A DNA stretch of 63,818 nt, counting the filler, from Kipferlia bialata (taxonomy: Eukaryota): the NCBI GenBank assembly GCA_003568945.1. It is 4 parts of 4 records of this genome, joined end to end, with 100 filler letters (N's around TTAATTAATTAA, not from the genome) between each part and the next. Parts side by side here need not be neighbours in the genome. Positions count along the whole stretch, not along the records: positions 25,963 to 57,951 come from BDIP01000094.1; 3 more parts are not named here. One strand, 5' to 3'. Below, in pieces: positions 1-63,818 of the stretch; position 1 is the first letter of the stretch, and the number at the start of each line of letters is the position of its first letter. The notes beneath the pieces are model-generated. The model was not told where the DNA came from, did not search any database, and saw nothing but the letters and a program-made list of their open reading frames with translations. Both the position numbers and the translations under genes were made by a program.

Positions 1-86
1 CCCCCCCTTTCGTCACCAATTTTTGCGTTCCTTCACCAGTCACGTTGTCCATCTCTCTCTCTCCCCCCCCCCCCACATGACCCCAG

Positions 87-3000
87 AAACTCTCCAGCAC
101 CGATGCGAGTGTGTCGTCTCTCTTCGGATACTCAGTGGCCATATACGGTATGCGTTGTGTCATATTAGTCACTCTATTGATCTGTGTTCCTCCGTGATAT
201 CTCTATCTCTTTACATATATATTCATGCACCCTTAGCTTGCATCGATATTCAGCCCACAGGTGTGTATACCCATCTCTGTCCGGCAGTCCCTCACTGCCC
301 CTGACTCCTACCCCTTATCCCTTACCCTAGGCGACTGGGCTGCCGTTGGGGGTCCTGAGTCCAACTCGGCCGGGTCTGGCAGTGGCATGGTGGCCATATA
401 CCACCGGACAGACGCAGACACCAACACGGTGGGGATAGATGCCATACACTCGTTGAACTATGATTGATTCTCAACCCTAGAGGTTACATCTCCCCAATAT
501 ATGCACACATATACCCGTATGTGTATATCCATTCACTCCCCCTCTACACCCCCTGTCTCTGTCTCTGTCTGTCTATGTCTCATGCGCTAGTGGGCCTTTG
601 ACCACCATGTGACCTCTGGGTTCAGTGGGGGTGACCATATGGGCACATCCCTGGCCATGGTATGTGCATGCCTCTCTCTCTCTCTCTCTCTCTCTGTCGA
701 GGCCAATGTGGTGATAAATGACATGTTTCTTGTAGTACTATGTTGGTATATATGCATCTGAACTACTTTTGATATCCAATATGTACCGATAACCCCCTCC
801 CCTCTCTCCCCTCCCACTCCAGTATGGAGAGTTACTGGTCACAGGATCATATGCATCCTCACCCACCGTACACAAGAGGTATCAGGCAGTCGGGTGTATA
901 CATATGTGGTACAGTGTTTGAATGCTTCAGCACCCCACTCACCCGTCACTATTCCCATCCATTTACTGACCCAGGGGCGCCACGTATGATATAGCAGACA
1001 CTCTGGGACCGCACTCTGAGCCATACACAGGGGATGAGGTACCATGCATCGTATCAGTGCAGATGCCAGTAGGGAGAGTGTATATATGATATGATACTAT
1101 GTGCACATACCCACATACCCCAAGTGTCTAATGCCCAGACTCTGTACTATGGAGAGAACGTAGCCATTACCGTACTGTCCAATGGAGACACAGGTATGTG
1201 CTCAGCGAGTACTGCCCCTGCCCACACCCCGAGGCATATACATACATATCTCCCACCTCTGTACAACCCCATCCCCACCCCCAGTTGTGGCTGTGGCCTC
1301 TGAGTACTATGAGGCAGAGGGTACAGCAGACGGGGGTAGCACAGTCACCTACAAGGGAGCAGTGTTCCTGTACACGTACGTCAGTGATGGTATTGTCTGT
1401 TGCTGTTGTGTATACTACTCTATATATTCACACGTATTTGATGTATGGACATACAATATATGGACTGACCTATTCCTAACAGTCCTTGATGTCAGGTAGG
1501 TATATCCATCCCACTCCATATTCTATACACCCTTTTTACGCTACCTCCCCCCCCTCCCCCCCAATGTTATAATGTCAGGTCCGAGTCCGGTGACTTTGAC
1601 GATACCACATACACCATACTGCAGCAGCCTGCCACAGACAATTTTGACTACCATATGAATTTCGGGGCCCAGGTCGCCATGCTAGGTGGGTCATGTGGAT
1701 ACAAGTCTCTGTGGATGTGTGGCACTCTTCCTCTCTTATGTTACATATGAGTGATTCATGGATACATGGAAGTAGCAATGTGTGTATGTTGCCATCCAAC
1801 CCAGATGCCATACCTCTCACCCCCAGGCGACAGACTTCTGGTCAGTCTCGGGTCAGGAAACAGGGTATGGCCGATGTATACACGTATATCTCTTGTGTAT
1901 ACGAGTGTTTTCGTTCAGTGTTTGGATTTGAGTAACCTCTATACAATTGACAACATCAATTATCTCTATACCCCACCCCAGGTGTATGTGTACGACCACG
2001 ACCAGCAGTCGCCAGGCTCCTTCATACACACACACACCCTGCAAGGAGACATGTTCACCGACTTTGGCGTGGTGAGTGGGTATATATATATATAGTGTGG
2101 GTGTACATGGCATCGATATTAGTATGGATCATCGGACCGTGTCGGTTCAGTTTCAATGCCAGTTCTGGTATCTCTTTCCCCCTGCATCATCTTCTAACTC
2201 CTTGATTTCGATGCTGATTCCAGGACTCCCTCTCCCTGTCCAGTGAGTACATAGCGGTGGGAGCCAAGTATGGTACGGGTCTGATGTGGATGTGTCAGTC
2301 TTGTGATTGAGTTGTCAGTCATATTGTACTGGACACACTTGCACTGGGGTTCCTGTACCATGAAGCTTCTCACCTGTCTCACCCCCAGTGTCCTCCTACG
2401 GGCTGTCCCACAACGGGTGTGTCTATGTCTACGACGCATCCACCTTCACAGAGGTGGCCAGGTATGGAGTGGAGTCAGTGTCTTACACGTCTACCCGTCT
2501 TCATGTATGCCCCGCCCCCCCCTCTTGCTTACCCCCTAGGTTCGATGGAGAGGCCGATTTCGATATGCTCTCTAGGGTTGCTATCAACTCAGACGTATTG
2601 GCTCTGGGGTATGTGGTGGTGCTGTGTGTATATGTGTGTGTATACCAATTTTTGTCAATACTATTCAACTCAATTCCACGATACTTTTACGCCACAGTGC
2701 ATGCTCATCTAGTATTCTATTCTCTTTTCCACCCTCCCCCTCACTCAGTGCCTTCCACGCCGACTCCTATAACGCTGGCACAGTGGCAAACTCTGGAAGG
2801 GTCTATCTCTACGAGAAGGTATAGTGCGTATCGTAGGGTTCTTGGATGCTCAGAGTGACCTCTTTCTTCTTTGTAACCACTCGTCTTCCATATACCCTTA
2901 CCGCAGGACTCCTCCAATGCCTTCTATCTGGCAGGCACTGTGGTGGGGGGTGGGGCAGACTACTCGTTTGGACACGCCCTGGCTGTCGACACCAGTACGT

Positions 3001-3593
3001 GGATGGCTATACCTATACTACCCACTGGATAGTGCTGACTTCACTGCTTGACATATATATATATATATATACCCAGTGGACTATGTCCTTGTTTGATACC
3101 CTACAGACTAGGTATAGTATTCACTCTGGCCCCTCACCCAGGTGGTGGCAACACTGTTGTGGTGGGCAGTGCCTGCTCTGACACCAGCCTATGCACAGCC
3201 TCGGCGGTACAGGTGGGGGTGTCTGAAGGGGTGTATGTATCTGTGTTCATGTCACCCCTCTATGTATGAGTACTCTCACCCCAGTATGCCCACCTCATCA
3301 CCCCGGGTCTGGTAGCCTCATACAAGCACGCAGCAAGGGTATGGGTGGTATCGATTGTACATATACTCTACTGCGGTGGTTGGCTCTCGTGTGTTTATGG
3401 GGAATATCTCTTTGAGTACTCTCACACATTGTATTCAGCAATTACCCCCCCACCCCCTCTGACCCAGGTTGCCTACAGGACCTACGACATTGAGACGGCC
3501 ATCAGTCTGAACGGGGCACCCATGGGTGGGGTGTCAGTGACCGTGGCTGCTAGGACAGACGAGTCGGACATGACCTCTGACCTCACCCACAAA

Positions 3594-3632
<39 letters not shown>

Positions 3633-6600
3633 AGACCATTGGGATGGGGATGTTACTACTCATATATAGCATGCATTGACCTTGGTCGTCCTTCACCGAC
3701 TGAGACTGCCTCACCCCACAGGTCTTGAACTTTGATGTCGACAACGTCTTCAGCAACACCCACTACGTGAGTGCATCACACCCTGAGGTAGGGAGGGCCT
3801 GAGAGTTACGGCTGTTACTTATCTATCCATATCTTAACATGTTTGCATGTGAAAGGACTCTCTGTTGACTCTGGGTTATGTGGTTGGAAACGTATGCGTA
3901 CATATCCCCTCTCTCCCAGCCCCCACTGCAGATATACATATGCGCCTCCTGGCTGCACTCTGGGGATGTGGATGGGTGCTTCTTCGAGTACCCCCTCCCC
4001 CTCCTCGCCATACCCACAGTCAACAGCGCCAATGTGGAGATAGGTGGGTGGATAGGCGTCAGAGGATGCTGTTGTTGACACGTATGAACATACTAGAGAT
4101 GTGGCTCCCCACTCCTGTGATGTCTCTACCCACCCCCACCCCCATATCCGTTCTGACCCCCAGCCTCCTCCGTCTATGAGTTCGGTCTCTACGACTCAGA
4201 CAGCAACCCAGGCACTGTAGGTTTGTGTGTGTGTGTGTGTGTTGTCATACACATGTGTTCGGCCCTAGTCATCTCAATCAGTGTACAAGCTGCATGTCTC
4301 CTCTTGATAGTGATCTACCCCCAGGCATCGGCGCTGTCTCTCTGAGGGGAGACTGGGCAGTCATTGGAGACCCAGAGTACAACTCATATGTGGGGAGGTG
4401 GGTACAGTGCAACACTCATTAGCATACCATCGTAGAGTACCCAGCTGATGTGTCCAATCTCATATTCTCTCACCTCTCCCTCCTCTCTGTCTACGTGTGG
4501 GGTTAATACCCCACCCTGTAACCCCAGGGCCGCCGTGCTCTACCACGATGCCTCAGGCTGGGAGTGGACACAGTCCCTGCCAGCGACAGACGCCGCCATA
4601 GGTGGGTATATACGGTGTAGATGGTATGGTATAATGGTATGTACTATAGTATGGATCTGACATTGTTGCCATACTACTTTCACTTGTTAGTGTGTCACCG
4701 TGAATACCCTACACTGCCTCTGCATCCATACCCCTACCCTATCTTCTCACCTCTAGAGAATGCTGGTACCACGGTCGCCCTGTCTGGGACAGGGTACCTG
4801 TACGTAGGAGAGACCCGCGAGATAGGAGCAGTTGTCACAGTATACAATCTGCTCAGTGGGCTGTTCCAGTTCGTGACTGACCTGACCGGTGCTGCTGCCG
4901 GTGCCGACACACACTTTGGTTGTAGTCTGGCAGCAGTCGGGGACACGCTGATAGTGGGTGGGTCACCGTGTACACACTATATCTCTCATAACTCCATACT
5001 ATGCAGTGTCTGATGCCAGGTGCCTGTGGGGATGAAGACTCAGACGATGGCAGTTGGCACTACTACCAGGTGGGTGTCTGTCTATATATATACATATATG
5101 TGTATATATGTGTATGTGTGTGTGTGTTGGCTCCATTACCAGGTTGGGATGTGTGCGTGTCTCTCTCTAATCCTCTCACCTCTCGATGGCGAGTGGCATC
5201 ATTGTGGTATATGTATTGTTGTCCCCCCCCTCACCCCAGATGGTGAATGATGTCCCTGTCCACAAGCAGACCGTGACTGGGTCGGCGACTAGGTGGGAGT
5301 TGTAATCACATGCACACAGTGACCAGTGGTACACCGTCCCTGTCATCCAAGTTACCCCGCCTATCTCTTCCCTCCATGCCTCTCGTGTCTCATGTGTCAT
5401 GCCTCATGTCCAGGCTTGGTCTCAGTATGTCCCTCAGTCCAGACGCACAGACCCTGGCAGTGTCGACAGGTGGGAGTACGCCCATACCTTTGACTATACA
5501 CGCTTGTCTGTCCATACGTTGTGTCATATCCTGCATGGGTCTTTCATACCCTAGGCAAACCAAGTGAGACCGGCACTGTCTATTTGTACGAGTTAGACAC
5601 TGATTCCAACCAGTACGTCTGGGGCGGCGTCTCCTTCGAGGGGTCATCTGTGTCCATGTCCTCAGACGACAGATACGGCACCTGCGTGGGTGTGACCGAT
5701 GGGGGCTTTGTGTGTGTGGGTGCCCCCTCCCACTCAGGGCACACAGACACCCAGGGGAAGGTGGTGTGCTACTACCTGGATAGCAATGGAGACTACACTG
5801 AGGGTCCCACCCTGTCAGCCCCTACCCCTGCTGTCAATGAATACTTCGGCACAGGGGTGGCCGTGGTGGAGAGGCCGGACAGCAGCATAGAGCTGGTAGT
5901 GAGCACGGCCATTGGGAACGCATACTCATACTCATGGGGGTCCGGCACCCACACGTGGACGCTGAACACGCAGATGCAGAGAGGGGACTCAGAGGTTATA
6001 TGCGGCATGGACGTGGACACCTCAGCGGTGACGGTGGGGATCAAGGCCCTGTTTGGGGTGGCAGGGTATGGGACATACGGGCAGGCCATGCATCTGAGCA
6101 TCGACGAAGACGTGTATGTCAAGTCCTACTCGATGGGACTGTCGGGGGGGAGCCTATCTCCAGGTGGCATAGGATGTGTATGGTGTAGATGGTGTATTAT
6201 ATAGTCCTCACCCTCAATTTGATATATCTGCCCGGTGCAACCCCACCTCAGGCTCCAACACCCTATCCCTCTCCCTGACGAGGCTGGGCGACCTCACCCC
6301 TGTCTGTGGGGCATATGCTTCAGAGACATACGCGCAGGTTGGGGGGTGTTATATGTTGCACCTCTGATACCATCTCGACTGTAGTTTGTGTCTATGATGC
6401 CTCTGACCTCTATATAGTGTGTACATGGTGTGTCTATGCTGACACTAGGGCTGGAATGACTTTGGCCAGTCTTCTGTGTCCCCCCTCTACATGGCCTATG
6501 ACGGTGCGACATCCCTGTACACCCAGGAGCAGGTATAGATGTGGATAGATGTATATATATAGATATATGGGTGTTCACATATGAGTAGGTATGGGTATAG

Positions 6601-9600
6601 AGAGATGTGAGTACAGGTATAGAGGTGGGCAGTGTGTCTCGTCTCCCTGGGTCCCTCCGTCTCACCCTAGGTCCAGGTGGACGGAGGCTATGCCCTGCAC
6701 TTCTACGCGGTGTCCAGTGCCAACACGCACCTGTCCTATATCACAGGGAGAGACGGGTTCTATGATGGCACGGTGAGTGGGGCTATGGATATGTGAATAT
6801 ACGTATATGTATATGTATACGTATATGTATATGTATATGTATATGTATATATGACTATACTGGCTACATACTGAATATCCTCCCGTCCCCACCCCAGGTG
6901 CCTACTGGCCCCTCCTACCTGTATGGAGATGCTGTGGTCACAGACACCACCACAGACGCCACTCACCCTGTGGCATCCTATGCCATAGCTCAGGACTACT
7001 CCTTTGCTGGGGTGCCTAGGTGGGGGGGCTTGATAGTCAGTGCCGGTTGTGCATATATACATAATATTCTGGTGCGGTGTTGCATACTGGGAGTGTCCGG
7101 TGTCTGTTGAATGTGTATTGTATATGGTTGGGTATTATTGCATCCCAATACTGGTTGCTAAATGTCTACCACTTGCCATCCCTCTACCACTCCATCAGTA
7201 TCTAGATATTGCTAGATATGTACCCCTTGACCCCAGTGCCGAGGGTGCCTCTGGGGAGACCGATGTGGGTGTTGTCCATGTCTACAGAAGGGTGGGTGGT
7301 GTTATGTGACAGAGTAGAGTGGGGGGGTACCCTGCCAACATCTCCATCTCCCTCTCCCTCTCCCTCTCCCTCTCGCTCACCCTCAGACCAACTCCTCGTG
7401 GTCTTGGGACCACTCCATCTCTCCCCCTACAGACACACCCAATCAGGTGGGGGTGGTGTGTGTATGTGAATGTGTATATATGAGACATATATGATATTTA
7501 CAAATTGGCCAGGGATACTAACTATACCACTTATGTATACTATATGGGATGATCCTCATTGTTAAACTTACACATATGATCAGTGTATATATTCAACATG
7601 GGATGTCAGGACATGTATGGCATATAACTTGTGGGTGGCCAGGTATAGTGGGCGCTGTGAACACAGGTCAACGGATGCATTATTGCTCTATTCTTTCTCT
7701 TCGTTCCACTGATGACTGATGACTGATGGTCAGGAGTTTGGGTCTTCCATTGCCACATACGGGGTATGGATAGCCATACAGGGATATGGTACGGTCATCA
7801 TTCTTTTCTGTATGTATATCTGAATTATGTGTATTTGTAGCATCAATTGTCTGCATTGACAAACTATTGGTGCATACCATGTTATACTATACGTGTTGTC
7901 CTATTGTGTCAAGCTCTGTCCTTCGTCATGCCCTCATCCATGTCCTTCCTCATGTCCTCAACCATGCCCTCATAGACAGATGGAACTGAGCACGTGGTGT
8001 ACATGTATCTGCTGCAGAATTCAGGAGGCAGTTGGATCTACGTCTACCACTCCACACTCCGTCAGACCGGAAGGTGCCACCAGTGTACATTATGTATATG
8101 TGGATATCTGTATATGTCTGGTTTATCCATTTGATGGGTTATTCGATCCAACGTGTTGTGGGGGTCTGTATCGCTGATGGACTAAAGTTTAGTCACTTAA
8201 CATGACACTTGCGATACAATACCCTTACACCAGTGTGGCCACCAGCCAGTTTGGGTATTCTCTGTCCATGATGGACTTTGTCTTAGTCGTTGGAGCTCCA
8301 TACGACTTAGGTATGGATATACAGAGATAATAACAGTCACTCACTTGAGTGTTTGGTCATCAAGATCATCTTCTACCCCTTTCTCATCATGGCTGGTTTC
8401 CTGTATACGTATACATACATATCTGTGGTCTTTCTCTGACAATTAGGAGCATGTGGGAGTGCCTACATCTTCGAGTACAGCACAAGCACATACGGTGAGT
8501 GCACTATCTGTATCAGTAGGGCGAGGGACCTGTCGGGATACTGCTACTGATACTGATACTTGGGTCCAGTCTACATACCATATTGCATGGAATTTGCATT
8601 TCTCCCACATTCACTTCACATACACCTCATATTCATTTACAACACCCCTCATACACATCTGATATGTATTAGATACCCCCTGATACCTACATGCCCCCCT
8701 CATAGCAGTGTGGGAGCTGACCAAGTACCTGGTGCCCGAGGGTACTACAGGCGTCAACAACCAGGTATAGAGCGGGTGTCATGGCCTGTCACCACTGAGG
8801 AGAGAACATTCATTCCTCCCCTCACCTCCAGCGTTTTGGTATATCAGTGGATGCCACGCCGAGCTATAGCTATGGCTATGTGGTTATTGGGGCCAGCCAC
8901 TCTCCTGGCGACATATACCCCACCCACGGAGAGGTTCGCAGAGACTGCCTACTGTATAAGTGTATATCTTGTATATATTGTTTCTATGTATCCGGTTTGT
9001 AATGATTTTCATTCATGGGCTGATAGAATTGTACAGTTGCCGATACAACGTCATTCTGCGCTTACTCAGGTGTACGTGTACGACCGTCTTGTTACTAGCG
9101 TCTCTGCGGGAGATGTGTCCTGGGGTCAGGTCTACTTCTACTCAGAGCTAGGCAACTTCGGACAGTCAGTAGGTACTATGCTTTCCATCATATAGTATTC
9201 TTCGCACAGTATGCAATATCTGGGTAGCTCTGTATCCCTTCCCACCCCCAGCTGGCAACGGATCCTACATATACGTGGGTGCCCCCACCTACACCCAGAC
9301 GGCAGGGGCTGAGGCCGGTGCGGTGTATGTCTTCCGAAGGACCGGCACCAACCCCTCCACCTTCTCCCTCCACTACACACATGCAGGCACTGAGGCATAC
9401 CAGCAGCTGGGCCATGCCCTCAGTCCTCAGAAGTCGTATGTGGTCGCTGGGTCCCCAGGTGACGTCAACCCAGTGTCGGGGGATGTCACAGGGTCAGTGG
9501 CAGTGTACGGGTCCTCTTCCCTCTACATGAAGACATACCACTGGCAGGCTGGGGCAGGTCTCGGTACCATCCTTGCGTCATACTTCAACACCTGGAGGAT

Positions 9601-12600
9601 ACTCGCAGGTGGGGGCACGGATTCTCTTTCCACTCTATCTTAACTGTTGTATAGACTGTTCATAGCATATACTCTCCTTTCCTCTCTCACCATAGGTTCT
9701 GGAACTGATCTGTACACCTTCCAGTCACTGAGCACTAAGCTAACTCTTGACGAAAGGTATTGTATATGGAGCGTTTCTGTGTGCGTGTATGTCTTTATGG
9801 TAGACTACGTCTCACCGAGTGTTTTGTGGTGGAATAGACGACTATCAGTCTCATTTCTCTGATCCCCCCATATGTATCTCACTCCAAGGGTGTATGAACT
9901 GGGTGTCAACCAGATAGGGGTCACGCTGGAGGTGAGAGACATGTATAGATGTTGTGCATGCAGTGAATAGTTCAGTATAGCCGTCTGGCATCTTATCACC
10001 CCGTGGTGGTATTTGATATATATGATATATATAGATATATAGTGATGGGTCGTACGTGGTAGAGTACCCCTCCCACCGTTCCCACCCCCAGAACAAGACT
10101 ACCGGCTCAACCATCACCGACAGTGACGGAATCACCCTGTCCCTCACGTCTGAGGGGGCCACCCATTCCATCCCGAGCTACACAACACAGTATCTCAGGT
10201 ATCATATATATACACATCTCAATATCTCAGGGACAAGGCTGTATGCAGTGGGGGGTGTATCTGTCTTGGATGGATGTATTGGACTATTTGTTTCACCCAC
10301 TGTCGTATCTCACGTACCCACTCCAGCGACCCCCTTCTCTTCAGTGCGGCAGGGGCAGAGCCCACCCTAGGGGTGCAACACGAGGGGCCCAATGCAGGGG
10401 GGGCACTCTACTCCTCTGTGTACAAGGTGTGTGTGTGTGTTTGAGTGTTGCATGCCTATGTGTATGTTGCTCCCACTGATACTGGTACTGATATCTCTGT
10501 CTGACCTCTAGTTGAGTTCTGGGTCTGTGTCTCTGCTGACAGAGACGGGGGACATAGACTCCGTGTACTCACCGGCCATATCTATAGACTACAGCGCACC
10601 TGAGTTCAGGTACATATAGCCATGTCTATTCAAACAAGTATCAGTGGCACACCCCATTCACACATACCCACATGCACACTTGCATATTGATCTGTCATAC
10701 CCTCATGCCAGGCTTCTCAACTCCAATGGGTACTCGATCCATAGCAATGATTGGGTATGTGGTGTGTGTCTCTGTGGTGTATCGACCTCTATCATCTCTC
10801 TCTCTCTCCCCTAACCCAGGCTGTAGAGGTCAGACGGAGTACAGATGGCGACGCGTCATACAGGTTAGTACATATCGATATAGTGTGTACGGGACACTGT
10901 TTGTTGGACAGATTGTGCCAGCACTCGTCCATATATATATCTATATTAATATATATATATATATACCCCATTGACTAGTCTAGTATGGCTCAGACCTGAC
11001 CCCAGGACGTGTGAGTATGATAGTGACTCGGGGATGTACACACTGGCTTCTGGTCAAGACTCTATGGCGTATACCGAGGGAACACACAGCTACACGGTCC
11101 GGGTACGCGATGATCTCTGTCGCTTGTGTATATTTATCTGTATATGCTCACCCTCAGGTTCACCTAGCCCGTGGCTCTGTCCTCACTTTGACTGTGCCGG
11201 TGGTCGTGTACTCGTCCACCACTCCTGTCTCATTCAGCCTCAGCAGGTGGGTCACATACTCTGGGGGGTGGTTGTGACACAGGGACACCTCGACTCTTTG
11301 CACAGTCATCACTGTATATGTATATATGTATATATATATATATGTATATATGCACAGGTGGCCACATGCCTCCAACCCCCAGGGAGAGTGTGCCCACAGG
11401 GGTGGATACTGTGTTAGAGGTCACCGTTACAGACGCTACAGGTGCTACTGATATTCTGGTATCCAGCTACCCCTTCCTTGTGACTCCACCCCACCTATAT
11501 AGATATAGATATAGATATAGATATAGATATATAGATATGGATATGGATATAGATATAGATATAGATATAGATATAGATATGGATATGGATATGGATATGG
11601 ATATTGATATACATATGTACTCACCAGCTAGACAACACTCTGGGTGGCTCCTCCGTGCCCCTCATTGGCAACTTCTACAACCTGGAGAGGTGGGTGCGGT
11701 GGCTCATTATATGTATATATATATATATATATATATCTGGTTGATAGCATAGGTAGACTGTTGTACATCTGAACCTTCGTTCTATCCTGACGCCAGTGTG
11801 ACTGCTGTATGGAACCACAACACAAGGGTCTATCAGGCATGTACCTCTCTCTGTATGCACGACAAGTGACTTGTGACTATTGGATATACTGTATGTCAGC
11901 TCAGATGGTCCTCTCTTTACCCCTGTCCCTCCATATCATATGCATCCCATGTATCATATATATCCCCCCCCTCTCCTCACCCATATCCCCGTGACCATTC
12001 CCATGAACTGGGGCACCAGGACCCTGGCCCTCACCTTCAACTCACAGGCCACCCCCTACACCACATCAGTGCACCCCACCCTACCCCACTCGGTGTCTGC
12101 TGAGATGAACAACTCAGTGGTGCCGTACGGGGGTCTGCTGTTGGGCGGCAGGGTGGCCGTGTCTGGGGCCTATGCTGCACTGTCCACTGCATCACAGGTA
12201 CGGAGGGGTGTGGGACCCAGGGTAACTGTTGTCGGTATAGACATCCACACTATTATGTAGTGTCAGCCATCTGATGCCTCTCTAACACCCCAGGAGGTCG
12301 ACATGTACAAGTACGACGCAAGTGCCCAGACGTACAGCTTTGAGTCGCTTATAGGTACCTGACTACATCTCTTTCCTAAACGGTGGCCATACCAACGTGT
12401 GTTATACTGTAATTTGGTATCCCCCCCTTGACCCCCAGACTACTCTGATGTATACCCCCATGACTCCCTCGGGTGTGTCTTTGAGGTGGTGATGGATGGG
12501 GACTGGCTGGCTGTGTCCTATGGGGACCTCGACATCGTGCTGATATACAAGGTACGTACCTCGGGAGCAGGGTGTCTAAGTGGATGTGAATGAAGTCTAT

Positions 12601-15600
12601 TGCACCAGTGGATAATCCATCTTTATCTGCATCTATCATCACTCCACCTATGACTATCCCGCCTATGTCTCATACCAGCTGTCTGGCAGTTCGTGGTCAC
12701 GGGCACAGAGGCTAGACGGCACAGATGGGGAAGGGTTCGGGACATCCATGGCTATGGAGGGCCGGTTCCTGCTAGTAGGTCAGGATTATGCTTGGTATAC
12801 AGAAATACCCCCCACCCACCCCCCCTTCCCCCAGGTGCCCCCGACCCCTCTGCCACAGGTGGATACTCAGGGCAGGTGTATGTGTACCACCTGCTAGACT
12901 CTGGCGTGTGGACACTGATGGGCATCAGTACCAACCCCACAAGGTGAGGGTGAGGGGCAACAGAGCACGAGATGTTAGGATGTATTATGTATTATGTGTG
13001 ACATAACAAACCCTCTCCTATACTCTGGCTGGTATGCGGTCCCACATCCTGTATATATATCATGAACCGTACATTACCCTGATGGTCAGCGGAGAACTGT
13101 ACGGTACCACCCTAGCCCTTGACGTGAGTGTTGATGGAGTGGCAGGGGAGGAGGTGCTCTCCATGGCCATCTCTTGTGGGACACCAGGTGGGGTATATAC
13201 ATATACACATATGCATATACATGCATATACATACATATACATGTAGGGTGCGTCATGCAGCATCATGTATATGTGTGTGGGTGAGTGCAGATAATGAGTA
13301 AGGCGGCACATACATATACCCCGCTCCTTTGATATCCTATGAAGTACTGTGGTATCGTCCTAACCACAGGGACCAACAGCGTCCTGGTGTCCGACACGAC
13401 TGTATCCTCTCTGGACTATGTGTTTGGCACCCCCACCACTCTCACTGTCGCCTCTTCCCACATCGGCACAGGCCTGGCACTGTCAGGTGGGTGGGTGAAG
13501 AGGGTGTATGGGGTACTAGTATACTATGGGAAGAACAGAGGGCAGGAGACTCTATGATGTGTTTCATGAACCATGCCTCCCATCCCACCTCAGGCTCTGT
13601 CCTTGCCGTATCGGACACTGAGGCTGACTCAACCACTGTGGGGAAGGTATCTTAGGAGTGGGCATATATATATATATATATCGGACTGTGCAGTTTGGTG
13701 TTCACGGTATTAACCTCAGGTGTACATCTACGCTGTCCAGGCCGACATGACTCTTGACCTGATGGATACACTCTACGGGAGTGAGGCAGGTGGGTGATGT
13801 CTGAATGCCATCCCCGTATGTGTCATAACGGACATTGACTCATGTGTAAGTACTTGTAGAGTTTACCCCAGGCGATTTGTTTGGCTCCTCCCTTTCCCTC
13901 GATGGGGACTATCTGGCTGTGAGCACAGCCACTGGACACGTCAGTCTGTACCAGGCACGGCAGTGTGTGTGGTGTAGTATGAAGTAGTATTGTATAGCAG
14001 TGCCCGTGGTGTATCATGTACCATCATACTCGACTGATCTCTGCAGCACATGCCTTCTCACCTCAGACCACCAACTCTTGGACAACGTGTGCCAAGGTTG
14101 GAGACATCGACCCCACTGGGACCGATGCAGGCAGCCTAGGTGCGCATCACATATATCTCATACACCCCACTCCCTCCGGCCTTATTAGCAATGTCTGCCG
14201 AGCATCTATCCATACCCATACCCACCCCAGGTGTCAGTCTGGCCATGGCCGAGGGGTGTCTGCTGGTGGGGGACCCAGGGTATGAGTCTAGCACCGGCCG
14301 TGCCCTCGGCCTGCACTCTCTCCTTGCCGTGCCCTACTGGGACAGCCTGAGTGACACAAGTGCACCCCGCACTGCTAGGTATCAGTATCAGTATCAGTAT
14401 CAGGAGGCACACAGTCTGTATATATAGGAGAACACTCATTTTGGGTATCCTTGTTTCTTCAGTGGAGTTCAGCCTTTCTTTCTGTATATAGACTGTGGGC
14501 AGCATTGTTGGGTAGTGATCCCATGCGTACCCCTCAAGCAGTGACTCACCCAGGTCCCTCACCCACACCGTTGGCTTCACAGACGGTGCTGGGTCTGCAG
14601 TGGATATGGGTACTAGGCGTGTGGTATCCACCATCACTGATGACTCCAACGAGTATGTGATGTACCGCCATAACACGGGCATCTACAAGAAGCCCATAGC
14701 ATTTGTGGGAGGCAAGGCCGCCAAGGCATCTGTGGAGCGTGAGAGCACCGCTGGGTGGGACGTGGACTCATACCAGTGGGTGCTCTCCCAGGCCATAGGG
14801 CACGGGGTGGATACCACCCTGGTGGTGCCAAATGTGCCGTCCGACAGTACATATGTGTACTTCTACATGCTCAACGAGTATGGTAACTGGTAAGTAGCAG
14901 GGTAGAATGTCGTGTGGTTCCATAGACTTCTATATCTGACCCAGTATGTATTTCCTGTGTCCAAATGCCACAGGCAATACAAGATATATACAAGATCATC
15001 TCTCATCTGACCTTCAGGATGGAAGACACCAGCCTGACCTACACGGTGTACCACAGCACACTCGCAGGCAGCAGCAGCCCCAGTACATCAACTGTCGGTG
15101 GTGTCACTGGGGTGTATGAGCAGATACTCCTCAGCACACTGGGTATCAGTGGAGTGGGTGAGTGGGTGTGTTGGATATACTAGTGTGCTACTTTTTCCTA
15201 CTGCCTCCATATCCCCACTGACCCACCCTAGGCACCTACACGATAGAGGTAAAGACAACACAGGGGTCTGGGTACCGTCACTCTGCTACCTTCAGCGTAG
15301 GGGACGGGGCGGTAGTCACGAGTGCTGTCGCTGACCCCTGGACCCTTATCATCGACAGGGACAACAGCCTGCACCTATCACTCACAGACACAGAGGGACA
15401 GGTGGGGGTCTCTGAGAGTGGATATGATATCACTGCAAGACCTCAGTGCCGTTTGTGTATCAGTGTTCCTGTTTTGTCATCTCTATCACCCTTCTAACAC
15501 TCTAGCCGGTTACTACACAGGCTGCTTGTGAGGGCGTCTATCTGTATGACAGTAATGGGGACCAGCTATCAGACACAGGGGCCATGGACGGAGGTGGGTG

Positions 15601-18600
15601 CAATGCATATACCATGGGGTCGTGTGCTGTTTCTCATCTGATCCCCCCGACCTCATTCTATTTTCATTCAATCTCATGACATTCTCTTATCACTCTTCTG
15701 TGGCTCTAAGGCTGACCCCAGACCTGTGTGTGCTGCCCTTCCATGTTAGTGAAGTGTCAGCCACATGTATTATAGAGAACGACCAGGGGGATACAGTTGG
15801 CGCCTCAGCCACATATAGCTCCCTGGCCCCTTACGGCACACAGACTGCTGTGATACCCACTGCCAGTGTCAGTTCCCTGTATGGATCCACCTCTGCCCTC
15901 CATCTGCCCTACCTGGCTGTGGCTGACGAGGGAGAGGGGGCAGACGCAGGGGTGGTGTATGTGTATGTGCTGAGTGGGGGGACATGGACTGAGGCTACTA
16001 CGCTGACAGGGACAGCCCAGGTGGGTGCCTATTGTTGTCTACTATATATATACTGTATACGTCAATTTCCCTTACCCCAAGGGCTTCGGGGCCAGTCTCG
16101 CCTACTCTGAAGTGGAGGGTACCCTGCACCTATTCGTTGGGTCTCCCAGTGACTACCTGGGTGAGGGGGCAGTCCACGTGTACACAGAGGAAGGGGGTGC
16201 CTTTGTGCACTCTGATACCTTGCTCTGCGAGGGATCGAGGTGTGAATGCGGAGTATCACTGGCTCTATTTACTATACATATTACCCTTCTGCCTCACCGC
16301 AGTCCCAACACCCCCACCACTGGTTGGGGCAGTGTGCTGTCTGCACATGACGGCACACTCTATGTCTCATCCTCCACCCAGGTATGGTATGATACGCTAT
16401 GGTGTGTCAGTGTAGAGTAGCCACTCTGGTCTACTCTTTGGGACACCTGTCCGGTGTCACCCTGTGTGTGTATCTTCATCTGTGTCTGTTGTAGCTGACG
16501 TCAGTGTCAGGACCTGTTGGTGTATGAGCATGTCAACGGGTGGACTCAGACCAGGGTGGTTGCCAACCCCAGTGCCCACCCCCTCTCAGCCCTATCGGCA
16601 GGTGGGCTACAATGTGTTATGCGCATGGATGTGTGGTAGGGTACTGCAGTCACATATTTGCACTCTATATACGTATAAGATCTCCCCAGCCCTTCACTCC
16701 CAGGTCCATATAGGGAGTCAGGGGATACTGAGGATAACCTCGGTGTGCTGATTGGGATAAAGGCATCAGGTGGGACGCAGTGGTGTATTCATAGACCCCC
16801 CCTCCCCTCTCACGATACAGGTGGTGTGCACTGGTACGACTATGCCACAGACACTGCATCAGAGGTCACAGCATCTGGATACACAGGCGTAGGGGCACAG
16901 GTGGGGTTTTAGGAAGAGTGTGTGATCTGGATTATTCTGTCTTCCTCCCCTCTCTCATCCTAGGGCCTGTGCCATGGCTCCACCTCCCAATACCTAGACT
17001 ATGCGGCATGCATGGACTCAGGGGCCACCCTCCTGACAGATAAGGGGGGGACACAGACACAGACGTCAGAGGATATCCAGGTGCGGCAGTCTCTTTGAGT
17101 CACTCTCTCGATCTTTGGTACTGTCACTATTGATTGGAAGTCTCTGTATCCTCTCCCTTCTTGTGACCTCCAGGCCCACCGCGTAGCCAGTGACGGTGTG
17201 GCCCTGGCCCTGTCCATGGTGTCTGGGGACAGTGGCAGTGATGCATCGGTGGTACAGGTGGGGCTGGGATGCAGGGTGCATCACTGTTAGTATTGGGTGT
17301 ATACTGTGTATATAGTTTGGTGGGATTGACTCCCACCACTCAAGCTTGCTACTTACTTCAGGTCTGGGCCCTAAGTGCCAGTGGCGTACCTTCCTTCCTC
17401 ATTGAGAAGGAGAACCCAAGCGCAGGTATGTACTCTAGTATCAGTATATAGCATATATACAAGACCTCTGAAACCTGTTTCAAGACCTGTTTCCCCACTC
17501 CCTTCTCACCCAGCCGACTATCTCTTTGGGCACTCCTTGGCGATGGAGGCAGGGTATCTGGCCGTGGGAGCACCAAACAGAGTGGCAACGGCCCCAGGTA
17601 GAGAGACTAAGTATTAGTATTCCCTTCATGCGCGTGGAGTCTATTCACCCTCTCCCACCCCAGGCACCCTATACATGTACAGTCCGGGTCCTGCTCTGCC
17701 AGCATCAGTGTCGCTATCCCCCACGTCACACCCTGCCACTCTTTCCCCCATGGAGATAGTACTCACACTGGTACGGGGTTGTTTCTGTATATAGACATGG
17801 TTGCCCATCACTGGATGGTTCTGTCAAAATGTGCATTTGGCTTTCCAAACTGGCGTTGATACCAAGACCTCTCCCCTGACACCTAGGACACACTGGTGGC
17901 CAGGCGTGACCTAGTAAGACACATGACCATCAACGGAGAGACATATGGCCTCAGGTGAGGGGCGTGGTTGGGATATGACCTATCTTTACAATACAATGGT
18001 TTCTCTCTATTTCACACTCACTATTTGGCCACTCGGACCTCAGAGAACCCCCCTTTCTCTCCCTTGTACCCCCTCCCCCTCTGACTCTATATCATATATC
18101 ATATATCATATATAATATATATCATATATCATATATCTATACTCTGACTGGCAGGGCTGATAGGGACGGCGTCACATACCGGGCCACCTATGTGACCCCT
18201 GCCGTCCCTGGGTCTGTTCAGCCATCCCTGGTGCTGCTGGATGGCACAGTGCTGACACCTACCTCTGGCATGACAGTCACGGGTGGGTGCATGTGGCATA
18301 GCGTCTGCGGGATACATATGTATTTGTGTGTATATGGTTGATGATTACACCATGATAGGGGTATGTCTGAAGGTTGCGGCAGCTAAGTATTCTCTTACAT
18401 TTTCTATCCCACCCCCAGGCGCCTCCCATCAGTCAGATGTGCTTGATGTGGCATATGAGGCATCAGGCACTGGGGTCAATGCAGCAAAGGGACTGGTCTT
18501 TGAGGGTGAGGGTCTATGGGTTATATCTGCATTTAGAGACAACACTTACATATCCATGTTCACCCCCAGGCCCGTATGTGTTCCACGTCCAAGGTGATCC

Positions 18601-21600
18601 TTCGTCGAGCATTGCCAGAATCAACGGATACAAGTGGACAGGTTGGTGTACATGAATGTGCATTCACACTGTATTCCGTATGAATATGGAGGTGTATGTG
18701 TATCATCATTGCTCACTCTCTACTCCCTCTACCCCCTCTACCCCCCCCTCTCTTGATGCCAGGGACAGAGTACATCCAGAAGATCACGTCCTGGTACCCA
18801 TCAGACCAGGTAGGGCAGAAAGACCCCAGTATACATTCTGTATCTATATGTATCTCTCTCTAAATGTAGAGGATATATATATGTATATGTAGAGGATATA
18901 TATATATATGTATATGTATTGAGGCCTCTCACCCCAGGGCCTCGACACCACCTCTGTATTTGCCCAGTCCCTGGCCGTGTGTGGGACCACCCTCTTCATA
19001 GGGTGCCCGGGCACAGACGCAGGGGAAGGTGCGGCTGGAAGCGGGGGGGGGGTTGATTATGTATATTGACACGTATCTTTTGATACATTAGACACTGAAG
19101 AGTGTGATATGTAGGATATATATATATATATGTATATACACATACATACACGTATATATCCATATTAATGTTCGTTAAATCGGGCATGGCTATCAATGAT
19201 TAATTGCAGTTTCATCGCGTAGTAATATTGTCCCCCTTCCCATTTACTGACACATAGGAAGTGTACTTTTGTACTCCATTGAGGCTGACTTTTCTCTGAC
19301 CTATGAGGAGAAGATGGGAGAGGTATGCAGCAATTGGCATATTGTTGAGCATGTCATATTTAATGGATTAACATCCCAACGCCTGTAAGTGCATCCTCAT
19401 ACCCCATCCATGTCCACCTGCCTTATACCCCAGACTGGCAGTGCTGGGTATGGCACATATCTGGCCTGTGACGGAGACATGCTGACAGTCATCTCTGACA
19501 CCGACCTCTACCTGTACTCACGACACGCAGTGGGTGGGGCCTGGGTGTACATGTATATAATCATATTATTGGCTATTATGGTGCAAGTACCTTTTGTGTT
19601 CGCCGCAACGCCCTTGTCCCCTCACCATACCCTATGCCCTGTGCCTCCCTCACCTCCAGGCCCCACCGTGCTTGAGTACACCATGTCCCTGTCTACCCCT
19701 GCCTCAGGAGTGTCCATGGCATGGCCCTACATAGGTATAGCTGTGATAGAGTGTGTGTATCCATCTCTTATAACACCCTGGAGTGGAGTCCAGTCTTTGT
19801 TCTTGAGCATTGGCTGATTCCCTCCCATGTGTCCTCACCCCAGCCCATGGTGTACCGACTGCCACTCTGTACGGCATGTCCCAATGCGGGTATGTCAGGG
19901 TCATGAGGTGGGTCGCTCATGAGAGATACACACATATGTATACGTATATATCTATCATGCAATATATATAGAGAGAGAGGAAGAGAGTGTGTGAGAGATA
20001 GACTGTGCAACGCCAGTGCTCTGCCATCTCTATGGGTGTCCCTTCTCACCCTCATACTGACCCCCAGATACAGCTCTACCATAGGTGGCGAGATGGTTAT
20101 GAAGAGCGTTGGTCTGACAGCCCCTACGCCTGAGGCAGGGTCCCGTTTCGGTGCTACAGTTGAGGTATGCAGTTATGATAGTGACGAAACTTGTGGATGC
20201 GAGTTCATGTAGTTCATGTAGTATTCCCCTTCACTATTATACACCCCTACCATCACTAATGTCACAGATTACTGGGACCAGGCTCTATGTGTCCACCATT
20301 ACGGATACCATACACGTGTACAGTGATCTGGCCAATGTGCTGGATGGGACAGACCCTGCGTGGCAGAGGTGGGTGGCACACATATATATATATATGTATA
20401 TATGGGCCAAGTGCAGTACACCTCATATCTGCCTAGATATGGTTACCCACAGGTTTAATATATATGCTAACTACCCCTCACTCCTAGCTCCTTCACTGAC
20501 CTCGTCTCTGTGTTCTCTCCCATGGAGAGTGGCCTAGGGACCGGTATGGCCGCTAGTGGGGGAAGGTGCTTCTCACATGTGTATATATACTATGTGTATC
20601 TTGCTGTGACCGCTTGTGGGTAGCCTATTCTCTCACCCTAGGCTATTCACGTCCTCCCCCACATCCCCTGTATACAGCGTCATGGGTGCAGACTACACCC
20701 TCGGCACGGGGCTTCTGCTGGACTCTGATATGGACATAGTACAGAGGGTGGTTGGTAAGGTGGGTGTGCGGGGTATGTACAACTGACAGGGTTGGTGGAT
20801 ACCGTGTTCTGTATTATACCCATACCCATGTATTAATATATATCATATGTGACTATCGATTCACTCCCAGCACGTCGAGATCTCTGTTGTGGCTCTGAAC
20901 CATGGCCTGGCGGCATCAATGGGTGGGTGGACTTGCTGACCTATCTATGCCCATGTCTTGTAACTCCCCCCCCCCCCACACACACCTTACCCAGGCCTGG
21001 GATCAGGATCCAGTTTGCAGCTCTATGCTCCTCCTGTCGCTGTAGACGCGGTCGAGTTATCCCCAATGGATGTGTATAGTGTACGTATACATATACACAG
21101 TCTGTATTGGTTGCATAGTCCCTGTCTCCCCCCCAGGTCATGACACCGGTCACATTCACTGTGGTCACGAAGGGTACAGACACGGCGCAGTTCGGGAGGT
21201 GGGGTCCTTTGGGGGTTCATACAACCCCTGTTAGTGCAACACTCATAGCGTACTCTCATGTGTATTGGATATATACATATACATGTACATGTGTCTAACC
21301 CCAGTGCCCATTCGTCAGTGTACATCACCCTGGAGGGTGTTGTATATACTGCACAGTATGATGCAGACAACACCAACTACACAGCCACCGTGCCGTTCCC
21401 GTGTGTCACGGCGTCATCGGTATGTGCACATGGATCAGTCGATATCAGTCTGCATGCACATCATACTGCGTTGTGACTATATATGGATATTTGCTAGTGA
21501 CTTGGCTAGTGTCATCGTTGTAGAGTCCTTGCCTCACCACAGGTCACTGTCACCGTGGCTGTCAATGGAGTGACACACGACATCAGTGTAGGGGTGCACA

Positions 21601-24600
21601 ACTCCTCAGGTGAGGGCGGTATGGGACACGTGTATCTTGTCTTCTCCTCCAGCCCCCTCCTCACCCCAGGCACCACGTACCAGGAGGGTCTCTACCCCTC
21701 TGCCGTGTATGGGCCCTCGGATAGTGGCCTCACCTTGGAGACGGGTGGGGTCAGTGTGGGAGGTACAGTGATATCTATTGGGGTGGAGGCGTGGGTCATC
21801 AGTATCATCAGTAGTCCACCTCATGTATCTCAAACGCCAGGCACGCTGTCAGTCGTGAGTGACGGCTCAAATGTCCAAGTATTCAGGTACAAACTGGTCT
21901 CTTAGTAATGATAGCTATATGCATATGACCCTCGATGTCTCAGTATATATATGTGTGAGTGTGGGTCTGTCACCAATGTATGGGTCATTCCTCTCTCTCC
22001 CCATGTGTCTCCTACCCCCTCTTACACCAGCCATGACGGCTCCACCTATGCCCATGAGACAGTGGTCACCCCCGTTGGAGGTAGGGTATCAGGGTGCATA
22101 CCAAGGATCCCAAGTGTCGCTCTCCATACTGATCCATATGACCTCTACCACCCTCCCACCATCAGATCATTCCTATGAGGCAGCCGGAGTCCTCACCTCC
22201 TCCACAGTCTATGGCATAGACTCCACATGCGACACCGACCGTGGATGTGTCGGTATGGGTCACATACTACCACAAACTGTCACATACCTATGAGTCATCA
22301 GTATTGATGAATACCATGTTACTGACCAGTTACAGCTTCCATACCTATATATATATGTATATATCTAGGTATCTCTCTCTATACATCTATATCTGCCCCC
22401 CCCCACCCCCAGCCATGCACCGTGACACAGATGGGTCAGGCACCTGGGTCCGGACTGCCTTACTCAACCCCGAGGTGGATAACATCGAGACGGGGAGGGC
22501 ATTCCACAGCGGGAGGGGAGACCTGCTGAGTGTGTCCATGGCTGAGTATGCGTCCAGTACCATGCAGCAATGGTACAGACTGGATGGGGTGTGGGTGTTG
22601 GCAGGTGGGGGAATGTGGGTACAATTTATAAAATATATATACACATATGCCTCATACACTGCGTATATTCCCTACTCCCTCCCCCCTCCCCCTCACCCTA
22701 GGCCTTGGTGACTATGATGCCATGGTGATAGACGGGGACCTGGCAGCCGTGTCAAAGAAGTGAGTCATGTGCCATGTGGTGACTATATGTGTATATGTCA
22801 ATTAGTGATCATCCATCCGTTTCTGCTCCTCTCATCCCCTTCACCCCTCTCCTCTCCCCTCACCGCAGTGGCCAGGTGGGCATGCTCCGATGGACAGGCC
22901 ATGCATGGGCAGAGGAGGTGGCACTGGCAGGGGGTGAGTGCACGGGAGTAGCGTCAATTACCCACAAATGGATACACAACCATATACACACCCACTCTGA
23001 CCCCAGGTGTCTACGTAGGCTGTAAGTTCGTGGACTCTGAGGTTTCCGACCACCGCTACGTCTATCTATGCCTGGCCTCTGAGACATGTGAGTGTATATG
23101 TGTGTGTGTATATGTGTTGCTATGAATATGTGTAGTGATGGTATGTAAAACAGTATGCAGTACACTCTGTATACACTCTATATATATATGACACTATGTG
23201 CCCCCATACCCTTTCCATCCTGTACCCCTCACCCCCAGCACTCTCAGCAGACAGAGCCTATGTATACACCTACAACCCAGACACCAAGGTCCTGCTGGTC
23301 ACTGAGGGTAAGCGGAGACAGTGCAACCAGTACTGTACTTGAATATATATAGTTTTGATCCAGCAATTGAGTGCACCAGTATCCAGAGTTATGAATGTGA
23401 TAGCTCCCAGTCTAGACGATGGAGATATATATAGAATATGTATAACTAACGTGAGTACAAGTCCTAGTTTCTGACTGCCAGGAGCTTTTGCCGCTTACTT
23501 CTCCTCCTCCGGCCTATCCAGCGGATCTGTTCCCTCAGCTGCTGTATACACCAGGTGGGTCACTCTATGCATTGCCATCCCGGTCTAATCTTTATGTATA
23601 TATCTATATATATATATATATATATTAGAGAGACCCTCACCGTCAGGTCCAGTACCATGGTCAGTGCCGATCAGACAGCCACTAGGTACGGCAGAGAAGT
23701 GTGCTTGGTACTATGGTCTGGGGACACACATGTATCTATATGTGGGTAACAAGGTGTGCCCCCCTCCCCTTTTTTCTCTTATGGTCAGGTATGGCACTGC
23801 CTCGGGTACCCTCTACACCTCTGAGCTTGGCACCGGTAGCCCTGTCTCTGCCTTGAGCAGGGCACACCTGTGCAACACCCCCATGCAGATGGCAGGGGCC
23901 GTCACAGGGGGTACGCGTCAATACTTGCCATCGTTGATATCCCACTCACGTATATATCCTGCATCACCCCTCACCCCTCACCCCTCACTCTAGGATCTCT
24001 AGGTGTCCATGCCACCCATGTAGGCTCTGGACTAGGGGGAACATACACCACACTGTACGTGGCGGTCTGAATCGTGCTTCTCAAACAATCTCATGAGAAA
24101 TGTATCTACTATTTTGTCCATTATAACATACTAGTGTATATATCTGACTCTGAGTTGTCCCAATGTTAGGTATGGCCCCAGGATGGTACCTGTCTCTGCC
24201 ACCCTTACCCTGCACACTGTGTCTGGTACCCTTCTGTCCACTGTGGGTAGGGGGCAGAGGATACAGGTACACATGGATGTTGACTCATTGACTGTATATA
24301 CTCAGAGTGATGGTGCAGTATCATATGACACCTAGTAGTACACGTATGGCCTTACCCCCAGGTCACCCTGTCCTCCTTGGTCTCTGCCTCGGGCGTAGTA
24401 GTGGTGTCCCCATACACCCTCTACCTAGTGGACACTGAGGGGGACATGGTCGGGGACTTCTACTGGGATGGGGCATCAGGTGGGGTATACTCGCTGGCAT
24501 CAGTGTTAGGGCAACTATGTGATATACCCTGTCAGCATATGGCCTTGGTCGTCATTAACCCCCAGGCTCCTATACCACCACTATGTATGCACCTTGTCTG

Positions 24601-25290
24601 GCCAGTAGCACATACAGCTATACAGTGCTGGCCCGTGACTGTGACACTCTCTCCATGGCTGTGAGTGTCACAACCGGAAGTGATATCGTATATGCACCGG
24701 GTCAGTCGGAGATAGGTGAGGGTATTCATGAGGAATTGAATATTGATATTGCTGGGACATGTACTCAGTGTCGATGTTGATATGATACTCATCAGGTCAG
24801 CGGAGTTCTTTTGAGTCCGAGTGTGATGATAATTACACCTACCCCTACTTACCACAGTCCATGGTCCTGTCTCCTCGGGTGTTAGTCAGACACACACCGT
24901 CACCCTACACGACGTGTGTGGGGACACAGACGTGCATGCCACAGCAACTGTGCAGGTATAGTTGTGTCAGTGGGTTGGTAGGCTCGTCTGTGACCTCTCT
25001 GACCACCAGATACGATGGGATACCACGATCTCCGACCTCTCTTGGGATGGTGTGTCTCAGCTGTACACGGGGCAGTGTCTACCGGGTACCGATGCCACAG
25101 CCAACGCCTTGGAGGTAGGAGGACATCAGTGTGAATATGCATATATGATGTAGATTGGAGTCTAGCAAAGCCCTGTTGTGCCCCCCTCCCCTGACTTTAG
25201 GTGATAGTGGATGGGTATGTGGTGCAGAGGGTGTCATATGTGCAGACAGGGGGTGGCTGGGTTCAGTTGGATGAGATCATGTATCGGTAG
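87..25290 (+). CDS. Giant multi-exon FG-GAP (integrin-alpha-like beta-propeller) repeat protein with interspersed Ig-like beta-sandwich segments; 5'-truncated
   Basis: Hand-splicing at GT..(CTCACCCC)AG gives recurrent FG-GAP blades: KLSSTDASVSSLFGYSVAIY|GDWAAVGGPESNSAGSGSGMVAIYHR (87-147, 331-); THFGCSLAAVGDTLIVG (~4910); DRYGTCVGVTDGGFVCVGAPSH and EYFGTGVAV (5521-6204 ORF); QFGYSLSMMDFVLVVGAPYD (~8250); YVGAPTYTQTAGAEAGAVYVFRR (~9270); FGASLAYSE..LFVGSPSDYLGEGAVHVY (~16085); YLFGHSLAMEAGYLAVGAPN (~17520). Last exon 25201-25290 reads VIVDGYVVQRVSYVQTGGGWVQLDEIMYR*. I traced frame continuity over many but not all junctions, so more than one gene is possible. Confidence 0.75.
11496..11610. repeat. 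Intronic (ATATAG)n/(ATATGG)n hexamer microsatellite
   Basis: Directly visible. Similar (GTATAT)n at ~6797-6850 and many (TA)n/(CT)n/(GT)n tracts lie in other introns. Confidence 0.9.
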
Positions 25291-25700
25291 GGGATATGGG
25301 TATGATATGGGTATGATATGGTAAGGGTCCCCATCGGACCTGCCGTTGAGTTGACAACTGGACATGGAAGTACTCTGGAGTATGTACAATAGATTGAGAC
25401 CGTTAATTGTCTATTGCTGGTCGTTATTCTACAATACAATACAACTCTAATACTGTAGTATGTATTGGGAGCTAATACTGTAGTATGTATTGGGATGAGA
25501 TGCAAAACCGTGTTCGTATCTAATTCATCCAACCGGTGAACGGTGAATGCAACTCGGTTTGACCGTGTTGCTCCAAATTGGAGCCTGCAATCATCTCTTC
25601 TGCCTAGTGAGCCAGAAGCATAGGGGGGTACAGTGCGAGGTACTGTCGTGCCACCACCTGTACATAACGTCAGAGTCTCCCTCCCCCTGCTGCTGTCTAG

Positions 25701-25800
25701 ATGCTGTCTGGTGTGCTGTGGAAGAATGTCACTGTGCTCAGACATTCCCCCTGCCTCCCGCTGTCCCTGCTGCTCATACCCACCCTGGCCATGACAGCAG
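25701..25800 (+). CDS. Possible first exon of a gene cut by the gap; weakly like an ABCA-transporter N-terminus
   Basis: MLSGVLWKNVTVLRHSPCLPLSLLLIPTLAMTA followed by a GT donor and a poly-G contig end. LWKN-x5-SP plus a hydrophobic helix recalls ABCA N-termini. Very short evidence. Confidence 0.3.
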
Positions 25801-25862
25801 GTGTGAAGAGATGGATGGTGGGGGGGGGGGGGGGGGGAGGGGTTTCCCCCCCCTTTTTAAAA

Positions 25863-25962
25863 NNNNNNNNNNNNNNNNNNNNNNNNNNNNNNNNNNNNNN
25901 NNNNNNTTAATTAATTAANNNNNNNNNNNNNNNNNNNNNNNNNNNNNNNNNNNNNNNNNNNN
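25863..25962. other. Artificial assembly spacer (N44-TTAATTAATTAA-N44)
   Basis: 100-nt N block with a 12-mer that gives stops in all six frames; identical at three places. Confidence 0.97.
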
Positions 25963-26232
25963 GGCCTGGCCAATGTGGACTGAAATGCACTCACGCATGT
26001 TTTAGACTGAGGTAAGAGGCATAAAGTAATGTAAAAGGATACAAATTCCACGTCTCTCAAGCTTGAACACTTCCACTTACTTGATACAAGTATCTGAGAA
26101 GCAGTAGGCGGCCAACACTCGGGAATTTCGTTCACTTGCAACATTTGTCCAAGTTTTTCTCAAAATCCCATATGAACCATACATTGTATTAAGTGTCAAA
26201 AGGGTGTAGGAGAAGAAGGCGTGACAAATTCC

Positions 26233-29200
26233 ATGTCACTGGTCGTGTATGACGTGTGTGGCCTTCTTCTACCAGCAATGCCAGCTCCCTTAGTCACACG
26301 ACTGTCTCGACTGCTCCAGGAGTATCCTTCTGTTTCAGTCCTATCCCCTCCAGAGAGAGTCAACCTCTACAAGGAGCTCTGTGGAGTAGCAACCCCTCAT
26401 CAGCTTGCGGCCCACTTCTCGTGTTCCAACCCCACTAGGGACACATTAGCCTTTGTTCGAGGATACCATGCCTACGTTGACCACCGTTGTTCCTGCACTG
26501 AGGTAGTTAGGGCCCCTGCGGATGGGACTGAGGCGGCACCGGCAGTGACAAGTGACCTTCTCATCCTTCAGGTATGACAAGCAAGTTGACTATTCATGAA
26601 TCATCGTACACGGTCTCATTATCCACCCACTGATGCCCAGCCCGCAATCCTAGGTGACAGTGAGGAGGGGCAGACAGTTAGGACGGTCGAGACAACAATG
26701 ATTGAGTCGATATCGACCAAGAGCCTCTCGTCAACAGTACATACCCATAGCAACAGCCTGGGAGACAGGGACGTCACAAGCAGGTTCATAGTGACCCAGC
26801 CGGCAGCGGAGCGTATTGCCATCGTAGAATCTCTCCTTGAGGCTGGATCTGTGCCAGTGTTGCTCGAAGGTACTAAAATGATGATCCTACACGGTATTCA
26901 ATAATCATACATGTCAACTCCTTTGGACATCTTGGGTGGTACTGGGCTACATACAACATAGTTAGACATCACAAGAGTGTCTCTCCTTCTCACTATGACT
27001 AACCCAAGGCCCCACTGGCACAGCCAAGACGTCTACTGTGTGTGAGCTCGCCAGAAGGAAGGGGCAGCGGCTGGAGAGGTTCAATCTCTCGGAACACACA
27101 GCCACAGCCAATCTTCTAGGCCGGATTGAAGTGACGGCCAGTGAAGACAGACCCTTCATGTTCAGAGAGGGGGCATTCACAAAGGTATATCACCATCAGA
27201 AATTGTCACAGTATCACTCGATACCAACCAGGCTGTCTCATGCTCACTCCAGGCATATGAGAAGGGCTACTGGCTGCTCCTGGATGAGCTCAACCTCGGC
27301 GGCCAGGGGGTGCTGCAGTGTCTGGAGGCAGTCCTGGACAACGACATCCTCGCCCTCGACACCCTCGGAACAACACGAGAGATCCCAAGGTATGCGGTGA
27401 TGTACATCCCTCCACCCCACACACAGAACTACACTATTGAGACAGTCCCACCCCAGGCACCCAGACTTCCGTCTCATCTGCACCCAGAACCCATCCTCGG
27501 GGTCCTTCAAGGGCATGCGCCACGAGCTGCCCCCTGAGTTCCTGAGCAGGTTCAGGAAGATCATATTCCCTGACCTAGGTATCAGTAATCGACCTTGATA
27601 GACCTGTTTCCTCTCTACACGATACCATCAATCAATACCTCCTGCCGTCTCCCACCCCAGACCATTCCGAGATGACAGCCATCGTGCAGCACATCCTAGA
27701 GGGCGGCCAGTACCCCAAGGCGAGGGGTATGGCATCCACCCTGGCCTCCTTCCACCAAGATGCAAGTAGGCTCACCTGCGATGGCATTATGACGGTACTC
27801 ACACTGAGGGAGATGAAGCTCTGTGCCGAGATCATTGCACAGAACCACCGTGCCAATGTGGGTGAACTTGTGTACACCGTGTACGGGGCCAGGTACAGTG
27901 CCAATCATGAGGGGATAGCCAGAGCCCTGCTCAAGAACGGATTCCGCAAGGGGCGTGGGGCCATCACTGCTACACTGCCAGTGCCTAGTCTGTCTACAGA
28001 GGATAGAGGCCGGGTTCCAGACTACCTATACCTCACAGCTGGCCTCGAGAGGTCCCTCTCTCTGGGGCTACACGCAGCCAGACAGGGAAGACACGTCCTG
28101 TACTTCGGCAAGAGTGGGTCAGGTACAAGTGACCTCATTCACTCCTATACATCCTCGTACTAGTACCATAACCACCTCTCACTGTAAATGCACCCACCCC
28201 AGGTGTGTCTGCCCTCGCCAGACTGACAGCCCGTCTCTTGGCTGGGGACCGAGACCCCTTCTGTCTCATTGTCACCCCGGACACCACCATAGACGACATT
28301 GTGGGGTATGGGGACTAGTTATAGTGATACAGAGTGTCGAATCCCCCCCCCCATCCCACCACCTCACCACAGCCACATGGTGCCTGCCCATACACGACAC
28401 TCCAGGGACGAGGTGACCCAGCCGAGTATGAAGAGCACAGAGCTGCTGAAGTGGGAGTCCGGTCCGGTACTGGCCGCAGCACAACAGGTGGGGGGACAAA
28501 TACCAGTGTCTCTGCTATACGTGCATCATATCCTCTGACCCCAGGGAGTGGGGTGTGTCCTGGACAACATCAACCAGGGGGAGAGCACCACCCTCGAGAG
28601 ACTCAACCCCCTCCTCGAGACCAACATAGTCCTGGACAGAGAGACCCCAGTGTTCGACGCCTCAGAGTTCTCGGCTGAGAGTCAGGAGCTGGGACCGGGG
28701 TTCCGAATCTTCGCCACTGCTACCCTGGATGACAAGTACGTTTCATGGGACTACACGCTTCAGTACATACACTCGTCCGTCACTCTTTGGACTGACCGAC
28801 TCAACCCTCTCACCCAAGGAAGCTCGCCCTCTCTCCTGCGTTCATCAACAGATTCAGTGTGGTGAGAGTGTGCGACCAGATCGACCTCTCCCACAAGGCC
28901 CAAGCCAAGGCCCAGATCGAGGGTATAGCAAGGGCCACCCTGACCCAGGCCCAGGTCCGTGTGACCATCCCCAAGATACCTAAGGCAAGGGAGGAGGCAC
29001 AGGAGGCAGGTCTATCTGGACCCCAGACACAGTCCAACACCCCACCTGCTACGCCAGCCGAGACCCCTGTCCCCCTCCCCCACGCCGTGTGCGCCATCTC
29101 TGTCCAGAGTGACTCCGAGGGCTCAGAGTATGAGCAGGAGGAGCACACAGACTCAGAGGAGTCAGACAACTCGGAGTCCAGCAGCAGCTCAGAGAGTGAG

Positions 29201-32200
29201 AGTGAGTCAAGTGAGTTTGAGATACCACAGAGTGATGAGGATGGGGCCATGGAGCATGAGAGTCCCATGGTGGGTGGCACTGTAGACCCATCCGACATTG
29301 GAATAGGTCTGGTTGGCATCGGAGGGGAAGAAGAGCCAGAGGAGAGCTCTGAGGACGAGTACGTCATCCCCGTGACCAGACGGCCTGTGGATGAACTGGT
29401 GCCCCTCGTCGTCGAGTGCTTCGGCAAGTTCAGGGCCGAGAACAAGACAGTCAGGAACCTTGTGAATCTGTGCCGCGGGGTGTCTCGACTGGGGGATGTC
29501 ATTGAGGGAGCAGCCCACCTGACTGTCCTGGCCACCATGCTCAGTCCCACTGGCATCAGCAGGGAGTATAGCATCCCAGACGGAGACAGGAAGGTCCTGC
29601 TCGAGTCAGTTGAGGAGGGCTATGAGACTGAGCGGTTCTTCTACAAGGGGGCCGCGAGTGTGGAGTCCCTCGTCTGCATGGTGGCAGGCGTAGACATTGT
29701 GCACAGCCCTCTGCTCATCGAGGGCCCGGCTGGCATTGGCAAGTCAGAGTGCGCCAGGTTCTATGCCAGGGCCAGGAAGGGCAAGAACACACAGCTCATG
29801 TCTCTGACATGCAGTGCAGACACAAGGCCAGAGCACTTCTTCGGCCAGGCCATATCCGCCGGGGGCGGCTTCTCCTTCAGCCCTGGCCCAGCTGTCCTGG
29901 CCATGGAGAGGGGCCACGTGCTGTGTGTGGACGAGCTCAACCTGTGCGCCCCGTCCATCCTCCAGGCCCTGCTCCCAGTGCTGGAGGCACAGCCAGGGGA
30001 GTGCATCCGAATCCCAGGCCGCAGTGAGCCTCTGGCCGTCCACCCCGACTTCGTGTTTGTGGCCACCCAGAACACATTCTCAGGACACGGGAGACAGCGA
30101 CTGCCGCACTCCCTGCTGTCTAGGTTTGTGGTAGCAAGAGCCAACCCCCTCACAGAGCAGCAGTTGACTGCTATTTGCACACGCATCCTGCGCCCCACCC
30201 TTGACACCCTGCCTGACCAACTGACAGCTAAGAGGCTGTCGTCGTTGATCACACAGGCCAACGCACCAGCCTCGGCAAAGAGCAAGCCATACCTGTACCC
30301 ACATGCCTCTCTGACACTAAGGGACATCAGAAGGTGATGACCTGTCACATATTTTACACTATCCTACATGCAAGGACTTGATACACCTAGAACAATCTCT
30401 AACAGCAGGCTACTGAAGCGTCTGGAACACCCCAAGGTGTGGCTGCCGTACCAGGTGTGCACCTTGCTGACCCAGAAGGTATCCCACCGGCTCACAGACA
30501 TCAGACGCAACCTGGTGGATCTCGTTGCCACCTGCTTTGACTGTGACGCAGAGGCCCTGATGAAATACCAGGAGGGAAAGGTGGCAGTCAGTATGGATGC
30601 GACTGGATCTGCCACTCTGACCAAGGGACCAGACACGGCACGTACCAGAACTAGACCGAGACACTATGTGGGACTCAACCTGGTGAACCAGCCCCAGCCC
30701 CTGCTGCAGGCCCTCTACCAGCTGGAGCTGTGTCACGCAGAGGAGAACATCCTCCTGGTAGGCGGTACCAGCTACAAGGGTCTGATCCTGACAGAGATAC
30801 TGAGGTCGAGGGGAAAGGAGGACGTCGAGGACATCTCACTCACAAGAGAGACCACCACAACCCTTCTGGCAGGGTCGCAGACCGTCAACAACCACTCTCG
30901 TGCTATGCTGGTATTCTTGGATCTGCTCCAGGTTGCCGCCCGGCGCCTGGGTGGTCCATTGTGCAAGGTTGCCGCTGAGGCCCACCACCTGGCAGAGACC
31001 ATTCAGAGCAGCACAGGTCTGGACAGGAGCGGGTACGAGGCCATGATCAACCAGGCACACGAGGATGCCACACGCCTACTCGACGAATTCACCAAGGATG
31101 TGGTGTCGGGTCAGAGCGTCGTCGCCTACAAGAATCAGGAGTTCATCGAGAATGCCCTGAACAACGCACTGCGCATAGTCAAGCCCCCATGCAGCCATGA
31201 CAGTGTACCCCAGGCAGACTCGGCGCTGAGGCAGCTCGTGACCATATTCAGCATAGGGCGCTTGACTCGTGCTGCAGTCTTTGGGACCCCCCTCATCCTG
31301 CGCAATGTGGCTCTACCGGCTGCTTCTGTGCTGGAGAGGATGAACCCCCTTCTCGAGATGCCGCCCACCTACACACTGCCCGAGGACGCAGCCTCCACAA
31401 TCACTCAGAACAACGACGCCACAGTCCCAGTCTGTAAAGGGATGAACGTGCATGCCACTGCAACGGAGCGCCAGCTGAACGACCTCTCCCACGCCACCCG
31501 CAGCCGATTCACTGAGATATCGGTAGCGCCATACACGGAGTCTGACGTGCAGCAGGTGGTGCTGGGGGTGGCTGAGGATGTGTTGCAGACCAAGGGGTGC
31601 AGGACTCCGCCAGATACAGTGGCGTCCCTCATCAACTCCAAGGCCCTGCTAGTCCGCCAGGACTCCCACCTGTCACTGAAGCAGGTGCTGTGCTGGACAA
31701 GGCTGGCCGCCTCGCTGGTGAGCACTGGCATGGACGTGCCCACCGCAGTGTCTGTGGCAGGGGTCAAGGCGGTGGCAGACAGAAACAGCAAGAAGTGGTC
31801 AGAGATGGTGAGGCACATGGGCCTCGACACCATCACCCCCGCCCTACAGCAGTATGCCCAGTGGAGACAGAACCCGAAGGCGAACGACACGTTTATGCGG
31901 CAGAGCCTTGAGAAGACCACCCTCAGGTCAGGGCAGCGCGTCACTGCACCCTACTCTGGGGCGAGAATGAGAGCAGCGGCCTCATCTGGGGCATATGACT
32001 TTGACGAGTACACCAAGACGCCTACCCTGCTCTACCTTCTGGATACCATCATAACCTGCGTACAGGCCAACGTCCCTGGTATCCTGAAGGGACCGCCTGG
32101 GCTGGCAAAGAGCAGTGCCTTCGAGGCCATCCAGAGGGCGACAGGCCACAGGGTGACCAGACTCAACCTCTCCAACTCCACCACTGTGGAGGATCTCTTT

Positions 32201-35200
32201 GGGAGGGTGATGTCGAGTCCAGAGGAGGGCGCCATATCATTTGAGGTATAAAACACATCCACTAACATACTTTCACAACTGAAACCACCTCTCTCACCCC
32301 AGTTCCAGAAGGGCGAGCTGACCGATGCCATCGAGTGGACACCTGAGTCTGAGGACAAGGATAGCCTTAGCCCCATCGTGCTACTCGATGAGCTGAACCT
32401 GGCCCCTGCCGCAGTCATTGACGCCATCACGCCTCTGTTTAAGCCAGGGACCAAGCGCCTGCTGCTCCCTAGCGGCAACGTGATGCCACTGAGGCACTTC
32501 CACCTCTTTGCAACTGTGAATCCAGCCTCGTCTTCGTCAGGAAGAGGCGCTCTAGACAGATCCCTGACAGACAACGCAGTCCTAGTGGAACTGCCTTCAT
32601 ACCGGACTCCAGAGGTCGTCGCTATAGCACACGATGTGCTAGGGTGTGTGCCATACTTCCAGACAGAGGGTAGGCTGCAGAGGGCTGTGGAGGCTCACTT
32701 TGCGGCAGGGCAGGTGATGCGGACCACCTCATCAGGCTCAGTGACTCTGAGAGAGCTCATCAAGATGCGGCAGCTGGTAGAGTCCACAAAGTCTTCCCTT
32801 CCACTTGATGTCCTCCTGCGTCTACTCTACGTCTCTCCAGTCCAACAGCCAGAGACTAGAGAGAGACTGACCAGGGAGCTGGGCCTGCGTGTGGCCAATG
32901 CCGACATCCCCAAGGCCATGGTGCACTACAACGACAACACCTACTCTGTTGGGCACCTCAGGCTGGAGAGAGGGCCATACACACAGATGACCTCAGAGTA
33001 CCCTCTCTACGAGACTGTGTCCTCTACCCAGCTACGCTACATGCAGGACGTCACTGCCGCAGTGTGTGCTAGCAGAGTATGTCTGCTGCAGGGCAACTCG
33101 GACTCCGGCAAGACATACATCGTCAGGGCACTGGCCGCCTTATCCGGCCATAAGCTCAACATCGTACAGCTACACACCGACACCGACACCACCAGCATCA
33201 CTGGTAGACTGGAGCCCTGTATGCCCCAGACAGACAGGGTGCGGAGAGTGCTGGAGGAGGTAGAGACTCTGGTGACAAGCCTCACTAGCCGACTAGTGGA
33301 GAAGACACCCCACAAGACCACCACAGAGGTAACTTGGCCTGCATTGCTATCACTGCTGTCTGAACTGTGGTCTACTGAGACAAGTGGTGCTACGGTAGCC
33401 ACCCATCTTGAGACCCTTGTCCACAGCCTGTCGTTCAAGGAGGGCACCGAAGAGGCCACTATTACTCATGCACTAGGGACAGCGGCTGAGGAGCTGGGTA
33501 CACACACCAAGGAGATGTCTATGCGGTTTGAGTACAGGGACTCGCTCCTGATCTCAGCAATGCGCAAGGGAGAGTGGGTCCTCTTTGATAACATCCACGC
33601 AGGTGAGGGTACTGGGAGGGGATACTATGTACTACCATACACTAACTATCACATAACTCAAGCTCAACCCAGCTCCCAACGATGTCGTTGAGCGCCTCAA
33701 CTCCCTTGCTGAGGAGAACCCCACCCTGACAGTGTACGAGCAGGGGACAGGGCACAGATTCAGCATGGATGCCGAGGACCCCAAGTACCGTATATCGCCC
33801 AACTTCCGTCTCTTCCTGACCGCTGACAACTCCCGGTCCTTCCACAGCGGGTCTGTATCGGGCGCCCTACTCTCCAGATGCGTGGTGGTGTCAACCGAGC
33901 CAACGATCATGGAGGGCCTGAGCTGTGTTGGGATCATCTTTGCTCTGCTGCGCCGCCACATTGTGGAAGACACGGCTCGTGAGGTATGGACAGCTATTTC
34001 TGAATCTCTCATAGAGACACTGATGCCAGGTCGCATTCAAGCTCGTGCACGCCTTCCGGTCGATCTGGAAGAGTGAACGGGTACAGTCGACACAGATATC
34101 ATTCAGAACCCTCCTCTTCACAGTTCGTGCCTTCCTCTCTTTGTACCGGTCCAACGCAGACATCGGACAGTGTATGGGGAAGGCTGTGTACCTCGCCCTC
34201 CTGTACAGTAACACAGAGAGGACAGTGGTACAGCCACTAGTGCTGGCTGCAGTATCCAAAAGAGCAACTGAAGTGGAGAGATCCCTTCTGGCTAGTCGGT
34301 TTGGCGACCAGTCCCACAGACTCCTACCCCTGTACAGACGGCTGGCCAGAGTGCAGGCCTCCTTCCTCTGTGGTGTTCCTCAGGAGTTTTTGGCACCATG
34401 TATCAGTATCCTGCTCTCTGGACAGGCCAATGGTCCAGTCCCAAGTGACATACTGCTGTCACAGGTGGCAACAACGGTAGCGAGGGTCCAGATAGCCAAG
34501 GCAACTGTAGCCTCCGTCAAGGCATACACCCACTCCATGCTAGTTGCCATCAGAGACGGAATCAAGGTGGAGGACGGGCCTGAGGTTGTTGCGAGACTTC
34601 GCAAGACATGTACCTTGGCTAGACATGTAACCAGGTCTGCCCCAAAGAAGAGCCCCCAGAGAGATGCCGCAGCCCTTCTCTCCAGCATATACCCCATCGT
34701 AACATGCCTGACCGAGCTGTCAGAGGCGTGCTCTGACGAGCACGGCAGCTTCAGGGTCTCCCAGCTCCTCAACGATCCCTCCGTACCAGCAGAGGTCCAG
34801 TCAGCCGCTGCTAAACTACACACCAGCACCATATGTTTCGAGGCATGCTGGGAGGCCGAAATCCCCGCAATAGCGTTTGACAAGTGGCTTCATGCTCTCT
34901 TTGCGCTCATTGACAAGAAGAACCCACAACGGAATGCATTTGTGAGTGCCGTCCTGGAGTATCTGATCGACCCCTCCAACAGTGAGTTTGGCAGTGACAG
35001 TGAGACAGTGGCCAGGGTCGGTGCAGCACTCAAGGCAGGGTGGCTAGTGGACATGGTGTCCCTGTGCCGGCGCCACCCAGAGTCCGTGGTGCGGCATCCC
35101 TATGTATCCCAGAAGAAGTGCCAGTCGGTGCTGGCTGAGAGTGAGACCCAACCTGGAGCCATCCACATCTTCCTATCCGCCAAGGACGGGATTAAGTGGG

Positions 35201-38200
35201 CAGCCGTCCAGACGACAAGCAGCTATATCACCTGTGACACCCGGCTCTTCACTGAGGCAACACACACCTTCACCCGTCATAAGCCTCAGGACGAGGACGT
35301 GTGTGAGCACATGGTCAAGTGCAACGGGTCCCGGTGGCAGTGGGAGCCCATGGAGTATGACGAGGCCTCGCAGACATACACCCTGACCAAGAGCTATGGG
35401 AGGATAGAGGAGCCTCTCACCGAGCACTTCATCATCAGGAGAAACCGTGACCAATCTGACACCGCTCTGGTACAGGAGTCCATTGGGAAGGTAATTGGTA
35501 GACTATTTACACCTCTCTTGGAATGATGTATTTCAATGTGTCCCATCTGACGGTAGGTATTCGAGGAAGGATGGAGGAAGGACAACGTTGTCGACATCCA
35601 GCCTGTTACAGTGACCCACACCCCACACGTATTCGTGATGCGCCTCCTGGATCTCAAGGTTGAGAGGGAGGAGCTACTGAAGAGTGAAGATGCCACCCTG
35701 GACTACCTGTCCAAGGTGAGGGAGGGCACCCCAACCGAGTCCATGGCTGTTGACGTAGAGCCCCACATCGGGGCCAAGCTGCTCTACTCCAAGATCATCA
35801 CCTGTAAGCCCAACCCCAAGTGGGTACCTCTTGAGTCCCTTGTCTTGAGTAGCCTTTCTCCGGTCAAGAGGGCACTCTGGTCAAGACTCCTGTGCTCTTC
35901 TGGCACTGTAAGGAACACAACCCAGGCCACAGGCGACATCTCAGTCCAGAGCCTCCTGCATGACTGTGTGTGTGCCCTCGTACCTATGCCAGGGATAGAG
36001 TGGGCAGCACACGAGATCCCAGCAGCTGTCATTGTCTCCACTGTCAACAACATCACACAGGAGCTGGAAGAGTATGAGAAGCAGTCCAAGCGAGCTCACA
36101 AGGCAAGGGAGAAGGGGAAGACGGCCAAGATACCAGACCTAGACCAGCTGACAAGCCTAGTGCTGTCCCACACGACAAAGACGGCGGAAGAGGGTATAAC
36201 AGCTGTTAGGACCACATGCAGCGCAGGTGCAACTGCAGGGCTGGTGCAGAATCTTCGTCTTGCATTCGACCGTGTGTTCAGTCGGGTAGCGGCCGTTCCC
36301 ACTCTAAGACCCGTGCAGAGCCTCATGGCCATGGCCACCTGCCTGGATGGGTACGATGAGTATCTGCGGACAGAGCACTCCCGCAGTCAGATGTCCAACG
36401 CCAACAAGAAGCTATGTGCCCAGCTTGACACTGTCAAGGAGGCAGCACAGCGTTTAGGAGTCTCATGTCCAGAGATGAGGCCAGCCCTTGCCTCCCTCTC
36501 ACGTCATATTGAAACAACCTTGTCGACCAACCAGAGTAGCGACGACGCCAAGCACAAGTGGCTGAGCAAGAGGCTACTGGCGGCACAGAGCCTCTATGAG
36601 TCGATAGAGACAGTCTCAGCTCAAGTAGTGTCAGGGGTGTCGAGGGACATTGCTTCAGTGAGTTGGGGGAAGACACTCCCAAGGACACCAGATGGCTACT
36701 CCGCACTGGACGTGCGGGTGCTCACTGTGCAGACACTGGCGCGACACGTGCTGTCGACTGACGTGATCAGAGAGTTGGAGTCAGCGAGACAGAACACATC
36801 ACGGGTCATGGAGCTGCTTCCACAGCTCCGCAAGTCGCCACTTGCAGAGTTGGGAGAGCCACTGTGTGATATTCTCACTGAGAACCACATGCTCTCCAAG
36901 TCACATATCCTAATGCTCTCATCGGCTGCCAATGCAACCACGATATGTGAGCTGCATAGGGCAGGGGCTCCACTAACGTCATCGTCCATGATAGAGTGTG
37001 TCGCCCCCTCTCCCCCTGTCACGGAGGAGTGGGCACACGTTGCATCACAGGAGCTGCTCAAGATACTCCCTCACCCAGAGCGCCACGCCATGTGTGTCCC
37101 TCACTATACGCCAAGAGATGTATTGGCATTGGTCCACCTCAACGCCGGCAGTGACCAGACTCCTATGGCAGGGCCACTGTTCCGCCACACACTGACTGAC
37201 CAAGTTGTGCCTCGGATGAAGTGCCTCAAGGCTGACCTAGCTAAGGGTGTTACGTCCTGTACACAGATGGCAGACAGGATGATCAGTGCAGTGCGGGAGG
37301 AGCTCTATGAGTACACTAGCTCAGCCATATCCGAAGACGTTGGGGATATCGAGGCCCTGACTGGCTACAAGACAGTACCAGACACCTCATTCATGGCAGA
37401 CTTGATTGACGGAGTGCTGGAGGCCAGAGACATAGCCATTGAGCTGGACAAGAACAAGTCCACTCCTGTGTCTGACACTGACACGTCGGACATGGATATA
37501 CTACAGTGTCAGTTCCCCCTCTCTGTGTCTGACACTGTCACATACAGACAGGCCCTGGACATGCAGCCCCATCTGTCTCAGTGGCTATACTACAACACTT
37601 CAGTGAGGGATGGTCTGGCCCAGGCCATCCACCGATGCCACTACCCGGAAGGTACAGTCAGTGCGGCACTCCTGCCATACAGGGTGGCCTGTGGGTGCCA
37701 GCCCACCACTACCACCCACAAGGGTGAGTGGTTCAGAGGCCTGGCCTCCTGGGCACATGCCAGGGTCACCCTCGGCAATGAGTGGCACCACCCAGATGCA
37801 GCCCCACACAGGGTGCCTCTCCTCCTCGGAAAGAGCATACTCCCTGCGGACACATACTGTGACATGGTTGTCAGTGGCGTCGAGCGTATCGACGATGTGG
37901 TTGAGTCCTTGAGACATGAGCTTGGAACCAATGCTAGGGAAAACGCCGTGGGTGACAAAATCGAGTCCATAGTACGCGGTTGCATCTCTGTAGCCCTTCT
38001 CGGTACCCCTCAGGGCGAGACCACCCGGCACCAGCAGATCCACTCTCCCATAGGAGAGATGGCCAACCCCCTGACCCAGCTTGTCAACCTGCAGGGTGTA
38101 TTGGTGGCAGACCTACAGGCCATTCACACAGAGGAACAGCGCAAGTTGAAGGAGAGGAAGAGGACTGCAGAGAAGAGACTTGAGCAGAGCACCGGGGGAA

Positions 38201-41200
38201 TCCGGACTCTGCTGGGAGAGGTTAAGACTGCATACCAGACAGACATATCTGCAATCAAGACCAGGCAGAATGGGGAGCACCAGCGCAGAGTCAACGAGTG
38301 GCTGGCTGACCATAACAGGGTCCAAGTGGCAATTCAACGTACAGCATCTGATAGTAGTGCCTACCAAAGGTCTCTCTCCGTCGTTGCCGAAGCCTATGCA
38401 ACAACCCTTCTACCCAAGCCAGGTGACAAGAGTGCGATGATTGCCATTACTAATGATATTCCACTCCTGTTGAGAGCCTCCGGTGTTCTAAGGGCCGCCG
38501 CCAATACCCTTCCTGCTGGCAAGGTGATCTCCATTCCCCCTGAGTCGAGATGCCATCACTTCGAGGTCACCTGTGACCATGCCCTCACCAATCCTCGACT
38601 GGAGTGCCACTTCACATGCCCCCTCAGGGTAGAGGCAAGAGGGGCAACCACCACCACCACAGACCACTCGACCTCTGCAGGCATCCCTCTTCAGTACACA
38701 CGCCCGGGACACGCAAGGGATGTGGTGGTCACAACAGCCGGAGTGACAGGAGACACCACCTTCACTGTTGCTGTGGCAGGTACTGATGGGGAAGAGCAGA
38801 CAGGTCAGGATGGCTTCTGCCAGCTGACCAGGCTGACTGGCATGGCTGCTATGGGTGCTGTGGGTGTCCGAGAGGCAGCACTCAACAGGGGCCTGGTGCT
38901 GACACACACACAGCTACTCGATGTCGAAGTTCCTAAGCCATTTGGAACCGTGATGTCACTCGCTACGGCGCTCAGTCAACACGAGTCGCAGTATCCACCT
39001 AGCAGACTAAACCAACTGGATGCAGCTTGCCGTGAACACCTAGAGTACCCACCAAGGCCACAGGCCCCTACCACACCGGCTCTTACGGTACTCTCGCACC
39101 CTAGGCAAGAGATTGGCTGCCTACTAGACGCTGATATTACCTACGTCAAACAACGTTCATTGAACCAGAACGCAATGTTCCAGCTGAAACGAGACCTTGT
39201 GGCACTACAGCATGTGTTCAAGAACCTCACAGAGCCACAGACCCAGGCCTTCACTCTCTTCTCTGCTGCGATGCGAGACCATGCACTGGCAATTGATGCA
39301 GCCGTGAAGAACCTTGATGCCGTGTTGGAGTTTGCATCAATCCCCAAGAAGGGCTACAGTGCCATTGTGGCACACTCCCTCTCTCCAGTGCTGCCACCTC
39401 CCACCAAGCCCAGAGGCCTGACGGACTGGCGTTGGACCAACAAGAAGAGGTCCTTCCGGCCAAGCAGCGTGAAGAGGGGAGCTCTGCGCTCTGCCGTTGT
39501 GTCAGATGGGTCTGAGGGTCCCCTTCTGAGCATGCCCCGTGTGATTGCAGACCTTGGGACATACATCATGGGTGTCAACAGCGAGAGACATGTCGGTTCC
39601 CTTACGATCAACAACAGCGCCAAGGAGGATGTGGTCATTACTCTTGCCCTGACTGCTGGGTCCATGCTGGAGGTGTATCCCAAGGAGGTCACTCTACCTA
39701 CACGCAGCACGGCCACCTTTGAGTACAGCCTGACCTCTGACCCAGCCACCGCTGCCCCTATCACCGCAACTGGCTCTATCACTGTGGCATACCCCAATGG
39801 AAAGGGGAAGCAACACACAGTGCCCCTCCTTGTGGGTCTTAGGGTGCAGCCATTCTACGTCAACGTGACCTCATCCGAGCCACTATGTCAGAAACTCGAC
39901 AGCTCCGCCCTGGGGTGCTATGCACCAGACGGCACAGAGGTCAGGCTGGCACTCTCTGTCCCAGAATACCACACCTTCCCGGCGTTTGCAACATCTGTCT
40001 CATCAGGGCCTCGCAACACTGCGCACCAGGGCTGCTTCAAGTTCGGAAGTACAGAGAGGAGTCTGACGCTTGCTGGATATAGCAGAGAGGAGACTAACCT
40101 CAACGCATCCGTCACGGTGTCCTTCTCCCCGACTATACACTTTGACGCAGAGTACTCATCCCACCTGGGCCGGATGGGCACTGATCTCTACCAACTCAGG
40201 CAGTGCAGCAATGGCTCATGGGAGACAGACAGAGTCTCAACGGGTACCACCATCGAAAGGCGGGGCAATGTGAAAGAAGACAGCCTTCACTTTGTCGTTG
40301 TCAACAGATGCGTCCAGGGGGACACATATCGCCTAAGTCTATCTGACTCTCTTGCCTCTAAGACAGCCCTTCGCGGGGGACCCACCAAGAACCTCAGAGT
40401 CGTAGTCCCCCCCGGAGAGGCAGATGTGTTCACGTTGGACCTCAGCTCCAGGAAGCAGCTCTCTGGAGTCCTCTCTGTGACCTTGCACTCAATCAGGTTC
40501 AAGGTACAGTACACTGGAAAGAGATCCCTTGCCATAACCGGCACACGACAGAGACGCCTAGGCCCCTATAATCCACACACGAGAACCTACACCGAAGAGA
40601 ACAGGGACCTCATACGCATCACAAACTCCACACCTGGCCCCTTGTCTAGTCACCGTGGATACTTACTCTTTGTGAGTGAGACCGGTGTTGAAAGACGGAT
40701 CGGGATCAGCTGGGAGAGAATCAATGCCCACAAGCATAATGACTTCCAAGTCAAGGCCACTGACTACGGCACCTACTACCTTGTCTGCTCTGATGACGAA
40801 GATGCAGCCCACAAGAGCCATGTGGTTCACATGAAGAATCCCAACTCTCCACGTCAGGATGTGTGTTTCGACTGCCGTTATTATACGTTTGCCGGGGACA
40901 GACTTGACTCCGGTAGCACGCACACCACCTTCAAGCCCATGCATGTTGAGATTCGGGTGAAGAGATCTTGGAACTCCCCAGAGGTCAAGGGGGTAGTGCC
41001 ACTCTATCTCTTTGACATACCAATGCTCTCATCGGAAGAGCTAGAGGCTATGTCAAGAGTACAGAGGTGTCCTGACTCATTCTGTGTTGCACTGTGCGTC
41101 TCCCTCATTGCAAAGATGCTATTTACGCAAAGCGAGAACCCTTACGGCATACGCCTATTCACACACATGAGCACAGCGCTCACAATGGGGGATATGACTA

Positions 41201-44200
41201 TTCCCACCAGATACGAGTCCACCCTACTCAAGTTCTGCCAGGCAGCTACACTACTTCCCAGGAACAACCCATTCACCCCATCAACACCTTGCAAGGTACC
41301 TGCACTTCCAGACATTGCCACAGACCCCAGTGGGCACGGCCGAGAGTTCACTCGGTTTGTGACAAGTGTACTCCGTAATCTTCCACGCCGACAGATCAAT
41401 GATCGAGAGAGCAGGTTCTCTCACACCTCCTTCATGCTAGGTGTCCTCTCATCCAGAGTGTCAGGGTCGGGTGATATGAGATCCTTTGCCAGAGCATTCG
41501 GGCTCAGTCTTCCTGAGTCCCTCCTCAACCCAACCATCATACACGACAGGGGGGATGGAAGTGAGGTCATTCAGAATCTTGTGCGCAAAACTGACACACT
41601 CCTGAGGGCCCTACACCTGATGAAACAGGCCCAGGAGGTGGTGAAGCTCAGACAGTCATACGGACAACTGAAGATGACCATGCTTCCAAGTGTCCGTGAT
41701 ATGAGCACACTCAGTTCATCAGCACTAGCGTCCAAGAAGGCCGCCATTTTGAACACCACCCACAGCAACACAGGCCCCTCCGACCCACCCTCTAGGGATG
41801 ATGCACTTAGACTTCGGCAGGTTCGAGCAAACATTCAGGACTACAGAAGGATGTCTCAGCGCCAAGCAGACGAGAGCCAGCGCACCTTGGCCGCTCTCAA
41901 CCACTCGGACCCTCACACTGAGTGGGTGCTCAACGCACAGGGCCTCCACCCTGCTGTAGCTGTGAGTGCCCCAGAGGTAGAGGACGTGAACCTCTCTCTG
42001 AAGACTCAGGAGGAAGACTCAGACGCAGTTGCTTCCGACTCCGTCATTGAGACCTACAAGCGAGGTCTGTTGGAGATTGAGAAACTACAGCGAGACACTC
42101 TCGCCTTCCATGCAGCCGTACTCAAGGCGCTAGCCCAGCAGGCATCCATCTTCCCTCTCTGCCTGTCTCAAATGCTGGGGGACCCTAATCTAGCTCTGAG
42201 TGTCCCAGACGTCATTGTGGAGTACTTCAGAGTGGCCATCAGCACCGTCGAGTCTCTCTCACAGAGTGGCCTCTCTTGCTTCAACAACAGGGAGAGGATA
42301 GCAGAGGTGGAGCAGTTCCTTCTCGGTGATGTGGCCTCGAGACTAGCTGAGGCAGAACTCCCCGTCCCCTGCCACTCCACTATCAGACAGGGACACCACT
42401 CCCAGCAGAGACAGAGCGCATTTGTGGTACCTTGTCCAAGAGGCATCGCAAGCCCATGCAACGAGAGCTGGTCCACCAACCCCAAGAACAGCGATGAGGC
42501 ACCCGACCAGTCTCCTGCTGAGCACAACCAAGAAGTACTGGCCCAGATGGGGTCCAAGGTTGATGTCTCTGCACTCCAGTCTCGTATTAACTACAAGCCT
42601 GTGGTAGTCCCCACAACAATCACCCCCAAACGAGAGGAGAGCGACACAGCCACTGCCCTGCGCTCGCTGCAGGAGGCAGACGCAGCCCGCCTAGCAGCAA
42701 ATGCTATTGAGTACACACACATCGACGTCAGCAGACCAGCTGGCATAGGGAGAATGGCAAGGGAACCAGGTGCAAGGAACAGACACAGGCCTGCCATGCA
42801 TCTGAGACGTCTAGGGGACTGGGAGGAGGAGACGGCAGAGGGGTCGGACAATGAGTCCGATGATGTCGAGGATGCCATCAGAGGAGACAGAGACCTAGAC
42901 ATCGACAACCAGCCCCCTACTGTTGAGGCCCAAAGACTGACAGTGGATGAGTATGACAGGCTGTATCCAGAGGACGTCACCCCCGAGCGCATGCTGAGCC
43001 ACCTCTTCAAGCTGAAGCCCCCTATGAGTACCGACATGGCATCAATCGGAAAGATGACCCCAGCATCATTCCCACCAACACTCCACAAGGCAACTGCAGC
43101 CACTCAAGCTCTAATGAACTGCTGTGTGCCTGTTGCAGACAGAATGGTGAGCAAGGTCCTGGTTGGGCTCCCAAGTACTACCTCTCTGGCCTCCCATGAG
43201 GTATGCCTCCTGTTGGACCTGTCAAGGACAGTGGACGACAGAAAGAGAGACATGCAGCATGTCGTGGCCCTCTCTCTCATGGAGGCTCTGTCCAGCCTCG
43301 AGGTCGCCTTCTCAGTCGCAGTCTTCAGCCACAGGGAGTTCTTCTACGTCCTCAAGGACCCCTCGACTGTGTACACAGCAGAGACGGCACAGAGAGTGTG
43401 CGATGCCTTGAGGGTCAAGCGCAAGTCAGCCAGCTATGTACTAGATGCTGTCGCTGCCGCGGCCACACACGTTGCTGGGAAGAGCAACTGTTTCTCTGCT
43501 AGGCCATGCACCGCCCGCTCTATTGTGATAGTGTCTGACCTCTACTCACCACACATTGTGCTTGAAGAGGCAGACTGGGCAATGGTCTTCTCCAAGATTA
43601 ACGCACATGTGGTGTTTGCGCAGCTCGAATCCTCATACAGCGACTCATCTCTCGGAGCCCGCTTCCAAGAGAGAGTCAGTGCAGTGGTTGATAAGGCTGT
43701 CAACACCTCCTCCTCCGCTGAGTTGATAGTCGTGCCTGAGGACGTCATGAGTACAGGGAGTGAGTCAGTGGGACGCATAGACACTATGCTGGTCACCGCA
43801 CTGCACAGCGTACCCATACGCATCGGGTGTCAGAAGAGTGCAGCTCCGGCGCCCAAGGTGCCTCTCAGGAGTGGCCTCGCAGATAGCAACGGGACCACCC
43901 TTGATGCAGTGGGGGCAGACGCCCTCCCCAACATCGCCCTTGGGAGGGGTCAGACAGGCGTATTCTCCCAGGCAGCCACCATTGAGTCCTTGGCTGACGG
44001 TGTTGATATCAACGCCAACATAGAGAGCCATCTCGAGCCGGGTCTGTGCAGTGTGGAACCAGTCTGGGGAGACAGGGTGACACCTCCCAAGCGCAAGGCT
44101 GTGAGTAGAGCCATGGCAGGGATAGCACGCACCACAAGGGCTAGAGTGCAGGCTGCCACCTCGGCTGTAGGCACTACCATCATGCCCCCCAACGTGGCCA

Positions 44201-46647
44201 CGAAGTGGTGTGCGGTGGAGTATGGCACCATCATCGACATCCAGAGGCTGCTGCGGTTCATCATGACCAGAGGCCAGGAGAGGAAGTTCTACCTCTCCAA
44301 GCAGGGTGGGTACAAGCGCATGTACAGCTGCAGTGTGGTCATAGACCTCAGCGACTCCACTATGTGTGCAGCCAACAAGGCACACACCTTCACCAGCGCC
44401 ATTCTGCTGCTCCAGACCCTAGCCATGCTGGAGTTGCCTAGCGTGGATGTCCTCCTATCCACAGGGGCATCGACCCGTGTCCTGGCCTCTGGCATCAGGG
44501 CCAGCGACATGTTCGACAAGACCCACCCCCACCCTCTCTTCCCTGCCCTCTTCTCAGCCATGCAGGAGAGGCACGACGGGGCATCTATGGGGTCAGCAGT
44601 GGGCCATGCAGTGCAGATGCAGGATGTCCGGCCTGCAAGTGGCGGCAACAGCCGCCTGGTATTCGCCCTGACAGATGGGATGGTCTCATCCGACGCTGAG
44701 AGAGCGAGACTCCTCACCGCCCAGAGCTATGCCCGAGCCCACAGCATTGAGGTGATAGGGGTGGGAGTCGGCATGCGGCCTGTGTTCCTAAGCAGAGTAT
44801 ATGCCAGCTGCTGCTTCGCACCCAGCCCATACGACATTGACAGCGCCATCTGCGGTGTCTTCACCCCCTCCGCCCTGACAGGGGATGAGACCATAGAGGA
44901 GGTGTGCCAGGAACTAGCACTAGACCCCCAGACCCTAGAGGCCGTGGATACTACGAGGAAGGAGGCAGCCGCTAACACTGACCTCGTATCGACTCTGAGA
45001 GACCACGTCATCACGGAGGACTTCTACAACCAGAAGTCCCTGAACCTGAGGGCGGAGGATGGCACCTGCAACCCAGACGGGAACGAGTACGACCTTGGCA
45101 AGTGCGGCTACTTCACCGATGTCCACGTGCTTGTGTGCATGTTCTACACATACAGAGACAACAACAAGGACAAGCAGGTCACCCCCGCATGCTTCAACAC
45201 AGGGGCCAAGGGAAGTGACTCCAGTCCACGAATCAAGCTGGAGGAGAAGGGCTTCAGCGTCACAGTGGTGCATGACTACATGACAGCCATCAGAGCCATA
45301 TGCAGCGGCAAGTACAGAGTCACATACGTGGTGTGCAGCCCTGGAGATGGCATTCTCCCCAAGGAGGCAGCTGACCCCAAGAGCTCCAACCTGGTGGGCC
45401 AGTTCACAGACTACCTCATCAGGTGAGGGACATAACCCCCTTGATAGTATATATCAGACCGTCCTAACAACAGGTATTGGAACACAGGGGGCAGCGTGGC
45501 CTTCTTCGCCGACAACGAGCCCTTCTACTACGAGGCCAACCTGTTCCTCGAGAGGGTGCGGTTTGGCACTGAGAGGACAAGACTGCAGCTGACAGGCAAC
45601 TATGTTGGCAAGAAGCAGCTCTCTGAGCGGAAGAGCAGCTCAGCCAGCACTGGCACATTCAATTCTCCCACCAAGGTATACCGAAATACCAAATTGTCCC
45701 TATATGATCCTCTAACGACTCAGGTGAAAGTAGAGGGACGCCACTACACGAGGGCCACCTTAAGCGCTGGTCTGCGTTCCATCTATGAGGGCCACACTGT
45801 GTGTTACCCTAAGCCCGGACCCATCGCTCCCTTTGAGGCCTTTGCATACAACAGCAACACAGAGAGTGAGCAGCCGACCATTCTGACCTATGACCCCCCC
45901 TGCACCTCCTCCACAGGCACCATTGTGGTGGACACTGCAGCCTCCAGGCTGTTCTATGAGTACAGTGCAGAGGGCACGGCCCGGTACATATCCAACATCG
46001 CCGTGTGGTCACTGAGGCTGGCCCACCTGAGGCACGAGCTGGACCTACAGGATATCACACGCCCCCTCCCAGCCATCACAGTCAGAATCGACCAGACAGT
46101 CAAGTGGACATGGCCCACACCAGTGTCCAGACCCGTGCACCACATACTGATACTGGATGACAGTGGGAGCATGAGTGGGAGCTGGGCCAGCCTTATGAAG
46201 GCTGTCAACAACTTCCAGACGACCAGAGCAAAGTCCAGCCCTCAGGACAGGTGGACAATCATCAAGTTCAGTGTTGACGCCACAGCAGTGTGTGTCAACG
46301 AACCGATCACAACGGTCCCATCCATCAGCTTCGGTTGTGGTGGAAATACCAATCTACACCTGGCAACCCGAGAGTGTGATGCCAAGAAGGGGTCATACCC
46401 GTCGTCACACACCACTCGTGTCCTCTGCTTCACTGACGGAGGAACCAATGGGAAGGAGGAGTGTCTCGCATGGGCTACCAAGGTACACTCTCCTCCAATC
46501 AACTGGACCGTGGATGCCATTGGGTTTGCATCAGCACCCCCCGAGTTCATGTCCTCTCTGGCCCGGAATGGGGGAGGGCAGTACGCATTTGCAAGAACCC
46601 CCGAGGAACTCACCTCTCACTTTGAGGAGTTTGCCATGGCTGACTGA
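26233..46647 (+). CDS. Giant midasin/MDN1-like AAA+ protein (six AAA modules, long linker, three vWA domains, GATase-like module), ~6,429 aa
   Basis: Exons 26233-26571, 26641-26869, 27009-27184, 27253-27389, 27457-27578, 27661-28122, 28203-28305, 28373-28487, 28545-28735, 28819-30333, 30409-32245, 32303-33602, 33673-33983, 34030-35490, 35557-45422, 45474-45675, 45724-46647 sum to 19,290 nt, and every splice phase is consistent. Midasin-type motifs: LLEGPTGTAKT, FREGAFTKAYEKGYWLLLDELNL, HPDFRLICTQNP, GPAGIGKS..VDELNL, FEYRDSLLISAMRKGEWVLFDNIHAAPNDVVERLNSLAE, and the pre-MIDAS motif IMPPNVATKW..IDIQRLLRFI..KFYLSKQGGYKRMYSCSVVIDLSDS. Confidence 0.9.
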
Positions 46648-47153
46648 GAGTGAGGATAGGATTCAGGCAGAAAGAATACACAATAATAGACTCAATCCAA
46701 AAAGAGAATGATGTCAGCCATGTTAGAAACTACATCTGAATATAAAGAGTACACAGCGAAACAGAACTATAACATAAATATGAACATACAAATACATATA
46801 CCACAGAGAACTATCAAGGCAAGTGAGAACAGAACACAAAATCTCACCTATGTTCGTGACCGATGGACGTTCATACGGTGTGATTGACTCACAGAGTGAG
46901 AGTGACGTGTCACCGCATACGCAAAACATGTGTTCTGTGCTCCCAGTATCTCAAGCATCGTAGAGTCTAAAGACAGAGGAGAGCAGAGTCTGCCGCATCA
47001 GCTGCTTGTGATCAGGGGGTGTAGGACAAAAACGCATTCAATTGGTGGCAACACCTGTCGCAGTGCTGCCACTTTCTACCCATGCCCATTACGCTCCCTA
47101 TCCGGTATTCCGCCAACATCCAGTGTGGTGGTCAATGCCGGCAGAATCTTAGT

Positions 47154-47741
47154 ATGTGGAGGGGGGTATGGACTCTGAGCATAAGTGCCGAGCCTGTGCA
47201 GGAAGGGTTGGAGGATGGGGGTTCCCCATGCATGGCTGTGCTCACATACCAGCCTGGCCCTAAGGACACTACCCAGACCAGGTGGTATGGGACTGCCTCC
47301 AGAGACTATGTGTGTGGAGACTATGACTTCCTGACCGTGGACTGGACTGCCTGTGCCACTGGGGTCAGGACCAGTGCCGCACTTAGCTGCCTTCCCGCAG
47401 ACCTAGGGGCTGAGAATCTCTCCGAGAACGCACTGCCCCCGGCCTTGCAGCATGCCTTCCTGATCAGGAACCGGTACCTGATGTGGGGGGAGACCGGCAA
47501 CGCCCTGGACCCAGGCACTGACCATGATGGCAATGGCACAGCAGACAACTGTATCAGACTGGATGTGGTGGCAGGATACAGGGGGGTGACTGTGGACTGA
47601 GGACCGCGGACTCTCACGTATGGGTGCCCGGTTCAGTCATTGGAGGAGAGCTTTGATGGTAGCCAGTCCTACTGGCATTGCCCAACGCCGACTCATGCTA
47701 GGTCATGCTTCCTAGAGCTGATACGGCTCTCGCAGGGGTGA
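47154..47741 (+). pseudogene. Intronless orphan ORF with one in-frame TGA at 47598-47600 (pseudogene, short gene, or recoded stop)
   Basis: ATG 47154 (or the later MAVLTY start) reads to ..GVTVD*. The same frame then continues 46 more sense codons (GPRTLTYGCPVQSLEESFDGSQSYWHCPTPTHARSCFLELIRLSQG) to TGA 47739-47741, with exon-like composition. No family recognised. Confidence 0.4.
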
Positions 47742-47889
47742 CTACTCCACCTCCTAGCATTCCCACTTGCTATCTGACTTCACAATCTATTGGGGGGGGG
47801 GGGGGCGACTGTGTACCAGGGTGCCCAGGATCCCACACATGGTAATAACCCATCTGCCGTCACTCATTATGCCAAGCAGAGACCTCGAC

Positions 47890-48630
47890 CTAGGCATACT
47901 TGCGAGTCCACTCCCTGGCAGTTGCCAGGTACCGCTGGTAGTCTCTCTTGTACAGGTTGGCAGCTGGGGTGGACTTACAAGATGGATGGATAGTGTGAAG
48001 GACATGTGTATATGTTATGTATATATGACAAGGGGATCTGGTCAGTACCTACAGCCGAGAGGGGGTCGTCTGCATTGGCATCACTGAGCAGAGAGGTGAG
48101 GGAGAGGAGCACCTTGGAGATGGAGAGGACAGGTGACCAGGCCTCCTGGAGGGGAGTGACATAATTTTGGAATATAGGAGGGATTATTGTATGGATAGTA
48201 TACAGAGTGAGGGTGAAGGGGGGGGAGGGGGGACATGCTACCTTCAGGATGTCGAGGCAGATGGCCCCGCTCTCACTGATGTTGGGGTGGAACACCTTGT
48301 TGATGAAGCGGAGCTGGGGGGGCTGGGGGTGAGGAGGTATCACATATGAGAGGTACATACACGACATAAATGCACCTTGAATGGATAGTCATGGGAGAAT
48401 GTGATGGAGAGGCGGAACACTCCTCCCTCATATGGAGAGGATGGGGGACCCATGATGCTAGCCGTCCAGTGGTATAGGTCCGACTCATCGTTGGGGCCTG
48501 CACTCACTGGTGTTAGAATAGGGAATCGTAGACAAACAACACCCAAAGAGGTCGATTGCCCTACTATACCTAGGGCAACGGGTTCCCTGTGTAAGTCCCG
48601 CAGTTCCTTGGCCAACCGCCTCGCAGACAT
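47890..48630 (-). CDS. Ubiquitin-conjugating enzyme E2, Ubc4/UBE2D-like (5 exons)
   Basis: Spliced product [150 protein letters not shown] motif and catalytic Cys are present. Confidence 0.95.
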
Positions 48631-48800
48631 GTCGATGGCTGAGAGAGGTCGGCATGTCTCAGCTCTGCCAGTACTGTAGGGTAGTGAGTACTTTACAGTG
48701 TGATCTGTTTTGTCTGGGTTTGACTGAGGGGTTCAGCCACACAGAGTGTCTCGCTTCTCTGTACACACCTCTGAAACCTGAGTATCTAGTAACCCATACC
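48631..48800. promoter_or_regulatory. Probable compact bidirectional promoter (170 bp) between the E2 and SGF29-like genes
   Basis: Divergent ATGs at 48630 (-) and 48801 (+). Inferred from geometry only. Confidence 0.55.
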
Positions 48801-49334
48801 ATGGCTCCCTCACCCTTAACTCCCCTTCCAAGGGAGCAGAGTGTCGCAGCGTTTGTGCAGCTGGCCGGAGATGACACCAAGAGCTGGATGCTGGGTCTCG
48901 TGCGCAGCTATAGTGTGGCCGACAACCAGTACGAGATTGCAGACATAGCTCCCGAGAATGAGAAGAACCCCGACATCTACCACGTCCCTGTCTCGCATGT
49001 CATCAAGTTCCCCCAGGACGCAGGTGGGGACCGGTTCTCAGCCGGGGAGCTGGTGCTTGCCCTGTGGTTTGATCACGAGCAGCTGCAGTGGACCAGCATC
49101 CTGTACCCGGCTGTGGTGCTGACCAAGCACGAGGCACAGGACGGGGCATACGTGGTGGCGGTGCGGTACAGCGGGGACCAGGCCCTGAACTACGTGCAGG
49201 AGCAGCGTCTGCTGAAGATCCCCCCCTCCCTGTACCACGAGTGCCTGGGTCTGTTTGATGCAGTGGCCCAGAGCAGCAGCCTTCCAGACGACGTGGAGGA
49301 GGCCAAGCTGGAGCCGTCCTCCAAGAGGCGATAG
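48801..49334 (+). CDS. SGF29: SGF29-like tandem Tudor (H3K4me-reader type) protein, intronless, 177 aa
   Basis: VAAFV..SWMLGLVRSYSVADNQYEIADIAPE..YHVPVSHVIKFPQ..FSAGELVLALW..TSILYPAVV..YVVAVRYSGD..YVQEQRLL matches the SGF29 double-Tudor pattern (WILAEVVSY..YEVDD..VIPLP..F....VLALYP.TT.FY.A). Recognised by eye. Confidence 0.75.
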   Translation: MAPSPLTPLPREQSVAAFVQLAGDDTKSWMLGLVRSYSVADNQYEIADIAPENEKNPDIYHVPVSHVIKFPQDAGGDRFSAGELVLALWFDHEQLQWTSILYPAVVLTKHEAQDGAYVVAVRYSGDQALNYVQEQRLLKIPPSLYHECLGLFDAVAQSSSLPDDVEEAKLEPSSKRR

Positions 49335-49481
49335 AGTGGCTGTCACGTGGTGTGGTGGCTGTATCCCCTATCTATAGTGATAGGTATGACTGTGTCCGGG
49401 TACCCTTCCCCTTCCCAGGATGTGTAGGTACTAACAAGGATACGTCGTGGGACCCTGGGGTGCATGAGGTGAGGGGGGCTC

Positions 49482-49482
<1 letters not shown>

Positions 49483-49519
<37 letters not shown>
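49483..49519. repeat. Poly-C run (37 nt)
   Basis: Directly visible. Similar poly-C/G runs terminate the segments at ~25820, ~57904-57951 and ~61405-61454. Confidence 0.9.
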
Positions 49520-49521
<2 letters not shown>

Positions 49522-49602
49522 TCCTCTTCCTTCTAGATGTGAAACTCTCTCTATCCGTAGTTACCTATGGTGTTCTCTCTCCCTATCTCTAATTCACCCC
49601 AG

Positions 49603-50420
49603 GAGTACTATGTAGACAAGCACCAGTCCCTTGACTACGAGGTTGCCAGGCAGTACATGTATGGATACATCGACAACCATGACGGGGTATGTATACTATA
49701 ATTGATGTGACATGATGGAGTATACATACATAATATGGTGGATGGTTGCTCCTTATGTACCCCCATACATTGTCACTCATTCCAGCATGTCACTGGCCTG
49801 TACACCGGGTTAGACATGCCGTACCCATATGGGTGTGAGGACACCCTTTACAACACAGACATCAAGTGTGAGCACATGATACCCCAGTCATTCTTCGGAA
49901 AGGTACATACTATACATAGCAATAGTACTTGTACTGCAATAATCATTGTGTGTGGCAAGGTATTAATACATACTAGGCGTTTACAATTATGTTTGGTACG
50001 TGGTATCCTTAGCTGAACCAACGGCATACACACACACACACACATACATACACACACACATATATATATATATATATGTATACATATATCTAAGTACCAT
50101 ATGTACAGTCTCACCCAGCACGAGCCGATGCGGTCTGACGTGCACCACCTGAGACCATCCTACATGATGGCAAACTCAGCAAGGTATGTACAGATATATG
50201 TATATATATATATTCATAGTATGGACTTGGGAGAGTATGGATATATAGCATACTGTTCGTCAATTGTGTCATTGAGAGTAGTATGCGATTACCTTTTTAT
50301 GCCTTAACCCCAGGTCCAACTACCCCTATGACGTCATTGCTGACAAGGACGCATACAAGGTACAGGGAGTTAGATGCAATACAGTATATATATACATATA
50401 TATGCATACATATATATACA

Positions 50421-50456
<36 letters not shown>

Positions 50457-63818: not shown

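What the first reader, a model, noticed from the sequence alone, without database searches (positions are those of the whole stretch)
26233..46647. ~6,400-aa midasin-like AAA+ machine with a non-midasin multi-domain tail: candidate undescribed MoxR/vWA-type system in one polypeptide
Seen: one spliced frame of 19,290 nt with short N-term, six tandem AAA modules, ~3,000-aa linker including a beta-rich Ig-like region, vWA, vWA, an alpha/beta module and a third vWA. Established: canonical midasin (Rea1/MDN1) is six AAA + helical linker + D/E-rich stretch + a single C-terminal MIDAS domain, and it remodels pre-60S ribosomes; bacterial MoxR ATPases work with separate vWA adaptors. Inference: this is a midasin paralog repurposed for another job, with three possible substrate-docking vWA domains and an extra enzyme-like module. 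Candidate roles are remodelling of a different complex or a giant AAA defence/quality-control function. Function cannot be read from the sequence.
Basis: partly seen in the sequence, partly recalled or inferred. Interest (0 to 1): 0.9.

Follow-up and report, generated by a model that had tools for sequence, protein, structure and literature searches.

The report
Second midasin lineage with rewired motor
This real 6,400-residue protist gene belongs to an apparently unnamed sister family of the ribosome-building motor midasin: it lacks midasin's ribosome-docking insert, keeps a different set of ATP sites and ends in three metal-grip domains, so it likely pulls apart some non-ribosomal target, possibly in cell defence.

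Summary
Confirmed: 17 exons, 16 GT-AG introns, 19,290 nt, 6,429 aa without a stop; a public model matches from residue 16. It is no orphan: 157 clusters share the tail, with several paralogs per genome in Tritrichomonas, Blastocystis and Dysnectes, and slower-evolving kin in algae, a thraustochytrid, an alveolate and a rotifer. In all trees the family lies outside canonical MDN1; no metamonad MDN1 was available. The ring is rewired. MDN1 has complete sites D2-D5; here D1, D3 and D5 are complete and D2, D4, D6 keep only arginine fingers. MDN1's AAA2 pore-plug/Rix1-binding insert and D/E tether are absent. vWA1 and vWA2 are a duplicated midasin-type MIDAS. The alpha/beta module has a class I GATase-like (ThuA/IFT52-GIFT) fold without the catalytic triad, so it is probably an adaptor. 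Inferred function: a grip-and-pull remodeller of a non-ribosomal target; defence is the leading, unproven guess. A canonical MDN1 in this genome and a single transcript were not shown. Ten literature searches found no description.

The parts
26233..46647 (+). Whole gene: 17 exons, 19,290-nt CDS, 6,429 aa. Introns 26572-26640, 26870-27008, 27185-27252, 27390-27456, 27579-27660, 28123-28202, 28306-28372, 28488-28544, 28736-28818, 30334-30408, 32246-32302, 33603-33672, 33984-34029, 35491-35556, 45423-45473, 45676-45723. Alternative start ATG at 26278.
   Evidence: intron 7 junction seen in run X1
26773..27770 (+). AAA module D1: complete Walker A/B and sensor 1; the most conserved module of the family; predicted principal ATPase site, completed by the arginine finger of D2
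28020..28963 (+). AAA module D2: Walker A Lys and catalytic Glu lost, arginine finger kept; lacks MDN1's long helix-2 insert (Walker A-B spacing 78 aa against MDN1 median 164)
29057..29359 (+). Ser/Glu/Asp-rich low-complexity insertion between D2 and D3 (32% D+E, 21% S over 101 aa); not the MDN1 D/E tether by position
29627..30259 (+). AAA module D3: complete motifs (Pfam AAA_5 E 6e-20; best solved-structure match midasin, E 4e-45 for the exon)
30662..31624 (+). AAA module D4: Walker B lost, long helix-2 insert, arginine finger kept
32003..32701 (+). AAA module D5: complete Walker A/B and sensor 1; its own arginine finger is lost, as expected if D4 is dead
33023..33971 (+). AAA module D6: Walker A kept, catalytic Glu lost, long helix-2 insert, arginine finger kept
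33972..43143 (+). ~3,040-aa linker with no BLAST match to MDN1 linkers or to any relative held; includes a beta-rich stretch at about 39406-40983 (Ig-like nature unproven)
43156..43803 (+). vWA1: duplicate of the midasin-type MIDAS domain; first and last metal-site Asp kept
44131..44853 (+). vWA2: midasin-type MIDAS domain including the preceding helix and loop elements; DxSxS and TDG intact
45046..46047 (+). Class I GATase-like (ThuA / IFT52-GIFT-like) domain without the catalytic triad; spans introns 15 and 16
46129..46644 (+). vWA3: C-terminal vWA with a complete MIDAS motif

Best explanation
This gene encodes a member of a separate, multi-copy sister family of midasin whose six-module ATPase ring keeps complete sites at D1, D3 and D5 only, and which likely works as an ATP-driven grip-and-pull remodeller of a non-ribosomal target, most likely in cell-autonomous defence or stress quality control. 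Shown: architecture, paralogy, the motif pattern, loss of the AAA2 insert and D/E tether, conserved MIDAS residues, GATase-like fold without triad, expansions and swapped end domains. Inferred by analogy with Rea1 and MoxR-vWA pairs: (1) the six modules close into one ring; (2) vWA2, and perhaps vWA1 and vWA3, bind an acidic residue of the target through Mg2+; (3) the MIDAS cluster folds back onto the ring; (4) hydrolysis at D1 and D3 (plus D5 in this protein), each fired by the arginine finger of the dead neighbour, moves the ring and linker and pulls the target apart; (5) the GATase-like domain is a non-catalytic adaptor that spaces the grips or recruits a partner. With no AAA2 plug, the ring would not need Rix1 to be switched on. 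The defence role rests only on evolutionary pattern.
For: Paralogy: 33 MDN1 rings are cut off from the family plus 7 slower relatives with support 1.0/100, also under LG+C20 on 23 rows (branch 1.92, SH-aLRT 100); every MDN1 module position is monophyletic and family modules pair with slow-relative modules at D1, D2, D4, D5, D6. Sites: D1 K/D/E/N in 13 of 13 family and 5 of 5 slow rows, whereas 0 of 33 MDN1 have the D1 catalytic Glu; D2 Glu in 1 of 13 and 0 of 5 against 33 of 33; D4 Glu in 0 of 14 and 0 of 6 against 33 of 33; D2 finger 13 of 13, D4 finger 12 of 14; D5 finger 0 of 14 and 0 of 7 against 33 of 33. A further 34 rings repeat D1 and D3 intact and D2/D4 fingers in 34 of 34 (mostly one clade). 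Rea1's live sites are AAA2-5, the n+1 module gives the finger, and the AAA2 insert plugs the pore and binds Rix1 (PMC6286127, PMC6920918, passages). MIDAS Asp conserved 98-100% (first) and 76-93% (last) in all three vWAs. Conflict-like pattern: 7 locus tags in T. musculus, 3 in one Blastocystis, 2 each in T. foetus and Dysnectes; kinase Pfam in 12 of 76 full-length relatives, a C-terminal kinase (P0141), a RING finger (P0104); within-genus paralogs share 32-65% in D3 against 59-71% for yeast MDN1 versus other supergroups. A constant MoxR-vWA core with variable modules is the signature used for conflict systems (PMC7159879, passages); RNF213 is a six-AAA immunity precedent (PMC11549300, abstract).
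Against: No functional data. The window's own protein carries no recognisable effector, sensor, kinase or ligase domain. Parabasalids expand many gene families and metamonad proteins evolve fast in general (recalled), so expansion and rate are weak signs of conflict. Most of the 76 relatives are one clade. No metamonad MDN1 is in the trees, family branches are long and compositionally odd (warnings), and coexistence with MDN1 in one genome was not shown. The basic loop before vWA2 keeps 6 K/R in this protein (MDN1 median 7, subfamily median 3), so nuclear import is not excluded. D5 is dead in 33 of 34 rings of the large clade, so the three-site pattern is not family-wide.
Confidence: 0.45

Rival explanations
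1. Same paralog and same grip-and-pull mechanism, but a housekeeping job: maturing or disassembling one conserved non-ribosomal complex, for example activating a metalloenzyme as bacterial MoxR-vWA pairs do.
For: The core order ring-vWA1-vWA2-GATase-like-vWA is stable across fornicates, parabasalids, an oxymonad and Blastocystis; all named carriers of the GATase-like version are anaerobes (names; lifestyle recalled); nearest solved single-module relatives are CbbQ and NorQ; MoxR-vWA pairs assemble enzyme complexes (PMC7159879 passage).
Against: Patchy presence, many divergent paralogs per genome, unalignable linkers and swapped end domains fit a single conserved client poorly.
Confidence: 0.3
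2. It is a highly divergent MDN1, or a helper of ribosome assembly, that still strips factors from pre-60S particles in metamonads.
For: Midasin is the best known match of ring and vWA2; UniRef labels P0001 'Midasin'; no canonical MDN1 from this genome or any named metamonad appeared among the 120 listed hits; the basic loop is kept in this protein.
Against: It lacks the Rix1-binding AAA2 insert, the D/E tether (0.185 against MDN1 0.36-0.55), the conserved linker (0 hits against 110) and the D2-D5 site pattern; it groups with algal, thraustochytrid and other paralogs from supergroups that have canonical MDN1; it is multi-copy.
Confidence: 0.12
3. It is a ciliary or centrosomal remodeller, related in job to dynein-associated machinery.
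For: The alpha/beta module is closest to the IFT52 GIFT domain among others (Z 15.9); four-vWA relatives carry HYDIN/CFAP65/ASH/Cep192-type Ig repeats (4 of 11 proteins scanned); D1+D3 as live sites recalls dynein (recalled).
Against: The same fold matches ThuA, site-1 protease and OST48 equally well (Z 15.5-16.3, tied); Blastocystis, which has no flagellum (recalled), keeps three paralogs; the window's beta region shows no detectable kinship to those Ig repeats.
Confidence: 0.07
4. The long model joins neighbouring genes, or the GATase-like module is the active enzyme and the ring merely serves it.
For: Only 1 of 16 junctions has read support. The module keeps a Glu (54 of 56), an Asp (47 of 56) and a Cys (42 of 56) that could form an unconventional site.
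Against: Linker, vWA1, vWA2 and half of the module lie in one 9,866-nt exon; 30 of 73 relatives carry all parts in one predicted protein; the triad is absent; the four-vWA subfamily has no such module.
Confidence: 0.06

Closest known systems
Midasin / Rea1 / MDN1
   Same: Six MoxR-clade AAA modules in one chain, with odd modules short and D4/D6 carrying long helix-2 inserts; long linker; MIDAS domain with the same preceding elements.
   Different: Live sites D1/D3/(D5) instead of D2-D5; no AAA2 helix-2 plug; no D/E tether; unrelated and longer linker; MIDAS duplicated and followed by a GATase-like domain and a third vWA; multi-copy and fast-evolving; separate clade.
Bacterial MoxR-vWA pairs (CbbQ/CbbO, NorQ/NorD, RavA/ViaA) and MoxR-vWA ternary conflict systems (PMC7159879)
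   Same: MoxR-clade motor with a metal-site vWA grip; constant core with variable add-on domains.
   Different: One eukaryotic polypeptide with six unequal modules; no VMAP, iSTAND, FtsH or beta-propeller partner detected.
RNF213 (mysterin)
   Same: About 600-700 kDa single-chain six-AAA protein with only some live sites; precedent for a defence role.
   Different: No RING/RZ ligase or CBM20 found here; the ring is midasin-like and the output end is vWA.
Dynein heavy chain
   Same: Six concatenated modules; D1 and D3 as the conserved live sites parallels dynein's AAA1/AAA3 (recalled).
   Different: No stalk or microtubule-binding domain detected; retains vWA; modules score best against midasin.
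GIFT domain (IFT52, OST48/Wbp1, site-1 protease C-terminus) and ThuA-like proteins
   Same: Class I GATase-like fold, Z 15.5-16.3, rmsd 3.0-3.2 over 200-211 residues; no triad.
   Different: Only 11-14% identity; no Pfam match at sequence level (P0124); never described, in the searches run, between vWA domains of an AAA motor.
Bacterial single-chain six-AAA proteins of Omnitrophota (P0230, locus L001)
   Same: Six MoxR-type modules plus a midasin-type vWA in one chain.
   Different: Its modules all score best as odd-type and fall outside the eukaryotic module clades; HEAT repeats; single vWA.

Membership tests
Midasin/MDN1 | Six tandem MoxR-clade AAA modules in one chain | tested here: met
Midasin/MDN1 | Catalytic motifs complete in AAA2-AAA5, absent in AAA1 and AAA6 (PMC6286127) | tested here: not met
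   complete in D1, D3, D5; lost in D2, D4, D6
Midasin/MDN1 | Long AAA2 helix-2 insert (pore plug, Rix1 binding) | tested here: not met
   Walker A-B spacing 78 aa; 33 MDN1 125-199
Midasin/MDN1 | D/E-rich tether before the MIDAS domain | tested here: not met
   best 200-aa window 0.185; 113 family rows 0.13-0.305; 103 MDN1 0.36-0.55
Midasin/MDN1 | Midasin-type MIDAS domain with its N-terminal extra elements | tested here: met
   E 0.8 alone; profile E 4e-11 to 6or5
Midasin/MDN1 | MIDAS single and at the very C-terminus | tested here: not met
   duplicated, followed by about 560 aa
Midasin/MDN1 | Conserved stem/middle/top linker | tested here: not met
   0 BLAST hits for this linker; two MDN1 linkers each hit 110 MDN1s
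Midasin/MDN1 | Branches within the MDN1 clade | tested here: not met
   caveat: no metamonad MDN1 in the trees, long branches
Midasin/MDN1 | Basic NLS loop in the MIDAS domain | tested here: inconclusive
   6 K/R here; MDN1 median 7; subfamily median 3
Midasin/MDN1 | Binds Rsa4/Ytm1 and remodels pre-60S particles | not testable with these tools
   needs biochemistry
MoxR-vWA ternary conflict systems | MoxR-clade AAA coupled to a vWA with two metal-site Asp | tested here: met
MoxR-vWA ternary conflict systems | Third core component (VMAP, iSTAND, FtsH or beta-propeller) and effector domains | tested here: inconclusive
   none in Pfam/NCBIfam scans of the exons; most of the linker is unannotated; kinase or RING in some relatives
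Class I glutamine amidotransferase (enzyme) | Class I GATase-like fold | tested here: met
   (pLDDT 87.5)
Class I glutamine amidotransferase (enzyme) | Cys-His-Glu triad (definition recalled) | tested here: not met
   no His and no Cys after the elbow strand reaches 60% in 56 rows; positions assigned from topology, not from superposition
GIFT domain | Sequence match to the IFT52_GIFT family | tested here: inconclusive
   no Pfam hit for relative P0124; Atlas look-alikes carry PF23355 on 21-43% of members; fold match tied with ThuA
RNF213 | RING/RZ E3 module | tested here: not met
   no RING hit in exon scans; one distant relative, P0104, has one
Dynein heavy chain | Stalk with microtubule-binding domain and N-terminal linker/tail | tested here: not met
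   N-terminus about 150 aa; no such Pfam hit

The most novel reading that the evidence does not exclude
Eukaryotes have carried, since before their major groups split, a further class of single-chain six-AAA machine beside dynein, midasin and RNF213. It was lost from the model organisms, fires at alternate sites (D1/D3/D5), and is reused as a modular immune or quality-control remodeller whose multi-vWA head grips targets and whose ends swap kinases and ligases. Its ring may have been assembled partly independently of MDN1's, since D2 and D4 group within each paralog rather than by position (weak).
Probability: 0.35. Interest if true: 0.9.

Novelty: new variant of a known kind. Interest (0 to 1): 0.72.

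Why it matters
The papers read treat dynein and midasin (and RNF213) as the eukaryotic proteins with six AAA modules in one chain. A separate lineage with the opposite choice of live sites, no auto-inhibitory plug and a duplicated MIDAS is a natural experiment on how such rings make force and how dynein-like and midasin-like site patterns arose. It is expanded in gut protists (Tritrichomonas, Blastocystis) that can be cultured, so its target is testable. It also means that automatic 'Midasin' labels on these proteins are misleading.

Tried and rejected
No genome held, so no search for a second MDN1 in this assembly. Word-index search with vWA2 plus half of the module, lengths 647-2000 aa: 0 of 5,998 candidates, superseded. 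Atlas search with the second half of the module: low recognition, unrelated beta proteins, discarded; the Atlas gave no answer for the beta-rich region. Single-sequence fold of the beta-rich region: pLDDT 36, not searched. Profile tests of Ig kinship and of linker kinship were negative. No plasmid match for the module; scans of prokaryote and viral collections for the module could not be run because the alignment had no conserved stretch, so a bacterial source of the tail is untested. No membrane span or signal: best 19-residue hydropathy 1.76. No complex prediction was sent. Literature: 10 searches found no description of this architecture; 'Midasin-like protein' appears once, unexplained, in a Blastocystis SNP table (PMC9896827, passage); the 2002 midasin survey is not held; subscription papers and supplements (for example those of PMC7159879) were not seen and may list the family. 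Neighbouring genes (E2 enzyme, SGF29-type Tudor) give no functional clue.


Full report
Observation. The region 26,000-48,000 is GC-richer than its flanks and holds a chain of + strand ORFs ending in a 3,289-codon frame. 15 of 16 introns are forced by frame or stops. The database protein P0001 equals this model from residue 16; one search lists it as a hypothetical protein of Kipferlia bialata, labelled 'Midasin' by UniRef. Run X1 (RNA only by guess) has one contig that skips exactly intron 7 but keeps introns 8-16, so splicing is supported at 1 of 16 junctions and a single mRNA is not shown.

Relatives. HMMER with vWA1-vWA2-half module against 1.84 billion representatives gave 157 clusters at E<=0.001, 150 listed. 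74 of the 152 proteins then held carry the alpha/beta module. Of 30 looked up, the named ones are Dysnectes (2), Aduncisulcus, Chilomastix, Tritrichomonas foetus (2), T. musculus, Streblomastix, Blastocystis (3), Amoebophrya, Bryopsis and Adineta; all are hypothetical or named by domain. A tail search from P0014 gave 76 proteins of 3,428-7,310 aa among 3,485 candidates; with it T. musculus reaches 7 locus tags. 34 of the 73 new ones have six ordered modules and 30 of these have the whole tail; the rest are partial or scored below my cut-off. Two tails exist: vWA-vWA-GATase-like-vWA (named carriers: metamonads, Blastocystis) and four vWAs without the module (Bryopsis, Amoebophrya and unnamed records). 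Five further six-module proteins (Mesostigma, Hondaea, two EukProt, one Logan) share the ring but gave no vWA hit.

Not MDN1. Profiles of the six MDN1 modules score held-out MDN1s 127-398 bits at cognate positions but this protein 28-140. A concatenated ring tree of 54 rows separates 33 MDN1s from opisthokonts, plants, Archamoebae, Discoba and SAR from the family and its slower kin (FastTree 1.0; SH-aLRT 100; LG+C20 on 23 of the rows, 100, which also warns of long branches and odd composition). With the six modules of an Omnitrophota protein as outgroup (P0230 = L001; earlier notes e1-1124067, e1-1325553, e1-2729480 pointed to such proteins), each MDN1 position is monophyletic and the family pairs with the slow group at five of six positions (147 modules, 172 columns). 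The split therefore likely predates the MDN1 radiation. No metamonad MDN1 was available, which is the main gap. The D/E tether, conserved linker and the three midasin lid Pfams listed for most MDN1 hits are missing.

The rewired ring. In Rea1, AAA2-AAA5 are functional, AAA1 and AAA6 lack Walker B, the next module supplies the arginine finger, and the AAA2 helix-2 insert plugs the pore, inhibits ATPase 10-15-fold and binds Rix1 (PMC6286127 and PMC6920918, passages). My 33 MDN1s reproduce this pattern, which validates the column picking. In the family D1 is complete in 13 of 13, D3 has Asp-Glu in 9 of 14, D5 has Glu in 9 of 14, while D2 (1 of 13), D4 (0 of 14) and D6 (0 of 14) lack the Glu. The fingers follow: kept in D2 (13 of 13), D4 (12 of 14) and D6 (Arg 10 of 14), lost in D5 (0 of 14), which would serve dead D4. 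The slow group shows the same pattern without exception at D1, D3 and D5. In the large clade D5 is also dead (Glu 1 of 34), leaving D1 and D3 (34 of 34). The window's protein has all three. D1 is the most conserved module. The AAA2 insert is gone in all 18 family and slow rows (spacing 60-89 aa against 125-199).

The tail. vWA2 aligns to the Rea1 MIDAS crystal construct including the elements before the first strand (E 0.8 alone; profile E 4e-11), and its profile finds the MIDAS of most MDN1 hits. vWA1 and vWA2 are sister clades to the exclusion of 13 MDN1 MIDAS domains (support 0.935): an old internal duplication. Metal-site residues are conserved in vWA1 (n=143), vWA2 (n=129) and vWA3 (n=109). 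The alpha/beta module folds confidently (43 sequences, pLDDT 87.5) and matches ThuA-like protein (Z 16.3, rmsd 3.0, 211 aligned), IFT52 GIFT (15.9, 3.0, 202), site-1 protease (15.8) and OST48 (15.5), all tied, above true amidotransferases (13.7 and lower) (Foldseek agrees; Atlas leads to IFT52_GIFT/ThuA). The triad is absent; a Glu (54 of 56), Asp (47) and Cys (42) are conserved, so an unusual activity is not excluded. The beta-rich linker part remains unassigned.

How it likely works. Shown: parts, order, paralogy, motif pattern. Inferred from Rea1 and MoxR-vWA systems: the modules form one ring; the vWA cluster grips acidic residues of a target through Mg2+ and folds back to the ring; hydrolysis at D1/D3/(D5) pulls the target; the GATase-like domain is an adaptor. 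Loss of the Rix1-binding insert and tether argues against pre-60S work. Copy-number expansion, fast change and swapped kinase/RING ends fit the constant-core, variable-module pattern of conflict systems (PMC7159879, passages) and the RNF213 precedent (PMC11549300, abstract only), but this protein itself shows no effector, and its host lineages expand and diverge broadly (recalled). My odds: paralog 0.9; grip-and-pull mechanism 0.7; defence or stress role 0.45; housekeeping 0.3; ribosomal 0.12; ciliary 0.07.

Novelty. Ten searches of the held library returned no paper on this architecture. I read passages of PMC3495828, PMC3791482, PMC9896827 and those above; the held first 300,000 characters of PMC7203096 had no hit; all others were seen as listings only. 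No supplements were read. Earlier scan notes held no look-alike by sequence; e1-7450420 describes another eukaryotic AAA/GATase-like/vWA giant, not checked here. Verdict: real, a new variant of the midasin/MoxR-vWA kind, not a member of MDN1; interest 0.72.

Noticed in passing
window 27572-27637: A 56-nt contig of run X1 (depth 9.6) skips 64 nt with CT..AC ends, i.e. a GT-AG skip on the minus strand overlapping intron 5; antisense splicing or artefact.
   Followed up: no
window 47975-48732 (-) and 48810-49334 (+): Intron-containing ubiquitin-conjugating E2 gene (PF00179) head-to-head with an SGF29-type Tudor gene (PF07039) just downstream.
   Followed up: partly
window 25863-25962: Two N runs flanked by short palindromic linkers lie about 270 nt upstream of the start codon, so the promoter region is at an assembly join.
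   Followed up: no
P0198, P0208, P0240, P0271, P0275: Six-module rings of the same paralog clade (Mesostigma, Hondaea and others) with 600-1,000-aa N-termini, very long D4 inserts (median 356 aa) and tails without detectable vWA: possibly further sub-families.
   Followed up: partly
L001:10001-24505: 4,835-aa Omnitrophota protein with HEAT repeats, six or more MoxR-type modules and a midasin-type vWA; used only as outgroup.
   Followed up: partly
relatives: Most unnamed ENA/JGI members lie on contigs only a few hundred to a few thousand bases longer than the gene (16-24 kb), as if transcripts or repeat-flanked genes.
   Followed up: no
P0124: The GATase-like module has look-alike stand-alone clusters of 250-300 aa in rotifers and Myxococcota with no Pfam family; leads only.
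   Followed up: no
P0104 residues 264-308; P0141 residues 840-1029: A RING finger in the linker of a four-vWA relative and a kinase fused after the last vWA in a Streblomastix relative.
   Followed up: partly

What the first reader, a model, noticed from the sequence alone, without database searches (positions are those of the whole stretch)
26850..34130. AAA ring has alternating live/dead ATPase sites, with matching loss of one arginine finger
Seen, Walker A / Walker B / R-finger / sensor II: D1 GPTGTAKT / LLLDE / LSRF / LRE; D2 GKSGSGVS (no Lys) / VLDN / INRF / VRN; D3 GPAGIGKS / CVDE / LSRF / LRD; D4 GGTSYKG / LILRN / RSRF / LKQ; D5 GPPGLAKS / VLLDE / LTDNA (no Arg) / LRE; D6 GNSDSGKT / LFDN / LSRC / FRT. 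Only D1, D3 and D5 keep the catalytic Glu. Established: in concatenated dynein/midasin rings the R-finger of module n+1 completes site n, and canonical Rea1/Mdn1 relies on sites 2-5. Inference: D2, D4 and D6 keep the fingers needed by the three live sites, while D5 lost the finger that would serve the fully dead D4 site. That gives a pseudo-three-fold motor unlike canonical midasin.
Basis: partly seen in the sequence, partly recalled or inferred. Interest (0 to 1): 0.8.

Follow-up and report, generated by a model that had tools for sequence, protein, structure and literature searches.

The report
Midasin cousin with alternating ATPase sites
This giant protist gene belongs to a widespread family of midasin relatives, mislabelled in databases, whose six-part ATPase ring keeps its catalytic residues only in parts 1, 3 and 5, so it likely works as a three-site engine on some job other than ribosome assembly.

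Summary
The region is the six-module AAA+ ring of a 16-exon, 6,445-residue gene (database record KIPB_000761, Kipferlia bialata). It is not an MDN1 orthologue. It groups with 34 other database proteins (named ones from metamonads, an amoebozoan, a stramenopile, green algae and a rotifer), apart from 170 true midasins, among them the fornicate Carpediemonas MDN1, which is canonical.

In the family the catalytic Glu is kept in D1, D3 and D5 (24/26, 30/32, 33/35) and never in D2, D4 or D6 (0/29, 0/35, 0/30). Fingers serving live sites are invariant (94/94); the D5 finger survives in 1/35. Complete rings read +-+-+- in 18 of 23, against -++++- in 110 of 111 midasins.

Corrections: sites 2 and 6 usually keep Lys and finger, so they likely bind ATP without hydrolysing it. 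Only site 4 is empty. The D2 Lys loss is nearly private, and the inserts are not three-fold.

Activity, ring geometry and client are inferred. The scan noted bacterial midasin-like giants before, but no look-alike of this family.

The parts
26233..46647 (+). Whole gene: 16 exons, 15 GT-AG introns of 46-139 nt, 6,445 aa; equals database protein P0057 (GIQ80035.1, KIPB_000761)
26824..27917 (+). AAA module D1 (about aa 175-420): Lys196, Asp-Glu 259-260, sensor I Asn305, finger Arg325, sensor II; predicted live site 1
28062..29584 (+). AAA module D2 (about aa 469-880): Val for Lys at 490, DN Walker B, Thr at sensor I, finger Arg636 kept, no helix-2 plug insert; an acidic insert (29042-29344) lies before its lid
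29678..30559 (+). AAA module D3 (about aa 912-1180): Lys933, Glu997, Asn1043, finger Arg1060; predicted live site 3
   Evidence: (AAA_5 E 6e-20)
30716..31819 (+). AAA module D4 (about aa 1233-1600): P-loop one residue short, RN Walker B, Thr at sensor I, Lys at sensor II, own finger Arg1496 invariant; predicted empty site; still folds as a MoxR-type AAA+ domain
30887..31177 (+). Predicted four-helix insert in the helix-2 hairpin of D4 (aa 1290-1386)
   Evidence: helices 162-256 of the model between strands 155-161 and 276-282
32045..32926 (+). AAA module D5 (about aa 1676-1950): Lys1697, Glu1772, Asn1815; Asn1833 (codon at 32573) stands where midasins have the arginine finger; predicted live site 5
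33047..34212 (+). AAA module D6 (about aa 1991-2340): Lys2012, DN Walker B as in midasin, finger Arg2244
34213..43185 (+). About 3,000-residue linker with no Pfam family and no match to a profile of the MDN1 linker
43186..43758 (+). VWA-like domain 1 (LLLDLSRT at aa 5317)
   Evidence: tandem VWA also in P0111
44176..44898 (+). VWA domain 2 of midasin-MIDAS type (VVIDLSDS at aa 5693, with the MIDAS-like N-terminal extension)
   Evidence: MIDAS profile E 7.9e-5; VWA E 1.6e-5; only PDB hit midasin MIDAS 6qt8, weak, E 0.72
45076..45999 (+). Conserved domain shared with P0119, P0101 and P0106; likely glutamine-amidotransferase-like (GIFT/DUF4350-like) fold
   Evidence: lead only; fold model unusable
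46132..46644 (+). C-terminal VWA domain 3 (ILDDSGSM, DxSxS intact)

Best explanation
The gene encodes a member of a midasin-related eukaryotic family whose single-chain six-module AAA+ ring keeps a full catalytic set only at sites 1, 3 and 5, and which likely acts as a three-site, VWA-coupled remodelling engine on a client other than the pre-ribosome. Shown in sequence: the 1/3/5 pattern, invariant fingers in D2, D4 and D6, loss of the D5 finger, a stripped D4 site, no AAA2 plug, tandem VWA domains. From established AAA+ geometry (finger of module n+1 completes site n; PMC5116814): hydrolysis would occur at the D1|D2, D3|D4 and D5|D6 interfaces. Inferred: sites 2 and 6 bind ATP as a clamp without hydrolysing it (site 2 probably not in this species, which lost the Lys), and site 4 is nucleotide-free, so the ring would move as three two-module blocks (D2-D3, D4-D5, D6-D1) hinged at three live sites. 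Inferred by analogy with Rea1 and NorQ-NorD: ring motion would act on a client held by the MIDAS-type VWA domain, with the D4 helical insert as a candidate regulator in place of the missing AAA2 plug.
For: Census over 35 family rings and 120 six-module midasins: Walker B Glu in family D1-D6 = 24/26, 0/29, 30/32, 0/35, 33/35, 0/30; in MDN1 0/120, 120/120, 119/120, 120/120, 120/120, at most 3/120. Fingers in family R1-R6 = 22/26, 29/29, 24/32, 35/35, 1/35, 30/30; in MDN1 4, 107, 120, 120, 120, 119 of 120. Sensor I Asn in family = 26/26, 2/29, 31/32, 2/35, 29/35, 21/30. D4 also has a P-loop one residue short in 33/35 and sensor II Arg in only 10/35, against 25/29, 23/29, 30/35, 30/30, 25/30 in D1, D2, D3, D5, D6. 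Whole rings: 18 of 23 are +-+-+-, 110 of 111 MDN1 are -++++-. Ring trees split family from MDN1 with support 100; Carpediemonas MDN1 sits with MDN1 while the Kipferlia and Aduncisulcus proteins sit in the family. Each module of this protein groups with the same-numbered family modules. D4 still folds as an AAA+ domain (NorQ Z 15.8, rmsd 3.9, 211 aligned). MIDAS-type VWA present.
Against: No activity, structure or client data. The fold tool gave no coordinates, so finger-to-site contacts were not measured. 5 of 23 complete rings depart from the pattern: 4 have EE or DG in D5 and 1 (Bryopsis P0166) has no DE at all, so three live sites are not obligatory. Sensor I is kept in D6 (21/30 Asn). A ring with few live sites can be a switch and not a motor, as argued for RNF213 (PMC7311170). 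Only 5 of the family proteins searched gave a hit to the MIDAS profile; many are partial, but several long ones (P0081, P0140, P0060, P0130, P0166) gave none. A canonical MDN1 from Kipferlia itself was not among the 120 best rows listed of 1,328, so same-genome paralogy is not shown. In the one run that covers the gene, 14 of 15 introns are retained in the contigs.
Confidence: 0.58

Rival explanations
1. Same family and same 1/3/5 pattern, but the ring is a regulated conformational switch or sensor (as proposed for RNF213), likely in defence or stress signalling, and not a force-producing remodeller.
For: Regions outside the ring diverge fast: few post-ring matches among members. Members are giant (5,000-7,750 aa) with N-terminal extensions of 25 to about 960 residues. 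One member lost all DE motifs and four lost the canonical D5 motif. The C-terminal domain resembles clusters from rotifers and Myxococcota (lead). RNF213 has two live sites, one ATP-glue site and low activity (PMC7311170, passages read).
Against: Three complete sites with invariant trans fingers are kept across 31% median identity. No RING or other effector family was found by Pfam in this protein. A MIDAS-type VWA points to the MoxR/midasin chaperone mode.
Confidence: 0.25
2. The even sites are not dead: DN/DQ sites 2 and 6 hydrolyse slowly, and the swapped 'ED' Walker B common in D4 is active, so the ring is a graded six-site machine.
For: Family D2 and D6 keep Lys (27/29, 30/30), the first Asp (27/29, 28/30), sensor II (23/29, 25/30) and mostly the facing finger. 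D4 keeps a Lys in 32/35 and has ED in most non-metamonad members. Drg1/Rix7 D1 tolerate loss of the Glu (PMC3264779, passage).
Against: No member has the catalytic Glu in D2, D4 or D6 (0 of 94 modules). D4 loses five elements at once (P-loop length, Walker B, sensor I, sensor II, facing finger). This protein has RN in D4 and no Lys in D2. Mdn1 site 6 with DN is treated as binding-only (PMC5116814, PMC6286127).
Confidence: 0.1
3. This is the organism's own, very divergent MDN1/Rea1 orthologue working in 60S assembly.
For: UniRef names it Midasin. Best PDB sequence hits are Mdn1/Rea1. Six modules, DN in D6, a MIDAS-like VWA. No Kipferlia MDN1 was seen among the listed rows.
Against: Lacks the essential sites 2 and 4 and finger R5 (PMC5116814), the AAA2 insert (70 against 176 residues), the linker match and the D/E-rich tail (2 acidic windows against 10 in S. 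pombe). The fornicate Carpediemonas has a canonical MDN1 that is 37% identical to fungal midasins, while this ring is at most 24% identical to any of 25 midasins.
Confidence: 0.05

Closest known systems
Midasin (Rea1/Mdn1/MDN1)
   Same: Six fused AAA_5-type modules with odd/even alternation, DN in D6, shared D5 and D4 sequence signatures, long linker and a MIDAS-type VWA domain.
   Different: Live sites 1/3/5 instead of 2-5; D1 intact with its finger; D4 stripped; D5 finger lost; no AAA2 helix-2 plug but a large D4 insert; no detectable linker homology; no long D/E tail; two or three VWA domains plus a further conserved domain.
RNF213 (mysterin)
   Same: Giant single-chain six-AAA ring with a mix of live, ATP-glue and empty sites (PMC7311170, passages read).
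   Different: RNF213 is live at AAA3 and AAA4 only and carries an E3 module; this family is live at 1/3/5, carries VWA domains and is closer in sequence to midasin (RNF213 was not among the 5 PDB hits).
MoxR AAA+/VWA chaperone pairs (NorQ-NorD, CbbQ-CbbO)
   Same: Best fold matches of D4; AAA+ ring coupled to a VWA domain (PMC13036017, abstract; PMC7159879, passages).
   Different: Those are homohexamers of equal subunits with a separate VWA protein; here all is one chain with unequal sites.
MCM8-9 helicase (analogy only)
   Same: A hexamer with two alternating interfaces, one of which supplies most of the power (PMC11055865, abstract).
   Different: A trimer of heterodimers acting on DNA; not a fused ring and not of the midasin lineage.

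Membership tests
Midasin (MDN1/Rea1) orthologues | Six tandem AAA+ modules in one chain | tested here: met
Midasin (MDN1/Rea1) orthologues | Complete catalytic sites AAA2-AAA5 (Walker A, Walker B DE, fingers R3-R6; PMC5116814) | tested here: not met
   D2 VDN, D4 RN, R5 = Asn
Midasin (MDN1/Rea1) orthologues | Degenerate AAA1 Walker B and missing R1 finger | tested here: not met
   D1 has LLLDE and Arg325; family 24/26 and 22/26, MDN1 0/120 and 4/120
Midasin (MDN1/Rea1) orthologues | DN Walker B in AAA6 | tested here: met
   LFDN; MDN1 Asn in 97/120
Midasin (MDN1/Rea1) orthologues | Autoinhibitory AAA2 helix-2 alpha insert (PMC6286127) | tested here: not met
   Walker A to B spacing 81 aa in this D2; profile-hit spacing median 70 in the family against 176 in MDN1
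Midasin (MDN1/Rea1) orthologues | Homologous helical linker | tested here: not met
   profile of 38 MDN1 linkers (first 1,500 residues after D6) gave no hit in 37 family proteins
Midasin (MDN1/Rea1) orthologues | Long D/E-rich region before one terminal MIDAS domain | tested here: not met
   one short acidic window before VWA1; three VWA domains, the MIDAS-like one internal
Midasin (MDN1/Rea1) orthologues | Groups with MDN1 in a tree | tested here: not met
   split from MDN1, support 100 in two unrooted trees
Midasin (MDN1/Rea1) orthologues | Releases Rsa4/Ytm1 from pre-60S particles | not testable with these tools
   needs experiment
MoxR/dynein-midasin clade of AAA+ proteins | AAA_5-type modules with helix-2 insert | tested here: met
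   Pfam AAA_5; model and fold matches to NorQ, CbbQ, Rea1, dynein
MoxR/dynein-midasin clade of AAA+ proteins | Coupling to a VWA domain (PMC7159879) | tested here: met
Dynein heavy chain (NCBI label of members P0059 and P0130) | Dynein-specific stalk, linker and tail families | tested here: not met
   Pfam on 11 family proteins shows only P-loop cross-hits among the rows listed, best family AAA_5; none in this protein
RNF213 | Live sites at AAA3 and AAA4; AAA1 without Walker motifs | tested here: not met
   D1 intact, D4 stripped
RNF213 | RING/E3 module | tested here: inconclusive
   no Pfam hit in the stretches scanned, but about 3,000 residues remain unassigned

The most novel reading that the evidence does not exclude
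Eukaryotes have a second, ancient midasin-type machine, hidden under the labels 'midasin' and 'dynein heavy chain', that forms its own class of fused six-module AAA+ ring and runs on three alternating sites. Its live/dead alternation may preserve the state of a two-module ancestor that was tripled to build these rings; the module trees neither show nor reject an independent triplication (p-AU 0.76 and 0.30).
Probability: 0.35. Interest if true: 0.8.

Novelty: new variant of a known kind. Interest (0 to 1): 0.63.

Why it matters
Midasin is treated as a single essential ribosome factor whose ring needs sites 2-5. A sister family spread over at least four eukaryotic supergroups, with the same chassis rewired to sites 1/3/5, shows how far a fused AAA+ ring can be re-tuned. 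It gives a natural test of the open question of how many sites, and in what order, such rings need. The coupled loss of four cis elements in D4 and the trans finger in D5 is an evolutionary check on the finger geometry. It also flags database mislabels (Midasin, Dynein heavy chain) that can mislead ribosome-biogenesis and dynein inventories in protists and rotifers.

Tried and rejected
No whole genome was held, so a Kipferlia MDN1 could not be sought directly; a search with Carpediemonas MDN1 listed 120 of 1,328 hits, none named Kipferlia. A word search with exon 11 found only true midasins, 56 of 56; one with the VWA region found nothing among 2,541 scored candidates. The family appeared only in the HMMER search, of which the best 150 of 898 rows were seen, so its size and range are lower bounds.

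Whether prokaryotes hold the family is open: the genome scan could not be run with the alignment. Ring duplication versus independent triplication is unresolved: the free tree joins family and MDN1 modules for D3 and D5 (support 92 each), but none of the seven constraints tried was rejected. The circular-permutation idea (family D4 = MDN1 D1, both with ED) was rejected: family D4 is an even-type module. The fold model of the C-terminal domain was unusable (pLDDT 36.6) and was not searched. No RNA holder was listed for the gene; runs X2 and X3 laid nothing. Fisher tests are not used, since members share ancestry.

Literature: searches midasin+Walker B+arginine finger (11 papers), midasin+Garbarino+Giardia (6), midasin-like+AAA+von Willebrand (0), midasin+paralog+protist (7), midasin+RNF213+MoxR (0), alternating/inactive AAA terms (8), Kipferlia+midasin (0), midasin/vWA/expansion/immunity (17), VWA8+Walker (29) and odd/even terms (off-topic) showed no description of this family in listings or in the passages read. 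Garbarino and Gibbons 2002 was not held and PMC8195603 did not load; supplements were not read, and either could bear on novelty.
Full report
1. The observation. The interval lies in a eukaryotic gene on the + strand. Fifteen GT-AG introns of 46-139 nt join 16 exons (26233-46647) into one open frame of 6,445 residues. It is 99.75% identical to database protein P0057, named KIPB_000761 of Kipferlia bialata and labelled 'Midasin' by UniRef. Pfam gives AAA_5 for the ring exons and VWA for the tail; the only PDB sequence hits of exon 12 are Mdn1/Rea1.

2. What is established for midasin. In S. pombe Mdn1 the finger of module n+1 completes site n, sites 2-5 must hydrolyse, site 6 must bind ATP, and B1, B6 and R1 are not conserved (PMC5116814, passages). 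Rea1 structures agree and show an autoinhibitory helical insert in AAA2 (PMC6286127, passages; reviews PMC6920918 and PMC3264779, passages). That midasin's odd and even modules form two groups I recall from Garbarino and Gibbons 2002, which I could not read; my module tree shows the same split with support 99.

3. A separate family. A HMMER search with exon 11 gave 898 proteins, of which 150 were listed. With the 56 proteins this made 205 distinct proteins: P0057 itself, 170 canonical midasins and 34 proteins of another type. The sorting used Walker A spelling and scores to midasin-derived profiles, and was then checked by trees. Cluster mates P0206-P0208 were left out of the counts. Ring trees separate the family from MDN1 with support 100 (57 rows, FastTree; 30 rows, IQ-TREE mixture model; both unrooted, long branches flagged). 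Each of the modules of this protein groups with the same-numbered family modules. Of 22 family proteins looked up, 8 carry an organism name: Kipferlia, Aduncisulcus paluster, Tritrichomonas foetus, Pelomyxa schiedti, Hondaea fermentalgiana, Rotaria sp., Mesostigma viride and Bryopsis sp. (lineages of Kipferlia, Aduncisulcus, Pelomyxa and Hondaea, the others from my own knowledge). NCBI labels two of them 'Dynein heavy chain'. Median pairwise identity over ring cores is 31%, so these are not near-copies.

4. P0070 is the midasin of Carpediemonas membranifera, a fornicate like Kipferlia. It keeps DE in D2-D5, groups with MDN1 and is 37% identical to its best fungal hit. All 50 partial midasins also keep DE in the D2-D5 modules that the pattern could read. 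So bona fide MDN1 in a related protist does not show the 1/3/5 pattern. A Kipferlia MDN1 was not seen among the 120 listed rows, so same-genome paralogy remains unshown.

5. Motif census (35 family rings including this one, 120 six-module midasins; denominators are the rows that hold the module). Catalytic Glu, D1-D6: family 24/26, 0/29, 30/32, 0/35, 33/35, 0/30; MDN1 0, 120, 119, 120, 120 and at most 3 of 120. Arginine fingers R1-R6: family 22/26, 29/29, 24/32, 35/35, 1/35, 30/30; MDN1 4, 107, 120, 120, 120, 119 of 120. Sensor II Arg: 25/29, 23/29, 30/35, 10/35, 30/30, 25/30. The D4 P-loop is one residue short in 33 of 35 and in none of 120 midasins. Scored as Lys plus DE, 18 of 23 complete family rings read +-+-+-, 4 read +-+--- and 1 has no site; 110 of 111 midasins read -++++-. 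Finger retention thus falls in three steps: invariant towards live sites (94 of 94), mostly kept towards sites 2 and 6 (46 of 58), lost towards site 4 (1 of 35). These counts reflect shared ancestry, not independent events.

6. Walker A Lys is kept in family D2 in 27 of 29 and in D6 in 30 of 30; its loss in D2 is shared only with P0089. Sites 2 and 6 therefore look like ATP-binding, non-hydrolysing sites, as described for RNF213 AAA2 (PMC7311170, passages) and Mdn1 AAA6; only site 4 looks empty. The inserts break the symmetry: the D2 insert is missing (spacing 70 against 176), D4 has the largest (median 352 against 129) and D6 a medium one (183 against 155). A model of exon 11 (mean pLDDT 65.8, D4 core about 80-90) shows D4 as an intact AAA+ domain with four helices in its helix-2 hairpin, matching NorQ, CbbQ, Rea1 and dynein folds. 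No coordinates were returned, so contacts across sites were not measured.

7. The rest of the protein. After the ring come about 3,000 residues with no Pfam family and no match to an MDN1 linker profile, and no long D/E tail. Then follow two VWA domains, the second of MIDAS type (profile E 7.9e-5; sole PDB hit the midasin MIDAS, weak), a domain shared with three relatives that resembles glutamine-amidotransferase-like folds (lead only; fold failed) and a third VWA. Mesostigma P0111 also has two VWA domains; only 5 of 37 family proteins hit the MIDAS profile, many being partial.

8. Mechanism. Most likely (0.58): hydrolysis at D1|D2, D3|D4 and D5|D6 moves three clamped two-module blocks and acts on a client held by the VWA domain, as in Rea1 and NorQ-NorD (PMC13036017, abstract; PMC7159879, passages). 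MCM8-9 offers an analogy of unequal alternating interfaces (PMC11055865, abstract). Rivals: a regulated switch like RNF213 (0.25), slow hydrolysis at even sites (0.10), a divergent true MDN1 (0.05). The motif pattern and the family are shown; geometry rests on established knowledge; block motion, client and role are inference.

9. Origin. The free module tree joins family and MDN1 modules for D3 and D5 (92 each), which fits duplication of a whole ring, but constraints for independent triplication were not rejected (p-AU 0.76 even, 0.30 odd). Unresolved.

10. Novelty. Ten paper searches showed no description of this family. [quoted passage not shown] PMC3495828 (passages) names only dynein and midasin as descendants of the six-module ancestor. 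Subscription papers and supplements were not seen. The scan's notes hold bacterial midasin-like giants but no look-alike of this sequence. Verdict: a real, conserved feature; a new variant of the midasin/MoxR-VWA kind; interest 0.63.

Noticed in passing
window 27575-27638 and 46644-46847 (- strand): Contigs of run X1 (kind not on record, same sample) skip two minus-strand introns with canonical signals, one of them inside a 19,053-base contig spanning 27637-46960, while 14 of the 15 plus-strand introns are retained; only 28306-28372 is skipped. The neighbouring spliced gene has depth 7.6 against 34 here. This hints at a long spliced antisense RNA over the giant gene, or at unspliced pre-mRNA; contigs cannot show strand or level.
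   Followed up: partly
window 47975-48732 (- strand): Intron-split gene whose translation looks like a ubiquitin-conjugating (E2) enzyme (label recalled from the motifs, no family search); three minus-strand joints are seen in X1.
   Followed up: no
window 48654-49334 (+ strand): ORF with an SGF29 tudor-like domain (Pfam E 6e-14).
   Followed up: no
window 25863-25962: A scaffold gap lies 270 bases upstream of the start codon; many family members have 670-960 extra N-terminal residues, though four close relatives have under 40, so a lost 5' part cannot be excluded.
   Followed up: partly
window 29042-29344: An acidic, serine-rich insert of about 200 residues separates the D2 core from its lid; P0089 has an insert of similar length there.
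   Followed up: no
P0166 (Bryopsis sp.): A family member with no DE Walker B in any of its six modules but with fingers R1-R4 and R6 kept; possibly a fully inactive ring.
   Followed up: no
window 45076-45999: Unnamed conserved domain (DLGK...YWNTGG...YEG) whose nearest feature clusters are from rotifers and Myxococcota and GIFT/DUF4350-like proteins.
   Followed up: partly

What the first reader, a model, noticed from the sequence alone, without database searches (positions are those of the whole stretch)
43195..46647. Three different vWA domains in tandem with graded MIDAS integrity
Seen: vWA1 VCLLLDLSRT..IVIVSDL (DxSxT, degenerate; ~43198-43800). vWA2 is preceded by the midasin/CobT-type motif and reads VVIDLSDS..FALTDG (~44180-44860). 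vWA3 reads ILILDDSGSM..GGNTN..CFTDGG..VDAIGF..LARNGGGQY (intact DxSxS-T-D; 46138-46644) and looks like a stand-alone vWA. Inference: vWA1/2 arose by duplication of the midasin MIDAS, and vWA3 was appended from another family, perhaps as a swappable C-terminal module.
Basis: partly seen in the sequence, partly recalled or inferred. Interest (0 to 1): 0.7.

Follow-up and report, generated by a model that had tools for sequence, protein, structure and literature searches.

The report
Multi-gripper midasin paralogue in anaerobic protists
This is the tail of a 6,414-residue protist protein that has the six-part ATP motor of the ribosome-assembly protein midasin but three vWA "gripper" domains instead of one, plus an overlooked extra domain; it belongs to a widespread, apparently undescribed sister family of midasin and likely pulls on targets other than the ribosome.

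Summary
The three vWA domains are real. They end one 17-exon gene (annotated as Kipferlia bialata KIPB_000761, "Midasin", 6,414 aa) with six AAA modules. The intron at 45423-45473 lies inside MID and 55 of 55 homologues run straight across it, so the last two exons belong to this gene. The architecture defines a family (159 hits): subfamily A (MID; metamonads, Blastocystis) and subfamily B (no MID, up to four vWAs; Bryopsis, Adineta). The MIDAS gradient is family-wide in A (intact: vWA1 1/37, vWA2 17/57, terminal 7/8), whereas B keeps all sites. vWA1 and vWA2 both match midasin MIDAS best, but only vWA2 has the ring-docking loop. The terminal vWA changes type repeatedly on the tree; here it is B's fourth vWA, an old family part, not a recent graft. 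It is not true midasin: no shared linker, acidic tract, PY-NLS or UBL hairpin. Targets unknown. The one matching RNA run shows mostly unspliced, probably antisense RNA over the gene.

The parts
26278..46647 (+). Whole gene, 17 exons, 6,414 aa (an in-frame ATG also lies at 26233)
   Evidence: Stored protein P0002 is 100% identical to the window query and maps to 17 exons; named K. bialata KIPB_000761 / 'Midasin' by its sources
26830..33929 (+). Six dynein/midasin-type AAA modules (aa 162-330, 456-638, 900-1065, 1379-1501, 1663-1838, 1978-2246); modules 1, 3, 5 with Walker A and DE Walker B, 2 and 6 with DN Walker B, 4 without Walker A
   Evidence: Pfam AAA_5; own AAA profile; module sequences and scores against midasin D1-D6 profiles
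33930..43128 (+). ~3,000-aa linker, unrelated to the midasin linker, no D/E-rich tract; poorly conserved across the family
   Evidence: No phmmer hit (best E 1.1) in 81 midasins and none in 150 family proteins; max D/E 0.19 against a midasin median of 0.44
43129..43806 (+). vWA1: midasin-type vWA with N-terminal helix but no docking loop; MIDAS degenerate (DxSxT)
   Evidence: Model residues 1-233 on MDN1-MIDAS Z 19.9; MIDAS intact in 1 of 37 subfamily-A members
44092..44862 (+). vWA2: midasin-type MIDAS domain with N-terminal helix and the loop ('finger', 44170-44325) that docks in the AAA ring in Rea1 and NorQD; no PY-NLS, no element III
   Evidence: Best PDB sequence hits of its profile are midasins, E 6.7e-10; Z 20.8 to Rea1-MIDAS; loop alignment; for the loop's role
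45115..46038 (+). MID: GIFT / class I glutamine-amidotransferase-like fold, split by two introns; no Cys-His-Glu triad motif; conserved acidic residues (D/E6053, E6129, D6177)
   Evidence: Model residues 663-948 on IFT52N (Z 15.4, rmsd 3.0, 199 aligned), ThuA-like protein (Z 15.3, rmsd 3.1, 212) and OST48 chain 6s7o_G (Z 14.5, rmsd 3.5, 210); conservation in 55 sequences; no Pfam or NCBIfam family
45423..45473 (+). Intron 15 (51 nt, GT-AG), inside MID
   Evidence: Ends and frame; 55 of 55 MID homologues gap-free across the junction; not seen spliced in RNA run X1
45676..45723 (+). Intron 16 (48 nt, GT-AG, in frame, no stop), inside MID
   Evidence: Source annotation, ends; not seen spliced in X1
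46135..46647 (+). vWA3: short terminal vWA ('Vb' type), MIDAS complete (DxSxS, T, D); same type as the fourth vWA of subfamily B
   Evidence: 72 bits with a profile built from 13 subfamily-B fourth domains only, no hit with the Va and Vc profiles; tree; Atlas
46644..46847 (-). 204-nt minus-strand GT-AG intron of a probable antisense transcript that runs back over the gene
   Evidence: Joint in the 19,053-nt contig of run X1; intron ends

Best explanation
The stretch is the C-terminal head of a giant midasin paralogue with a six-module AAA motor, and the protein likely works as an ATP-driven extractor in which vWA2 is predicted to dock in the motor ring while the intact terminal vWA likely grips the target. 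Shown: one gene carries six AAA modules, a 3,000-aa linker, vWA1, vWA2, a GIFT-fold domain and vWA3; this order is conserved in a family; only vWA2 has the loop that in Rea1/Mdn1 and NorQD enters the ring pore and is needed for remodelling; in subfamily A the metal site has decayed in vWA1 (nearly always) and vWA2 (often) while the loop and the terminal site are kept; the terminal vWA occurs as three types that change repeatedly across the tree. Inferred: the six modules close into a ring; labour is divided so that vWA2 is the force-transmitting shaft, vWA1 a structural or regulatory remnant, MID a non-catalytic binding or spacer module (as IFT52N is), and the terminal vWA the exchangeable Mg2+-dependent substrate gripper. 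The targets are probably not the pre-60S factors Rsa4/Ytm1.
For: Six AAA modules, the sixth scoring best with midasin D6 (133 bits) and the fifth with D5 (72). vWA1 and vWA2 match midasin MIDAS structures first (Z 19.9, 20.8); Foldseek's best single-domain matches are NorD and MDN1-MIDAS. The loop before vWA2 aligns with the midasin loop and is conserved (N 110/116, G 107/117, Y 111/122); a midasin-only loop profile gives 10 bits or more to 15 of 114 vWA2 and to 0 of 64 vWA1, 0 of 47 Va, 0 of 24 Vb, 0 of 12 Vc. The loop's role is known from PMC6624252 and PMC13036017 (passages). Full MIDAS (DxS/TxS, T/S, D): subfamily A vWA1 1/37, vWA2 17/57, Vb 7/8; subfamily B 27/27, 41/41, 15/16; without the loop-2 column, Va in A 20/22 and Vc 10/12. 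Terminal type needs 8 changes on the 38-protein tree, 2 being the minimum; two Chilomastix paralogues are sisters (98*) yet end in Vb and Va. A related strain's RNA differs in vWA2 by 13 synonymous to 1 non-synonymous codons.
Against: No function was tested and no target is known. The ring was not modelled; module 4 lacks Walker A and modules 1-4 do not map one-to-one on midasin D1-D4. The loop profile is weak (window 6.6 bits, family median 1.3). vWA2 keeps DxSxS and Asp in the window and in 37 of 57 subfamily-A members, so it may still bind ligand. Model pTM is 0.47, so domain packing is not predicted. MID has a nearly invariant acidic residue (D/E in 54 of 55) and could be an enzyme. In the only RNA run that holds the window, 10 of 11 enclosed sense introns, including 15 and 16, are unspliced, so a spliced full-length mRNA was not seen.
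Confidence: 0.55

Rival explanations
1. Same machine, used in biological conflict: a fast-evolving anti-microbe or anti-virus remodeller, comparable to bacterial MoxR-vWA ternary systems or (recalled) RNF213, kept off until needed, with variable ends as sensors or effectors.
For: Several paralogues per genome among the 30 look-ups: 3 in Blastocystis sp. Blastoise, 2 each in Tritrichomonas foetus, T. musculus, Dysnectes and Chilomastix. Linkers are conserved only within clades; accessory domains vary (kinase in P0142 and in the cluster of P0015, RING in P0106). A related strain shows 6 non-synonymous to 1 synonymous codon in the linker. Probable antisense RNA covers the gene. PMC7159879 (passages) describes MoxR-vWA conflict systems.
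Against: No toxin-like or nuclease effector domain was found in the window's protein; the codon counts are tiny and come from short contigs; paralogue expansion is common in these genomes (recalled). This reading adds a purpose to the best explanation and does not replace its mechanics.
Confidence: 0.25
2. All intact vWA domains grip at once: the head is a multivalent clamp on one large or polymeric target, with no division into shaft and gripper; the decay in subfamily A only reflects fewer contacts.
For: Subfamily B keeps intact sites in vWA1 (27/27), vWA2 (41/41), Va (26/27) and Vb (15/16); ASH/HYDIN-type Ig domains in subfamily-B linkers hint at cytoskeletal or ciliary targets.
Against: In subfamily A the decay is ordered by position and the loop stays conserved where the metal site is lost. 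No Ig family was detected in the window's linker.
Confidence: 0.12
3. It is this organism's ordinary midasin, with extra domains added, and works in 60S ribosome assembly.
For: UniRef names it Midasin; the best AAA hits are midasins at about 35-44% identity; vWA2 is midasin-like.
Against: No linker homology to 81 midasins; D/E tract absent (0.19 against 0.36 or more in all 81); PY-NLS pattern in 71 of 81 midasins but 3 of 118 vWA2; strand 5-6 segment 20-24 aa in 117 vWA2 against 42-61 aa in 21 midasins, so the UBL-binding hairpin is missing; 111 of 119 AAA hits have a single C-terminal-type MIDAS and none has MID; vWA2 and midasin MIDAS form separate groups.
Confidence: 0.05
4. Exons 16-17 are a separate gene or the gene model is an artefact.
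For: Introns 15 and 16 were not seen spliced in run X1.
Against: Intron 15 cuts MID in a conserved helix; 55 of 55 homologues are continuous there; Dysnectes P0003, P0024 and Chilomastix P0039 (EukProt entries with transcript-style ids) carry vWA1-vWA2-MID-Vb in one ORF.
Confidence: 0.03

Closest known systems
Midasin (Rea1/Mdn1/MDN1)
   Same: Six AAA modules in one chain, long linker, C-terminal vWA with N-terminal helix and ring-docking loop; vWA1 and vWA2 superpose best on its MIDAS domain.
   Different: Three vWAs (four in subfamily B) plus a GIFT-fold domain; unrelated linker; no D/E tract, PY-NLS or element III; degenerate fourth AAA module; several paralogues per genome.
NorQ-NorD, CbbQ-CbbO, CobS-CobT (MoxR-type AAA+ with a finger-bearing vWA partner)
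   Same: Finger-bearing vWA next to AAA_5-type modules; NorD VWA is among the top Foldseek matches (E 4e-7); the finger transmits force (PMC13036017, passages).
   Different: Those are prokaryotic two-gene systems with a homohexameric ring and one vWA.
GIFT domains (IFT52N, OST48/Wbp1) and ThuA-like class I amidotransferase folds
   Same: MID has this fold (Z 14.5-15.4); like IFT52N it shows no Cys-His-Glu motif (PMC4818760, passages; alignment).
   Different: No detectable sequence similarity (no Pfam/NCBIfam hit); here it is embedded between vWA domains of an AAA motor and has its own conserved acidic residues.
Bacterial MoxR-vWA ternary conflict systems
   Same: AAA+ plus vWA with variable added domains (PMC7159879, passages).
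   Different: Multi-gene, prokaryotic, with defined effectors; no relative of MID was found in prokaryotic genomes by the pattern scan (a weak test).
RNF213/mysterin and dynein (recalled)
   Same: Giant eukaryotic proteins with six AAA modules in one chain.
   Different: Neither ends in tandem vWA domains; not compared directly here.

Membership tests
Midasin (MDN1/Rea1) | Six tandem dynein-related AAA modules | tested here: met
Midasin (MDN1/Rea1) | Modules correspond one-to-one to D1-D6 | tested here: inconclusive
   Module 6 best with D6 (133 bits), module 5 with D5 (72); modules 1-4 best with D5, D4, D5, D4
Midasin (MDN1/Rea1) | Conserved linker after the ring | tested here: not met
   Best E 1.1 against 81 midasins
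Midasin (MDN1/Rea1) | D/E-rich unstructured tract before MIDAS | tested here: not met
   0.19 against min 0.355, median 0.44 in 81 midasins
Midasin (MDN1/Rea1) | Single C-terminal MIDAS domain | tested here: not met
   Three vWAs and MID; 111 of 119 AAA hits have one MIDAS-type domain
Midasin (MDN1/Rea1) | MIDAS loop (element II) | tested here: met
   Present in vWA2 only; aligns with midasin loop, profile score weak (6.6 bits)
Midasin (MDN1/Rea1) | PY-NLS in the loop and UBL-binding hairpin (element III) | tested here: not met
   PY pattern 3 of 118 against 71 of 81; strand 5-6 segment 20-24 against 42-61 aa (elements as in PMC6624252)
Midasin (MDN1/Rea1) | Extracts Rsa4/Ytm1 from pre-60S particles | not testable with these tools
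   Needs biochemistry
vWA / MIDAS domain | Rossmann-like vWA fold in all three domains | tested here: met
   vWA1, vWA2 by model and superposition; vWA3 by secondary structure, Pfam and Atlas; vWA3 did not appear among the 50 structural rows shown
vWA / MIDAS domain | Complete DxSxS-T-D metal site | tested here: inconclusive
   Met in vWA3; DxSxT in vWA1; loop-2 residue Ala or Ser in vWA2; metal binding not tested
GIFT / class I amidotransferase-like fold (MID) | Fold | tested here: met
   IFT52N Z 15.4, ThuA-like Z 15.3, OST48 Z 14.5 over about 200 residues
Active class I glutamine amidotransferase (MID) | Cys-His-Glu catalytic triad | tested here: not met
   No conserved His among columns at 70% or more; D/E (54 of 55) after the strand that follows the GG motif; that this is the nucleophile elbow is inferred from topology
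MoxR-vWA conflict systems | Linked effector and inducible defence role | not testable with these tools
   No effector family detected in the window's protein

The most novel reading that the evidence does not exclude
Eukaryotes have a further ancient lineage of single-chain six-AAA motors, sister to midasin, that carries three or four vWA heads; in anaerobic protists it has split midasin's one MIDAS domain into a ring-docking shaft (vWA2) and an exchangeable terminal gripper, joined through a GIFT-fold domain, and it is retargeted by exchanging that gripper, possibly as a defence system held down by gene-length antisense RNA.
Probability: 0.35. Interest if true: 0.8.

Novelty: new variant of a known kind. 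Interest (0 to 1): 0.6.

Why it matters
Midasin is treated as a single, ribosome-dedicated motor with one MIDAS domain. A widespread paralogous family, filed in databases as 'Midasin' or 'hypothetical', shows that the same motor was redeployed with several grippers. It gives a natural experiment on how AAA rings couple to vWA domains (loop kept where the metal site is lost), adds a branch to the midasin-dynein family tree, and warns that midasin calls in metamonads, Blastocystis, algae and rotifers can be wrong. Members occur in culturable protists, so targets can be sought by pull-down with the small terminal domain.

Tried and rejected
No genome is held for the window, so paralogue number and the presence of a canonical midasin in this organism were not tested. 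Single-sequence AlphaFold failed (pLDDT 34.7). Direct BLAST of vWA1 against vWA2 found nothing. The word-based search with the vWA region found only P0001 and with alignment A1 nothing (only 736-2100 aa searched). The first vWA3 profile drifted to all vWAs on iteration and was replaced by single-round Va/Vb/Vc profiles. The 'B/noMID' counts mix in truncated proteins; one search uses strict sets (72 with MID, 41 with Va after vWA2; 38 of 151 left unclassed). MID found no sequence match in PDB, Pfam or NCBIfam; Atlas rows for it (ThuA, DUF4350, IFT52_GIFT, TM under 0.5) were leads only. A prokaryotic scan with the MID alignment could not be built and with P0125 found none of 21 candidates confirmed; this is a weak test. 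AU tests under the mixture model did not finish; they were run under LG+G4 on 20 of the 38 rows, chosen after seeing the tree (Vb p 4e-7, Va 0.002, Vc 0.006; on this subset the labels are not more clustered than shuffles). Trees did not resolve vWA1/vWA2/MIDAS. No stand-alone vWA outgroup was available, so the Vb grouping is relative to family and midasin domains only. Runs X3 and X4 laid nothing. Run X2 holds a small share and short contigs; it was used only for codon counts. No complex prediction was run. Ten paper searches gave no description of the family; the nearest is a passing mention of a 7,479-residue rotifer protein 'of unknown function' with partial midasin similarity (PMC7943196, passages), not checked to be a member. 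PMC6431247 (one passage) concerns a retrotransposon ORF and PMC11573180 (passages) does not list the family. The original midasin paper was not held. Subscription papers and supplements were not seen and may describe it.


Full report
Observation. They lie at the end of a 3,289-codon open frame (35557-45426) and a following 399-codon frame (45448-46647). Upstream frames carry AAA_5 domains. A search of 1.84 billion representative proteins returned a 6,414-aa protein, P0002, identical to the query; it maps to 17 exons from 26278 to 46644 and its sources call it Kipferlia bialata KIPB_000761, 'Midasin'. So the finding is the C-terminal fifth of one giant eukaryotic gene.

Anatomy. The protein has six AAA modules (aa 162-2246). 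Modules 1, 3 and 5 have Walker A and a DE Walker B, 2 and 6 have DN, and 4 has no Walker A; module 6 scores best with midasin D6 and module 5 with D5, while 1-4 do not map one-to-one. A 3,000-aa linker follows, with no similarity to 81 midasins or to 150 family proteins. An AlphaFold model of the last 1,140 residues from an 84-sequence alignment (mean pLDDT 76, pTM 0.47) shows four domains. vWA1 superposes on human MDN1-MIDAS (Z 19.9, rmsd 2.5, 199 aligned) and vWA2 on Rea1-MIDAS (Z 20.8, rmsd 2.8, 218 aligned), the two top rows among 48,161 chains. It has no Pfam or NCBIfam match, no conserved His, and D or E in 54 of 55 sequences after the strand that follows its GG motif. IFT52N has this fold without catalytic residues and serves as a binding surface (PMC4818760, passages); a sugar-binding role has been proposed for GIFT domains (PMC7226087, passages).

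Is vWA3 part of the gene? Intron 15 (45423-45473, GT-AG, frame-correct) falls inside MID, and 55 of 55 full MID sequences are gap-free across the junction. Dysnectes P0003 and P0024 and Chilomastix P0039 have vWA1-vWA2-MID-vWA3 of the same type in one ORF. Against this, RNA did not show the splice: in run X1 a 19,053-nt contig covers 27637-46960 and keeps 10 of the 11 enclosed sense introns, 15 and 16 among them (exon map). The same contig removes a minus-strand GT-AG intron at 46644-46847, and a short contig removes another at 27575-27638. A neighbouring gene shows six GT-AG joints and two intron bins with no cover in this run, so DNA is an unlikely source. A long antisense RNA is the likeliest reading; contigs cannot show strand.

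The family. 159 proteins scored E 0.001 or better; 150 were listed. With P0001 they give 151 sequences: 72 have MID (subfamily A), 41 have another vWA directly after vWA2 (subfamily B), 38 are truncated or unclassed. 21 of 122 proteins with a full vWA2 also hold AAA modules; most others are fragments. B ends in Va (Pfam VWA_4 type) in 24 and in Va-Vb in 17, giving four vWAs. A ends after MID in Va (21), Vc (13), Vb (8, the window among them), Vc-Va (1) or an unclassed tail (3). One full-length B protein, P0283, has six AAA modules and vWA2-Va-Vb with no vWA1 detected.

Graded MIDAS integrity. The gradient is a property of subfamily A, not a quirk of this gene. A complete site is found in vWA1 of 1 of 37, vWA2 of 17 of 57 (37 of 57 if the loop-2 residue is ignored) and Vb of 7 of 8; in B the figures are 27 of 27, 41 of 41 and 15 of 16. 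Only vWA2 has the loop before strand 1 that aligns with the midasin MIDAS loop. In Rea1 this loop binds in the ring pore and is needed for substrate release but not for binding (PMC6624252, passages); the NorD finger has the same role (PMC13036017, passages). In midasin the one MIDAS domain both docks and grips (PMC8837202, passages). A related strain's RNA contigs differ in vWA2 by 13 synonymous and 1 non-synonymous codon, in vWA1 by 10 and 7, in vWA3 by 1 and 1 (small numbers, short contigs).

Origin of the domains. A profile of 81 midasin MIDAS domains scores vWA2 highest (median 18 bits), then vWA1 (6), and Va, Vb, Vc near zero; vWA1 and vWA2 profiles score each other above the terminal types. 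That fits duplication, but trees leave vWA1, vWA2 and MIDAS unresolved and reject none of four groupings. The window's vWA3 scores 72 bits with a profile made only from B's fourth domains and groups with them (93), though no stand-alone outgroup was at hand; the Atlas places it near generic bacterial vWA clusters, which shows type, not origin. On a vWA2+MID tree of 38 A proteins the terminal type changes 8 times, with Chilomastix paralogues as 98* sisters ending in Vb and Va; AU tests on a 20-row subset chosen afterwards reject one clade for each type. The Va tree of A largely follows the vWA2+MID tree and is separate from B's Va (95*). So both Va and Vb were probably present in the common ancestor, and today's single terminal domain comes from repeated loss or from exchange between paralogues; no MID-Va-Vb protein was seen among 43 classed tails.

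Not midasin. The linker, the D/E tract (0.19 against 0.36 or more in 81 midasins), the PY-NLS (3 of 118 against 71 of 81) and element III (20-24 against 42-61 aa) are missing; 111 of 119 AAA hits have one MIDAS-type domain and none has MID.

Mechanism. Most likely an ATP-driven extractor working like midasin and NorQD, with the jobs split: vWA2 docks in the ring and transmits force, the intact terminal vWA grips an acidic residue of the target through Mg2+, MID spaces or co-binds, and vWA1 is a remnant. The anatomy and conservation are shown; ring closure, docking, the division of labour and any target are inferred (0.55). A defence role is possible (0.25): several paralogues per genome, variable linkers and accessory kinase or RING domains, as in MoxR-vWA conflict systems (PMC7159879, passages).

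Novelty. Ten paper searches found no description; PMC3495828 (passages) treats midasin and dynein as the two descendants of the six-AAA ancestor, and PMC7943196 (passages) mentions one rotifer giant with partial midasin similarity. The scan's notes hold nothing for this DNA, its relatives or these words; eight notes on prokaryotic midasin-like proteins concern other architectures and were not checked. Verdict: observation confirmed, interpretation partly supported; an apparently undescribed variant family of a known kind of machine; interest 0.6.

Noticed in passing
window 27575-46960, minus strand: Probable gene-length antisense RNA: in run X1 the contig over the gene keeps 10 of 11 sense introns but removes minus-strand GT-AG introns at 46644-46847 and (second contig) 27575-27638; no ORF over 112 aa in the spliced 43000-46960 part; it ends near 46960, head to head with the ORF at 47025-47600.
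   Followed up: partly
window 41587-41799: A related strain's RNA differs in this linker stretch by 6 non-synonymous and 1 synonymous codon, the reverse of vWA2 (13 synonymous, 1 non-synonymous); small sample.
   Followed up: partly
window 28623 and 32387: Loose ends of other X1 contigs (one 6,829 nt) join at AAA motifs and look like other midasin-type AAA transcripts of the same organism; possibly the canonical midasin or paralogues.
   Followed up: no
window 29096-29390: An acidic, Ser/Glu-rich insert lies between AAA modules 2 and 3, not before the vWA domains as in midasin.
   Followed up: no
window 47975-48700, minus strand: Spliced gene that reads as a ubiquitin-conjugating enzyme (E2; family name recalled from the motif), with three CT..AC joints in X1.
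   Followed up: no
window 25863-25962: N gap with a short spacer; the gene starts about 270-315 bases after it. Three more such gaps at 56742, 57952-58051, 61455-61554.
   Followed up: yes
P0066, P0073, P0084, P0092 (subfamily B linkers): ASH/HYDIN/Cep192-type Ig-like domains in the linker; a beta-rich stretch in the window's linker (about 38500-41100) has no Pfam hit.
   Followed up: partly
P0142, P0015 cluster, P0106: Family members with a protein kinase domain (C- or N-terminal) or a RING finger.
   Followed up: no
window 1-25300, plus strand: Many short exons with repeated beta-propeller-like motifs (FG-GAP-like by eye, recalled), apparently one large intron-rich gene.
   Followed up: no
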